DNA from: Podarcis gaigeae
Taxonomy: Eukaryota
Strand: one strand, 5' to 3'
Assembly (NCBI GenBank): GCA_964106915.2
Contig: OZ066919.1
Length of the DNA: 64,000 nucleotides
The position numbers and the translations under genes are program-made. Positions 1 through 64,000 of this stretch are shown here, one piece after another (the stretch's first letter is position 1; the number at the start of each line of letters is the position of its first letter). The notes below the pieces were generated by a model. The model saw nothing but the letters and a program-made list of their open reading frames with translations. It had not been told where the DNA came from and did no database searches.

Positions 1-826
1 TTCTTTTTGAAAGCACAAGGCAGCATAAGCAGTCATTATCAAACTCCTTTTTCCTCCTTTGCCTCCCTCTCCTCCTTTTTGGTAGCCAGTGCATAAAGAG
101 CCACTCTCTGTGTTATAAAGCTATTATTCTCACTTAAAAGAAACCAGACCGTCCATTTCTGCTGGGGTGTACCTGCTTGCTTGTGTGAACAAAGGTTTCA
201 GAAAGCGATCTCTTGGGTCTCTGTATAAGGGGCAGGCTAAAAGTGATGTATTCCACCTGAGATTGACCACTAAAATAAAGTTTTTTCTTCCCTGCTTTGC
301 AGGAACAAAAACAGCCTAGATATTGCTGTTGTTTATTTGTACAAGGGGTCAGACATCTATGGCTCAGGGGAGTGGAGGATAAGTGTCTTTTCCTTTCCCC
401 TTCTGCTCCCTAGGGTTGGCATTGTTGTGTTCCTCATACTACAGAGGAAGTGCTGCCTGCCAATTTGTCTGAGGCATTGGCCTGTCTCTACCTGCAGGGC
501 TCAGGCTACCATTGTCCCCTCCTCCGAGACTCTTAAGTCTTCATTGCACACTCTTCTCTGGGCTGCTGCATTCTCTGCTGATTCTACCAAGTGCTGCTCA
601 TTAGGTGGTTGACCTTCACATTGAGCCAGCCCTGGAGCTTCCCTGCCCAGTGACATGTTTTTGACCTCTTCACACTTAGAAGGAGGTGTCTCCCATGTTA
701 AAAAGAACCATTCTTTGAGTTCCCATTGCTACCACTTCTGGAAGAGTGAAGGTATGACAATATATGGTGGGTGGAATCATAAACCTAAAAATAAAATGTC
801 AGAAAATGTCAGAATATTGCTACTTT

Positions 827-831
<5 letters not shown>

Positions 832-871
<40 letters not shown>
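832..871. repeat. (TA)n microsatellite
   Basis: Seen directly in sequence. Confidence 0.98.
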
Positions 872-874
<3 letters not shown>

Positions 875-1434
875 CCCACCATTGTCTCTATCGATAAGGG
901 CCTTCATTGATTGATAATTGATTCTCTGACCAAATTGTATTTGTTGCACAACCCTACACATCTTGCCTCAAGGCTGTACTTCCATGGTAAAGCTCTCATG
1001 CTTTCCCAAGACTTGTACCTGGAGAAACACTTCCCTCATCATCTCCTCATTCATTACTATGACAAATGCATTGGCTGTGTTTGTGTCACAGTCATCTATT
1101 AGTATTGCTTGTTTGTAATGCAGGCATGTTTTACAAACCTTTCATATGTTTCCTTCCGTTATTAACTTTCCCCCTGCTTTGGAGGTTGCAAGCTGCACAA
1201 GAGCATTTATCTAACTGTATTTTGGGGAAACAAATATAGAGAAAGCAACAAAAATAAGCACAAAGAAAAATCCTGCCATTTTGTGACTCTTTTGTTTAAT
1301 CTTCTTATTAAAATAATATCAAAGGCTTTCGGTTCACACCAGTGTTGGAGGACCCAGTTGACTCAGCTTTATCTTGTATGCTCCTTGAGACAGGCACCAT
1401 AACACTAGGTGTAATATATATATATATATATATA

Positions 1435-1532
1435 TGCAGGTTTTGGTGTCCTCGGGTGTCTTCCCGTGTAAAAGTAGACACCCGAGGACACCAAAACCTG
1501 CATTCCTGTACCCGTGAAAATCTACGAAAGCA
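1435..1532 (+). mobile_element. Mini PLE insertion: inverted pLTR end plus direct pLTR end with a 30-nt tail
   Basis: 27-bp arms at 1435-1461 and 1476-1502 are identical to the pLTR terminus. They are followed by ttcctgtacccgtgaaaatctacgaaagca. (TA)n flanks both sides. Confidence 0.88.
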
Positions 1533-1552
1533 TATATATATATATATATATA

Positions 1553-2624
1553 TGCAGGTTTTGGTGTCCTCGGGTGTCTTCCCGTGTAAAAGTTGGGGTG
1601 TCTAGGCGACGTTTCGACGAGGTCTCACTCGTCATCTTCAGGCTGGTGCTTTCGGCTTCTTGTTACTGGAACAGAGCGGGATCTCAATGTTTGAGTTCCT
1701 ATAAATACTGTAGAGGGGGTGTGGTGTCTAGCCTCCAATGTTCTGGGCAGAGAGGAAGTTCCCAGGCTAGTGTGCCTTTTCTTCTTTTGTTCCTTAATTA
1801 CTTGAGAGATACCTTGAGTGATTTCTTGAGTGATATCCTGAGTACCACTTAGGTGGGTCATTAGGTGTGGATTAGTTGCTAAAGTCTTTGTGTCTTGACC
1901 TCTTGAACTTTGTGAAGAGTTTTCCTGAGAAGATGGCTGTATTGCACTTAGTTGTGCTTTGGCTTGGCTTCGTGTATAGGGGCGAGCTGTGGTTTTGTGG
2001 CTTGTGTCAGCCAGATCTGTGTAGGGATTGCAGGGGGGTGCAGCATCCGGAGGTGCCACCATGGATTGGCTACTGGATGGTGTCAGTAATTCATCTGTGG
2101 AGAGGGTCTGGGTTTGGGTCTGGTGTGGTTGATTGGTGTTGGCGTTCTGTGTGCCTCTGGATCTGGTGTCAGTTTTTGTGGAGAGGGCTAATTTCCAGAT
2201 GTCTGGCAAGCGGGATGTGTCGTCACGCTTGTTCATGTTGTGAGGGTGTTTCTCTATCTCGATGGCTTCCATGATTATTCTCTTGTGGTGATGTTCCGTG
2301 TTAAAGAGCAATTTGGAATCTGCAAAATTAATTTCGTGTCCTGTTTCTTTCATGTGTTGGAAAAGAGAGGAAGTTTTTTCTTCTTTTTTGACGGCATTCT
2401 TGTGTTCTGCGATACGTGCATTTATTCGTCTGTTTGTTTGTCCAATGTACGTGGCTGGGCAGACTTTGCAGGGTATTTCATAGATCCCTTGGTTTTCCAA
2501 CTGGATTTTATCCTTGGGGTTTCTGAGGATATTGGCTATTTTTTGGTTGGTGCAAAAGGCTGTTTTGATATTGTGTTTATGGAGGATTTTGCTAATTTTA
2601 TCTGTAGTGCCCTTGATATAAGGA
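1553..2624 (-). mobile_element. Penelope-like retroelement (Poseidon-type), 5'-truncated: GIY-YIG endonuclease plus pLTR
   Basis: ORF 1625-2656(-) contains PYIKG...GIYEIPC..C.ATYIGQTNR...RIAEH...EAIEI...NMNKRD, a PLE GIY-YIG domain. The element ends with a hammerhead-containing pLTR that abuts (TA)n. Confidence 0.93.
1606..1643 (-). ncRNA. Minimal type I hammerhead ribozyme motif (inverted copy)
   Basis: Exact reverse complement of 3490-3527. Confidence 0.75.
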
Positions 2625-2772
2625 CCACTTGACAACTGAGTTACAGAATCTCTCAAATGTGTTAATTGCCAATGGATACCAGCAAAACAGGATTACGAAG
2701 CTAATCCAAAAGGAAACACCCCCCAAAAACCAAGACACAGAAGAAAACAATGGCATGGCCCTCCTTCCTTAT
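2620..2772 (+). mobile_element. Same PLE: RT-thumb/linker fragment in the opposite orientation
   Basis: The + frame reads DHLTTELQNLSNVLIANGYQQNRITKLIQKETPPKNQDTEENNGMALLPY, the typical EL..L...NGY..LPY linker that precedes the GIY-YIG domain. It ends at the same ccttat where the minus-strand copy begins. Confidence 0.85.
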
Positions 2773-3579
2773 CCAACACATGAAAGAAACAGGACACGAA
2801 ATTAATTTTGCAGATTCCAAATTGCTCTTTAACACGGAACATCACCACAAGAGAATAATCATGGAAGCCATCGAGATAGAGAAACACCCTCACAACATGA
2901 ACAAGCGTGACGACACATCCCGCTTGCCAGACATCTGGAAATTAGCCCTCTCCACAAAAACTGACACCAGATCCAGAGGCACACAGAACGCCAACACCAA
3001 TCAACCACACCAGACCCAAACCCAGACCCTCTCCACAGATGAATTACTGACACCATCCAGTAGCCAATCCATGGTGGCACCTCCGGATGCTGCACCCCCC
3101 TGCAATCCCTACACAGATCTGGCTGACACAAGCCACAAAACCACAGCTCGCCCCTATACACGAAGCCAAGCCAAAGCACAACTAAGTGCAATACAGCCAT
3201 CTTCTCAGGAAAACTCTTCACAAAGTTCAAGAGGTCAAGACACAAAGACTTTAGCAACTAATCCACACCTAATGACCCACCTAAGTGGTACTCAGGATAT
3301 CACTCAAGAAATCACTCAAGGTATCTCTCAAGTAATTAAGGAACAAAAGAAGAAAAGGCACACTAGCCTGGGAACTTCCTCTCTGCCCAGAACATTGGAG
3401 GCTAGACACCACACCCCCTCTACAGTATTTATAGGAACTCAAACATTGAGATCCCGCTCTGTTCCAGTAACAAGAAGCCGAAAGCACCAGCCTGAAGATG
3501 ACGAGTGAGACCTCGTCGAAACGTCGCCTAGACACCCCAACTTTTACACGGGAAGACACCCGAGGACACCAAAACCTGC

Positions 3580-3580
<1 letters not shown>
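2772..3580 (+). mobile_element. Same PLE: 3' half plus pLTR, inverted duplicate of 1553-2361
   Basis: Reverse complement of 1553-2361, with identical translations in the ORF track. Ends ...aaaacctgca followed by (TA)n(CA)n. Confidence 0.93.
3490..3527 (+). ncRNA. Minimal type I hammerhead ribozyme motif (Poseidon-type pLTR)
   Basis: CUGAAGA core 3492-3498; helix II GACGAG/CUCGUC (3500-3505, 3512-3517); GAAA 3518-3521; palindromic ACGU helix III; GUC triplet ending 3525. Helix I is only about 2 bp. Confidence 0.75.
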
Positions 3581-3631
<51 letters not shown>

Positions 3632-3667
3632 TAAACCAAGGGGGAAACAATAGCAAAAGGATTTTGG

Positions 3668-3797
3668 GAAACAGAGTGCCCTCCAGATGTTTTTTGACTA
3701 TAATTCCCATCATCCCCAGCCAGCCAGCAAGGCTAATGACCAGGGATGATGGGAATTATAGTCCACAGTATCTGAGGGCACCACGTTGGTTACTCCC
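3668..3797. mobile_element. Palindromic ~130-bp MITE; related copies near 19955, 21685-22040, 27180, 29600, 32875, 43225, 47235, 52670
   Basis: gtgccctccagatg..gactataattcccatcatccc / gggatgatgggaattatagtcc..atctgagggcac fold-back structure, repeated across the window. Confidence 0.75.
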
Positions 3798-4120
3798 TCT
3801 TTAAAACAAGGCCAGCCTCTCTCTCCTGCATGCTACTGGGGTGTTGTGCTGTTGTTACCAAGAATGGGTTTGCAAGGGTATTTCGCAAAGGCTAAAGTGT
3901 GGTTGTGTCACATTGACTGTTTGTGCAAAAATGCCTCTAAGGTGCATCAGTGGAATTCAGTGGAAATATGCTGTATTAGGAGTGCTGCCCTGTTTTGGGT
4001 AGTTAGTTGCTCAGTCCATCTCCAGCACAGCATGAGCTGAGTCTACCAAGCTGCTGAAACTGCATCATAATTTGGATCTCTCTGCAGGAAGACAAACTCA
4101 TATCATTAGAGTCCTTCAAA

Positions 4121-4123
<3 letters not shown>

Positions 4124-4166
<43 letters not shown>
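4124..4166. repeat. (GT)n microsatellite
   Basis: Seen directly in sequence. Confidence 0.98.
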
Positions 4167-4170
<4 letters not shown>

Positions 4171-7100
4171 CCACACAGCTTCAGTCTGCATTCAATTGTT
4201 CTAGACCAATGGTAACGGTTTGAAAACAGAGTATGAAGAAGAAAAGGGAAATCGTTTCCCCCTCAAATGCGGAGAACACAGAAAACAAGATATTGGATTT
4301 GGAAATCCAGTGAAAACTGACACAGAACTATATTACTTAGGTATAGCTCACAGTGAGGTAGTAAGGCAGAGTTGTACCACTTTAGATTGCAGGTGAGAAA
4401 AAGATCATGCAAATGTTTCAGTTTATTCAAATAAAAAACCCTGAGGACAGAAAACTAGCATGTCAAACAAAAGCCTGTTCTTTTGCCTGCAGTGCTGGTT
4501 TTCGATGTGCAGGGATATATATTCATGTGACACGAACCAGCCTTGACATCGCTTTAACACCTCAGCAAGAACCAAGAATTAGCATGCCGCTGTGCTGATG
4601 AGCCATTCCTTCAAACCCCAGGCTTGCCAATCACACCACTGATACGTTCATCGAGGCAGAATGAACAGAATGTCTGCCTGAGACAGTCGTTCTCTAGCCT
4701 CCTGGCCCAAATATTTCCATGAGCCCATTTGCAAAAGATTTATGTTTAAATTGGAAGTTTTTCACGACTGGACGGCACAAGGCAGTGTTTGTAGAACAAA
4801 TGGCGTTTAAAAAACCCCAAGGGGCCCGGATTGGTTCAGCATCAAGCAAGACTCTTCCGTAAGCCAGCTGATGTTCTTTTAATGAGCGCTGCTCGTCAGG
4901 GATCATCCTTGCAACTTGCTGTATAAAAGAACAGTTTGCTGTGAGTTTATAAAGCAGCCTCTCTTTTGAAAGGGTTGAGACACTACACCAGCCTCAGATG
5001 TGCAAAACAGACACTTATTTGAACGGAAAGGGGGAAATGAGATGCCAGGTTTTTCCTCCCCTCGTTCCACATTATGGTTGTTGTCGCTACTATCATTATT
5101 AGTTGCCTGTCTGTTGTTTGACAGGCTGTGTTGCATCTGTGCATCACAAGCTACATTAGCTCACACGGGAAGGGAAAAAATCCTACTGGACTGTGAGCTT
5201 CAACATGGCTTAAGCAAGGAAGTGGTTCCACCAAAAGACGGCAGGTCAATGTAGGCTGCAGGTCAGCTGACATTTTCATGTGTGAAATTATCCCACTGAA
5301 ATGAGGGTCTGGTTAGGGATCTTTTGTGCTCCTTACCATTGGGATATCAAAAGGAGGTTCTGATGCAAATCAGTGTGATAAGTTCAAAGCACAAGCATGC
5401 TAATGTTCGTGTCCCCCCTCTTTTGTTGTTGTTGTCGCTTTGTGGAAACGGCGCCTTTCTTTTGCCAAATGTAGCTTTATTAATGTCAAGTTTGACAAGC
5501 GAAACTACTTTATGAATGCAGCTGTCTGAGGCTGTAGACCTGATTGCTTTCAACTAAAACCCAGTACCAGCTCTTCAGATGAGTCAAAAGCTTTTTTAAA
5601 AAATAAATAAAAAAAGACTGTAAAGAGGAATGCTTTTAGTAGCTTTGTCATTAAACTGCTTTTCACAGCTCTTAATGTTATTTGTTGCTGGAGGTTACAT
5701 TATAATCCTTTCCCCCCTTTTTTGTGCACCAGAAATAGCAACTCAATCAGTGTGCTCAAGGGCTAACATTTTCTGTGCAGAGGACCTGTGGTTTTCCCTT
5801 CCCATAGAGGTCTGAGGTTAAGTAGCAGACTTCTACCACAGACCCATATGAAGCCTTTTTTTAAAAGCTGTAGCTGAAGGATGACCGCCAAAGCCATATC
5901 TCAGTAGCCAAAAGCAGGGGCAGCACTCACCACAGGGCCTACAGCGCACCCGAGCCATACATCTCTCCTGGGAGAGACGTGGTGGCTTGGGTGCACGCAG
6001 GCTCCACACTGCCCAAACGGTCTGCCCTCTGCTTCCCCTCCCCTCATGCTGTAGGGCGGCTGAGTGGGAGGAGGCAGGCAGACTATGGAGGCCCCACGGT
6101 GTGTCCCTGCCCCTATGGACGGTTGCCCCATTCCTGGGCGTGCCGCCCCAGGCGCCCAAGTGGCTTCCTCCACCCCTGGCCAGAAGTCTCAGGTTCAATC
6201 TCTGACCTCTCCTCGAGGCCCTTAGGAGTCACTTTCTATCAGAGTAGATGATAACTGTTCTAGAATGGCAAAAAATGTGACCTGATGTAAGCAGGCCTGG
6301 CTGTGGGTTGGCTTTGGCACTAGGCAATAGTGGTTTGCATGGTGAGGGGGAGTAGGGGCAGCCACCTTGTGATGGAACGCCAAGATTTGGCACCCCTGTG
6401 GGTGCTCCACCTGCCTTGCCACCTCCACTGCTGGCAGAGAAGCAAATCTCACCAGAATCCGGCACCACCAAGCGACCTAGGTAAGGGAGGCTTAAAGCGG
6501 ACAGGGGAGCACCTTCCCGTTTCGCCTCAGGCAGCCAAACAGGACATGGCGCCCCTGAGGTGGAGCAAAGGAGCCTTCTCCCAATGCTGGGGCTACTGCA
6601 GTTTACCTGTGCTGAGGACCCACCTGGAATGAGCTGCTCTGTTCATTAGGGCTGACACTCAACCAAGTCTGTGGAGATCGTGTTTTTGCTAATAAAGAGT
6701 TATCTCTGTCTTTGAACTGTACAAAGGTAAACATTGTATTTGTTGCTCAGCCAACTTTTGCCTCCTGACCCTGCTCAGCAGTAGCATGTAGCCCTCAGAA
6801 AGTTGCCCAGAAGGGAATGAAGCCCTCTGGCTGGAAAAGATTCCCCAACCCAACTCCAATGTATGCATGCTGGGAGCAGGACTGGTTGCAATTCAGATCC
6901 TGGCACAAGCAGGATGCAGGCCTAGTTATCATGGCGGCGGCAGCAATGGGCCCTGCATGTGCCAAATAATATCACGCGCTGGCATCCTGCATGGTTGTAA
7001 GGTAGTATCCTGTGCTCTTTTGGCAACTGTTAACATTACAAATCCGGGGCCAAGGCAGACCACACACTTTTTAAAATTAAATACGTTGTTTGCTGAGTTT

Positions 7101-8556
7101 AATGAGTTCAACGAATTTAACTCGAACCCTGCAGGACACTTCTCGTTCTCTCCTGCAAAATGTGTCTTTATCAGTGTTCATATCAGTAAGATTCCCTAGA
7201 GAGAGAAAAGAATTTTACAGTCTGATCAGTTATATAATGCCCATTTACCAGTAATAAGATGAAAGCCTTGTAACAATTCTCATTTGTGTTTAAGACTTGA
7301 ATATTCATAAACAATATAAACAATAGCAGTACAGTGGAATGCAATAAAACCTCTCTCCCTGCAGCCCAGCTCCACTCTTGGATGTGAGCTGCCGGGGGGG
7401 GGGGGGGGAGACATCTCAAGTGGTAGAATACAAGGTAAGTAAGGCTGGAATGTGGGTGGGTGTTCCTTTAGAAGATGAATAGACCAAAATATCTCTAACC
7501 TTAAGCTGGGGGTGGAGAAACATTTAGTTGTCTCTGCATTTCTAAACCAACCAGCCTAATCAGTTAAATAAAAGGAAATCAGTTGAAACTATAAAATCAG
7601 AATCCAGTTAAAATGCCTGCTGGAATTTTTTTTAAGTCTTCAGTAGGTGCTGGAGGTACAACACGGAAGGGCCCTCTCTGACCTTAAGTGGATCTAATGG
7701 GGGATTTATCTTTTCTTCTCATATCCTTTGTAATCCGTTCAGATCAAAACATTTTTATCAGTGATAAGTTTAAATTAAAAACGGTGCACAAAAAAGCTAC
7801 ATCTGTCCTAGGAAAATGAGCTACCTAACTTAATACAGATTTGTTCAGAGCTTTGAACTATGAGTAATGAATCTTTCAGACAATTTATTCAAGCAGAACT
7901 GAAATAGAATCTACTTAAATACATCCAGCGGTTGTGCTAAAATCTCCTAACTTGAACAGTTCCAAGATTCGTGAACATTCTAATTGGATACAGCTACAGA
8001 AAAATGTTGTTTGACTTTAATAAAAAAAAAAGGCCGTGGAGATGACTAGAATAATAACACTTTTGACTAAAGTTTCCATCAGTGTGTGTTTAGTTGATTA
8101 ATTGCCTTTTGATTGATTAATTGCTTTATTAAGCCATGAATATCAATGCAATTGCTGTTTTGAAGATGTGTAATGAAGATAGGTTTTCAGACTAAATAAA
8201 GCAGACAAAGCATTTTTTTCCCCATCCGATTATCTCAAATTGTTCCTAAAAGAATAACATCTACCCTAAACCAGTTTCTTTAAGGAGCAACTTTAGTTTT
8301 AAATGTATGCAAATCCATATGGAATTAGGAGTTAACTGTCTTTAGTGATTAATCAGCAGCGGTTAATAGTTTGAGACTTAATTTGCAACCTTCCTTTTCT
8401 GTTGAGCCAGATTTTGTTAACCCAGCACTATCAACCCTATTCACTAGTGCTCCCAATGCTCTTAGGCAAAAGCCTTTCTTTACCTGTGTTGCTATAGCTG
8501 CCCAACAACAATGTTCTTTGAGATGAGCATTGACTCTTGACATTTTATCCACGGAA

Positions 8557-8722
8557 ACATAAGAAACTGCCTTATACTACATTGGTCAGTTGGTCCACCT
8601 GGTTCAGTACTATCTACACTGACCAGAGGCAGCTAAACAGGGTTTTCCAGAAGGGACATTCCCACCCTACCTGAGACATTCTGCATGCAAAACAGATTCT
8701 CTACCACTGAACTATTACCCTT
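8557..8722 (-). mobile_element. tRNA-derived squamate SINE (Squam3-like), degraded
   Basis: Minus strand reads tagttcagtggtagagaatctgttttgcatgcagaa...tcagtgtagatagtactgaaccaggtggaccaa...tataaggcagtttcttatg. Confidence 0.7.
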
Positions 8723-8869
8723 ACCCAGCCACTCTGTTGCTGAGCGAACTCCCCGGTGCTAAGAAATCCTGCTAGGTTTGTATCACGAGTCTTTTCATAC
8801 AAGAAAATATGGAGTCATACAATTGTAGTAGCAGTAATGGTGAAAAGCTGGGTTCTCAAGCAGTCGGTG

Positions 8870-11800
8870 GCAATTTAAATTTTTATTTCTTTACTTCCTT
8901 TTTCCATTGTTGGGGGTGGGTGGGATGGATATTTGGTTGGGGATTAATTTTAGTATAATTGTTCTGTTCCTTTTTGTTGTTGTTGTTGTTTTATTGGTTC
9001 TGTATAGTTTGTGTTTTGTTTTGAAGGGGATAGATCAGGGCTGCCTGGGAGTGGGGCCCCAGCCAACACGATGGCTGGGACAAGTTCCACAGGGGGGGAA
9101 GCACTGGGACATCCAATCTCGGTGATCATGGGCAGGAGACGGAGTTACGCTAAGACCAGACCATGTCATTACCGAGGAGGCAGGTTTAGTCGTTGTTTGA
9201 AGACTATCCCTGCGTCCAGGTCTGGCCTTGACCGGATGGATACTGGAATCAACAGGGGAAACCTACATGACCTGAAGGTGTTGCTGTGTAATGCCAGGTC
9301 AATGATGAATAAAACCACTGCCATCCACAACCTGATTGTGGATGGAGGATTTGACCTGGCATGTGTGACAGAGACCTGGTTGGAGGAAGCAGATGGGCCT
9401 GTCCTTGCCGCTGCTTGCCCACCAGCTTTCTCTTACGCACAGCAACCCAGGTCATGTGGGCGGGGAGGGGGGGTTGCAGTGATTTTTAGGAAGTCACTAG
9501 CTTGCACCAGGGAAGATCCTACTGGGAAGATCCAGTTTTCTGAGTGCATGTTCTGGAAGTTGGGCAATAGGGGCAGTACAGGATTCCTTTGGGTGTACCG
9601 ACCTCCCCGCTGCACCAAGGATTCCCTGTCTGAGCTGCTTCAGGTCGTGGCGGATTTTCTCCTGGAGACACCTAGTTTGGTTGTCCTAGGGGATTTTAAC
9701 ATCCATGCCGACACGACCTTACAAGGGGCTGCTCGGGACTTCGTGGAAAGCATGGCCTCCATGGGCTGTCCCTGAATAAGTTTGGCCCAACTCATAGTCA
9801 TGGACATGCCTTAGACCTGGTGTTCACCTCTAGTGACGTGGGTGATCTGACACTAAGTAAAAGTGAAACAAAAGAAGTGCCATGGTCAGATCACTTCCTG
9901 GTGCAACTGAACTTCTCTGCGACCCATCCCCTCTGCAGGGAGGTGGGACCAATTCGGATGGTCCGCCCCCGCCACTTAATAGATCCAAATGGTTTCCAGA
10001 GAGTGGTAGGGGATGCTTTATCCCATGTTGATGGCCTTTCAGCTGATTCCCTGGTGGCCCGCTGGAATGCGGAGTTAACCAGGGCTATCGACTGTCTGGC
10101 TCCGAAGCGCCCTCTCCGATTGCATGGAGCCTGGACAGCTCCGTGGTTTTCCTTGGAGCTGAGGGCGATGAAACAATCGCTGAGACGGCTAGAGCGTCGG
10201 TGGCAAAAAACTCACTCCGAATCTGACCGGACACAGGTTAGAGCTCAGTGTCGAGCCTACCAAGTGGTGATAGCGACGGCGAAGAAGACTTTCTTCACCG
10301 CCTCTATTGCATCTGCAGAAAATAGTAGCAGGAGACTTTTTCAGGTGGTTCGTAATTTAATGGAACCACCTTTACCACCGGGGCTTTGTAAAGACCCCAA
10401 GATCTCCTGCAACGATTTTGCAAAGTTTTTTGCAGATAAAATCACTCATATTTGGAAGGAGCTAGACACCACCGTGGGTGCAGGGCTGGGGCAGGAGAGT
10501 GCTAGAGCTCTGTCTGGTCAAGTTGCATGGAATCGATTTCAATCCATTACCCCTGAGGATGTGGACAGGCTGCTTGGACGCGTGAAACCAACCACCTGTC
10601 TCCTGGATCCTTGCCCATCCTGGCTAATAAAAGCAAGCCGGGAAGGGCTGGGCAATGGGCTCTGCGGGGTGGTGAATGCTTCCCTCTGTGAGGGAACATT
10701 CCCAGATCCGCTGAAAGAGGCGGTCATTAAACCGCTTCTTAAAAAACCATCTTTAGACCCGGCCAGTATGGCCAACTATCGCCCAGTCTCAAATCTTCCA
10801 TTCTTGGGCAAGGTGATTGAGCGCGTGGTTGCTGAACAACTCCAGGCACGCCTGGAGGATGCAGACCATTTGGATCCCTTCCAATCGGGATTCAGGCCTC
10901 ATCATGGGACTGAAACTGCCTTGGTCGCGCTGGTTGATGATCTCCAGCGAGCTAGGGACAAAGGTGAGAGTTGTTTCCTAGTTCTGCTGGATCTCTCAGC
11001 GGCCTTTGATACAATCGACCATAACATCCTTCTGGACCATCTAGAGGGGCTGGGAGCTGGGGGCACTGTTATACAGTGGTTTCGCTCCTTCCTCCTGGGC
11101 CGTGTTCAGAAAGTGGTGGTGGGGGATGAGTGTTCAGACCCCTGGGCCCTCACTTGTGGGGTGCCTCAGGGTTCCGTCCTCTCCCCCATGCTTTTTAACA
11201 TCTATATGAAGCTGCTGGGAGAGATCATCAGGGGGTTTGGACTGGGTGTCCATCAATATGCAGATGATACCCAGCTCAGAACCAGTGAAGGCGGTGAAGG
11301 TCCTGTGTGAGTGTCTGGAGGCGGTTGGAGGATGGATGACGGCTAATGGATTGAGGTTGAATCCTGACAAGACAGAAGTACTGCTTTTGGGGGACAGGGG
11401 GCGGGCTGGTGTGGAGGACTCCCTGGTCCTGAATAGGGTAACCGTGCCCCTGAAGGACCAGGTGCGCAGCCTGGGAGTCATTTTGGACTCACAGCTGTCC
11501 ATGGAGGCGCAGGTCAATTCTGTGTCCAAGGCAGCTGTCTACCAACTCCACCTGGTACGCAGGCTGAGACCCTACCTGCCCGCGGACTGTCTCGCCAGAG
11601 TGGTGCATGCTCTAGTTATCTCCCGCTTGGACTACTGCAATGCACTCTACGTGGGGCTACCTTTGAAGGTGACTCGGAAACCACAACTAATCCAGAATGC
11701 GGCAGCTAGACTGGTGACTGGGGGCGGCTGCCGAGACCACATAACACCGGTCTTGAAAGACCTACATTGGCTCCCAGTACGTTTCCGAGCACAATTCAAA

Positions 11801-12125
11801 GTGCTGGTGTTGACCTTTAAAGCCCTAAACGGCCTCGGCCCAGTATACCTGAAGGAGCGTCTCCACCCCCATCGTTCTGCCCGGACGCTGAGGTCCAGCG
11901 CCGAGGGCCTTCTGGCAGTTCCCTCATTACGAGAAGCAAAGCTACAGGGAACCAGGCAGAGGGCCTTCTCGGTAGTGGCACCCACCCTGTGGAACGCCCT
12001 CCCATCAGATGTCAAAGCGATAAATAACTACCTGACATTCAGAAGACATCTTAAGGCAGCCTTGTTCAGGGAAGTTTTTAATCTGTGATATTTTAGTGTA
12101 TTTCTGGTTTTTATGGAAGCCGCCC
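8870..12125 (+). mobile_element. L2-clade LINE, near-complete ORF2 (APE endonuclease plus RT) with two frameshifts
   Basis: APE motifs LCNARS, VTETWL, GGGVA, YRPP, GDFNIH, PTH..G.ALDLVF; RT motifs QSGFR..HGTETAL, LLDLSAAFDTIDH, GVPQGSVLSP, YADDTQL; L2 C-terminus SRLDYCNALY, HITPVLKDLHWLPV. Frameshifts near 9765 and 11277. The 5' boundary is approximate. Confidence 0.93.
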
Positions 12126-13801
12126 AAAAAATCAGACTAGCAAAATTATTCAAATGTATTTTCTGGTGAGTAAATAATGCTGTTGAATTTCACTTGCAAA
12201 TGTTGGAATGCGGGGGGGAAGGATTTGTGGATATGCTTTAATGTACACTTACTGTCAGTTTTTCAGAATACATGGCTTGTTGTGCCATAGCATTGAGGCA
12301 AGAAGAAAGCAAGAGCTTCTTTGTCATTTTACTTCAGAACTGGTATTTTGCTCTGCTATTATATGCAGGTTTATGGCTACATTCTCACAGTCATTAATAG
12401 TTCTCACAAATAGTGAAACCTGTTTCTAAACAGCTCTGCTATAAGTCCTGTAATCGAAAATGGGCTCGCGTTTCAATTTTCTCTTTGATGTTTGTCGAAG
12501 CAAAATACAGCTGTTAACGTTACTGTACATTTCAGAAAGAGTAAAGCAGGAAAACATTACTAAAAACAAGTTTCCCCTTGTCACTTATTCTGGCATGTAT
12601 TGCATATTGCTACAACATTTCTTTATTTGCCAATGGAAGCAGGGGAAATTATTTCAGCCAGCTATTTATATAGATATGTATGTTTTCCTAACAAAAAGAT
12701 CAACGTAAGCTAATGGCAAATGACTGCATGATGATTATTTTGGTCTGACCACTTTAGGTTTCATTGACATTTGGATGCTATGGGTGGACAAGGCCAGTAG
12801 GAAACAGCCTTGGGTGGTAATCCTACAAGGATGCTTATGTAAAAGGAAGAAAGGTTTTTTAAAAATCAATGCCCATAATAGTATAGCAAATTTCTGCTAA
12901 AAAGGAAAATGATTTTCATGTCAAGTTAACTTCAGTATTGTGGACCATCTTATACCCACTCCCTTGGGAGTAAACACTATTGAACATAATAGGACTTACT
13001 TCAGGGTAGACCTATCTAGGATTGCAATGTAAAATCCAGAGATGAAGACTTTTGTGTTGCAAAGCAGGAAGTCTGCACATACATTACTTTCAGTGTGAGA
13101 GATTATTATTAAAAATAGTCATGTTTGGCTATGATTACAATACATACATCACAGTAACATAAAAAGACTGCTGATATCCTACCATGGCTTTGTGGTGACT
13201 GAATATAGACTGGGGAGGATGTCTTTCCTCTGAAGTGTTCCTTGTAAATGTAATTACTTGCCACTGACCTCTAATCATTTCCCCCTTTCCCAATGCTACT
13301 GTTAGACTATCCAGCAGCTCAAGTGAAGAACTCTCCAAGAAATAGTTGTGTTTAATTCCATGAAACGTTTCTCATATTTGTTTTAAAGACTCATCAGCAG
13401 TGAACATATTCTGAACATATTTAGAACGTATTTTTAGCTGCTTCATCTATAAGAGTTCATAAAATATTGGCTGCCCTTGTAGGGACAGGGGACAGCAGCA
13501 ACAACAGTGAACCAACTGCAGCTGTTTCAAGCCATCAGAAAGCTCTTAATCCCTTGGTAAAATTCCACAACTACTAAAGTGATTCTGGCATCATTTTATC
13601 ATTATTGTGGTGAATTTAGAAACCACATTCTTGCTTGCCCCCTTCTAAGTTCTTTTAACTCTTAACAAATTACATCTCCTGGGATTCTTTGGAGGACATT
13701 GTGTGTGTTGGATGTGCTTTAAACATATAGTGTTGATCTGACCTAGTCTAACCTCCATGTAAGCTTTGTCCAAGCAAGTCAAGATGAATGCTCAATAAAC
13801 G

Positions 13802-13936
13802 TATCTGTGTATCTGAAGAAGTGTGCATGCACACGAAAGCTCATACCAAGAACTGACTTAGTTGGTCTTTAAGGTGCTACTGGAAGGATTTTTTTTTGTT
13901 TTGACTATGGCAGACCAACACGGCTACCTATCTGTA
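13802..13936 (+). mobile_element. Neptune-type PLE 3' terminal fragment (hammerhead plus tail) with 12-bp target site duplication
   Basis: Near-identical to 15343-15424 plus about 48 nt of extra tail (ttttgactatggcagaccaacacggctacc). The direct repeat GCTCAATAAACG lies at 13790-13801 and 13937-13948. Confidence 0.9.
13809..13846 (+). ncRNA. Minimal type I hammerhead ribozyme (Neptune-type)
   Basis: Helix I GUAU/AUAC; CUGAAGA 13813-13819; helix II palindrome GUGUGCAUGCACAC; GAAA; palindromic AGCU; CUC triplet ending 13842. Confidence 0.85.
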
Positions 13937-14918
13937 GCTCAATAAACGAGTTATCTAGAGGAGTCCTTTGTGTTGAAGGTGCTGCAAGACTCTTTGCTGT
14001 TTTTGCTGTCACGGGCATACAGGGCTTACCTTCTGGTAAAGGACTGTACTTACTGTGTCAAAAATCATTGAATGACTTCAGTGCCTAAAGGAGATAAGTG
14101 GTTGTAGGTGGTGTGACATCAGTACAGCTCTCCATCCAGCATGACAACAGTAACTAAATTTCCAGCCACTGAAATACAAATAGAGCTTGTGCTATATAAG
14201 CAGATGAATGATTAGGCCATGAAACTCATCTGGCAATTCAGTGGAGATCCCAAGGTCTGTGTATTGGCAGAGGTCATCAAATAAGCAGAATAGCACTTGT
14301 GTAGCATCAGTCGAATCTCTTCCTACCTGCAATTTATTTTTATTCAGTCATTTCTCAGTCATTTCAGGATCATCTTCCAGGTCTGCAAAATTGAGTTAAT
14401 AATAGGAAAGGAGGTCCCCCCCCAGCTTTCCTTAGTTTCAGAAATTGTTGTAAAAATATAGGTTTGCCATGCCCATGCACTGTTGAGATCATGCCTTTGT
14501 ACCGAGCAAATATAGGAGGAAAAGTAATATTCCACATACAGCCTTCTAGCACATCCCTGAAAATAGCCCCAGATTAAATGTGTGCAATTCAGGCTTTATC
14601 AAATAAAGACAGTAAATCATGAAACATTATGAGAGAAAGCTAAAGAGAATTTACAAGTAGCTAGCTAAATAGTAATAATAATAAATCACTGGTTGTTTAA
14701 AAAGCAAGCTGTAGAGGTCTATGAAAATTCCCAGGTGCACCAACAAGTCAAGAATAGTAGTTAAAACCAGCATGATCCAAATGGTATATGCCATCACACT
14801 ATAGGTACATGAATGGCCACTAGAATCGCTTGCACCAGACAACCTTACTTAAGTGATGAACATACCATACTCTCCTACTGGTCATCCAAACATAAGAGAT
14901 GCTTCAGTTTCCCAACAT

Positions 14919-15424
14919 ATTTATGTCCGAATAAACGGACATAAATCGGACATCAGCAATCACAAGACAGAGAAACCAGTAGGAGAACACTTCAATCTCC
15001 CAGGACATTCTATACAAGATCTCAAAGTAGCTGTTTTACTACAAAGGAATTTCAGAAATAGACTGGAAAGAGAAGCTGCTGAATTGCAACTTATCACCAA
15101 ACTTAAAACCATGGAGACACCTGGTCTGAACAAAGACCTTGGATTCTTATCTCATTATACATGACAAAGCCATTTTTCACCTTCTCACCCCTTGCTTTTT
15201 CCTGTAAGACCTATTGCAGTCGTTAAGAGTCGTCAACAGGCTCATCACAGCTATCTGCCTATCACCCATTCCCACCACCCTTCTGAGTAATACCCCTCCC
15301 CACCTTCTCACTATATAGAAGGGTCTGGAAACTTCTGTTTCAGTGTATCTGAAGAAGTGTGCATGCACACGAAAGCTCATACCAAGAACTAACTTAGTTG
15401 GTCTTTAAGGTGCTACTGGAAGGA
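14919..15424 (+). mobile_element. Neptune-type PLE 5'-truncated copy: GIY-YIG C-terminus plus pLTR
   Basis: RINGHKSDI..HKTEKPVGEHFNLPGHSIQDLKV...R.EREAAE...I.KL.T..PGLN is the C-terminal half of a Neptune-type GIY-YIG domain. The pLTR has a TATA-like ctatatagaa and a hammerhead. Confidence 0.9.
15345..15382 (+). ncRNA. Minimal type I hammerhead ribozyme (Neptune-type), identical to 13809-13846
   Basis: gtat-ctgaaga-a-gtgtgcatgcacac-gaaa-gctc-atac; predicted cleavage after 15378. Confidence 0.85.
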
Positions 15425-16968
15425 AAACACTTAATTTAAATTAGGCTTCTGCAGGAGGGCAAATGCTCTATTGGATTTCTTCCCTAGACAATTGCCAAAA
15501 GCATGTTTCTCAAGAGTTGATCGCAGAGGTCCTGGAGAACTTCAGCTTGAAGTCCAAGTAATGTGAGCCCTTTTAAATTAACTTGCACTGGCTTTGGCAA
15601 TAAATCTTCCTTTATAAATGGCCCAGGAAATATAAGCATATGATCACTGTTCTCGCAAAGGGACTTCACATATGACAGGTAGGGCTGAAAACCCCCACAG
15701 ATAACTAATTCATACCATGTTGGCCAAAATTAAAACATTAAAATTTCATAGATATAATCAGATAATGAAAAATGTTCCTTTTCATTTTAGACCTTGGAAG
15801 TTAGACGCTTCTCCTTGCTACGGCTATTGATTTAGGCTGCTGTGATTTTTACCTTCATTTTGTGGGAAAGGAACTTTCTGAAGTCAAAGGACATGAAGCA
15901 TTAACTGGACAGAGCATCAGGGAATACTCTGCTAGGGGAAATTGGCTAGAGCAAAGAGCCGGGAATGGGCCTAATTGGTCTTTTCCATCTCTTAGTCCAC
16001 TGACATGACGACAACTGTTCTGAAGTTTATTTTCAAGCAGACACGCACATAAATAACATCTGTGGGAGTCATGAGCATGTACAACAGGAAAAACAAATCT
16101 CTAAAAAGTAGAGTCAAATAAAACACATTATTCTGAGTGATCAACCTCCTCATATTTTAAGCTTGCACTCAACCAGAACTAGTTTCTCTCCACCCCCCTC
16201 TTGCTAGTTAAGTGAATTTAAGTAAAGCAGAATGAAACAGGAAATACCAGAAATACTTTAATATCCTGTACTGTTGAAACCACACAATATGGTCCATATC
16301 ACATTTGGATAGCAAAGTGGATGTGTGGGTTCTCTTGTAACCATTGAAATGAGTCATACATAGGAACACAAAAACTTTGATTTATGAGTATTGCCTTGTT
16401 TCAATAAACCAGTTAAGATGAACCACAGTTTAGGGTTCAGGGATAACCTTAAACTGCAGTTGCTCAAAGGCAAAAATTTGCACCAGAAGAGGAAATGTAA
16501 GGGAAACCCTTGTGAGCTTGAAGCTCACATAGGCTCATTCTTATAACAATAAACTATGATTTATCATTATGTTTGAGTTCAGGATTCATGTGTTGTATAG
16601 TGTAATGGTTCACCTTAGAGCTGGAAATTTTCAAATACCTCTTCATCTATATGTCTCAAACTTCAGTCTTCAAGATGGAGATAAAAATATTAGTCTACCT
16701 TACAAGGTTCTTCTAATATTTGCTAATGGTGAAGTCTGAGAGATGTTTCAAAGTTTGAGGAAGAAATTGGAACATGCATTGCCTTCATTCCAATGGATGT
16801 TTCCCTTGGAATGCAAATAATGCATTCAAACCACCTTCATCATACTTGTCTGTCCTTGGCACACAGTTAGATGTTCTGTATAAATAATAAGTATTGTCTT
16901 AATAACTCAATTATTTATTTTTTCGACATGCCATTAAGTTTAACATTTTAGGTAACACCCTTATCGTA

Positions 16969-17156
16969 AACTTGCAGCTCTTCACCTTTAGTACAAATCT
17001 GATCAGATCTTGCAAGCAAAGCATTCCAAGCCTGGTCAATACTTGGATAAGAGATCCTCAAGGGAAATGCAGGATGCTTTTTAGAAATCGTTCAATAGGC
17101 GACATTCTTTTTAAGTCAGCACAGAACCAATCATCCAGCATATGGTGATGGGAGCC
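16969..17156 (+). mobile_element. AmnSINE1-like ancient SINE (5S rRNA-derived head)
   Basis: agatcttgcaagcaaagca..gcctggtcaatacttggataagagatcc aligns by eye to the 5S rRNA box A/box C region. It continues ttcaataggcgacattct..agtcagcacagaaccaat..ccagcatatggtg, resembling the AmnSINE1 body as I recall it. Confidence 0.75.
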
Positions 17157-19319
17157 TCAAATGGAAAAAGCATGCTCCTTAAATTCCTCACCTGCCACAT
17201 CGTATCATAATGATGGAAACACAGCTTGCATGTTTTAGCTTTTAAGTTGAGAGCATTATGTGAGTTGGTGACACTGTCCCTGCGCTCGGTGACCAGCAAG
17301 TAAAACCGCAGCATGTCCTTCAAGGTGAAAGATATTGCATATGCAAAGATAGTAAGCAACACTTCAGAGCACAGTGCTAAGGTGTGCAGTTCTAAAATGC
17401 TTCATGCTGGCTTGTCCCAACATGGACCAACTCATCATAGCTTTTCTGCCAGCTGGTCATTCCTGTCCACTTTTAGTTTCATCCCCATAGTGTACCTTTC
17501 AATGTCAGTGCCACATCACTTCAGTATAGTGCCATTTAGGAGCTTTTTGCTGTGTGTATTCACTTAACACACAGCACATTACCTGCTAGACTGAGTTTGT
17601 GGCAGGGACTGCTCTGCAAAATCTAAGATCAGACCACTGTGATTGGACTGGGCCCTGGGCAGCGTAGAGACCTGAACATGAAATCACATCCAGCTTAGCC
17701 CCCTGTCCTCTGTATTTTAAATGTGCATTATAGTGCCTTACAGATGTGGCTCAAAGGGATGTTCCAAGGATAAGCAAGGCTGTTTATCCTTACAAATGCA
17801 GTATACAAAAAAAAAATCTATATGTTTATGGTTTCTAACATGAAGAGGCTACAACACTACCTATTTTGCTAGCTTTTGAGTGCCCTATTAATTTCTTTTA
17901 TTTATTTCCATACTATGGATGTGATGACTATGGAAGCCTATCTACACTTTCTGTTGTTGTTATTACATTTATATACCGCTTAGTTGACAAAGTGGCTTCT
18001 AAATGGTTTACAAGTATAAAACATTTTTTATGTTGCAGAACTGAATACAAGAATAAGCTCACTAATTTTATTCTTGAGATAAGAAGTATTTTATTCCTAA
18101 ATATTCTGGGCATTTTGAAGTGTATGGTAGTTTACTTTTTCCTTATTCTTGTGATAAATGTCAGAGCCCTGAGCCTGAAGTTGGCTTGTTTGTTCCTTTA
18201 AAAGGTAGCTGTACATAAAAAAATCCAGGTTTCTACACGCTTCATGTATTGTGTTAATATTAAACACAATTGGAGTCTGTCTGTCTTTGTACTTTTGCAA
18301 CGTCTCATTTCTTTCCAACTATAGCGCTTGTCATGGTTTTAATTTTTTTCCTCCTCCAAGTGGATCTCTTTCATGTTTTCTATTTACTCTCCTTGGCAGA
18401 GTCATTGAGCACAGGAAATACACTATATCTGCAAAATGCCAAAACGGCTTTCTTCATAGTACTGCAGTAATAGGGAACTGGATGATTTTAGGAAAAGATC
18501 TGTGCTCCGTGCTTTGCCTATTCATGTGTGGGGTTTTGATTTTATGTGAAATGAAAGGCGTAAACTCCAGGTCTGAAAACTAATAGAATTTCAGCATTTA
18601 CCTGCTGATCCATAGCCTTTAGGTTAGATTGTGTGTCAGCCGGCAGTCAGCTTGTAGAACGAAGAATACTTTAACACAAAAATGAAAAGATTTCTGTTAG
18701 ATGCGCACCACCTGCCAGATACCGAGAATGATCCTTGTGGATTATTATTAGAAATATTTTCCACTCTACCTGATTGCTGAGAAAGCCGTGGGAAGGATAC
18801 CTATTCAGATAATGCTGGCTTGTGAACCACAAGAAAGAGAATTGCTATCCTATTTTTCAGCCAAAAGTTATGCTGCTTCTTGACAAATCTTTAAAAAGTT
18901 ATTGAAAAGCAAAGTCTTCCTCAGCATCATGTGGAATCACATATTGTGCTTACGCGCATAGCTGATATTGTTTTCGTTTGTCCTATAGTATATACACTTA
19001 CGTTCATAATATACATATTAACTATCTGTTGTGATACATTTGGAAAAGACCTTCCTATAAAGAAACATACAGTACATCACACTATAAACTTATTCATCTG
19101 AACATATCTCTGTTAAGAGTTAACTGGCATCACTGTTTGCTGGCAGAACTCTATCCTAGATCTAGTCCCAGAAATAGAGATCCAGGGAAAGTCCACCTGC
19201 ACTAGATCTAACAGTGCAGCAGCACAATTTCTCGGCATCTTAAGGCAGTGGTCTGTAGGATGTGCTTCCAGCTCTCGAAGGGCCAAATTATAGGTTATGG
19301 CAGCTTTTCCATGAGTCTG

Positions 19320-19626
19320 GAGAAGGGTCATATCTCAGTGGTTAGAACCTCTGCTTTGCATGCAGTAGGTCTCAAATTCAAACCCTGGCATTTCCAAATA
19401 GGACTGGGGGAAACTCTGGAGAGCCATAAGGATGTAAGAAGAACTTGCTAGGTCGGGCCAGTGGCCCATCTAGTCCAGCATCCTGTTCTCACAGTGGCCA
19501 ACCAGATGCTATGAGAAGCCTGCAAATAGAAATCTCCCTTCCTGCTAGTTCCAGGAACTGGTATTCAGAAGCATACTGCCAGTTATGGAAGACAGTGTTG
19601 AGCTAAATGGATCAATCCTTATGTTC
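19320..19626 (+). mobile_element. Squam3-like SINE interrupted by an inverted CR1-type 3' tail (about 19425-19575)
   Basis: Head ctcagtggttagaacctctgctttgcatgcag..ttcaaaccctggcat; insert gtaagaagaacttgct..gcccatctagtccagcatcctgttctcacagtggcc; the SINE body resumes at actgccagt. Confidence 0.7.
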
Positions 19627-21080
19627 AATCTCAATCACACAGGAAGAAGGCGTGTGGTCCATTTCTATTTTTAAGAGCAAAGGGGACATGCCAGTGAGAA
19701 GATGCCTTCCTCCCATTCATGGCTCAGTTCAGTGTTTGTTAAGTGAATATACATAGCACACCTAAACACACACCAAATATACACACCTAAATGGCACTGT
19801 GTTGCAGAGATGTGATTTAGTCTTCCTCCCAGTTGCTTTTCTCTTTAGTCAAAGTTTTATGACAAACATGTCATAAAACCTTGTGGGGAAACACTTAGGG
19901 AGAGGAGCAGCACAGAGATGTCAAGGGAGAATGCCCCTATTTCTTTTAAAAGAAGGATGGGGAACGTGTAGCTCTCAAGATGTTGTGGGACTCCCAACTT
20001 CCATCAGCCCCAGCTGATGGCCAATCAGCCCCAGCTGATGGCCAATCATCAGAAATGATGGGACTTGTAGTCCAGCAACATCTGAAAAGCTACAGATTGC
20101 TCACACAGCAAAATCTCCTGGTTTCCACATAGTTGGGGGAAGATTAATATTTAAAAGCATGGATCTACTGCAGTCACTTCTAGCTTGGTTCCACTATGGT
20201 TAAACACATAGGGTGGAAGCAGTAACACAGATCCATATAAACAAAAACAGCCTGTAGATTTAAACTAGCAGATTTAAACTCAAATGCCTGCCAGGATTTG
20301 CTCCAAGGCTTACTATTCAGGCACTCTAAAGAAATTTACACTTCAAAGCCTTAAAGTGACTTCATCTCCATCTCTTACCCCTTGCAACCCGCCATGTGCC
20401 CTCAAAATCTACTTCAGAAGTTTGGGGTGCCCTCCAGAGCTGTTTTTGGGAGTGCACGGGGTACTGCAGGGTAGAGGAAAGGGAGATTAAGTCCTATTTT
20501 ACAAGCGGACAATGTTGGAATCCACCCAAAGGTGGTCTCTCCCCGCCCCCACAGTCCCAAAATAGATTTAAAGCCTTATTTTTAATGTTCTCAACAGGAA
20601 TCTCGGAAATGTCTGAGTTCTGATCTGGGGTTTCCATTTATTGTTTCGTTTAACTGTATACTTAGGACATAAAATGAAGGATTATTTCTGCTAGGTGAAA
20701 TCAATAAATAATTTATCAGTTGTCCCAGTTTGTATAGTAAATTGTAATTATCGCAATCCCTTGGTTGGCACAAGCTTATCAGACAAACAGGTTTCAAAAG
20801 CTACAGAAATGCTTCCTAAACATCAATGCAGTTACGTAATGTCAGTTGTTATGCTCTTGCCGCTCTCCTGTGTGACCAAATTGTTAATAGTTAATCTGGT
20901 GTCTCCATTAGTGGTTACCTTTGTTTCCTAGCAACAACAGTGGATAAAAAGTTGAGGCAACAGTTGCCATTTTCGAATTCAACACACTTGGCTGTGGTTA
21001 AAAATATGTTTCAGGGTTTCACCAAAACCATTTTTCTTTATAGGAAAATAAAATAAAATTATGCCTTTTAAAAGTACAGG

Positions 21081-21081
<1 letters not shown>

Positions 21082-21116
<35 letters not shown>
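21082..21116. repeat. (GATT)n microsatellite
   Basis: Seen directly in sequence. Confidence 0.97.
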
Positions 21117-21738
21117 TAAAAACAGGACTTCTAGAACCAGTTTTGTGTTTGGGAGGGGGTCAGTACAGTTCAGCATAATAACTGTAAACTTTCAAAAATC
21201 ATTTTTTATGGTCAGCAGTTTTAGAACATGCCTAGTCAGAAGGAATTTCCTTTACAGACAAAGTCATTTAGACTGCAGTTGTATGTACACTCTCCTCTGA
21301 ATAAGTCCCCTTAAACTCAGTAGAACTTACTTCATTGTAGATATTTGTAGGATTACACTGTTAATGTACTAGTTATTGGCTTGGATCCTAAGTTTCCTTC
21401 CATGGACGAAATGAATGGAACAAGACCCACTCCCCGCTAGAGAGATACTTGGGCTTAGAGATACTTTGGGGTGGAATGAATGCTATATGTCCGGTGTCTA
21501 CAAATGGAGTGAGGTGTTTCCTCCATATGTGAATGGAGGCACAGCTTAGGATCCAAGACAGTATGATTATTGCTTTTCATTATTAAAAAGGAACAGTTCA
21601 GATAATAGAAAAGGGGAGCACAGAATGTACACAGGCATCTACACCTGTGACTGATTTCTAGCTACTATCTATTTAGTTCAGGGCTAAGGCATTTAGGCTC
21701 TCCAATTGTTTAGACTCCCAACTCTCATCAACCTCAGT

Positions 21739-21963
21739 TAGGGTTGTCATACGTTGACAATTTCCCAGACATATCCAGAAGACTATGGTCAGCAGCAATG
21801 TCTGGGCGGAAATTGTCAGCATGTCCTGTAAAATGTGGACATATAGTAGTCCATGTTGGCAGTTCCTGCCGATTTCCATTTTTGTGATTTTGCCAAAAAA
21901 GCTCAACAACCTTGACAAAAACTTTATGTGTGGAATTTCACTGTTTGAAATATGGTAACCCTG
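21739..21963. mobile_element. hAT (Tip100-like) MITE nested in a palindromic MITE
   Basis: TIRs TAGGGTTGTCATA / TATGGTAACCCTG; degenerate TSD c(c/t)tcagt. The flanks are the two halves of the palindromic MITE family. Confidence 0.7.
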
Positions 21964-22177
21964 CTTCAGTCACCATGGCCAATGATCAGGGATGAGGGGA
22001 ACTGGATTCCAGCAACATCTAAGGGACCACCATTTCCCCACAATTTAATTTAATTTAACATTATCCATAATGAATTATTTAACCATCACACAAATCAATT
22101 CCTAAGATGGCTTACTGTCCGTAAAATAATAATACATAATAAATACATAATAAAATGCAAAATACATAACATCAGAT

Positions 22178-22267
22178 CATAGCTGTCAACGTTTCCCTTT
22201 TTTAAAGGGAAATTCCCTTATTCTGAATAGGATTCCTCTCAAGAAAAGGGAAAAGTTTACAGCTATG
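22178..22267. mobile_element. 90-bp hAT-type MITE
   Basis: TIRs CATAGCTGTCAAC / GTTTACAGCTATG; 8-bp TSD catcagat / aatcagat (7 of 8 match). Confidence 0.85.
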
Positions 22268-23206
22268 AATCAGATAACGAAAGTGTATCTTTAAAAAAAA
22301 AATGAGACAGCGAGAAACATACTCAAAACATGAAATACTTTGCAAATTTGTCAAGTGTCCTCCGCAGGGTTCCTTTGGCCAACTACAACTTTTTTTGTCT
22401 GTGAAATTTAATATGCTGAAGAGAGAAAGAGTATTTTTTCCCCATTATTTCATTAACGGACACTGGTACATTATTAAGTTCTAATGCCTTTCGATCATTT
22501 GAAATATTGAGCTAGTTAAACAAATTCATTGATGGATTCAGCAAGATAATTGGCTTTGTCTGACAGGATTCATGAAAGATGGCCTGACAGATAATTCTAG
22601 GCCGAACTGTTGTGAATGGTGGGGAAATAAATGACTTTATGGGCAATTCTCAGCTCACAGTCAGCCAGGTGGCTGCTTAGTAAGCCAGGTAGCTGTGTTG
22701 TGTGTGCGATGTCACAAGCTCGTGGCATCACAGGCCCACCGTGGCACCAAGCCCTCCCCCAATGTTGGGCCGAAGCCAGCACCTTTGCTTACAATCAAGT
22801 GGCATATTGTCTTTCTTGAATTAAATAAATAAAAACAACCAGCCAGAAGCCAGTATTATTTTCCAGGACAGATTAAAAATAATGAGTGTCTACAATAGAT
22901 AGAATATAAATTATGAATCAGTCTTCAGAAAGCTGAGGTAAATGGCAGTGTTATTCCCAAGCACCAAACAAAAGGAAAAACAAAAGGAAAAAATAAAGGT
23001 GAAGATTTCAAATATTGTAGGGGAAAGTTGCAGTGTATCAGTTTTAATGTAATTTTACCCTTGGCATGATAAGATTATTTACAACGTTGGTATCTTTGTA
23101 AGCGAAATGCAGCTTCAGTTTATTTTAATAAACTAATAATAATGAATAATAAATATTTGGAAACTTGGTGCAAACAGGAAGAAACCAACAGGATCCCCCT
23201 GCAATC

Positions 23207-23285
23207 TTCTTTCTTTCCTTCCTTCCTTCCTTCCTTCCTTCCTTCCTTCCTTCCTTCCTTTCTTTCTTTCTTTCTTTCTTTCTTT
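23207..23285. repeat. (TTCC)n(TTTC)n compound microsatellite
   Basis: Seen directly in sequence. Confidence 0.97.
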
Positions 23286-23777
23286 TGAGAATTTGGAGAA
23301 AGTTATAGGACCAGAAAAGATGCATGGTCACGTCTATGCTAATTGCATCAGTGGCTCCTCTGAAGGGAGTGACTGATGGTTTGCATTAACATTCCCGATT
23401 CCTGAATTAAGATGCTAGCCCCCATGCATGTTCTATTTCTGCCTCTTTCATATCAGAGTCATCTATCCTGATTTCACCTCATTCTTGTCAAACTTTAATT
23501 GATAATTCAGGATTCTTTGTATTTTATTTTATTTTTTTAAAAAATCTTTACGATTCTCTGTATTAAGGAATGCATAGAGAAAGCAGTCTTCTTGAACTGG
23601 ATTCAAACATGGTCATGTATGTAGGTTTATAATATAGAGATTATGTAGAATTTGTGTTAAGGAACATTGCAACTGTCCTTTCAAGATAGTATTGTTTTCA
23701 TTGTAAAATAAAGTGCAACAGTGTTTTGTTTTTAACTTAGTGTCTCTCAAAATTAATGATTAATATTGGCACATCAA

Positions 23778-24144
23778 GGGACACAGGTGGCGCTGTGGTC
23801 TAAACCACTGAGCCTCTTGGGCTTACCGATCAGAAGATCGGCAGTTTGAATCCCCATGATGGGGTGAGCTCCTGTTGCTCTGTCGCAGCTCCTGCCAACA
23901 GCAGTTCGAAAGCACGCCAAAAAGTGCAAGTAGATAAATAGGTACTGCTTCGGCAGGAAGGTAAACGACATTTCTGTGTGCTGCTCTGGTTTGCCAGAAG
24001 CGGCTTAGGCATGCTGACCACATGACTCGGAAGCTGTTTGCGGACAAATGCCGGCTCCCTTGGCCAATAAAGCGAGACGAGCACTGCGACCCCAGAGTCG
24101 TCTGTGACTGGACTTAACGGTCAGGGATCCCTTTACCTTTACCT
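23778..24144 (+). mobile_element. Sauria SINE, full length
   Basis: tRNA-like head gggacacaggtggcgctgtggtctaaacc with a B-box-like gtttgaatccc, the core gtgcaagtagataaataggtac, and an (ACCTTT)n tail. Confidence 0.92.
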
Positions 24145-25050
24145 ATGATTAAAATATTATTATGTCTCAATGAAAGCCGTTCTAAAAACATATCTTTAAT
24201 ACATTTTGGTAGCTGTTTTGTATTTTGTTTTTGTTTCAGCTGAGAAGTGCATCACAAAATTCAGAGGGGTTCAGCATCTGACTCAGAAAACATTTCCATC
24301 TATATATTAGTCTGGGAGGTGCAAATTAAATTGGTTAATTTAAAAATACTGACCATTCCTAGTACTGAATATCCATATATTTCCGCTGTTTCCTATTCTC
24401 CATACCAATCATACCCTGTCGTATAAAGATGTGATGACAACCTTTAGAAATTTGTCTTCTTCCTGTTCCTTTCCTCACTTATTTAATTAAAGTACTTCGG
24501 GGGGGGGATTAATGAATACAATCCCTGGCTTTCACCCATGAGAATATGAACCCTTTCAATGACTGCTAGCCTTGACACAGTTAAGAGCTAATCAGGATGT
24601 TTCTTTTGTGTTCACCTACCATAGATTTCGCTAAAATATGCAGCTAGCAGCAGTACAGTGAATGTCCTTCTAATTTTGAAGAGTGAAGTAGGTGAGCAGA
24701 CCTGCCTAATTAATTCTCTCAAGGGATTCTGGATGAACCTGAGGTCTCTTTATTTTAATTCTCAGCTATGCACAAAAAGCATGAATTGACTAGAATATAT
24801 TTGGAGAAAGTGTTGCATTTACTCTGCTCATTTATGTGATCCTTTCACATTTGAATGCAGTTTTGTACTGAAGCTCTTTTATGTAAGGTACAAAAATCGT
24901 TTGAAGAGCACACATGGCTTTTCATGGACACACACAAAATAATCAAACTATTACTAAGTCAGTGTACGGTAGGGGCTTCCTTTTCTTATATCTTGAGGAC
25001 AGTTCACACAACCTGTTTTCCCCAGTGGGTGGAAAGAAAGTGATTACTGA

Positions 25051-25261
25051 CAGGGGTGCCAACTTGAATAAAATATTGGGGGGGGATACGCTCCGCCCCA
25101 CATAATCAATTGCATGACATGCCGCGCGCGCCCACACACACACACACACACACACAAATTGAATGACAATGGCTATCAGCTTAGGCAAGGCCTGGGCACT
25201 GCAAATATTTTATTGGGGAGAGGGACAAAGTGACCTTGACCCCTAAGAGTTGGCTCCTATG
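25051..25261. mobile_element. hAT-type MITE
   Basis: Perfect 8-bp TSD ATTACTGA (25043-25050, 25262-25269); imperfect TIRs CAGGGGTGCCAACT / AGTTGGCTCCTATG; internal (CA)n. Confidence 0.88.
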
Positions 25262-27710
25262 ATTACTGATGAGTTTGAAACTCTCCACCTCATCCTGCCA
25301 ACAGATTGCTTGCAGATCAGAAGCCCCTAATAATACAAGTGGCTCTGTATTTCAGTTCTTCCATAAAATGCCCCAGTCAGCTTCGTTTGCGGGAGAAACA
25401 CAACCAAACTGACTAGAGAAATGCCCAGAGGTCCAAGAGGTATTACCATGGAGTATTTTTGATAGGTGTATAACAGGACCTTTGCCACACTGTTAACTCC
25501 TAGAGTCCCAAATTTGCTTCATCATTAATCTCTAAGGCTACAATGCCAACCCTTGTTTACACTAGGGAGATTTGAATTGAGCCAAAAAAGCCAAATCATG
25601 GCTTACGTAGTTATGGGGCAAAAGAAAAGCAGCCCAAATTCATATTCTGTGGCCCTTGCACACTTGCTTGTCCATGGTTAGCCATGCTTTGCATGCAAAC
25701 TGGGCCACCATATTAACCTGAAATAAGGAGCACCTTTAGGTGTCAAGCTCCAGATTGTCATGACTTGGGAAAAGTAAGTATAGTCTTCATCTCCCAGATG
25801 TAGTTTCCTGCATAGCATGTCTTGCCAGTATTCCTGGAAAAAAATATTTTTGTTGCCTTCAATCCCTACTTTCTTGGGTATCATGATCTGCCCAGTCCAT
25901 CTTGATGTACCCATTTTCAGTTCCTATCAAAGTTATAGTTAAGATATATTTATTTATTCAGCCTTCCTTTCCTCATTTTGTGCTTTTGAAGGCATGGTGC
26001 TGTGTCTGAACTTGGTAAACAAAATTGTTTTCTTCACTCTGAGTGCAGCGTAGTCCTTTTAAGGAATCCTGCTGTACTTGGATGAAATAACTGTGTCCTC
26101 TTGTCACTTGAGTTAATGAATGAGCAGGGATGCATCAAAGTCAAGTCAAGAAATCAGAAATGAGGAAACTGTGCAACTGTACAAAGCAGGAGCAAATTCC
26201 TTTCCTTAGATTTGTGTTCCCCTCACCCCACACTTTCTCTATAGCTCTGGGAAAAGGAAAGCGGTATTGTATTCAGCACATAAGTAGAACGAAGGAAAGT
26301 GACTGCACAGAATGAATAGCAGACTCTATATATGTAAAAATGCAATGGAATATTGATATAGTTAAATATATTCTGGTATATATGATGTTCTGCTTAGTTG
26401 CTGTGGGTTTAATGTACTTCTTCAAAGCTCATGCAGAAGCTATTTGGTTTCTCAGAGATAACAGTGATTTATTTTTGGAAATTCTGTTAATGTGCCTGCT
26501 TAATAGTACCGAGAAGTGTACTGGGAAATATAAAGGGTGGAGAAGCATTGAATCCTGAATCCTGTTTTGACAAGACCGAAGAATTATCACTTGTGACTGT
26601 TAGAAATTGAAGTTAGGTGAAGTAGATTTACCTGTTATGAATGCTGTCTCAGTTTCAATAATTAATTAACACTGGATGTGTTCCTTCCATGATCCGCAGT
26701 TAAGGTGTTAACTTTCGTAACCTGTATATAACCAAAGTTACAAAGAGTATTGGTGTTTCTTTTATAAAATGGAGTCAAATTTATAAAAACGGGAGTCTAT
26801 TTTCATGGATATTTTTGCCCCTGGCTTGAAAGAGCACCCCCATCTTAGGAGACATGAAGGGGTGATACACTGAAATCTGATAGGCTATGTGGCTATGTGG
26901 CACTGTTATGTTCTAATCAAAACTATGGTACTGATCAGCAGAGGGAGGAAACATAGTGGCTATAAAAACATCAGCAAAAATGGGTAAGGCACAGGTGGAG
27001 ATTTTTCCTCACATCCTCCCCAGAAGTATTTCATGTTCCCCAAGCACAACTGTAGCCTGAGAACATTTGGCACAACCCTAAATATTTTGTACACATTCCT
27101 CTTGACTTCAGAATGGAAATTAAGCACACCCCAGCCCAGTAACCCCACAGCAGAACAGCTGGTAAACAAGCACAAGACCAGGTTTGGGGAACCTTTGACT
27201 TCCAGATGTTGAACTACAGCTCCCATAATCTCAGGCCACTGGCCACCATGCTTGCTAGGGCTGGTGGAAACTGGAGGGCCAAATGTTTATTTGATTTATT
27301 ATATTTCTATGCCTTTTTTTTCATTCCAAGTGGCTTACAAACAGTAAATAACAATAACATGATAGAACTTAATAAAGCATCACAAATGCAGCATAAATCA
27401 CATAGAATAATTAAGAGATCATCAGTGAAACAATTATAGTCTATAAAACACTTTTAACAAAGCAACAGCTAAAAAATAATAAGGTAAACATCACAAGTAA
27501 AGCACAAGTCATATTATATGATTAAACAAATCAATGCAGCATTTATAATCTATAAAAGAATAGCGGCAACATTAACAAAACAGCAACCAGAAGATAAACC
27601 AAGCACTGTTAAATTCATACACACACTCTCCACAACCCCATAACTCATAATCTTTCACTCTATTCTGCTCATTAAAATACTCGCGCACAGAATGCCTATG
27701 GCTCTCTTCT

Positions 27711-27915
27711 GAAGGTTCCTAGGGCTGGAGGTGGCACAGCCCAGGTGGAAAAAGCCATTACCCATGTCAAACAGAGTCTCTCCCCCCTCATGGTTCTTTC
27801 TCTGGAAACCGCTCCCTTAGGAAGGTTCCTAGGGCTGCAGGGTGGGGCAAGGTAGGTGGAAAAAGCCATTACCTGCTGGCCAACACAGAGTCTGTTACCC
27901 CTCACAACCGTTCCT
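27711..27915. repeat. Diverged tandem duplication, period about 110 bp
   Basis: gaaggttcctagggctg...aggtggaaaaagccattacc...acagagtct occurs at 27711 and 27821. Confidence 0.85.
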
Positions 27916-27938
27916 TGCACTAGACATGCCACTTTATA

Positions 27939-27988
27939 TCTTCTTCTTCTTCTTCTTCTTCTTCTTCTTCTTCTTCTTCTTCTTCTTC
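27939..27988. repeat. (CTT)n microsatellite
   Basis: Seen directly in sequence. Confidence 0.97.
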
Positions 27989-30900
27989 AACTTACCATTC
28001 TAAAAGCAGATCTCAGATAGGGAAGTATGTGATTTATAATAAAGCATCCCTTCAAAGTTCTGACAATAACACATCTCTCACTCTTATGGAGTTTTTAAAA
28101 TGGGATCACGGCCATGTTAACGGCTTTGCAGAAAGGGATCATGGCTCTGTTAAAGCAACTGAATATTTGAAACAGTCCTCAGAATCAAGGCACAAACACT
28201 GCAACTTTAAAACCATTTGGTGTGCTGTATGCTATTGACTTTAGCATCTGACTTTGAACTTTAGAGTCTAAAGCATGTCACTTGAACGTACCAGCCACAG
28301 ATGCCTATGTAGGACTGTTCACAATATATGTTTCCACAATGTGATTATATTGATCCTTTTGCTTTGTGGGAGGTGCTTATTCCTTTTACTGACAGAAAGG
28401 CTTTAGAGCCGACAAAATTCACTCATTCAACTATTTGTGGAGCTCTAAATCTCTAGAGAATGGGGGGGAAACACTTTTGACAAATTAAATGCCATTTTCT
28501 TTTGTTGTGGTACTATACTTTCTTCAATAAATATAGTTTCATTTATTTAAGAACAGGATATCTGCTCTCACATTCTGAGCTTGTTGTTACTAGTGAAATG
28601 CTAGCATATATTGTGACAGCTCTGCCTATAGGATTTTTGGCAAGTTAATCTTGACAAATCCATATTATCTTCATTGTTGCAGTTTACTCTTCCTGTCATG
28701 TTTGGTTTTCCCCCCTCACATTTTAACTGTATTTTACCCAGTGTATCTGGACAGAAGAAAAATGGGCCAAGCCAGCACAGTGCCATAAGTTGCTGGCAAA
28801 GACCGTATCTTAATTTCCACACAGCTATATTAAGGAAATGGGAGACCCAGAGACTTTTCAGAGGTGACTTGGAAAGCCTGGGGTAGTCATTCATCACTGA
28901 GAAGAAAAGCTCCCACTAAGCAAGTTAGGCAGCCTCCTGAGTATACTGCGAACAGAGACCATTTTAAACAAAATCCATTAGATAAAGGTTTGTTGTTGTA
29001 GAGGAGAAGCCGGGGAAAGTAGTGTATTTCTTCATTGCTTGAGTAAAATGGGATTACCAAGCAGGGCTCAAATATGTTCAAACCCTGGAAGTCCTGTGTC
29101 AGAATCTAAAACGGCACTGACCTCAATCTGATGGAGTAACTGAATCCATGTGCATTGGATTTTTTGAAAGCCTCAGGCATGCTGATGCTGCTTGGCATGC
29201 TCATCTTGTCAAGAGAATTCAGTCCCTTCATATAGAAGGGATCTGTGGGGCCATGGCTCCTAATGATGTGGACATCTGAGGAGTACAAACATTGGCCTGT
29301 AGGCCTGGGTTCTGGAATCAGGAAAACCAACCTGTCTGGCTGCCTACATGCCCATATTTCCTCACCTCAGACAACCGTGTGAATGCATGGGCAGTGTGAA
29401 TGGGACCAGGAAGACCTGTGCATTCTATACACTTCCTCTCTTGGTGCTTCAAGGTATTGTGCCCTGTTCCTCAAACCCTGCCTCCAGCAGAGTTCTGGGG
29501 CCTCCTATTGCCTCTTGCGGTCATGTGGTAGTAAAGAGTTGCCCTCCTGCACTGCTAAGGGTTCTAAGGGGGAATCCTCAAAAGAAAAACCAGCATCCTT
29601 CAAAAAATTACTGGGCTACAATACATATTATTCCTGACCATGGCCATTCTGGCTGGGATTGATGGAAGTTGGAGTCCAACACCATTTGAAGATCCACAGG
29701 TTCCCCATCCCTGGTTTCATCTTACTGTATTAAGGTTTGATTGGTCTATAATATTTGTATAACCATCTGTTTAAATTATGTTGATCTGTCTTTAAATTGT
29801 TATTGAATTGCCATGAAATGTTGCTATATTTTATTATGCAATGTTCTTTTTCTAATGGTATGAGCCTCTTTAAATCCAGCAAAGAGTTTGCCATGTGTGA
29901 TGAATGCACTCCATAATATAGAAACATGTGCCTTTGTTATATGGTATGTGGATTTTGCATGATTTATCAATCAGACATGTCTTTCTTGTAGGAAATCATC
30001 TTCTGCAAAGCATCCTTTATTATTTCTGCTTGGAACAGAAACTATCGCTTCTTGATTCCACAATATGTTTTTGCAGCATATTGTCAACAATATGACCTTT
30101 TGGGGAAGTTAAAAATTGTTTTCACACTTCCAGCACTGCCTTCGTTAGCTTGACAGAAATATGTTTACAGTATAAAAATTCATTCTAAGGTGTTACAAAT
30201 CACCCATTGTTGTTGTTGTTTCATTGTATTCCTTCATTAGCTGTGTATCTCCAGGAGGGAGGAAATGTAGAAAGTGGAATTTTGCTTTAAACAATGGAAT
30301 CTGTATTCTGTCATGCTTTCCATCTCCCAAGAAAGGTATCTGAGAACTTACTTGTCTGTTTTTATTTATCTTGCCAGTGAAGTGTATTGATGAGAAGAAA
30401 CAAGGTCCAATGGTGTTAAAACAAGACATGAAATATTGATTAATTCATTTTTTTAAATTCCTTTTTGCTCCCAAGTATAGCCGTTTTAAGATGCTACTGT
30501 CAATATAGTACTTTCTAATAAACCTTCGCTATCAGAAGAATCCTCTATCTTCATAGTACTTTGGTAAATGACTATTATCCTTCCAAATTGGGAGCTTTAA
30601 AAAGCTCAAGGTAGCATCTTTTTACTGCTAAGAGAGGAAGCTGGTTAGAGAGAGCACAGCTAGATGCTGTTGCGTCTGACAGGAACTGTTCCTCCTGCTC
30701 TCTCCAGAATTTGGTTGAGAACTGTGAGTAGTTAGCAGTAAGTATTCTAGGTGGCTGGAGGCAATGCTTTTCATAGTGGCTGGAGAAACTCAGCAGACAA
30801 ATAAAGAGAAGGGTTAAAATAATGGTACAAAGCTGACAGTTGCAAGAGGCAAGAAACTGTTCTGCTTCGGTGTGGCTTTATTAGTGCATTGGAGTGAAGG

Positions 30901-31273
30901 ACAGTTACAGACTCATCTCTAGCAGGTGTTCTTGGAACAAAATCCCACAGTGTTAAATAGGACTTCATAGTGAGTGTAGCATTTTAGCCTGAATAAATCT
31001 CAAAGTGCAGAGAATGAAGAAACAGCAGTGGTTTCATTAAGGAGGAAAGAAAGAGCTTGACACTTAGGGTGTGTGTAGAGTTTGAATGGATCTTGAGTCC
31101 TGAGCTGAAGCAAGGTGCCTCAAAGAGATTTGGGTCTTATCAGCGGCGAAGTAGGATCTGTAAAAGGAAATACAAATCGAAGCATGGGTCCTAAAAGACC
31201 TTCATGGCACCTCAACAGTCCAGACTAAAAAAAAAAAAATGCTGCAGATAAGCATCTTCTAAAACTCAAAGTA

Positions 31274-31799
31274 CTGTACTTTTCCATGTATCAGACAAGG
31301 TTTTTTTACTCTAAAACAAGGTCTAAAAACTTATACATGGGTAGTGGGTAGGTGTGACGGATGATTGGTTGCAGCCATGAGCTGCAGATTGTCATTGGTG
31401 TGTGATTGGTAGCTGTGGCAAATGCTGCTTTGTATTGGCTGATGTGTGTTAAATGGGTGTGTGATTGGTTGCTGCATCAATTGCTGTTGTTGATTTTCTT
31501 CTGCTGCATTAATTTGGCTTGTGATCTCCTTCCGCTATCTGCGATTGGGCAGACACATTTTGCAGATGTGAGTGATTGTTAGTGAGTGATGTTGAAGGTT
31601 GGGTTAGTGATTTACTTTAATTTCCCCTCCCCCAAAATACCTCAACAATGTTTGTCATTCCCCCCACCCCACCCCCATAAAAAAAAGCTCAACAACTTCA
31701 GTTCACCCTCCCCCCCAAAAAAACAACAACTCTTAATTTGGAGTCCCCCAAAATAGGGGGCCTTATACAAGGGGGCGTGTTATACATGGAAAAGTACGG
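31274..31799. mobile_element. Non-autonomous Tc1/mariner (pogo/Tigger-type) element
   Basis: 18-bp TIRs CTGTACTTTTCCATGTAT / ATACATGGAAAAGTACGG (1 mismatch); TA TSD on both sides. Confidence 0.85.
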
Positions 31800-33585
31800 T
31801 AATATCCCCAAGCTTGTCATTTAAGGAATGACACCCGGATGGAATGATAGGGGAAGGGAGATAGAGAACTGGAATCGGGAGAGGGCAGATGGGGTGCTCC
31901 AATCCCAACTTCCAGGTCCAATTTTGTAATTGGAATGGGTTTCAGTTCTCCTGCCCAAAAACAACCCTAAATATTTATAGACACTTGATAGGTACCCAGA
32001 CCATAACTCCTGAAGCTATTTGCCTGAATTTGGCAAGTTTTATCCAATATGGAGGGCTAGTAGAAAGAGCGGGGAAAGATGTAGTCCCTTTTTTAAGAGA
32101 CAATGAAGCACCTTTGCACAATGTTCTGACAACCTCCTATGGTCATAATATGAATTCAGGCATTCATCCATGCTGTTAATGATCAGGTACCTGGATCAGG
32201 ATGCAGAAGTATTTTGGCAACATCCCATGTGGGGTTATAATAGCTCTCCTCAGGTATCCATTCATGTGATTCAAAATTAGAAGGAAGCCCGAAATTGGGG
32301 GGGTGTCTGCTGGCTCCATCCCTGCTGTCACGTCCCCACCAATCCCAAAACCAGTGTGTTGTGAAGGGAACATCTGTAGACAGGAACTGGCTGTATATAC
32401 ATAGGCTTCCTTCAGGATTTAGAACCCTGTACATCTGTTGTTCAAGTTTAAGAGAGAGAGAAAGAGAAGAAGCAACAATTTCATAGTAAGAAAAAGTGAA
32501 AGACCCAGTGAAAGGTCTTGGGAAACAGATGTAGATATGATCTCTTGCATGGGAAACCACAATGAACCTCATGTTACAGTTTGAATAGGTTTGGAATGGG
32601 GAGTCAAAAAAAGATCAAGCTAAGATTCCAGTATAACTAGAGAAGATATGATGCTCTGGGATTTTAGTCATCCCATGAATGACTTAGGTTTTTAGCAGCA
32701 AACCTAAGTTGTAACCATGTTTACATGTGACAGTAAGCTGAGACAGCCTTGCTACTCTTGATGACTATGTTGATAGGAATATGTGCTTATAATACATAAG
32801 TCTCCTGTATACATTACATTTTAGGTAGGGCTGATTACCTAAACACACAGCATGTGAATCATTCTTGAGCAGGCTTCCCCAACTTGGTTCCCTCCAGATG
32901 TTGGACTACAACTTCCTTTATCCCTGGTGTGGGTCTTTGGGAAGTTGTAGTACAAGGCATTTGGAGCACACCAGATTGAGGAAGACTAATCTTGGAGGGG
33001 GAAGCAGTTCTTGAGAAAGCAGGAGTTCAGCTATCCTGACAGTATGTAGCAGAATGAGTGAAGTGGAAACTGTGAATTTAAGTTAATTGTGGGGAAAGGG
33101 CTTCATCAGGGTCAAAGATGGCTACTTCCCAGAAGTTCCAAGTTCAAATATGTGTCATTTTAACGTTACTTGAAAGCACCTAAGTGTAAAGGTCACACTC
33201 TGGTGCTACACATTTGTTTCTTAAAGTTGTAAATAATTTTTCTACATTATCCTACATTAATTTCCAGATTTCAGAAATGCATATAGTCAAATCTTAGGTA
33301 TGCTTTTTTGCAAAAATAAGTCCAACTATGCAGAATGGAACTTGCTCTCAGGTGAGTGTACATAAAACCACAGCTTTAGTGTATAGCATTTCTTTTGCAG
33401 GCTAACCCAGAGAATCCAAGCCTGCTGGAGTGGGAGGACAACGATAAATAACTCGAAATAATTACATATTTTTGTCAGTTTGTCAAGTTGCTGAATGTCT
33501 TTTGTGCCAGATAACGGATGATATGTCTTTGAGAAAGTGTTAGCAATTCCTCAATGTGGTCTGCTGTGTGTTGTGTCTTTTACAG

Positions 33586-33693
33586 AATCCAGTCAGGATC
33601 CTATCTCAGTACTGGTTGGTTTACCTTAATTCTGGCTATGGATGCTTGCTACAGAATACATGTCTATGGGATGATAAATGACACCTACTGCAA
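33586..33693 (+). CDS. ST6GALNAC3: ST6GALNAC3 (alpha-N-acetylgalactosaminide alpha-2,6-sialyltransferase 3), penultimate coding exon, sialylmotif S region
   Basis: Acceptor ttttacag at 33585 and donor aa|gtaag at 33694 bound a 108-bp exon. It translates (R)IQSGSYLSTGWFTLILAMDACYRIHVYGMINDTYC(K), which matches the ST6GALNAC3 sialylmotif S. Phase is compatible with the next exon (AA+G = Lys). The exon is not in the ORF track. Confidence 0.95.
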
Positions 33694-34358
33694 GTAAGAT
33701 CACAGGAAATTATTTTCATGCATCTACAATTCTGATGCCTTGTCAAAATTTCACAATTCATTTTAATGCCATAAATCCAAGAAATTGATTAGGCAGGCAT
33801 CCCCCCACAGCGGTCTGTATTGACATGGCACTTTATTGTCAGTGTATTTAGTCCCCATATGCCATGTGGTATTGATTAAATAAAAGCATTTACAAAAGTT
33901 TAATGTCAAATGTCATGAAGAAGTTTTACAATGAAAGACTTTCTGCCAAATCAGAATGAAGCCGGGGACACGGGGACACATTTCTGTTAGCTTCTTACAG
34001 CTCCTGTGCAGTGAGAGTGTACAGTATAAGAAGCAAAAATCTATCCTCTCTTGGAATTGAGTAAACTACTGCAAATAATTTGAAGTGATTCACCCTGATA
34101 CAGGTCAGGAGATCCACCTGCACAAGCAGCTGCTGGATCAGAAACCGCAGGCATGAATTAGATGTGCATTAAAATGCACATTGAAATGTACAAGTGCACA
34201 GCAGAGGGTGTTCCTGTCTGCGTTGCATTACTTTCAGCTGCATTTGATAAACATTCTCACACAGCTAGTTATCAATAAGTAAATACCTTTTTATGTGCAA
34301 CTAATAATTATAATTAATTATAAATATAATAGAGGAAAATTGGAGTGATTATGGATTC

Positions 34359-34416
34359 AATAATAATAATAATAACAACAACAACAATAATAATAATAAC
34401 AATAATAATAATAATA
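34359..34416. repeat. (AAT/AAC)n microsatellite
   Basis: Seen directly in sequence. Confidence 0.95.
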
Positions 34417-34995
34417 GAAAATTAGTTAGACACACTAGACAGGCACACTAACTATTCTTACTATAAAGGATGCAGACCTGGCCAGGATGGCTTTCCTTTT
34501 ATGGCTTTCCTTGTCTCGGCTTGACAAGGTATGTGAGCCTCACCTGAGCCTTCTCCAGCTGAGGAATCACACACCTCCTCCCCGAGCTAACGAGCCCCAC
34601 CTGGGCTGTGGATCCTTGCCTGCCTTCCCTCCGAACTGGCAGCTGTAAGTTCTGGAATCCTGAGGGCAGGCAGTGATATGTCCTATTTTGCCACTTAGGG
34701 CAAAACAGGAAGTGCCACCCTGCTCTGCCACACCACCACCACCAGTGGGGTACTCACCACCACTGCACCATCTGCCGGTGGCGACTGCAGCTGTACCACC
34801 AGCTTTGTCACTTCCGCCGCTTGTGGAGAAGCACTGCTGGCATTGATCCCTGAAAGAGCTTGCGAGATCTCTCCCAAATCTCAAGACATTTTTGCTCTCC
34901 TAGACATTTTGCAAGACTTTGATGAGATCTCACAAGATCTTCCAGGAAATCAGCACCTATCCTGGCACCACTTCTCGGCCAGGATGCAGGCCTGG

Positions 34996-35453
34996 TGTCA
35001 GGATGCTGTCAGCTCCTGACTGGTTGCCCAGGAAAGTACAAAGACAAGGAAGAGTTTCTTTCCATCCTTTTTTATTTCAGGCTTTACATAGAGAGGCTAT
35101 AGAACCCAGCCTCTTGGATAATGGCTTTATCCCAAGTGAATCTCCACCTCCTGTCTCTCCCACTTCCTCATTCATCACTTCTACATGTGCTGCTATGTGC
35201 TCTTTGCTCTCCTACTTTTAAGACTTGCCGGGTTTTGGGAGATGGAGGGTCTGGAATGCTTTCTAATGACCACATTTCAGCCAGCTGCTGCTGCTCCTTT
35301 CCTATTATTTCCCAATTTTTCCCTTCAGCCTCTGAGCTGCCACCTCCCTCAAACCCCTGTTGTAAAACTATACTGACTTCCTCTTCCTCCTTCCTGGGAG
35401 TGTCAGGATGGGGAGGCAGTCTTCACCATTCCTCTTCTGCCCAGTCCCTGACA
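34996..35453 (-). mobile_element. Probable solo LTR (Gypsy-like) in the last ST6GALNAC3 intron
   Basis: Inverted termini TGTCAGG...CCTGACA, 458 bp, with a minus-strand AATAAA near 35070. No TSD was recovered. Confidence 0.55.
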
Positions 35454-36806
35454 GGAAGGAATGACATTTTCCCATCCTTCTAAGATCTGCTCAGCAAAGC
35501 TATTTATTCTCCTATATATGCAGATGATGGAGTTCTAATTTCACAGGCATGGTTGGGTCTTGAGCTGTTACTGATTGAATTTGCTGATTACTGTAAAAAA
35601 GAAAAAAGAATCCTTAACTATCAAACATTCAAAATCCAAAATTATGGTATTCTTCAAGAAGGAGATGAAAATCTTCTGTGTCCTGGATAATCATGGATTT
35701 GATCAAATTGATTTGTATAAATGTTGTTTCAGCTGGGGAACCCAGGGAACACTGGCAAAGGCCAAAGCAGAGCAGTCTGGGAGTGCAATGGTTTGTTTCC
35801 TTTGTACAAAGGGTAGAATATTTATCCTAATGGCAATTTGTATTTGTTTAAAGCAAAATTGTATCCCAGGTTCTTTTTGGAACAACTATTTGGTTTCCAT
35901 GTTTTAAAATCTCTCCAGAAGGTCTTTCTTCTATTTATATAGAAACCAAATTGTTTTTCGATGTTACTCTAAATTTAGAAGCTGGATTAAATTCTTTGAG
36001 CAGCCTGACTTAGACATATTCCATTCACTTTTGACGTACGTAATTGGGCTTTCCTCCCCACCCCCTCAAAAAACCCTTGATGAATATATCTGTATTTCCA
36101 AACACTTGTTTGCTGCATTTATATTTTATGTGTTCTGGTCAGGAGTCAGTTAAGGCTGTTTTGTTTTCTGAGGCAAAGGACACTATGCTCCCGTTCCTGT
36201 TTTGATGTCCTTCCTTTCCCCTTGATTTCCTGTTGCCATTGATGTTCTGCTTTACTTTATTGAAATAAATTCACTGGAAATATGTTTTTAAAAATGCTCC
36301 CGTCCCAATCTGAGGGTCACAGGCTAGTTCAGGAGCTGCATCATAGACCTGTGTGGCACACACTACTCTCAGAAGTTTTATGACATTCAAACAGTATATA
36401 GGTTTTGTTAAATAATAAAAAAAACCTCCAGAAGACGGGAATGGCTGAAGGTTCAGGAAGAGTAACCAGTGCTGTTGTCCTCAGTATCTGCTGCTTGAGG
36501 TGATTGCCTCACTTTCTCTAATGATAGGGCTGGCCCTAGTTCTGGTGTGCATATGAAATATTGTAGGTATGATGAACTTAATGAATAAATCAGCCCTGTG
36601 ACTATGTAAGTAGGTTGCAGGCTTAAACTTTATTATTAATATCCATTCATACTGTGCTCTGCATGTTCCAAATGTGATCTCCTTCTTTTGTCCAGAAGCT
36701 TTTACTGTGACTTTTATTTAATGTATACAGATGTGTTTATGGTAGATTTATTTACATGACCAAGAAAATATATTTCATTGACTTCTGTGTTTTGTCTTTG
36801 TTCCAG

Positions 36807-36993
36807 GTCAGAAGGCTTTAGGAAAGTTCCTTATCACTATTATGAGCCTGGAAGAGATGAATGTGATGAGTACTTTCTGCATGAAAATGCACCCTATGGA
36901 GGTCACAGGTTTATCACAGAAAAAAAAGTGTTTGCTGACTGGGCTAAGAGGCGCACGATAACATTTACACATCCTAACTGGACATTGTCATGA
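36807..36993 (+). CDS. ST6GALNAC3: ST6GALNAC3 last coding exon (motif III / sialylmotif VS region)
   Basis: Polypyrimidine tract plus ttccag acceptor ending at 36806. Translates SEGFRKVPYHYYEPGRDECDEYFLHENAPYGGHRFITEKKVFADWAKRRTITFTHPNWTLS*. The PYHYYE, HRFITEK and HPNWTLS motifs are characteristic of the ST6GALNAC3 C-terminus. Confidence 0.96.
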
Positions 36994-38619
36994 TGCTGGT
37001 TCTCACAGTCTTCCCTTAAGGAGCATAATGTTCCATTCAAGGCATGCCACAGTTTACAGTGATATTTTCAACTTACTTGACTTCCACAACTTTAGTGGCA
37101 TGGAAGAAACAAGATGTCCCCACCATTTAACAAGTGGGGTGAAACTTATCCATCTATGAAAGACATGCAAGATGCTTATTCTATCTCTTAGGGTTGGGAT
37201 AGAATAACGCACTTTGTTTTTAAACTGGACTTTATTTTTATTTTTTTTAAAATCAAGATGGTAACAGTTTGGTTTTAATATAATAATGTTCTTAAGGAAG
37301 GAAATACACAAACCCATGCAGTCCCACTATCCTGGCTGTTTGTGGATAAATGATATAAATACTTGAATTTAGATTGTGAATTAGAGTTTTCATTACCAAG
37401 AGAACCTTCTTGTCTTAGGCGCAGATTGTTAAGGGACAGCTGCGTATGTGTTTGTTGTTAAAAAAATATACGCGTGGCTACAAATTCACATTATATGAGA
37501 AAATTAGAGATGGGTTAAGAAAGATTCCTGAACTCCAATTAGTTTCTACACATGGGGATTTTGTATGTCTGAAGCCCAGGAGTACTTCATATGCTGTGAA
37601 TGACAACCTGCTACAACAGCAGTTCAACAATCCAGGCTTTCTGGACATTGCCTCAGATTTTCCTGGCATGCATCAACACAGCTATTTTCTGCTCTAAAAA
37701 ATACTCTGTAGACGTGGACAGCACATTTCATTAGGGTGTGCACCCAGGAATTTATTGAATACATATTCATACTCCATCATAAAGGATATTAATTTTATAC
37801 ATCAAATGAACTAAAACATAACTAAACTCTTTTATTTTAATTAGCAACTAAAATATCATTTATTTATTTAGCTGTAGTGATAGTCAGGTGTATACAAAGA
37901 TACAGTCAGTTTTATTTTTCTTTATATTTAATTACACAACCAAAATTGACCAAAACAGATTAAGGGTGCTTCATCTTCCTGTCTTAGAGAGCGAGATGCT
38001 TCTCACCATGAGTTATGGACTTAAATTCCTCAACCACATCATTCTAATTAACTGAAAAGCAGCCCTTCACTCCCACAGATATCTCTACACAAAAGGTGAC
38101 AAGTGGAGCTCGGGTGGAGACAGAGCTATGAGACAGAAGAAGGCTAGGATGTCCAAATTCCTACCTTACTACCACTACAGGAGCCAATCATCTCATCACT
38201 GCTTCTAGGGGCAGACTCAGGCAGAAGCTGCAATTCCACCCCAGATCCATTCCAACTTTTTATTCTGCCTATGTCTCTCTGTCCCCTTCCCTTCCCTTTC
38301 TTTCCCTTCCACCTTTGTCTCTCTCCCACCACTCTTCCCCACAGGTCCTGGCCACTGAGGGAGCTGTGTTGCCACTTCGTTCTCTTCCCTCCACACCACA
38401 ATTCCGGTTTTTTAAAAAGCAACGACAAGAACAATGTTAGGGTGTGCCTAGGCACACCCAGCACACCCAGTGTGCATGTCTGCAGTATGTACACTCCCTT
38501 TTTGGAGCAGAACTTATATAGCTGTTGTTTGACATCTTAAGGAAGCTCCACAGACCTGCATGTGGAAATAGAAGCCTTGGAACCTCATACCTCTAAAATG
38601 GTTTTGGATAGCAAATCCT

Positions 38620-38720
38620 TTGTGGTCTTGAGCAGTTTAGCTCAACTCTCTGCCTCAAACTCTCCATGTTGAAAAATGGGGATAATACCTACCTCACAAG
38701 GCCATTGTGAAAATGAGTGT
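38620..38720 (+). mobile_element. MIR/CORE-SINE remnant in the putative 3'UTR (another near 16600-16715)
   Basis: ctctctgcctca...aaaatggggataatacctacctcacaagg..ttgtgaaaat matches the MIR core. Confidence 0.7.
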
Positions 38721-40458
38721 ATGGGCTTTTGGTGATAGTTCATTTGAATGGCTTCTTCCTAGCCGTGGGAGCTTCATACACATTCCTCTGTGTTTTGTAC
38801 TTTGAGGAACATTGAATCTGAAGTGTGAATCCATGCTAGGCAATGATGGCTGCATTTGGATGTCATAAAAAACAACAACCCAGGAGTAGACCTAGCCTTT
38901 TTTGGGACTGATGCAGTATGTGCTCATCTTGCCTCCTCTGGTGTGGCCAAAGAAGGAGTTTAGAAGCAATCACTTCAGATTTCAATTAACTACAGTTTAG
39001 TGTTACATCCAAACCCTAAACTTTGGCTAATGTTAACTATGTTTTGTTGAAACAAGCCAGCCTCATAATCTATGGGTTGAAGTTGGCTTCTTTTCAACAA
39101 ACCATACTTGACAGTAGCCACAGTTTTACAGTTGCGTAAAGCACAACAAGCTTTGGTTAATCAAAAACAGAAGTGAAAACTTCCAAATTCCTTGTTGCTG
39201 GATTGCAGGAAGCAACAGAACCCAGAGGGGGGCTAGGCTCTCATTGCTTTCAGTTTATCATGATATCCAACCTCTAAATATCTTCATTCCTATTGCAACC
39301 ACTCAGTGTGCATTGACTTCTTCTGAAGGTTCTTGTTCTCAGAAAACTATCCCTTTAATGGATGGAGCTCAGGAATGTTTTCTATTTGCCCATTTCTAAT
39401 TGAAATACTACCCTGATTTATCTGTTTGTGTGAGGATCATACAAAAGTTAGATAGTTAGCTCAGCAAATTAGTTATGAGCCTATGTAACAGAGACAAATA
39501 TTTAAAGCAGTGGAGGTAGATGAGACAGATAATGACTGCTAATCCAGTAACTGCTAATTCATAGTTTAATGCAAGTGGGAGGAGGAGTTCAATAGCTTAT
39601 GCTTGCATTTCTGCTTAACCGCAGCTTGTCATGCCATCTGAACCAACAAACTGTCGTTCATGTAAACTATGGTTTAATTAAAACAGACTAACTTCAAATG
39701 GTGTTTCAACAAGCCATAGTTGACATTAACCATGGTTTAGGGTTTAGATGAAATACTAAAATTGAAGATAATGGGGATAGGAAGCAAAGACTTCCAGACA
39801 TCTCTTGCAGTTAGTTCAGAAGCCTGAGGCTCCAAGCACAATCACATCACACTAAACTATGGTTTAGCATGGCTTTTGAATACTGTCAGTTAATCAAAGT
39901 TTGGATAATGAGGCTTCTACTGTACAATGTCTCCTTATAAAGCTATTTCCATTTACATCAGAAGAGGGGTTTTTTCATATAAAAAATCTGAAATAAGTCT
40001 TAAGATCCATACCATTTGAAAAGATTCCTGATAATAACTTGGGTATCAGAACAACACTGAACTAGTACTGCTAAAACTTGAAAAGAGGTTTATTGACCCT
40101 TATTCTTGTAGAACTGTCAAAAAGCCTAAGCATTGAAACCACCAGGCATTTTGTATTACTTTGCTGAATCATGAACAAGTGGTTGCAAAATCCTATTTTT
40201 TACATGTAAGTGTTTGTATAAGGATTGTTATTTCGTGTTGTATATTTGTATATAGAGGTCTATCTTTTATATGTCCACAGTATATATATGTTATCATTCC
40301 ATCATCACCATTATTAAGTGCCACCTTCCTGCACTGGGGATTTTGTGCACATCATGCTGTTGTGTGGTTTTACACCTGGGTAGTTAGTTGTCTTCTGCCT
40401 TCGCAGCATACTAAAGACAAGCTCTCATTTCTCCCCAGGTAGATTCCCACTCAGCTCT

Positions 40459-40464
40459 AATAAA
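40459..40464 (+). terminator. Probable ST6GALNAC3 polyadenylation signal (3'UTR about 36994-40480)
   Basis: First canonical AATAAA I found by eye after the stop codon. It is preceded by several TGTA motifs (40150-40255) and followed by a U/GU-rich tract (ttgctttatttgtgggcttgt). Confidence 0.5.
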
Positions 40465-43400
40465 TTACCTCAAGCCCTTGCTTTATTTGTGGGCTTGTAA
40501 CTACCTCACGGTAAACACAACGAGTTTCTCTTGGTTCAGCAGTCAAGGGTTAGAACAGAATGTGTGCACAAACCTTGTCAGGAAAACATCATTCACCAGC
40601 AGTGCTCTTGAGTACTCCACGACTTCCTTGCCGCTCCTGATATTAGTCTCATTGCTTTTATTCCTTCTGTGACTGTGCCCTTGCTTGCCAGTTGTTAGAA
40701 ATGTCTTCTACCTTTATTCATTGTACTTTGCTTTTTATTCTTTATACAGTTCAGCATATACAGGCAGAGCAGGATGAGGATGTTAGGAAACTGTGAGTAA
40801 ATGCACCGTATAAACATATATTCCATTTTATACTAGTTTGGGGATATGGCTTCCCCTTCAGAATTACAGTTTGTTGAGGGTGCTAAGAATACTCTGCTTA
40901 CCATCCTATCCATGTCCACAGTTTGGGATAACAAGATGACTGTTATACCACTTTTAAGTCTAAGGTAGATACTCCTTGAAATTAGTTGAATGTATCAAGA
41001 CGAGTGGCTTCTCAACATACTAGTTGGGCATTTTAGTAAAACACAAGAGCAATCAATTAGTACCCCGTTTAAAAAAGTGCAGCTTTTTGTTGAACCATCC
41101 ATCAATTGTGCTGTACAAAGTGCTTTGTTATCACTAGTTTCCTAGCATAGCATTTGGGTCAGATAGCAATCATCATAGAATTCAGCAGGGCCCATGTGTG
41201 ACCTGTGGATTGTGGGTCTTTACAGTTGGTCATTGTCCTCAAGGGGTTTGGCAATATGCCCTAACCAGATTCTAAGGAACATCAAAGGTCATGTCACCAC
41301 CACATCTAATTGTCATAATTATTTTATATTGTATTATTGTTCCTTTATCATGATTTGAATGGACATTTACCCAGTCAGTGAGAGGATACTTGAAGATAGA
41401 CAGAGAACATGTTCTTATTTGCCTGTTTCTCTGACTTTAACCATTTCAAGATTGCCATTTGAGCTTAGATTTGGGAAGAGCATTGGGATGTCTTCACCAT
41501 TACTTGTAATGCTGAGACAAACGATGACTTGACACGAACAAGTGTCAGGATACACAGAGATAAAATCATGACTGTTTTATTCCTCTCCCAGGCCTGCTGT
41601 ACTACCTGGAACTAATGGTTTGGCTTAGCATTACGTATGAATCTAGTCTTGTGGTTGGTCTCAGTGCAGCTAAGGTTTGTTCTTGACTTACCACTCATAG
41701 TTTACTTGGGGGAGACAAACCACAAGCCTGGGTACACATGTAACATTCAGCCAAACCATAGCTTAGCACCAGGTAGCATAGCATCAGTAGGACAAGGGGA
41801 GAAGGCTGCCACTTTTGCTATGTTCACACATGCATTTGCTTGTTCATGCTTAGCTGTGGTTTGGCTCAATGTTGTGTGCAAACCAGGCCAGAAATACTTG
41901 TTAGGTCTGATATTTCTACCCATGATTTTTTTCCTCCTAAACTTTCTAATTTACAAGAAGCCACAGCACCTGTAATCTAAAGTGTCCATAATCATATTAA
42001 CAGTGAGCAACATAATCCAAGCTCCATTGATTTAAGCAGAATTGATTTCCAAGTAAGCTTTTGGAATGAAGATGGGCTCAAATAAGCCCCAATGCCCTGA
42101 AGCATCAGCTCCAGCCTTCCCATGTTGAGTAAAAGTGCTCTGCTCTGATTAACATGGGATCTTGGCTCCTTTTAATCTAAAGTCATATGCCATCTGCTTC
42201 ATACACAAATGAGGCCAATATCTCCCACTTTTCTTTGAGATACATTTGCAGGAAATGGCAAGGCTGCCCAGGGAAGGATAGCTGCATGATTAGCATGAAA
42301 TGGAGTCAACCAGTCACCTTGAAAAACATGTATATGCAACCATACAGCAATTACCACTCCAGGTACTGTTTCCTATTTATTTAGCACTGTGTTGGGGAAA
42401 GTGAACCAACTCTAGGGCAAATTGGACAGAGATGAAAGGAGTTTTTAGGCCTTCATGAAAACCTATCAAGGCTGAGACAGGAAGTAAACAGAGTCTAGCT
42501 ATTTATTCATCAAGGCATTCTGTATGGCGTTCAGAAGTCACTTTAGCTTTGTATCCTGCAAGAAATGAAAGATCAGAAAAAGCCGGAGCTGTTGAAAATG
42601 CAACATTTCCAGCTCTGAAGCAAATAAGTGGGGGGTTGGACCTTTATAAAAGTCGATATCTGTTGTATGTAGCAATGTTGAAGGACACCTTTTACTTGAT
42701 TTGTGGGCAGACAGACATGAAAATTTATCCAGTGCTATAAGCTTGAGAACACTCAACCAGAACCTTGTTTTTAGCATCAATAGCATTCTGTTTATGAGGT
42801 ACTAACAGAAAGTATTTTTGACGGGGGGGGGGGTGCTGGTTTTATAAAGCTCCTTTGATATTTATCTTCTTAGGGATATACACATTTATAATTCATGGAA
42901 GGGTCCCCCCCCATCTTTAAAGGCCATTTCTCTTTGATGAGCACCATCTCCTCCCATTACTTGCTTTCTAGCCTTCCTGCATATATTCAGGCCACAATCA
43001 AACACAAGTTGAAATAAATAGGCTTAAGTTTGCTGAGTTCTCTACCGGATTGTGGCTCAAGTAAATAAAGTATCAGTGGGATTCTGAACACACTTACTTA
43101 GGAGGAGCAGTGCAATCCTATGCAGTCCCTAGTAAGTGTGTTTAGGATTGCAACCCCATTCCCATTGAATTCAGCAGAATTTATTTTTGAGTAGACATGG
43201 AAATGATTGCAACTGCATATTGACTAGGGATGGGGAAGCTGTAGCCCCCCCAGATGTTGTACTACAGCTGCCATCATCCTTTACCATTGGCTGTGCTGTC
43301 AAGGGCTGATAAGAATTGGGAATCCAACAACCATTGGAGGGCTACAGTTTCCCCTTCCCTGACATAGATACTACTGTAATAAACCATTTCTTCCCTGAAA

Positions 43401-44676
43401 TATAGTGTTACTTGTATACTATCACAGTACTTTTTGAATCACTTTTTCTTGAGCAACCAGGGAAGCCTTCACATGATAATATTCTTATATGCAGTGCTAT
43501 TTTTCTAGAAACAGAGGTGCCGGAACTCACCATGAATGCCTCTCTTATTCTCTTCTAATGGCAATGGCGCCCACCTGAGAGATGCCAAACCCAAGTTCCA
43601 GTTGGGGGGAAAGCCCTGATTGTAGGCCTTCTGCAGACTGAGTTGGAATGACAAGAATGCAGCAGGAGTCAAAATAACGCTAATTCTCAAGCCTTTCTGA
43701 TCAGTCCATTGCAAAATGGACTATTTATATAAATGTATATAAAGTTTCCTATTTGATTCCTGTAGTGTTCAGGCATTAAAAAAAAAAATTCTGGCCCAGG
43801 TTAGGGATGCAGGTACATCCTTTGGTCACTGGTAAGGGCTGCCCCCCCCCAAAAAAAACCCTTAAGGTGATCACAAAGTGCCCGCTAGCACCATCTCTTC
43901 TTCCTCACCCTACCCCAAACCTCAAAAACTTACCTTTAGGGCAAGAGGATGCTAAGGTGGTCAGACAGCGGTGGGCACCCCAAGGACACAGTGGAGTATC
44001 TTTCCCTGCCAAGGGTTGGTGTGGGACTTCAAGTTGCAGAATCCTCAGTGAGGAAATGATGCTATTTGCATAATTTCTAATAAGGAAAAGGAAACGACAT
44101 GAACAGAATGATTTCCCCATGTTCCTTAGGATTCTGGGACTAGTACTCCGGGTTCTATTCCTAGTGGGGGGGAATGCTTTGGTAGGTTTCTGGGAGTGCC
44201 TGTCGCCTCTTGAAATGAGGTGATTTCTTCACATGCCCCTTAGTGTCAAGGAGGCAGCTTTGACTAAAGTTCTTTCTGTTAAACTATTCCTCATTCTTGG
44301 TGCCTTTTCTCGGATCTAGAACCATCACACCTCTACTGCTTTATCCTTCCCTTGTCCCAAACAGAAGTTCTTCAGCTTCAGAGCAGAGTAAAACGGCTGA
44401 TTTGGGGACCAAGGTAGCTCACAAGAGCAATGCTTGGAATGCTCACAAACACTTAAGAGTTGGGGTTGCAGTATGCTTGTGGCAAACAGGTCATAATGGC
44501 TCCAGCACAGGTCTTCGTCAAAAGAAGGTGTGTCTGTGATATATTTACATAGTCATAGAACAAAGACATTCACATGAATAGGAGAAGAGTTGATCATTAA
44601 CATGGGGGTGGGCTACATGGGGTCAGGCATAACCAAGGAGATAAGGTGGATTTCATTGAATTGCTTTACTGACATT

Positions 44677-44760
44677 GGCTGCAGTCCTGTGCACACTTAT
44701 ATGGCAGTAAGTGCCATTGAACTGAGAGGGCCTTACTTCTGAGTAGACATGTTTAGGACC
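44677..44760. repeat. Short palindromic interspersed repeat (tcctatgcacacttac...gtaagt..ccattgaa..acttac..taggattgca); copies near 12945, 21272, 43085-43212, 54960
   Basis: Recurrent fold-back motif seen at several positions. Confidence 0.6.
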
Positions 44761-46535
44761 TCTAGCCACACTACATGATAGGTATTTTCCACTCATTAGA
44801 TTCCAGGGTTCATTGCTCCCCCCCCCCCCGCATATTTTTGCTTGCTAGCAATTATGTGTTTGTTTGTATATATTATATATGCAACCCAGTGTGTTTTTTC
44901 TTTTAAAAAACAGTGCTAATGTGCATTGCTAACAGAAATTATTTACAAGTCTCAATTATGTTCCTACATGTCTTTGAAGTTTGCTTGTGCTGACAGATGT
45001 GAGCATAACAGATTCCCCTCTAGAGTTTAGAGTCACTGTTACCGTCGGCATTTTAAAATGTACTTTTGACATTTTGCCATTTCTCTGTTTTCTTACTGTA
45101 AGTTATTTTGTCTTTCATTTTCCATTTTGAATTCTTATGTATTTGGGGGAGGGAGTATTTCATGGGGAAATGTGCCTGGGGATATTTTAAAGCTTAAACA
45201 ATAAATGTATACAGGGTTTTTTCCCCTTCCATATTTTCTCTCTCTCTTTCTTATTGTCAGTAACAGTATGCAGATGTTATTATTTGTTCCATCAGTGTTA
45301 ATATACAAAACATCTTCCAAAAGAACTGGATTGCTGTACTTGATTGAACTTAAAGGTGCTTCTACATGTTACCTTTATTGTATCATGTCCACCTGATGGT
45401 GGGGGACCTATTGATCTCCGGATGTTGCTGGAGTTCATCTTGCATAATCCCACAGCTTCCATCCATTTAAGCAGAGCTAACATAAGTTCAAACATTCACT
45501 CATGCATCAAGTTTATAACTGATTACATGAAACCTAGTAATACTATAGGAATAATAGAAGCATCACTGGCATCAGTCCCGGATTTAGGGGGGTGCAGGTG
45601 ATTCTCCTGCACAGGGCACCAAGCCGAGGGAGCGCATAATAATAATAACAACAACAACAACAACAACAACAAAACCCACATTTATCTGAGAAGTTCCATA
45701 AAAAGCAACTGAATTATTGTGGAAATAATAAATATTTAGGTGGTGAGCACCAAATCTTGTCCTTGTTCAGGGCACCATATTTACCAAAGTCTGTCCCTAG
45801 TGCCATGAATACATGAGTATTTCAGGCTTATTATACAAAATAATATCAGGCAACAGTTCTTTCCTAAACCACAGAAAGATACAAGATAACTGTTTACAAC
45901 TTGCTCCAGTTCAATACAAACCACTTTTGGGTTATCAAAGCTCTGAGGATCCTTCAATCTATATCCTGCCAAGGGATTTGTTAAGAATATATGTTGCTTT
46001 TCCAAAGTTTTTCTTTCATTTCTCTTCAGGGTCATTAGGGTCTGAGTGGGAATGAATACTAATAGGACAATATAGTCTTCTGGGTAAATTACATGCTCCT
46101 TGTTTTCATGCTGATCAGATAGTTCAATACGGTTTTCTCAGTCTACATTCCTTCTGTATATAGCACCAGAATAAACATCAAGCCATGTCTTGCCTTATGG
46201 ATCCACCTGCTATTTATGTAACAAATTTTAATTACGGAAATTATTTCATGCTGTTGGGGGGGGAGGCAACCCTTTACAAACATGTGCAGTGGTTCCTAGG
46301 CATGCATAATGGAAAGCATCTTTTTAAAGCCCTTTTATAAAATGTTGGTTTTTGAACATTTTTGTGCTATTCAGGAGTCTAGCTACATTTTCTCTTCTCA
46401 TCCTGCAAACTGTTTAATGAAGAATATACACACTTCCAAACGACAGCATTCATCTGCTTTATTGAAGGTATGTTTCTGGCTGACCACAGAAGTCTTCAGG
46501 CTTAACATGAGTTTTGGGTTACATTTTGCAGTGTT

Positions 46536-46712
46536 AGGCCTTATAACAAGTCAGACCGTTGCTCCATCTAGCACCATATTGTCTACACTGACTAGCAATA
46601 ACCCTCCAGGATTTCGGACCAAGACTCTCCCAGCCCTACCTGGAGATGGTAGGGATTGGACCTGGGACCTTTTGCATCCAAAGCATGTTGCTCAACCACT
46701 TTGCCTTTGAGC
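46536..46712 (-). mobile_element. Squam3-like SINE
   Basis: cagccctacctggagatggtagggattggacctgggaccttttgcat, the same family as 8557 and 19320. Confidence 0.7.
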
Positions 46713-49700
46713 TTCATAGTAAGGAGAACCTTACAACCACCTAACTCTTTGAGAAAAACATTTTTTGCTGTCTATATTGCAGTCCCCAAGATAGATGCTA
46801 CCACAACTGGACCAGGGAAGAAGAAAAGAAACCAACCTGGTGTGTACCCCTTTGCCTTCAATGGCAGCTTGATCTGCCAAAACACTGTTCTTTGTATACT
46901 TGCATTATCTAATCATGTGGTTCCCAGTTAGCTAAGTAGCATTCTACTTAGCCATGTCATGGACCCCTACTTTTGGAATGGTTTATATCTCTGTTGTAGT
47001 TTTTTGTTATATGAATGGTGCCACAGAGCCCCTGGTGGGTTCCATAGACCCCGTGGGTCACCAGTTGGGAACCACTGATCTAATCCACAACCGAAACCTT
47101 ATGTATAACAAAGCTACTGATATTTTTAGAAGAGGGTGGGGGAGTGCCTCTGGCAATAAGTATTAGAAGGCTTGCCTTGACACAGAGAAGGCCATGCTAG
47201 TCCATGTGAGACTGTGCTTGGATGGCCCTAATGCAGGCATAGGGAACCTGTGAACCTCTAGTTCTTAGACTGCAATTCCCATCATCCCACACTCACTCCT
47301 GGTCTAATTTATAAGGCCAGGCTGTGTAACTATAATATGAAGTGCCCACTAGAAACATGCTGTACTTGGTTGACTTCTTTCCTTCATTGTGTTTTTATGT
47401 TGTTGTTTTTAACTTTGTATTTGCAACAGAATTTATTGATTATTTTGGGGGTGAGTGGGTGAGTGGGAAATAATAATTTCCCCAAATATCCTTGTCTGAG
47501 TGGAGATTTGAACCCAAGTCTGTTTAGTACAAATCCAGCAATGACTAATTGCTATTGGCATGGTGTGTGTGTATCCCTGGTAGAAGAAAATAAATGACGG
47601 CATGCTGCTGGGATACTAACTCTTGCAAGAAATATGGTTGTATGTACATTGGAAGATTAAAAGTGCAGCCATTAGAATCAATATAGTTAATGCACTGGTA
47701 CCAAGTAAGATTTTTCTTCAGCGACTCCCACTGCTAAGCCCGTTCTGTCTACCCCATGATGGGCTACATCCAGCAACAATTGAGGGTGCACACCATGGCA
47801 TACACATATACGTACTGGAAAATGTTGTAATGAAATTCTAAGCTGCTGTGGTAGTTTAGGGTCTAAAGAGCTTCTTTCCTTTGCTTTCAAAAGCACCCTT
47901 TAAAAATATTATCATACTGCAGCAGCATTTTCTCAACTCTTTATCTTGTAAATGCTTTTGGACACACAGACCATGGGATTAATTATATATCGTGAGCAAC
48001 AATTCATGAATATTTAACACTCTCATTTATTCTTAATGAAGAATTATGCATTTTGACAGTGTTATTTAATGTGTTTTAAGGAAATACTGCTCATTACCTT
48101 TCCATTTTTTATTTTAGATTTGCAGAATGGAATCAGAATAATAAGGGGGATAGATGGAGCAGTTATTTTAAATGTCATTGTTCCTCTGTTTGTTTTTCAA
48201 TATTTCTTTTATTCAAATATCTGCTCATTTGGGGGGGGGGGGCAGAGTTATGACGTTTCTGTCTGTTTGAGTCATAACTCAGCGCTATTATATTAAATCA
48301 TGAATCTTCCAGGCACAGTTAGGCAAATCAGTTTAAATAACAATACAGTTTTGGAGTCTAACTTGGGATTCTGTCCGCTAAAAACAACAACTAAAAACAA
48401 CAGCCAGCTCTCTCGTTGATGCCTATATCAGAGAGAGAAATGTCATGGTGGAAGAGAGAAAACAATAGACTAAATTCTAGAACCGTGATTATGAATGGCC
48501 CAAAGAGATTTCCATGCCAGGGGCAAAGCAAAGGGCAAAATGGCACCCCATCATCCCCATTCCACATTCAGAATCTGCCTAGGCTGGCAGTTGAATTTTA
48601 TTTAATCTCTTCCAGGGCAAAAGTACCACACCTGAAGACAGCAACCTAGGTTCAGGTGCAAAGCAAGTTATGTGGTGCACAGTAGTTTGAATTCCAACAG
48701 AGATGAGGAGGGAAGCTCATGAGGAATAGGTGGAAAGGCTATCTGGTATCTGCTGTCTGAAGTGGCTGGCTCACTCTGCCTAATGTTAGGGCCGGTCCTA
48801 ACAGTGTCATGGTGAGAGAACACCAGCCAGGATCAAAAGATCCCCACATTGGAACCATCAGTCAGATTGAAAGTAATATAATTATCTAAATGGAGGTTTG
48901 AACTTTGACTCACTTTTAATAGGGTTTCTTTCAAAAGAGATTCTGGCTGAATTAAATTACCTGAGTTTTAAACAATCCTCAGACTGTATCTATGCCTGTA
49001 TCTGTCTATGTACAGAAAGAGAAAGAGAGACCTGTAGTGCAGGGAGAATGAGGCAGCCGGCATCCAAAACCAGGAACAGCATTTGAGAGCTTCACATTCA
49101 ACAGGCAAACTCTGCATTGTAAAGCCTCATGACCTGACCTAAAGAATATCACCAGCCACTGCTACCCAATTGGCATACTGCCTTTTCCTGCTACACTTGG
49201 ACACTGCAAAATTAGCCACCAGGCAGCCAGTCTGGTTCCAATTTGTGAAGGTAAACTACTTCCTACATGCAGCTCTACAATTTCAGGGAAAGCATGTTCG
49301 GATCTCAATTATGTTTCCCAGGCTATTTGCTGCTGAAATCGCTGCACTCTGTGCTTCCATTTTGATAAGGAAGGAAAGCAATAATAAAAAAAATCCAATC
49401 TTTTACCACTTTTGCCATAGGGGAAATCTTGAATTTGTGGAAGGGGGTGACTGATTATATGCATCACGAAACAAAATGCATAATTAAACAGCAGCAACTC
49501 TCTAAACATAATCTACTCTTCTTCTGAGCAGCTGAAAGCACTGATGTTCCACCTTCACTAAGTATTAAAACTTCCTTCTTGCAATCAGCCTGGAAGCTTG
49601 CCAGATAAAAAGGTATTTGCTGAACAGACATAAAAGAAACAGCTTAATCTCCCCAGTGCCACACCTCTGTATGAGCCCGGAAAAGGATCTTATAAAAGAA

Positions 49701-50039
49701 TTGCTTGCATATGTATGCAGAGAACAGTCAACGGTATACTTAGAGGAAAGCATCCCATCTGTCCTACTTGGTGGAAATGTCTTCTCTGTAAGCTTGCAGG
49801 AAAACATCAAAGAAAGATTAAACTTGTCTTTTCTCCCCATCACTTTGATGGTTTTCTGCATGCCCTTCTTTAAAAAAAATGTTACGGCAAAGAGAATAGA
49901 GATGATAAAAGATACTTTTCTGAAAAAGCGAAACAGGGAGCTCCACTGATCTTTTGCTTATAATAAAAGCAAAAAAGCACTATGGTCTCCAAAGAAATAA
50001 TTTAAAAAACATTTAAAGAGGGCCAGCTGAATTGCATCC

Positions 50040-51435
50040 TAGAGGAACACACTGGTTCATTCTCACATCCTCTATAATTTTTGGGAAATGCTGGGAGTTC
50101 AGGAGAGATTCTGCAGGAAACAGGCAAGTGCCCCAGTCTTCAAAAAGGAGGATTCAGGTTACCATAGGATGGACAATCTGACAGTTTCTGGCTAGCATGC
50201 CAAAATGGAACAGGATTCTGCAGTACGTAGTACATTCCTGCTTTCTACATGGATTAATATGTATTTTGACAAAGATGCTAAAACTCTGGAAGATGCTATA
50301 ATGCAAGCAATTTGTAAGCAACTTGATAACAACAAAGTGACTTCCAGAAGCCAGAATGGATTTGTCAAGAATAAATTCTGCCAGACTAACCTTATCTCTC
50401 TTTTCCACTAAGCTAGTAGCTTAGTGGGTTGTAGGAATGTTATGGGTGTAATTTATCTTGATTTCATCAAAGCATTTGACAGAGTTCCATGTAATATTTT
50501 TGTTAACAAACTCTTTGAATGTGGCTTATACTAGAATGCAATCAAGCAGATTCAAAGTTGGTTATAAAACCCCATCCAAAGAATATACATCAGTGGCTCA
50601 GGCTTGGCAATAGTGAAAGTGACCTTGAGATGGCATTTGGTTACAAACATAAGCCAACAGTGAGATGCAGCAGCAAAAAACAAAACAAAACAAAAAACCC
50701 AACCCTAATGCAATTTTAGACTTCATTAATATAACTATAGTTTTCAAGTAACAAGGAATAATAATTCCACTTTAGTCCTCACTAGTCAGACACCATCTTG
50801 AATTCTGTGTTCAGCTCTGGTCAGTGCACATCAAGAAAGCAGACAAATTGGCTTCTTGTTGTTAAGTCATTTAGTCATGTCCGACTCCTCGTGACCCCAT
50901 GGACTAGAGCACGCCAGGCACTCCTGTCCTCCACTGCCTCCCGCAGTTTGGTCAAACTCATGCTGGTAGCTTCGAGAACACTATCCAACCATCTCGTCCT
51001 CTGTCGCCCCCTTCTCCTTGTGCCCTCCATCTTTCCCAACATCAGGGTCTTTTCCAGGGAGTCTTCCCTTCTCATGAGGTGGCCAAAGTATTGGAGTCTC
51101 AGCTTCAGGATCTGTCCTTCCAGTGAGCACTCAAGGCTGATTTCCTTAAGAATGGATAGGTTTGATCTTTTTGCAGTCCATGGGACTCTCAAGAGTCTCC
51201 TCCAGCACCATAATTCAAAAGCATCAATTCTTCAGCGATCAGCCTTCTTTATGGTCCAGCTCTCACTTCCATACATCACTACTGGGAAAACTTAGAGGAG
51301 AGCAATGAAGTGGATATGTAAAGCCTTAAAAAGAGAAGACTTAATGTGGGCACGATAACACTCCTCAAATACCAGAAAGCCTTATTCCCTACTACCTCAA
51401 AGCTTGCCCTCAAAGGGAAGGACTAGATCTGATGA
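50040..51435 (+). mobile_element. Degraded CR1 LINE RT fragment, interrupted by BovB
   Basis: SQNGFVKNKFCQTNLIS and IYLDFIKAFDRVP motifs at 50340-50495; LVRHHLEFCVQLW motif near 50780-50820; many stops and deletions. Confidence 0.85.
50855..51291 (-). mobile_element. RTE-BovB LINE 3' fragment
   Basis: ORF RVPWTAKRSNLSILKEI..CSLEG.ILKLRLQYFGHLMRREDSLEKTLMLGK.EG.RRRGRQR.RWLD...WRALVHGVT.SRT, with a (CAA)-like tail. Confidence 0.95.
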
Positions 51436-52187
51436 GCTTGCTCTTAATAGTCACAGCACCACATTAGCAACTCTAGATTATATTACTATAATTGGCTGCA
51501 CATGGCAGTGCCTTTGAAGCCCAGTCAAAACTGGTTCATAGTAAGGCACCCAGATGGTTAACAGGCTTATTATAATGAACATGTTTCACCTGTGCTGAAC
51601 ATTCTGTAGAGGCTTCCAGTTTGTTTCAGGTGCAAACTGAAGTGCTGATTTAAACCTAGAAATTCCTGAAATGGCTTGGGGCAAGGAAACCTGTCTACCT
51701 CAGAACCTCTTTTCTGGCTGTTCCTAGCATCTGAAGTAAGGTAGGTGGCAAAAAAATGTATTCATCTAGTCCTAAGGGAAATGAACAGCAGCAGCAGTAG
51801 CAGCTACCACCCTGTGAGCAATTACCACCCAACTCCCAATGGTGTCCTTTTTTCCTCCAACTCTTACCACAGAGGCTTCTGCAGGACCTTATTGTCCTGA
51901 GGGGAGCAAAGAAGAAGCAGTTTTGTCTTCTTCTAAACAAACAGTTATTGCAATTAAAACAAAAATGGTGCTTATGACTGTGAAAGTCTTATGAAAGCCA
52001 CTTCATGACGTCTGCTGGAAAACCAGTATATAAATAAACAAATATATTAAAATAAAAGGGTAGAGGCCTTCTCAGCAATAGCCTGTGTCATATATTCCTA
52101 AACAAGGTCAACCTGGCTGTTGGCATTCAGATACCAGGTCAATATGGCACAGCAGTTGAGGTAATTGCATTCTGGTTGTACCACTCA

Positions 52188-52238
52188 GTTTATTGTTTGT
52201 TTGTTTGTTTGTTTGTTTGTTTGTTTGTTTGTTTGTTT
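52188..52238. repeat. (TTTG)n microsatellite
   Basis: Seen directly in sequence. Confidence 0.97.
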
Positions 52239-55104
52239 TATTGTTGCTATTTGGATTGTGCTATTTGCTGCTTCCACAGACAGTTTTAATGGCTGCGAGT
52301 TGTATCTAAAATAGTGCTGTGCAACATGTCCTGTCAACACAAGGAAAGTGTTCTTGTGGGAGTGGAGATACCAGTACTTGCCCTGAGGAGACACAATAGC
52401 TAGATACCTCACATTGCTTCATACATCGATTGTAAGCGGTGTTGGATAGTGAGACAGTAAAACTGAATAAACAATTAACAAGAGAGCTGCCTGACTAGAC
52501 ATCTTTCTTGTGTATGTTCAGGAAGATATCTAAATCGGGAGAAGCAGGAAAAGACTCCTGGTGGAAATTCTGCATCGATAGTCCAGTTGTTATTCAGAAT
52601 AATGGACTTTGACATTGGTCGATTTTACATATTAGAAGTATTTTTAGATCTGTATCTTAGTGATAGCCTAGGGGACCTGTGAATTTCCAATATTGTTGGA
52701 CTCCAACTCCCAGCATACATAACATGGGCAATAGTCAAAATATGGAAGGCCACAGGTTCCTCCTGTTTCTGCTTTTTCGTTGCATCCTTACTTTTCTTTG
52801 AGGCGTACATGATGGCATGTATGGGATTCACAGGTCATCTCCTATCTAGTACTGGCAAGATCCATAACTGCTTAGCTTCAGGAAGGCTGTTGTGTCATAT
52901 GTTTGTGCAAAATTATTATTATGAGGAGGCCTTAGGCAAAATACTCTCTGGTGTGGGCTTCTTTAGGCTTACCTGGCAGCGGTGGCAATTGCAACACTCT
53001 GGTGGCAGAAAAGAGCCACCATTTAAATCTGGATGTGCTTAGATCAAGTGTAACTGTGCCATGCTAAATGCAACCAGGTGAGCCCAGACTGGCTCCCAGT
53101 GGGGATCAGTGGGGCCATTGGGGAGACCAATTGACTCCTCCTCCTTATCTTACATGGACATAAGCAAGGAGGGCAGAAAGACAAATTAGGATGCTCCTCT
53201 GCAATACACCCACCCATTGATGTCAGACACATAGGACCACCTGCTGCAGGATATAGAAACATGCTGGGATTTACTGCAAAAATAGGATGCTACAGTATTC
53301 AGGTCAGATTAAAGCTGGCTTGGAGGAAAGTATAACAAATGGTAGTGTTTCATAGGAAACTACAGGATAGATCTAAATAATCACTGATGTGTACATTGAT
53401 TAAAAAATCAGTGATGGGGCACACTGGAACCAGAATAATGTGTATATGCCCTATGCCTGGCTTCATATGTGGTTGCCCAGAGGCGTGGAAAGTCAAGCAA
53501 AAGGGAGATCTAGAATGTAATAATCTTTGGCCCCAAGTGAGAGCTAGAATAATTCTCCTTGCTTTTATACTTCCCTGTGGGAAGGTGAAGCTCTTGTTCT
53601 CAGAACTGGCTACAGAAATAGAGGGAACAGCATCAGGAGCATACTTTGAGTACTCAATTAACATCTGTGCCCCTGCATCCGACAATTAGTCATTGAACTG
53701 AAGCCAAGACAAAAGACAACCCTAGTTAGCGTCCATTTTACAAAGTGAAATCTAATTACTCAAATGTATGGAAGTCAATAAAGAATACAACACGTCAGAA
53801 AATGTGTAATGAAATATGACCTCCTTGTGCACATTATCCCGATTGTATTCTGTCCCATTGACATGTCAGTGGAAATGCTAATGAAGAACTATAACAAACT
53901 TGATAACTGTCATTTTATTTCAAAGGTTCTTTTTGCAAAAGCATGTGGTCTCCCTATACCATTCCTTTTCAGATGTCTTCATTCAGGGAACGGCCCTAAA
54001 ACCTTATCCCAGGGGTGGCACAGGAAACCTAGTCAATTTGGAAAGAGTGAGTGCTTTCCAAATACTCTAGGTCCAAACACCAACCCCCGAACATCATGGA
54101 TACATACTGTATCTCAGGTGCCATCAAGCTAGGAGCCAGATATGGGGTTAATCTGGGAAAACCAGTGTAATTTAGAGAATATTAGGGGATTGATTCATTC
54201 CTAACTTTAGTGGTCCTCTGTTTGGTAATTTTGAAGTGCTGTTTGGGAATGACATGTTTTCAAGGAAAATAACTTTGGGCTTGATCCAGGGTTTGCAGGC
54301 TGTGCCCTAAGAAGGTGTGACATGGGATCATTACATTCAAAATTATTTCTGTAAGCAATAATCATGATAGTTTCCAGGCATTATAGTGACTGCAGTGACC
54401 AGCATTAGTTGTTTCTTTGAAGGCTTCCAAGTGGTGCAAGCCAATTATGTTCAAAATTATTTCTGTCATTCAAACAAATTAAATGCTTCTGGGTATTTAT
54501 TATACTGATTGCAGGAACTGGCATAATTTGTTGCTTTGAGGAGCACATGAAATGTTTTGAGCCTTTGGCTTGAGGCATTCTTGATTTCTATTTCTTACTT
54601 TTATGGTAAATTTGTGCCCAAATATAGAAAACACTTTTTTGTCTTTCGTAGGCTGAGGACAACCTCAGTAGAATTGACTCAGTTGCAGATTCAAACAGGC
54701 ATTTTATAAGTACATAACAAAAAAAAAAAATTGTTATAATTTTTTAGTGATTAATTATATGGAAATGATTCACCTAGTCATGGAAAATGTTAGCAGTTGT
54801 CAGGTTTGTGTAAACAAGTAAATATGTACCTTGCTGAAAATACGTCTCAGGAAAATATGCCAATTACATCATACATATATTTTCATTTATTTTATGGTAT
54901 AAACAAGCTCATGTTATTGCCTGACTACCAATATTTTCATTAACAAAAGACAAAGGTGATTAGGATTGTCGTCCTATGCAGACTTACCTGTGTGTAAGTC
55001 CTGTTGAACCCAATAGGTCTAGATATATTGCAACATAGGAGACTATACTCAGAGCTTTCTAAACTGATATTAGGAGTAGACAGGGGTATTAGATTGTTTA
55101 AATC

Positions 55105-55240
55105 AGGGTAACTTGATCAAAATGCTGGCCAGCTGGCCAAATACATTTTTATAGATTTCAAAAATGTAAATAAGGGTAGCTTGATCAAAATGCTGGCCTG
55201 TCTTTCAAAATACATCGTTATGGGTTTTTAAAATGTAAGC
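55105..55240. repeat. Diverged tandem duplication, period about 68 bp
   Basis: agggta(a/g)cttgatcaaaatgctggcc...aaatacat...aaaatgtaa occurs twice. Confidence 0.85.
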
Positions 55241-57108
55241 ATATGTTTTGATTAGGTGCCCATTCATATTGATTTTTATAAAGGAAACCACCTACCTACA
55301 TTCTAATACTGACCTCCAAAAATGACACTTAATATCTGGTAGAAATTATTCTAGTGTGAGAGTTTGGAGGGCGCAGAATATAAATATTTAAAAGAAGGCA
55401 TATAACAGTGAAAATATACTCTCAAAAGGAGGATACATAGCACAGTGTTATTCTGTAGGGTCAAGAAGATAAAAGATTGCATATATCCATCCTGCGCGGG
55501 GAAGTTTGTACTGTTTCTGAAAGTAAGGAACATGACAAGCAAACAAACCCAACAACTTTGAAACTCCCTGAAGTATACTAAACTATCAAAACAATAAGGA
55601 GGAATAGGTGGACGTTGTAAAATGACACAGAAGGAAATTTGATTTCATTTGGGTTATTGCCTATTGCATGGCATGGGCTGGGTTGAGATGCACTCAAGGG
55701 AAATCCCAATGAGATGTCGCGTTAAGACCTCTCCAATCAGCTGCTAAATATTATCAGTGCGACTCAGAGATCCAGCTGACAGAGCATTTATTCTGCCAGT
55801 TAAATACTTGATGCTTGAAGAAAGGAGTTGGAAAATTACATTTTGGGTGTCGGTTATATCTCAAGGGAAGGAGCTGTGCTATGAAATGAAAACTCTGTGT
55901 TATTAAATAGGAAATTGGCCCTTTGCACTCTGAAATTTTAGGATGTTTATCAAGAGAATCCAGAAGAAGGCTGTGCATGAGGAAGACACACTGAGAGCGA
56001 CGGGTACTTTGCACACTCCATTGGTCCACGGAGACTGAGACAAAATTTGTTAAGCCTAGAGAATGATGGAAAGCTCATTTTGTTGGGCTGTATGTCTCCT
56101 AAGCACATCCATTTTTCAAAGTGAAAAATGTTGCCTAACCATAACAGGCTTTTAAATTAGTCTGGAGACAAACCTCCTCCTCCTTTTTTTTTTTAACACA
56201 TGGAACAGTTCTTCTGAAAAATAGAAATCTAGTTCCTCAGCTCATGTAAACGTACAAGGTTCCAGTGAAGTGAAACAGGGATTTAGCCGAGCATCTAGGT
56301 CTGTATATATATTTGGAAGCAAGTCCCCCGAAAATTCAATTTGCAAGTGTGCATAAGCAAGAATGCATTGTTTGTACTCCATAAAAAATGGGGTATTTAT
56401 TAGTATTGTTGTTATTATGTTTTATTACCCACCCTTCACCAGCAGGTCCCAGCAGCAATTACGATTAAGAACTAAAGCGGATTACAATCACAGGAATAGG
56501 GTGTACCTGAATTTTATACTATTTTAGGTCACTTTGTTGCTACAGCACCTGATTCTTTATTTCAGAATGATTGTTATTTTGCAAGTGTGTCTATTTAGAG
56601 GCAGATAAGAAGAGAAGCGTGGTGGCTATCCAGAATTGCAACAAGGATTTCCCATTGAGTTTTCTGGAAGCCATATTGTTCCACTCTACTTCCTGGTATT
56701 AGTTACAGTGCCCACACATTCACTTTATTGCTATCACCTTTGTACTTTGAATGGATTATCATTTTAAAAACAGATATGTTGTTTTGTAGAAAGCTGAAGA
56801 GCAAACAGTCTGTAGCCTTTGTATTCAAATTTCATTATTCTGCAGCATGCAGTCTGCAAATAGGCTTTAAAGTCAAGTTTGTTTAAAAAAACCCAACAAA
56901 GATGCCAGCTGCAGCTTATCCAGAGGGACATTTTTGCTTGGTGTTTATAGAGATATATATTATTTTCTGCATCCCTTTTTAAAGTACAACTACCATTGAA
57001 GGAAATCTTCAATGTGTCTCCTTTCCCTTTTGAAGCCCCCTTCATAATAAACAGAGTGAAGACTGGAATGAGAGTTTATAGCCGCTTTCAACCCTATAAT
57101 TCTATGTA

Positions 57109-57352
57109 CAGTGGTACCTCGGGATGCAAACAGGATCCGTTCCAGAGTCCCGTTCGCATCCTGAAGTGAATGTAACCCATGTCCACGTGTCACGTTTCAG
57201 CACTTCTGCGCATGCGCGTTATGTCATTTTGACAGCCTGCACATGCGCGTGCAGCGAAACCCAGAAGTAACGCGCTCCGTTACTTCCGTGTCGCCGTGGA
57301 GCGCGACCCAAATTTGCCTAACCCGAAGCGCATTCATCCCAAGGTATGACTG
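57109..57352. mobile_element. Tc1/mariner (Tigger-like) MITE
   Basis: TA|CAGTGGTACCTCGGGATG ... CATCCCAAGGTATGACTG|TA; CpG-rich interior. Confidence 0.88.
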
Positions 57353-57964
57353 TACACTTATCTGCAAGTAAACCCCACCCCGTCACTATTATTGCATTTG
57401 TATGCCACACTTCTTGCAGGTAGTATTCACAACAGGTTAACTGTGAGCTTAGAATGTGCTACAGTTGGGCACGCCAGCTCCGAGAGGCAGAGATGTCTTC
57501 GGTCCCCTCAATATCAGCTGTTGAGGGGGCAGAGGAGGCTGAGCGTGGGACCAAGTATGGTGCAGTTCAGCGGCTGGCTCCTCCTGAGCACAAGAGAGGA
57601 AACCATGCCATGCTGGGCTCTACGCTCAGCTTCCTCCCAACGATGTGATGTTGGTGTGTGTTGCGCGTCATGCACATGACTGCACACATGCATGCCTCAC
57701 GCCAGGCCCCCTCAATCTTAGGCGCAAGATGGCACCTCTGGTTACAGTGACTGGCTCAAAGTTGCTTAGTGAGCTTTATTACTCAGCAGGTATTTGAACC
57801 CAGCCTACGCCGGGCACTACATTCATTAAACCATACTCACACACTTTCCAACCTACACGGTCATGGAAGTCACATGCTATATATGTGTTTTCATCTAAAT
57901 ATTTTCAAACCCGGCAGAGGTGTTTGTGATTATTAATTGCATAGAAATAATTTCAGGCAAAGTC

Positions 57965-58285
57965 TGATGGTCACCATCAGAGATCATTCTGCAGGTACCA
58001 CCTCCAATGAGGTGTTAAGATGGCTACACAAGAAATGGTCTTTCCTGTGATGGCTCCCACCTCTGAAATACTCCCCTTGCAAAGGCATTCCTTTAACATC
58101 TTTTTGTCACCAGACCAAGACTTTTTTCTACACCCATGTATGTTAGTCTTGATTTCACTCCCCTGTGGTGGCTGGTTTTTATTCAGTCTGCTGTTTTATG
58201 GCGATCAGTTTGGCTATTTGGAGTTTTAATGTGTGGTCACTTTTAGATGACTATAGACCTTTGGGTACAAAGTGACAAATAATTC
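57965..58285 (+). mobile_element. Old L2 3' remnant
   Basis: ggtctttcctgtgatggctcccacctctgaaatactcc is a degenerate AFSVVAPTLWN.LP region. Confidence 0.55.
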
Positions 58286-59751
58286 AAAGAATGAGAATGA
58301 TGGTGGTGGTAGCGGTGGCTGGGTAGGGAGAAAGCGCTGGTATTTATGCTGGATCATGCAGCTGAAGCATGACTTATGCAGTTATGACTGTGAAAGGTAA
58401 TAGTAACGAGCAGGGGGTGCAGGTATCAGCAGATTGCATTAATGCAGCAACAGGTTTGAGTAACACATTCAAGGTCAAGAAGGTTTGTATCTTGGAAGCA
58501 AGAGAATAGGAAAGCCTTAAAATGCTTACAAGCCCAGCTATAAGTGTCACAACTGATGCTTGTTATGAAAATTAATCTGTCTAACTGTGGTCTAGGGAAA
58601 GTGCCTTGAGCAACATAAACTATTCCTTTGAACAGCATATCCATGATACACCAGACAACCTGAGACCTGAGCTTGAACCTTGAAACCAGCTTGTCTCGAT
58701 AAATGTTTCAGCTCAGCTCTGCTACTGCGCTAGAAGTGGGTGTGACAGCTTCCATTTATCTCTGTTTCTGCAGAGGGAAAGTATTATTCTGAAATATTCA
58801 AAAACAGAGAACTAGAGCAGGCAAGATGAATGCTGATGGATGGAAACTTTGTTGTTGTATATGAATGTTTATTTCCTCCTGATTGTGTAGGCTGGTATGG
58901 CTTGTTCTGAAGTGTGTGTGTATGCATGAGCATTGGAAATAAGGCAATATAAACAGCAGTTGTCATTCATATTCACAGATGCTCTGTGAGTGGACCTTTG
59001 GCCTGGCATCTAGAGGGAATTTGACAGACACAATCTGCTTCAATCCTAGCATCGTTCAGAAAAATTGCTATAAGACTAATTAATTGACAGCCTTAATAAG
59101 TTGATTAAGAATGTCCTGGAGGACTCCTGGTTTTATTAGTCTCCTGTTTTATAGTTAAAACCTTCCCTGTTGCCATATCATAATAACTTCCTAAACATCT
59201 CATGCAGTCAACCATGAGAAATTGTTGACCAAGTGTTTATATGAATTAGTGCTATTCCCATATACAGAGAAGTTGTATTGTCCCAACACAGGGAGTGTTT
59301 GTAATTCCAGCACATGCTAGCTGGGAGCTGTAATCCAAAATATCTAGGGATACCAGGCTGGTGAAGACTAGTGCAAACCATATATTTTCCTGCAATTTTG
59401 GTTGTGTCCTTTTAATGAAATTTGGTAACGGTAAAAGTAACCTACTAGAAAAGACTATGGCATTAAAAAAAAATACACTTTGGGGCAATAGGAGACCTGC
59501 TCAGTGTATGGGAATAACACTAATTCATATGATTTTTCTTGCTGGCACATGCTACCTGGGGCTGGTGGTATTTGTAGTTCAATACATCTGGGGAGCCATT
59601 TTATTTGTTGGAGCAATAATGTACAAAGTGCAGGTTTCCAGACAGCCTGTAAGTAAACAGCAACTTTTTTGGAAATGTATTGCTATAACAATCAAGGAAA
59701 GGCCCTTGAAGCCAAACCTGGTAATTAGAAGCATAATTGTCTATGAAAATA

Positions 59752-59982
59752 CAGTGGTACCTTTGGTTAAGAACTTAATTGGTTCCAGAGGTCCGTTCTT
59801 AACCTAAAACTGTTCTTAACCTGAGGTACCACTTTAGCTAATGGGGCTTCCTGCTGCTGCCATGTGATTTCTGTTCTTATCCTGAAGCAAAGTTCTTAAC
59901 TCGAGGTACTATTTCTGGGTTAGCGGAGTCTGTAACCTGAAGCCTCTGTAAACTGAAGCGTATGTAATCCGAGTTGCCACTG
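59752..59982. mobile_element. Tc1/mariner (Tigger-like) MITE
   Basis: TA|CAGTGGTACCT ... GAGTTGCCACTG|TA; internal TIR-like copy gaggtaccact near 59823. Confidence 0.88.
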
Positions 59983-60965
59983 TAGTGCTTCTGCTCTTGA
60001 CCATCATGGATATCGGTCAATGAAAGAAGTATCCTCCACAGAGTATAGCCATGGCTGTTGCCACCTTTTTTATAATTTATCAGACTATAGGAAGATTGGC
60101 TAGTTTTTCTACAGTTCAGTGGCCAGGGCCATTTCTGCACAAATCCCTTGTGGCTCCTGGATTTCCCCAAATCTGTCCCTATGGTCAGCTGTTCCAGGAG
60201 TTTCAAATGGAGATGAATGCTCCTAAAACTCCAGAGTAAAGTTCTGAATGTTCGTAATTTTTTCTACTGCTAGAATTCGTTTTCATTCCATGGCTGAATC
60301 CTCACTCTTAAAGCATTTTACAAGTGGGGCTGCGTATAAAGACTACTTCAAAGGCAACATTTATTTATCACTAATCTCCCTTAACATGCTTCAGCTGCTG
60401 GAAACCAGCATTTCTGAGGGGTCTGTTGGAATACTTCCTTTCCCTTGAATGCTATAAATCATTCCCTTCGAGTGATGTTTAACTAATACTCTTTATTAGC
60501 GATAAATGAGTAGATAGCCAAAACCTGATTACAGCAGAAATGCTCCCTCTCCCTCTCCCCCCTCCTTTTGACAGTTCTCATTTCAAAGCAGAGAACCCGA
60601 GGCTATGTTTATTTACTACTTTGAGCACAAATCTATTCCCAGCAGATGACAATGGAGGCTAACATCCTGCCTTAATGAAAATTTGCATGGCATAGTTTCT
60701 TTTCACTTTACCTTATTAATCACCCTCCTGGATGTTCAGTTTGTTGCTGTTTTCCAATGCACACATCATTACTAATCAAACAGGTTATGCCTCTCAAGTA
60801 TACTCAGGGCTATGTCTCCAAACAAGTGAGCCTGTGCTGAATGTGTAAAAAGGGCATGCACCCAGCTATAAAATCCAAGTGGTTAGAGTCACATTGGCAG
60901 CATAAAGCAAACACAAACCTACCCTGCTTTTAAAAACTGACACAAAGGCAAAATGATCATTTGTC

Positions 60966-61030
60966 TGGAAGCCACTCTGAGTGTCTGGGGGGAACCCAGT
61001 CAGATGGGCGGTGTACAGTTGTTGTTGTTG
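60966..61030 (+). mobile_element. Isolated L2 3' stem-loop tail
   Basis: tggaagccactctgagtgtctgggg-gaa-cccagtcagatgggcggtgta plus (GTT)n; it begins like the end of the L2 at 12114-12125. Confidence 0.65.
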
Positions 61031-62247
61031 TCTGTGTTACACATTATGCAGCAACAAACACAGCAAACGCAGATTTGCCATGGTGGCAAATGCCACCTTT
61101 TAACTGATTGCCAGATCTCACCGTGTGAGCTGCAGGTTGCTATAGACCTACAGGAAGTCCAATGAGATGTGTTATTATGAGGTTAACTGTGTTCTCTCCC
61201 TTCCTTGGATGCTGTTTGGGAGAGCACGCATTCTTGCTCAGATCACAACATAAAAAGTCGAAAGTGCAGTATTTTCCTTAAAATCACACTTCTCCATTGA
61301 TTTCGAGATACCTCCGTTATTCTGTGTGTCTCTTAACCCACAATTATGGAATATTAACTTCAACATATCAACTCCTATTCCTCCTTTCATGCCATGCACT
61401 GTAACATTTGCACTGCTGCAACAGAGCAATATGCCTCATCATGGAAAATATTAGTAGCTATTGGTCATGACAGGGAAATAGGATCCCCCCCATCAGAGGT
61501 AGTAGGCCTTTGTTTTCAAGAAGCTGGTGACAAACAAGGAACATAGGAACATATGCCTGAACATATCCTTTCAACTTGACAGTTCAGGGAAGTTACATAG
61601 CTTTAAAAATCATATAAAATCAACTCCTTTGCCAGTTTCCTCCATTCCAACACTATTTCGCCCTTGAAAAAGGGACTCCAGGAAGTGCCCAGAGGTGACA
61701 ATTGCTGAGCTGATTGTTGGCCAAGGAAAGCCTAATCCCACCACCAGACTTGCCTAGGGGTCCAGACATGCAAAGGTAGTTCTATTGTACTTTGGGTGGT
61801 GGGACTTCAGAGGTGTTTGCCTATGCTAATCTTATACCTGGGTCCTGCCCTGACATGTATGCTTATGCTAATCTGGTACCAAGGACTTGACTGGACATGT
61901 TTGCCAAGGTTGAACTAGTGTAACCCCTGTCTACTCCTCCCCTTTGGTGACATGTCAGTGATGTAAAGATGATGTATCAATGGTGCTGTACGAACTATAT
62001 TCTGGGATATTGTGGGAAGTTTTAAAAGTCAATGTCGCCTCATGCTCTGGGTTCTTACTGCTGTTGGAACCTGCTGCAGAACAATAAAAGATCTAAGTCT
62101 ACTGACTGCTATTTTGCTCCAAATTGCCTGGCTGGAATTTCCTTCTTTTACTGACTGCATGGACCCATGGGGGACTTGTACCCTGACGAGCTGTGCTGTT
62201 GAGTAGTCTCTCAACCCAGAATTTTTTTTAACAGAGACAAGGGTCTC

Positions 62248-62420
62248 TTCTGGAGATGCTGGGGGTTCAACTTGGAATCTTTTGCATGCAAAACTGATGC
62301 TCGACTTTGAGCTACAATATTGCCTTTATGCCTTGCCTGGAGTTTCCAAAGGTATCTTGCCGTTTACTGTTGGAAACAGGATGCTAATTTGGTTGGCCTT
62401 GGCTTGATCCAATGAAACAT
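62248..62420. mobile_element. Squam3-like SINE head (minus) next to a CR1-like 3' tail remnant (plus)
   Basis: ctggagatgctgggggttcaacttggaatcttttgcatgcaa..gagctac, followed by actgttggaaacaggatgct..ggccttggcttgatcca. Confidence 0.55.
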
Positions 62421-64000
62421 CTATTCTCCTGCCTTCCTCTGAGTTCCAATTTGCTGTCATTGCAGGTCCTAATAGCACACGTCATTCGGATATTTAATAG
62501 GCTAAACAAAAATATACTTGGCTCACTAATGTAGAACATCAGTGGGCTTCGTAACGGTTTGGGGCTTCTCAATTGTCTTTGCTTGAGATGAGAAACTGGA
62601 GACATTTTATATTTTTGTGGGTCTATCTGAAAATTTCCCTGAACACTGTTTGGTGGCTTCTGCTACTGCTTTTACATCTTTGTTGTCTGTATTTGCTTGT
62701 AAATCTTTCCATTTTGCAGGCTAGAGATAATTTAAGCCTGAAAAAGAATATCTGAAAATATATTACTTTTAAATGGTAAGATTCATCACATCTAAGCCTC
62801 GATGCCCGATCATCAAAAAGACCTGCTTTTATTTCTGAAAAGATCCATTCTGTCAGAGTAAACAGAATGCATTATTCCCCTTTAATAACCATTTTTAAGC
62901 ATGCTTCTGTATTACTTTTCTTCCACAGCTGTATTGCAATAAGCCTTAGAGTAATTGCCAGTTCTCTTCTCTAATAGGTTCATTATTCTTTTGCCATAAT
63001 TGCAGCCATTAAACGACCAATTGTTAAATTTCCACTCCTACATTTACTTAGCACTCCATTTTATAATAGGGTATATCATTACGGTACCCCAGTGGCCACA
63101 GCAATTGTTCAAAGCGTTTCTGAAAAGTCAATGAGATCCTTTTGAAATACGTCAGAATTTCTGATTTCCAAGTAATCCGTCTCTACTCTTCCCTCTCCCC
63201 TTCTCTGTATAGTTGTCTTTTTTTAGCCTTTCCTAAGATAGCAACTGTATTTAGGCAGTTTTTCTGAAAGCAAAGGAAGCTGACCTATTCAGGAAGATAT
63301 AATGGTGTGATTCCCATATATCTCAAGCACTAGTTCCTTACCTTTAGGTAATGATTCATACATAACAAGGTGATGGAGCAAAGATTTAACCAAAGAAATT
63401 AACACTTATGGCTTAATGGCTTTTTGAGGGCTTTGATTTATCTTTTCCCATGTTAAATTTGCTGGGCTTTCATCTGCACAGTAAGAGTGATCTAGCTACT
63501 GGCATTAGCTACAGTCATGGTAACAAAATGATCCATTTTATGACTCTTGCAATGTTGTTCAAAATTCTGAGACAAGCCAAATTGCTTATGTCAGGACTGG
63601 TGCACGTTTGTTGCTTTAGAGTAGTAGATTTTCGAGCATATCAGTAACAGAAATAGTTTAAGGAAGGCATAAAGACACTTTAGATGAACATTTTATTTAG
63701 AGCTATTAGCATAGCATTTCTTTGTTTTGAGTAACAGGGAGTGTTTCTCTGTTAGCAACTTCAGCTGTATATAATATATTAGCATTGTACTTTTGGGGGA
63801 CGAGGCACAGTATCTTATCTGTACACTTGGTGGCTTGGTGGCACATTTCTTGACCTAGCGTGTTTACTGTGACTGGGATTTGAGTAGTATTTTGGTCAAA
63901 ACTTCTGTTATCATTTACATGTATTATATCTGTTGGACTACACCCTCTGTGTAAGCTTTTAAATGGGTTTGATATGATGTGCTATGTTATATTTAAATTC

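What the first reader, a model, noticed from the sequence alone, without database searches (positions are those of the whole stretch)
13809..15382. Two identical minimal hammerheads 1536 nt apart in the sense strand of the host intron: possible dimer-dependent excision and circularisation module
Seen: two separate Neptune-type insertions (the first has its own TSD) place identical 38-nt hammerheads in direct orientation on the ST6GALNAC3 sense strand, with predicted cuts after 13842 and 15378. Known: PLE minimal hammerheads have a vestigial palindromic helix III (here AGCU) and cleave poorly as monomers but better as dimers, leaving 5'-OH and 2',3'-cyclic phosphate ends that RtcB-type ligases can join. 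Inference: the pre-mRNA recreates a pLTR-to-pLTR architecture by chance. It could cut the intron and release 13843-15378, which includes about 1 kb of non-element intron, as a linear or circular retrozyme-like RNA that might be mobilised in trans.
Basis: partly seen in the sequence, partly recalled or inferred. Interest (0 to 1): 0.8.

Follow-up and report, generated by a model that had tools for sequence, protein, structure and literature searches.

The report
Two stray Penelope hammerheads in intron
Two short, recently inserted fragments of a very abundant lizard "jumping gene" (a Penelope-like element), each carrying an intact copy of a tiny self-cutting RNA motif, lie 1.5 kb apart in an intron of ST6GALNAC3; the motifs are real, but the pairing looks like chance and nothing shows that they cut out or circularise the RNA between them.

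Summary
Observation confirmed. Identical 38-nt minimal type-I hammerheads lie at 13809-13846 and 15345-15382 on the + strand, with predicted cuts after 13842 and 15378. They are the only two in the 64-kb window.

They belong to two separate 5'-truncated Penelope-like element (PLE) insertions:
- 13802-13936: 135 nt, hammerhead plus tail, perfect 12-nt TSD.
- 14922-15427: 506 nt, endonuclease-like ORF end, 3'UTR and hammerhead; no tail, no TSD.

The 985-nt spacer is unique intron DNA. The host is ST6GALNAC3 on the + strand (exons at 33586-33693 and 36807-36993), so the motifs are sense-intronic as claimed.

In three congeners 0.6-2.4% diverged, homology breaks exactly at 13937, 14921 and 15428. 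Both insertions are therefore young and lineage-specific. The element parts are enormously repeated there.

The excision and circle module has no support:
- No RNA run of this species was available.
- The tail-less second hammerhead is predicted to be mostly misfolded.
- The dimer helix is only 4 bp.
- Published PLE hammerheads cleave poorly without the element's protein.

The scan has noted this hammerhead family many times elsewhere in this genome, and three follow-ups judged such copies ordinary. Verdict: ordinary, known kind, low interest.

The parts
13790..13801 (.). Left copy of the 12-nt target-site duplication (gctcaataaacg) of insertion 1
   Evidence: Read directly; identical to 13937-13948.
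13802..13936 (+). Insertion 1: 135-nt extremely 5'-truncated PLE 3' end (hammerhead plus 3' region plus tail)
   Evidence: Bounded by the perfect TSD. Contigs of three congeners start matching exactly at 13937. Summed contig depth is 1e5-1e6 here against about 10-100 in the flanks.
13809..13846 (+). Hammerhead 1 (minimal type I). Helix I GUAU/AUAC, core CUGAAGA, extra A at 13820, helix II 13821-13834, GAAA, AGCU at 13838-13841, C17 at 13842 (cut after 13842).
   Evidence: The fold shows helices I and II. Features match PMC4209133.
13889..13936 (+). PLE tail: a T-run followed by the AC-rich GACCAACACGGCUACC; present only in insertion 1
   Evidence: single copy in the window. It pairs with UUGGUCUU at 13861-13868 in the fold. 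The tail concept and internal RT start sites are described in PMC11167929.
13937..13948 (.). Right copy of the TSD of insertion 1
13937..14921 (.). Unique intron spacer (985 nt), not part of any element copy
   Evidence: One contig per congener lies on 13937-14921 (to 14874 in X17, where that contig ends), at the same depth as the unique flanks: 8.9 vs 11.5/6-7, 115.6 vs 125/110, and 9.0 vs 11.4.
14922..15427 (+). Insertion 2: 506-nt 5'-truncated PLE fragment (end of the endonuclease-like ORF, 3'UTR, hammerhead, 42 nt of 3' region); no tail and no TSD
   Evidence: Contigs of X3 and X10 stop matching at 14921, and those of all three congeners start again at 15428. Depth is 1e4-1e6. It shares the 88-nt repeat with insertion 1.
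14929..15164 (+). Remnant of the C-terminal end of the PLE ORF (RINGHKSDI...GH...), in frame to a stop at 15162-15164
   Evidence: ORF listed. It aligns in register with the GIY-YIG region of the other PLE in the window, but only at E 0.12. Pfam gave no hit.
15345..15382 (+). Hammerhead 2, identical to hammerhead 1; C17 at 15378 (cut after 15378)
   Evidence: In its local context helix I probability is 0-0.013.
33586..33693 (+). Penultimate coding exon of ST6GALNAC3 (…GSYLSTGWFTLILAMDACYRIHVYGMINDTYC-), AG acceptor and GTAAGA donor
   Evidence: matches the N-terminal part of the bird SIA7C partial protein P0005.
36807..36993 (+). Terminal coding exon of ST6GALNAC3 (…VPYHYYE…HPNWTLS, then stop)
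   Evidence: It is 89-90% identical over its full length to SIA7C sialyltransferase partials (E about 1e-33).

Best explanation
These are two independent, recent, dead-on-arrival insertions of the 3' end of one very abundant lizard Penelope-like element family. They landed 1 kb apart, in the same orientation, in the ST6GALNAC3 intron that precedes the penultimate exon. Each was made by target-primed reverse transcription of an element RNA that had NOT been cut at its hammerhead, because the cDNA runs across the cleavage site. Each therefore carries an intact minimal hammerhead, which is intact because the copies are young and not because this locus selects for it. Insertion 1 is a complete hammerhead-plus-tail unit with a 12-nt TSD. 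Insertion 2 is a longer fragment that lacks the tail and a TSD, and it replaces sequence that congeners have at that place. The hammerhead-to-hammerhead layout is a by-product of element density, perhaps helped by the known tendency of PLEs to insert near other PLEs. In the pre-mRNA the two motifs are most likely inert, or at most cut rarely, and the intron is removed by splicing as usual. Shown: anatomy, identity, orientation, youth, abundance. Inferred: inactivity and chance.
For: - Motifs: identical, and the only two in the window.
- Insertion 1: perfect TSD.
- Spacer: single-copy, and collinear with contigs of three congeners whose homology breaks exactly at 13937, 14921 and 15428. Both insertions are therefore absent in species only 0.6-2.4% diverged.
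- Abundance: 7,000-27,000 contigs per run lay on the element parts, at summed depth 1e5-1e6 against about 10-100 in the flanks. The scan holds 147 notes mentioning hammerheads in 396 windows of this genome, and one more copy lies 4 kb beyond this window.
- Natural arrangement: the family's own head-to-tail junction (13936, then ACTG, then 13809) appears in congener DNA, giving a unit of about 132 nt rather than 1.5 kb.
- Folding: hammerhead 2 has an HHR-competent fraction of 4e-5 to 2e-3, against 0.16 for hammerhead 1. The AGCU/AGCU duplex is worth -3.9 kcal/mol, and its pairing probability in the 1671-nt RNA is about 1e-9.
- Literature: PLE min-HHRs have low activity even as dimers (PMC4209133, PMC6765202). 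The Anolis PLE hammerhead needs the PLE protein, unprocessed RNA is the main insertion substrate, and no RNA-seq reads end at the cut site (PMC11167929). PLEs tend to insert next to existing copies (PMC6765202).
Against: - With only two copies in 64 kb, the chance that they fall within 1.5 kb in the same orientation is about 2-3% for this window taken alone. It is unremarkable only after allowing for the hundreds of windows scanned, and for PLE clustering.
- Both hammerheads are fully intact, sense to a transcribed gene, and separated by a distance inside the natural range for full-length PLEs (pLTR to pLTR, about 3 kb). Occasional cleavage therefore cannot be excluded.
- No RNA of this species was examined.
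- The folding numbers are equilibrium secondary-structure predictions with non-significant z-scores.
Confidence: 0.85

Rival explanations
1. In the ST6GALNAC3 pre-mRNA the two hammerheads pair through AGCU into a double hammerhead. Both sites are cut, and 13843-15378 is released with 5'-OH and 2',3'-cyclic phosphate ends. It is then circularised by an RtcB-type ligase, and possibly copied by a PLE reverse transcriptase that starts in the tail at 13889-13936.
For: Both cores are intact and identical, and sense to the gene. Dimer-dependent cleavage and RtcB ligation are documented for related animal hammerheads (PMC7229834, PMC4209133). The excised RNA would contain the tail, and PLE RT starts internally (PMC11167929), so a circle could in principle be copied all the way round.
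Against: - There is no RNA evidence. The only RNA-like run (X18) is from another organism and shows one 201-nt contig in the spacer and no joint.
- The spacer is single-copy in congeners, although they lack the insertions, so this says little.
- Hammerhead 2 is predicted to be misfolded, and the 4-bp helix III is marginal.
- Closing a 1.5-kb loop rather than the natural 132-nt loop costs roughly 2.6 kcal/mol more (polymer-theory estimate; inference).
- PLE hammerheads are slow and protein-assisted (PMC11167929).
- As a linear RNA, the fragment would have the RT start region at its 5' end and would yield only a cDNA shorter than 100 nt.
Confidence: 0.05
2. The proximity is not chance. The second insertion was attracted by the first, through PLE endonuclease self-targeting or preference for a local hotspot. 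The pair is then a nascent PLE cluster rather than an accident, still with no RNA-level function.
For: [quoted passage not shown] Taken alone, the window gives only a 2-3% chance of this spacing and orientation (just two family copies in 64 kb). A further copy lies 4 kb beyond the window.
Against: The two insertions are 985 nt apart and not abutting. Insertion 2 is not at or in the tail of insertion 1. The order of the two events is unknown. Insertion 2 has no TSD and comes with a replacement of sequence, which looks like an aberrant event and not a targeted one.
Confidence: 0.15
3. A single complex event or rearrangement. Both hammerhead-bearing pieces would derive from one tandem PLE insertion, later split or rearranged, and not from two independent insertions.
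For: PLE insertions are typically tandem or partial-tandem (PMC6765202). Insertion 2 lacks a TSD. The 9-mer AATAAACG occurs both in the TSD of insertion 1 and at the 5' edge of insertion 2.
Against: Insertion 1 has its own perfect 12-nt TSD immediately around 135 nt. The 985-nt spacer is ordinary single-copy intron DNA, present in congeners with breaks exactly at the element edges.
Confidence: 0.03

Closest known systems
Minimal hammerhead ribozymes of metazoan Penelope-like elements (Cervera & de la Peña 2014, PMC4209133; dimer cleavage: Lünse, Weinberg & Breaker, cited in PMC6765202)
   Same: Type-I topology and a complete catalytic core. There is an extra nucleotide between A9 and G10.1, a G10.1-C11.1 pair, a long helix II, no helix III loop, and palindromic A-G-C-U at 15.1-16.1. 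The motif lies at the element's 3' end or pLTR, on the element's sense strand.
   Different: Nothing essential. Helix I is short (4 bp). Helix II together with its loop is a perfect 14-nt palindrome. Rfam hammerhead models do not detect the motif.
Anolis carolinensis Poseidon element PAc (Frangieh et al. 2024, PMC11167929)
   Same: A lizard PLE with a hammerhead in the pLTR and an optional 'tail', explained by internal RT start sites in an AC-rich stem-loop. Insertion 1 has such a tail and insertion 2 does not. Insertions are made from uncleaved RNA.
   Different: This is a different family. The endonuclease-like remnant here aligns to the Poseidon-type ORF in the window only at E 0.12. Here the ATG in loop II opens no ORF, whereas in PAc the ORF starts at the start of stem II. 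The tail here is about 48 nt, against 30-40 bp.
Animal non-LTR retrozymes (Cervera & de la Peña 2020, PMC7229834; Li, Clavereau & Pollet 2026 preprint, 10.64898/2026.07.22.740005)
   Same: Two direct hammerheads would bracket an RNA that could be cut at both ends and ligated into a circle. Retrozymes are thought to derive from PLE pLTRs.
   Different: Retrozymes are tandem arrays of one 51-972 bp unit and are mobilised as such. Here there are two separate insertions around 985 nt of unique host intron. The region shows no tandem unit, no extra copies and no circRNA evidence.

Membership tests
Hammerhead ribozyme, PLE minimal type I | Conserved core C3-U4-G5-A6-N7-G8-A9 ... G12-A13-A14 ... A15.1/U16.1-H17 | tested here: met
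   CUGAAGA, GAAA and AGCU-C are present in both copies.
Hammerhead ribozyme, PLE minimal type I | Helix II closed by G10.1-C11.1, with one extra nucleotide between 9 and 10.1 (PMC4209133) | tested here: met
   The extra A is at 13820/15356. Helix II GUGUG(C)/(G)CACAC lies at 13821-13834, with pair probability of at least 0.95 for the isolated motif.
Hammerhead ribozyme, PLE minimal type I | No helix III loop; palindromic 15.1-16.1 tetranucleotide allowing a dimeric helix III | tested here: met
   AGCU at 13838-13841 and 15374-15377. The duplex energy is only -3.9 kcal/mol.
Hammerhead ribozyme, PLE minimal type I | Helix I formed by the sequences flanking the core | tested here: met
   GUAU/AUAC, 4 bp. 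Probability is 0.8-0.96 for hammerhead 1 in context, but 0-0.013 for hammerhead 2 in context.
Hammerhead ribozyme, PLE minimal type I | Self-cleavage at C17 | not testable with these tools
   Needs in vitro transcription or end-specific RNA sequencing.
Rfam hammerhead families (covariance models) | Match to an Rfam hammerhead model | tested here: not met
   No hit at the gathering threshold in the window, and none at E<=10 in 13700-15500. My reading: this is expected for motifs that lack helix III.
Penelope-like element (PLE) | GIY-YIG endonuclease ORF upstream of the 3' hammerhead, on the same strand | tested here: inconclusive
   An 80-aa in-frame remnant (RINGHKSDI..GH..) is present. Pfam gave no hit. 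It aligns in register with the GIY-YIG region of the window's other PLE at E 0.12.
Penelope-like element (PLE) | 5'-truncated copies with a TSD and an optional 3' tail; very high copy number | tested here: met
   12-nt TSD and tail in insertion 1. Thousands of contigs in the congeners carry the element.
Neptune clade of PLEs | RT/EN phylogeny and clade-specific motifs | not tested
   Only the last ~80 codons of the ORF are present, and no reference sequences were available.
Animal non-LTR retrozyme | Tandem repeats of one short hammerhead-bearing unit, inserted as a unit | tested here: not met
   Two separate insertions. The 985-nt spacer is unique host DNA that congeners carry without the insertions.
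Animal non-LTR retrozyme | Expressed as linear and circular RNA of unit length | not testable with these tools
   No RNA run of the window's species was on offer. Contigs of another organism's RNA-like run show no joint.

The most novel reading that the evidence does not exclude
Two solo PLE hammerheads that landed by chance around host DNA do act as a cis-dimer in the ST6GALNAC3 pre-mRNA. They would release a 1536-nt RNA carrying 985 nt of intron. This RNA would be ligated into a circle, and a PLE reverse transcriptase starting in the tail could copy it. That would be a snapshot of how a new retrozyme family, or a transduction of host sequence, is born.
Probability: 0.03. Interest if true: 0.6.

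Novelty: already known. Interest (0 to 1): 0.13.

Why it matters
As it stands this is routine repeat annotation: two young copies of a known, hyper-abundant hammerhead-bearing retroelement in an intron. It is useful mainly as a calibration point. Intact PLE hammerheads are so common in this lizard genome that same-strand pairs within a few kb must occur many times by chance, so such pairs should not be flagged one at a time. If the excision idea were true, it would show how retrozyme-like circular RNAs can capture host sequence. That question is better addressed genome-wide than at this locus.

Tried and rejected
- Rfam at the gathering threshold and at E<=10: no hammerhead hit, only three chance sRNA/snoRNA matches.
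- Pfam on the 61-aa exon and on the 103-aa endonuclease-like ORF: nothing.
- ESM Atlas and PDB sequence searches with the terminal exon: nothing. The gene was then identified with the word-index protein search.
- The look-up of encoding contigs with three spacer ORFs, hoping to fetch orthologous or transduced loci: not on record.
- Scan for decayed family copies in the window using the tail and 3'-region probes: only the two known copies. One pattern search used the wrong spacer length and is void.
- The Lünse et al. dimer paper is not held and is cited only through PMC6765202.
- I considered a domain-swapped dimer through the palindromic helix II as an active form. It is the predicted equilibrium structure (-33.7 against -13.6 kcal/mol). 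I rejected it because it puts the two AGCU segments at opposite ends of a 14-bp helix.
- I considered a single tandem insertion; the TSD and the single-copy spacer rule it out.
- I did not lay a run of the window's own species. Reads were laid on three congeners and the RNA-like run, so the spacer's copy number in this species remains unmeasured.

Full report
**1.

The 41-mer GTGTATCTGAAGAAGTGTGCATGCACACGAAAGCTCATACC occurs exactly twice in the window, at 13807-13847 and 15343-15383 on the + strand. None is expected in shuffles. A looser core pattern gives the same two sites.

I also ran a structural descriptor on both strands of all 64 kb. It required helix I of at least 4 bp, CUGANGA, helix II of at least 3 bp, GAAA and UH.

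The repeat extends to 88 nt, 13801-13888 and 15337-15424, at 97% identity and 1536 nt spacing. The copies differ only at 13803/15339, 13806/15342 and 13855/15391.

In hammerhead numbering the motif reads:
- helix I: GUAU/AUAC
- core: C3-U4-G5-A6-A7-G8-A9
- one extra A
- helix II: GUGUG(CAUG)CACAC, closed by G10.1-C11.1
- G12-A13-A14
- A15.1-G-C-U16.1
- C17

The cuts would therefore fall after 13842 and 15378, and the released fragment 13843-15378 would be 1536 nt.

**2. Anatomy of the two insertions**

*Insertion 1* is 13802-13936, 135 nt. It is flanked by a perfect 12-nt duplication, gctcaataaacg, at 13790-13801 and 13937-13948. It consists of the hammerhead, a 3' region, and a tail at 13889-13936 made of a T-run followed by the AC-rich GACCAACACGGCUACC.

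*Insertion 2* is 14922-15427, 506 nt. It starts inside an ORF remnant (…RINGHKSDISNHK…GEHFNLPGHS…, stop at 15162-15164). It continues through a 3'UTR and the hammerhead, and stops 42 nt after the hammerhead. It has no tail and no TSD.

The ORF remnant aligns in register with the GIY-YIG region of the other PLE in the window, the Poseidon-type ORF at 1625-2656 on the minus strand. That ORF has a weak Pfam GIY-YIG match at E 8e-4, below the curated cut-off. The alignment between the two reaches only E 0.12, and Pfam finds nothing in the remnant itself.

Rfam's hammerhead models do not detect the motif even at E<=10. In my reading this is expected for motifs that lack helix III.

**3. Host gene and strand**

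The stretch 36807-36993 on the + strand is preceded by a polypyrimidine tract and an AG. It encodes …VPYHYYE…GGHRFITEKKVF…HPNWTLS followed by a stop. It is 89-90% identical over its full length to bird 'SIA7C sialyltransferase' partial proteins (E about 1e-33). It also matches lungfish 'alpha-N-acetylgalactosaminide alpha-2,6-sialyltransferase 3-like'.

The N-terminal residues of those partial proteins led to the preceding exon at 33586-33693 on the + strand, which has an AG acceptor and a GTAAGA donor.

No further sialyltransferase motifs occur upstream in the window. The hammerhead pair therefore lies, in sense, in the intron before the penultimate exon, about 18 kb upstream of that exon's acceptor.

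**4. Evidence from related genomes**

The spacer is held by DNA runs of eight coded organisms, with word shares from 0.96 down to 0.47. I laid contigs of three of them (X3, X10, X17), plus one RNA-like run of another organism (X18), on 13400-15800 at a minimum of 85% likeness. Five things follow.

(a) *The element parts are enormously repeated.* Between 7,210 and 26,957 contigs per DNA run were laid. Summed depth was 1e5-1e6 over 13805-13966 and 14939-15424, against about 9-125 in the spacer and flanks.

(b) *The spacer is single-copy in these species.* One contig per species lies on 13937-14921 (to 14874 in X17, where that contig ends). Its depth equals that of the unique flanks.

| Run | Spacer depth | Flank depth |
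|---|---|---|
| X3 | 8.9 | 11.5 upstream, 6-7 downstream |
| X10 | 115.6 | 125 upstream, 110 downstream |
| X17 | 9.0 | 11.4 |

Mismatches of 0.6-2.1% agree with the word shares.

(c) *Homology to the window breaks at the element edges.* The spacer contigs begin matching at 13937 in all three species. In X3 and X17, 38 further letters upstream of that point do not lie on the tail. In X3 and X10 the match ends at 14921; the X3 contig runs on for 1108 more letters that lie nowhere on the window, and the X10 contig for 126. The downstream contigs of all three begin matching at 15428, after 152, 76 and 294 unlike letters.

My reading is that both insertions are absent from these close congeners, and that something else (at least about 1.3 kb in X3) sits where insertion 2 is. 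Insertion 2 thus came with a replacement or deletion of target DNA, which fits its missing TSD. The caveat is that the tool lists only some pieces and joints, so I did not see the empty-site joint for insertion 1 directly.

(d) *The family's natural arrangement is much tighter.* Back-joints in the DNA contigs, such as 13936, then ACTG, then 13809, show a head-to-tail arrangement with a unit of about 132 nt, not 1.5 kb.

(e) *The RNA-like run says almost nothing about this locus.* X18 gives one 201-nt contig inside the spacer (14397-14593) and no joint. It comes from a different organism that may lack the insertions. No RNA run of the window's own species was offered.

**5. Could the pair work as proposed?**

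*Points in favour.* Both cores are intact and sense to a transcribed gene. Dimer-dependent cleavage and RtcB-type circularisation are documented for related animal hammerheads (PMC7229834). A spacing of 1.5 kb lies within the hammerhead-to-hammerhead distance of full-length PLEs, which are about 3 kb (PMC6765202).

*Points against.*

(i) In its local context hammerhead 1 keeps helices I and II, with an HHR-competent fraction of about 0.16. Hammerhead 2 does not: helix I probability is 0-0.013 and the competent fraction is 4e-5 to 2e-3. Its 5' half pairs with the downstream UCUUUAAGGUGCUACUGGAAGG.

In insertion 1 the start of that downstream segment (UUGGUCUU, 13861-13868) is instead paired with the AC-rich tail strand, which is why the hammerhead stays free. 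Without the tail, copy 1 misfolds in the same way (90-nt fold). So the tail-less copy is predicted to be the weak partner.

(ii) The only dimer-specific pairing, AGCU/AGCU, is worth -3.9 kcal/mol. Its pair probability in the full 1671-nt RNA is about 1e-9. At equilibrium the two palindromic helix II strands pair with each other instead, over 14 bp at -25 kcal/mol. That geometry keeps the two AGCU segments apart.

These are equilibrium secondary-structure predictions. Co-transcriptional folding would favour the local hairpins.

(iii) By a Jacobson-Stockmayer estimate, closing a 1.5-kb loop rather than a 132-nt loop costs roughly 2.6 kcal/mol more. This is inference, not a tool result.

(iv) PLE min-hammerheads cleave poorly in vitro even as dimers (PMC4209133, PMC6765202). 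The Anolis PAc hammerhead is protein-assisted. [quoted passage not shown]

(v) Both insertions here contain the uncut hammerhead followed by 3' sequence. Their own template RNAs were therefore not cleaved at that site.

**6. What mobilisation would look like**

As a linear RNA, 13843-15378 would carry the RT start region (the tail) at its 5' end. It could template only a cDNA of less than 100 nt.

Only a circle could be copied through the spacer. The product would read: spacer 3' end, insertion 2, one reconstituted hammerhead, tail. Most 5'-truncated progeny would be indistinguishable from ordinary family copies.

The 15378|13843 junction itself is the normal family sequence. Short-read junction searches are therefore uninformative, and primers or probes must sit in the unique spacer.

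**7. Chance**

The window holds just two copies of this family. For two random copies in 64 kb, the chance of the same orientation within 1.5 kb is about 2-3%.

That is small for one window. It is expected several times among the hundreds of windows scanned, and PLEs are reported to cluster (PMC6765202). The scan's notebook lists 147 hammerhead notes in 396 windows of this genome, and another solitary copy lies 4 kb beyond this window.

Three earlier follow-ups on other loci called such copies ordinary and found no circle. These are leads and not independent evidence, but they agree with what I measured.

**8. Verdict**

The element and its ribozyme are of an already described kind.

The excision and circularisation module is unsupported, and on indirect grounds unlikely (about 3-5%). 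It is not experimentally refuted. Interest is low.

Noticed in passing
window 33586-33693 and 36807-36993 (+): The last two coding exons of ST6GALNAC3 (SIA7C) lie in the window. The terminal exon is 89-90% identical to bird orthologue fragments.
   Followed up: yes
window 14921/14922 and 15427/15428: In three congeners the contigs run on with unlike sequence at both edges of insertion 2 (1108 nt beyond 14921 in X3; 76-294 nt before 15428). The PLE fragment therefore seems to replace at least about 1.3 kb of ancestral intron instead of simply interrupting it, which fits the missing TSD.
   Followed up: partly
window about 13643-13804 (and perhaps 13937-14047): A moderately repeated older element surrounds insertion 1. 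Summed contig depth is 30-200 times that of the unique flanks, and congener contigs end at 13773-13778. It was not identified.
   Followed up: no
window 13821-13834 and 15357-15370: Helix II plus its loop (GUGUGCAUGCACAC) is a perfect 14-nt palindrome. Any two copies are therefore predicted to form a 14-bp intermolecular duplex (-25 kcal/mol) instead of two hairpins. This is the equilibrium fold of the whole 1671-nt RNA.
   Followed up: partly
window 13936 joined back to 13809, and 13936 joined to 15381 (joints in congener DNA contigs): Other genomic copies join the tail end (plus ACTG or ACTGG) directly to the start of helix I, giving a natural tandem unit of about 132 nt. One contig joins the tail (plus ACTGGA) to a position 2 nt past the hammerhead cut site. 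That could be a copy made from cleaved RNA, but it rests on a single contig with a 20-nt side.
   Followed up: no
window 13793-13798, 13940-13945, 14930-14935: The TSD of insertion 1 contains AATAAA, so the insertion duplicated a poly(A)-signal hexamer in the sense intron. The 9-mer AATAAACG recurs at the 5' edge of insertion 2. This is probably coincidence or microhomology.
   Followed up: no
window 13805-13966 versus 14939-15343, run X18: In the RNA-like run of another organism, the bins covering the hammerheads, the 3' region and the tail (13805-13966; also 15344-15424) have 10-25 times more summed contig depth than the ORF and 3'UTR part of the element. This suggests that short hammerhead-tail units dominate what is transcribed or carried in transcripts. 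Contig depth is a poor measure.
   Followed up: no
window 1625-2656 (-) and 2750-3508 (+): A different, Poseidon-type PLE forms a large inverted repeat; its ORF has a weak GIY-YIG match (Pfam E 8e-4). My hammerhead descriptor finds no intact motif in it. This element was already noted by the first stage.
   Followed up: partly
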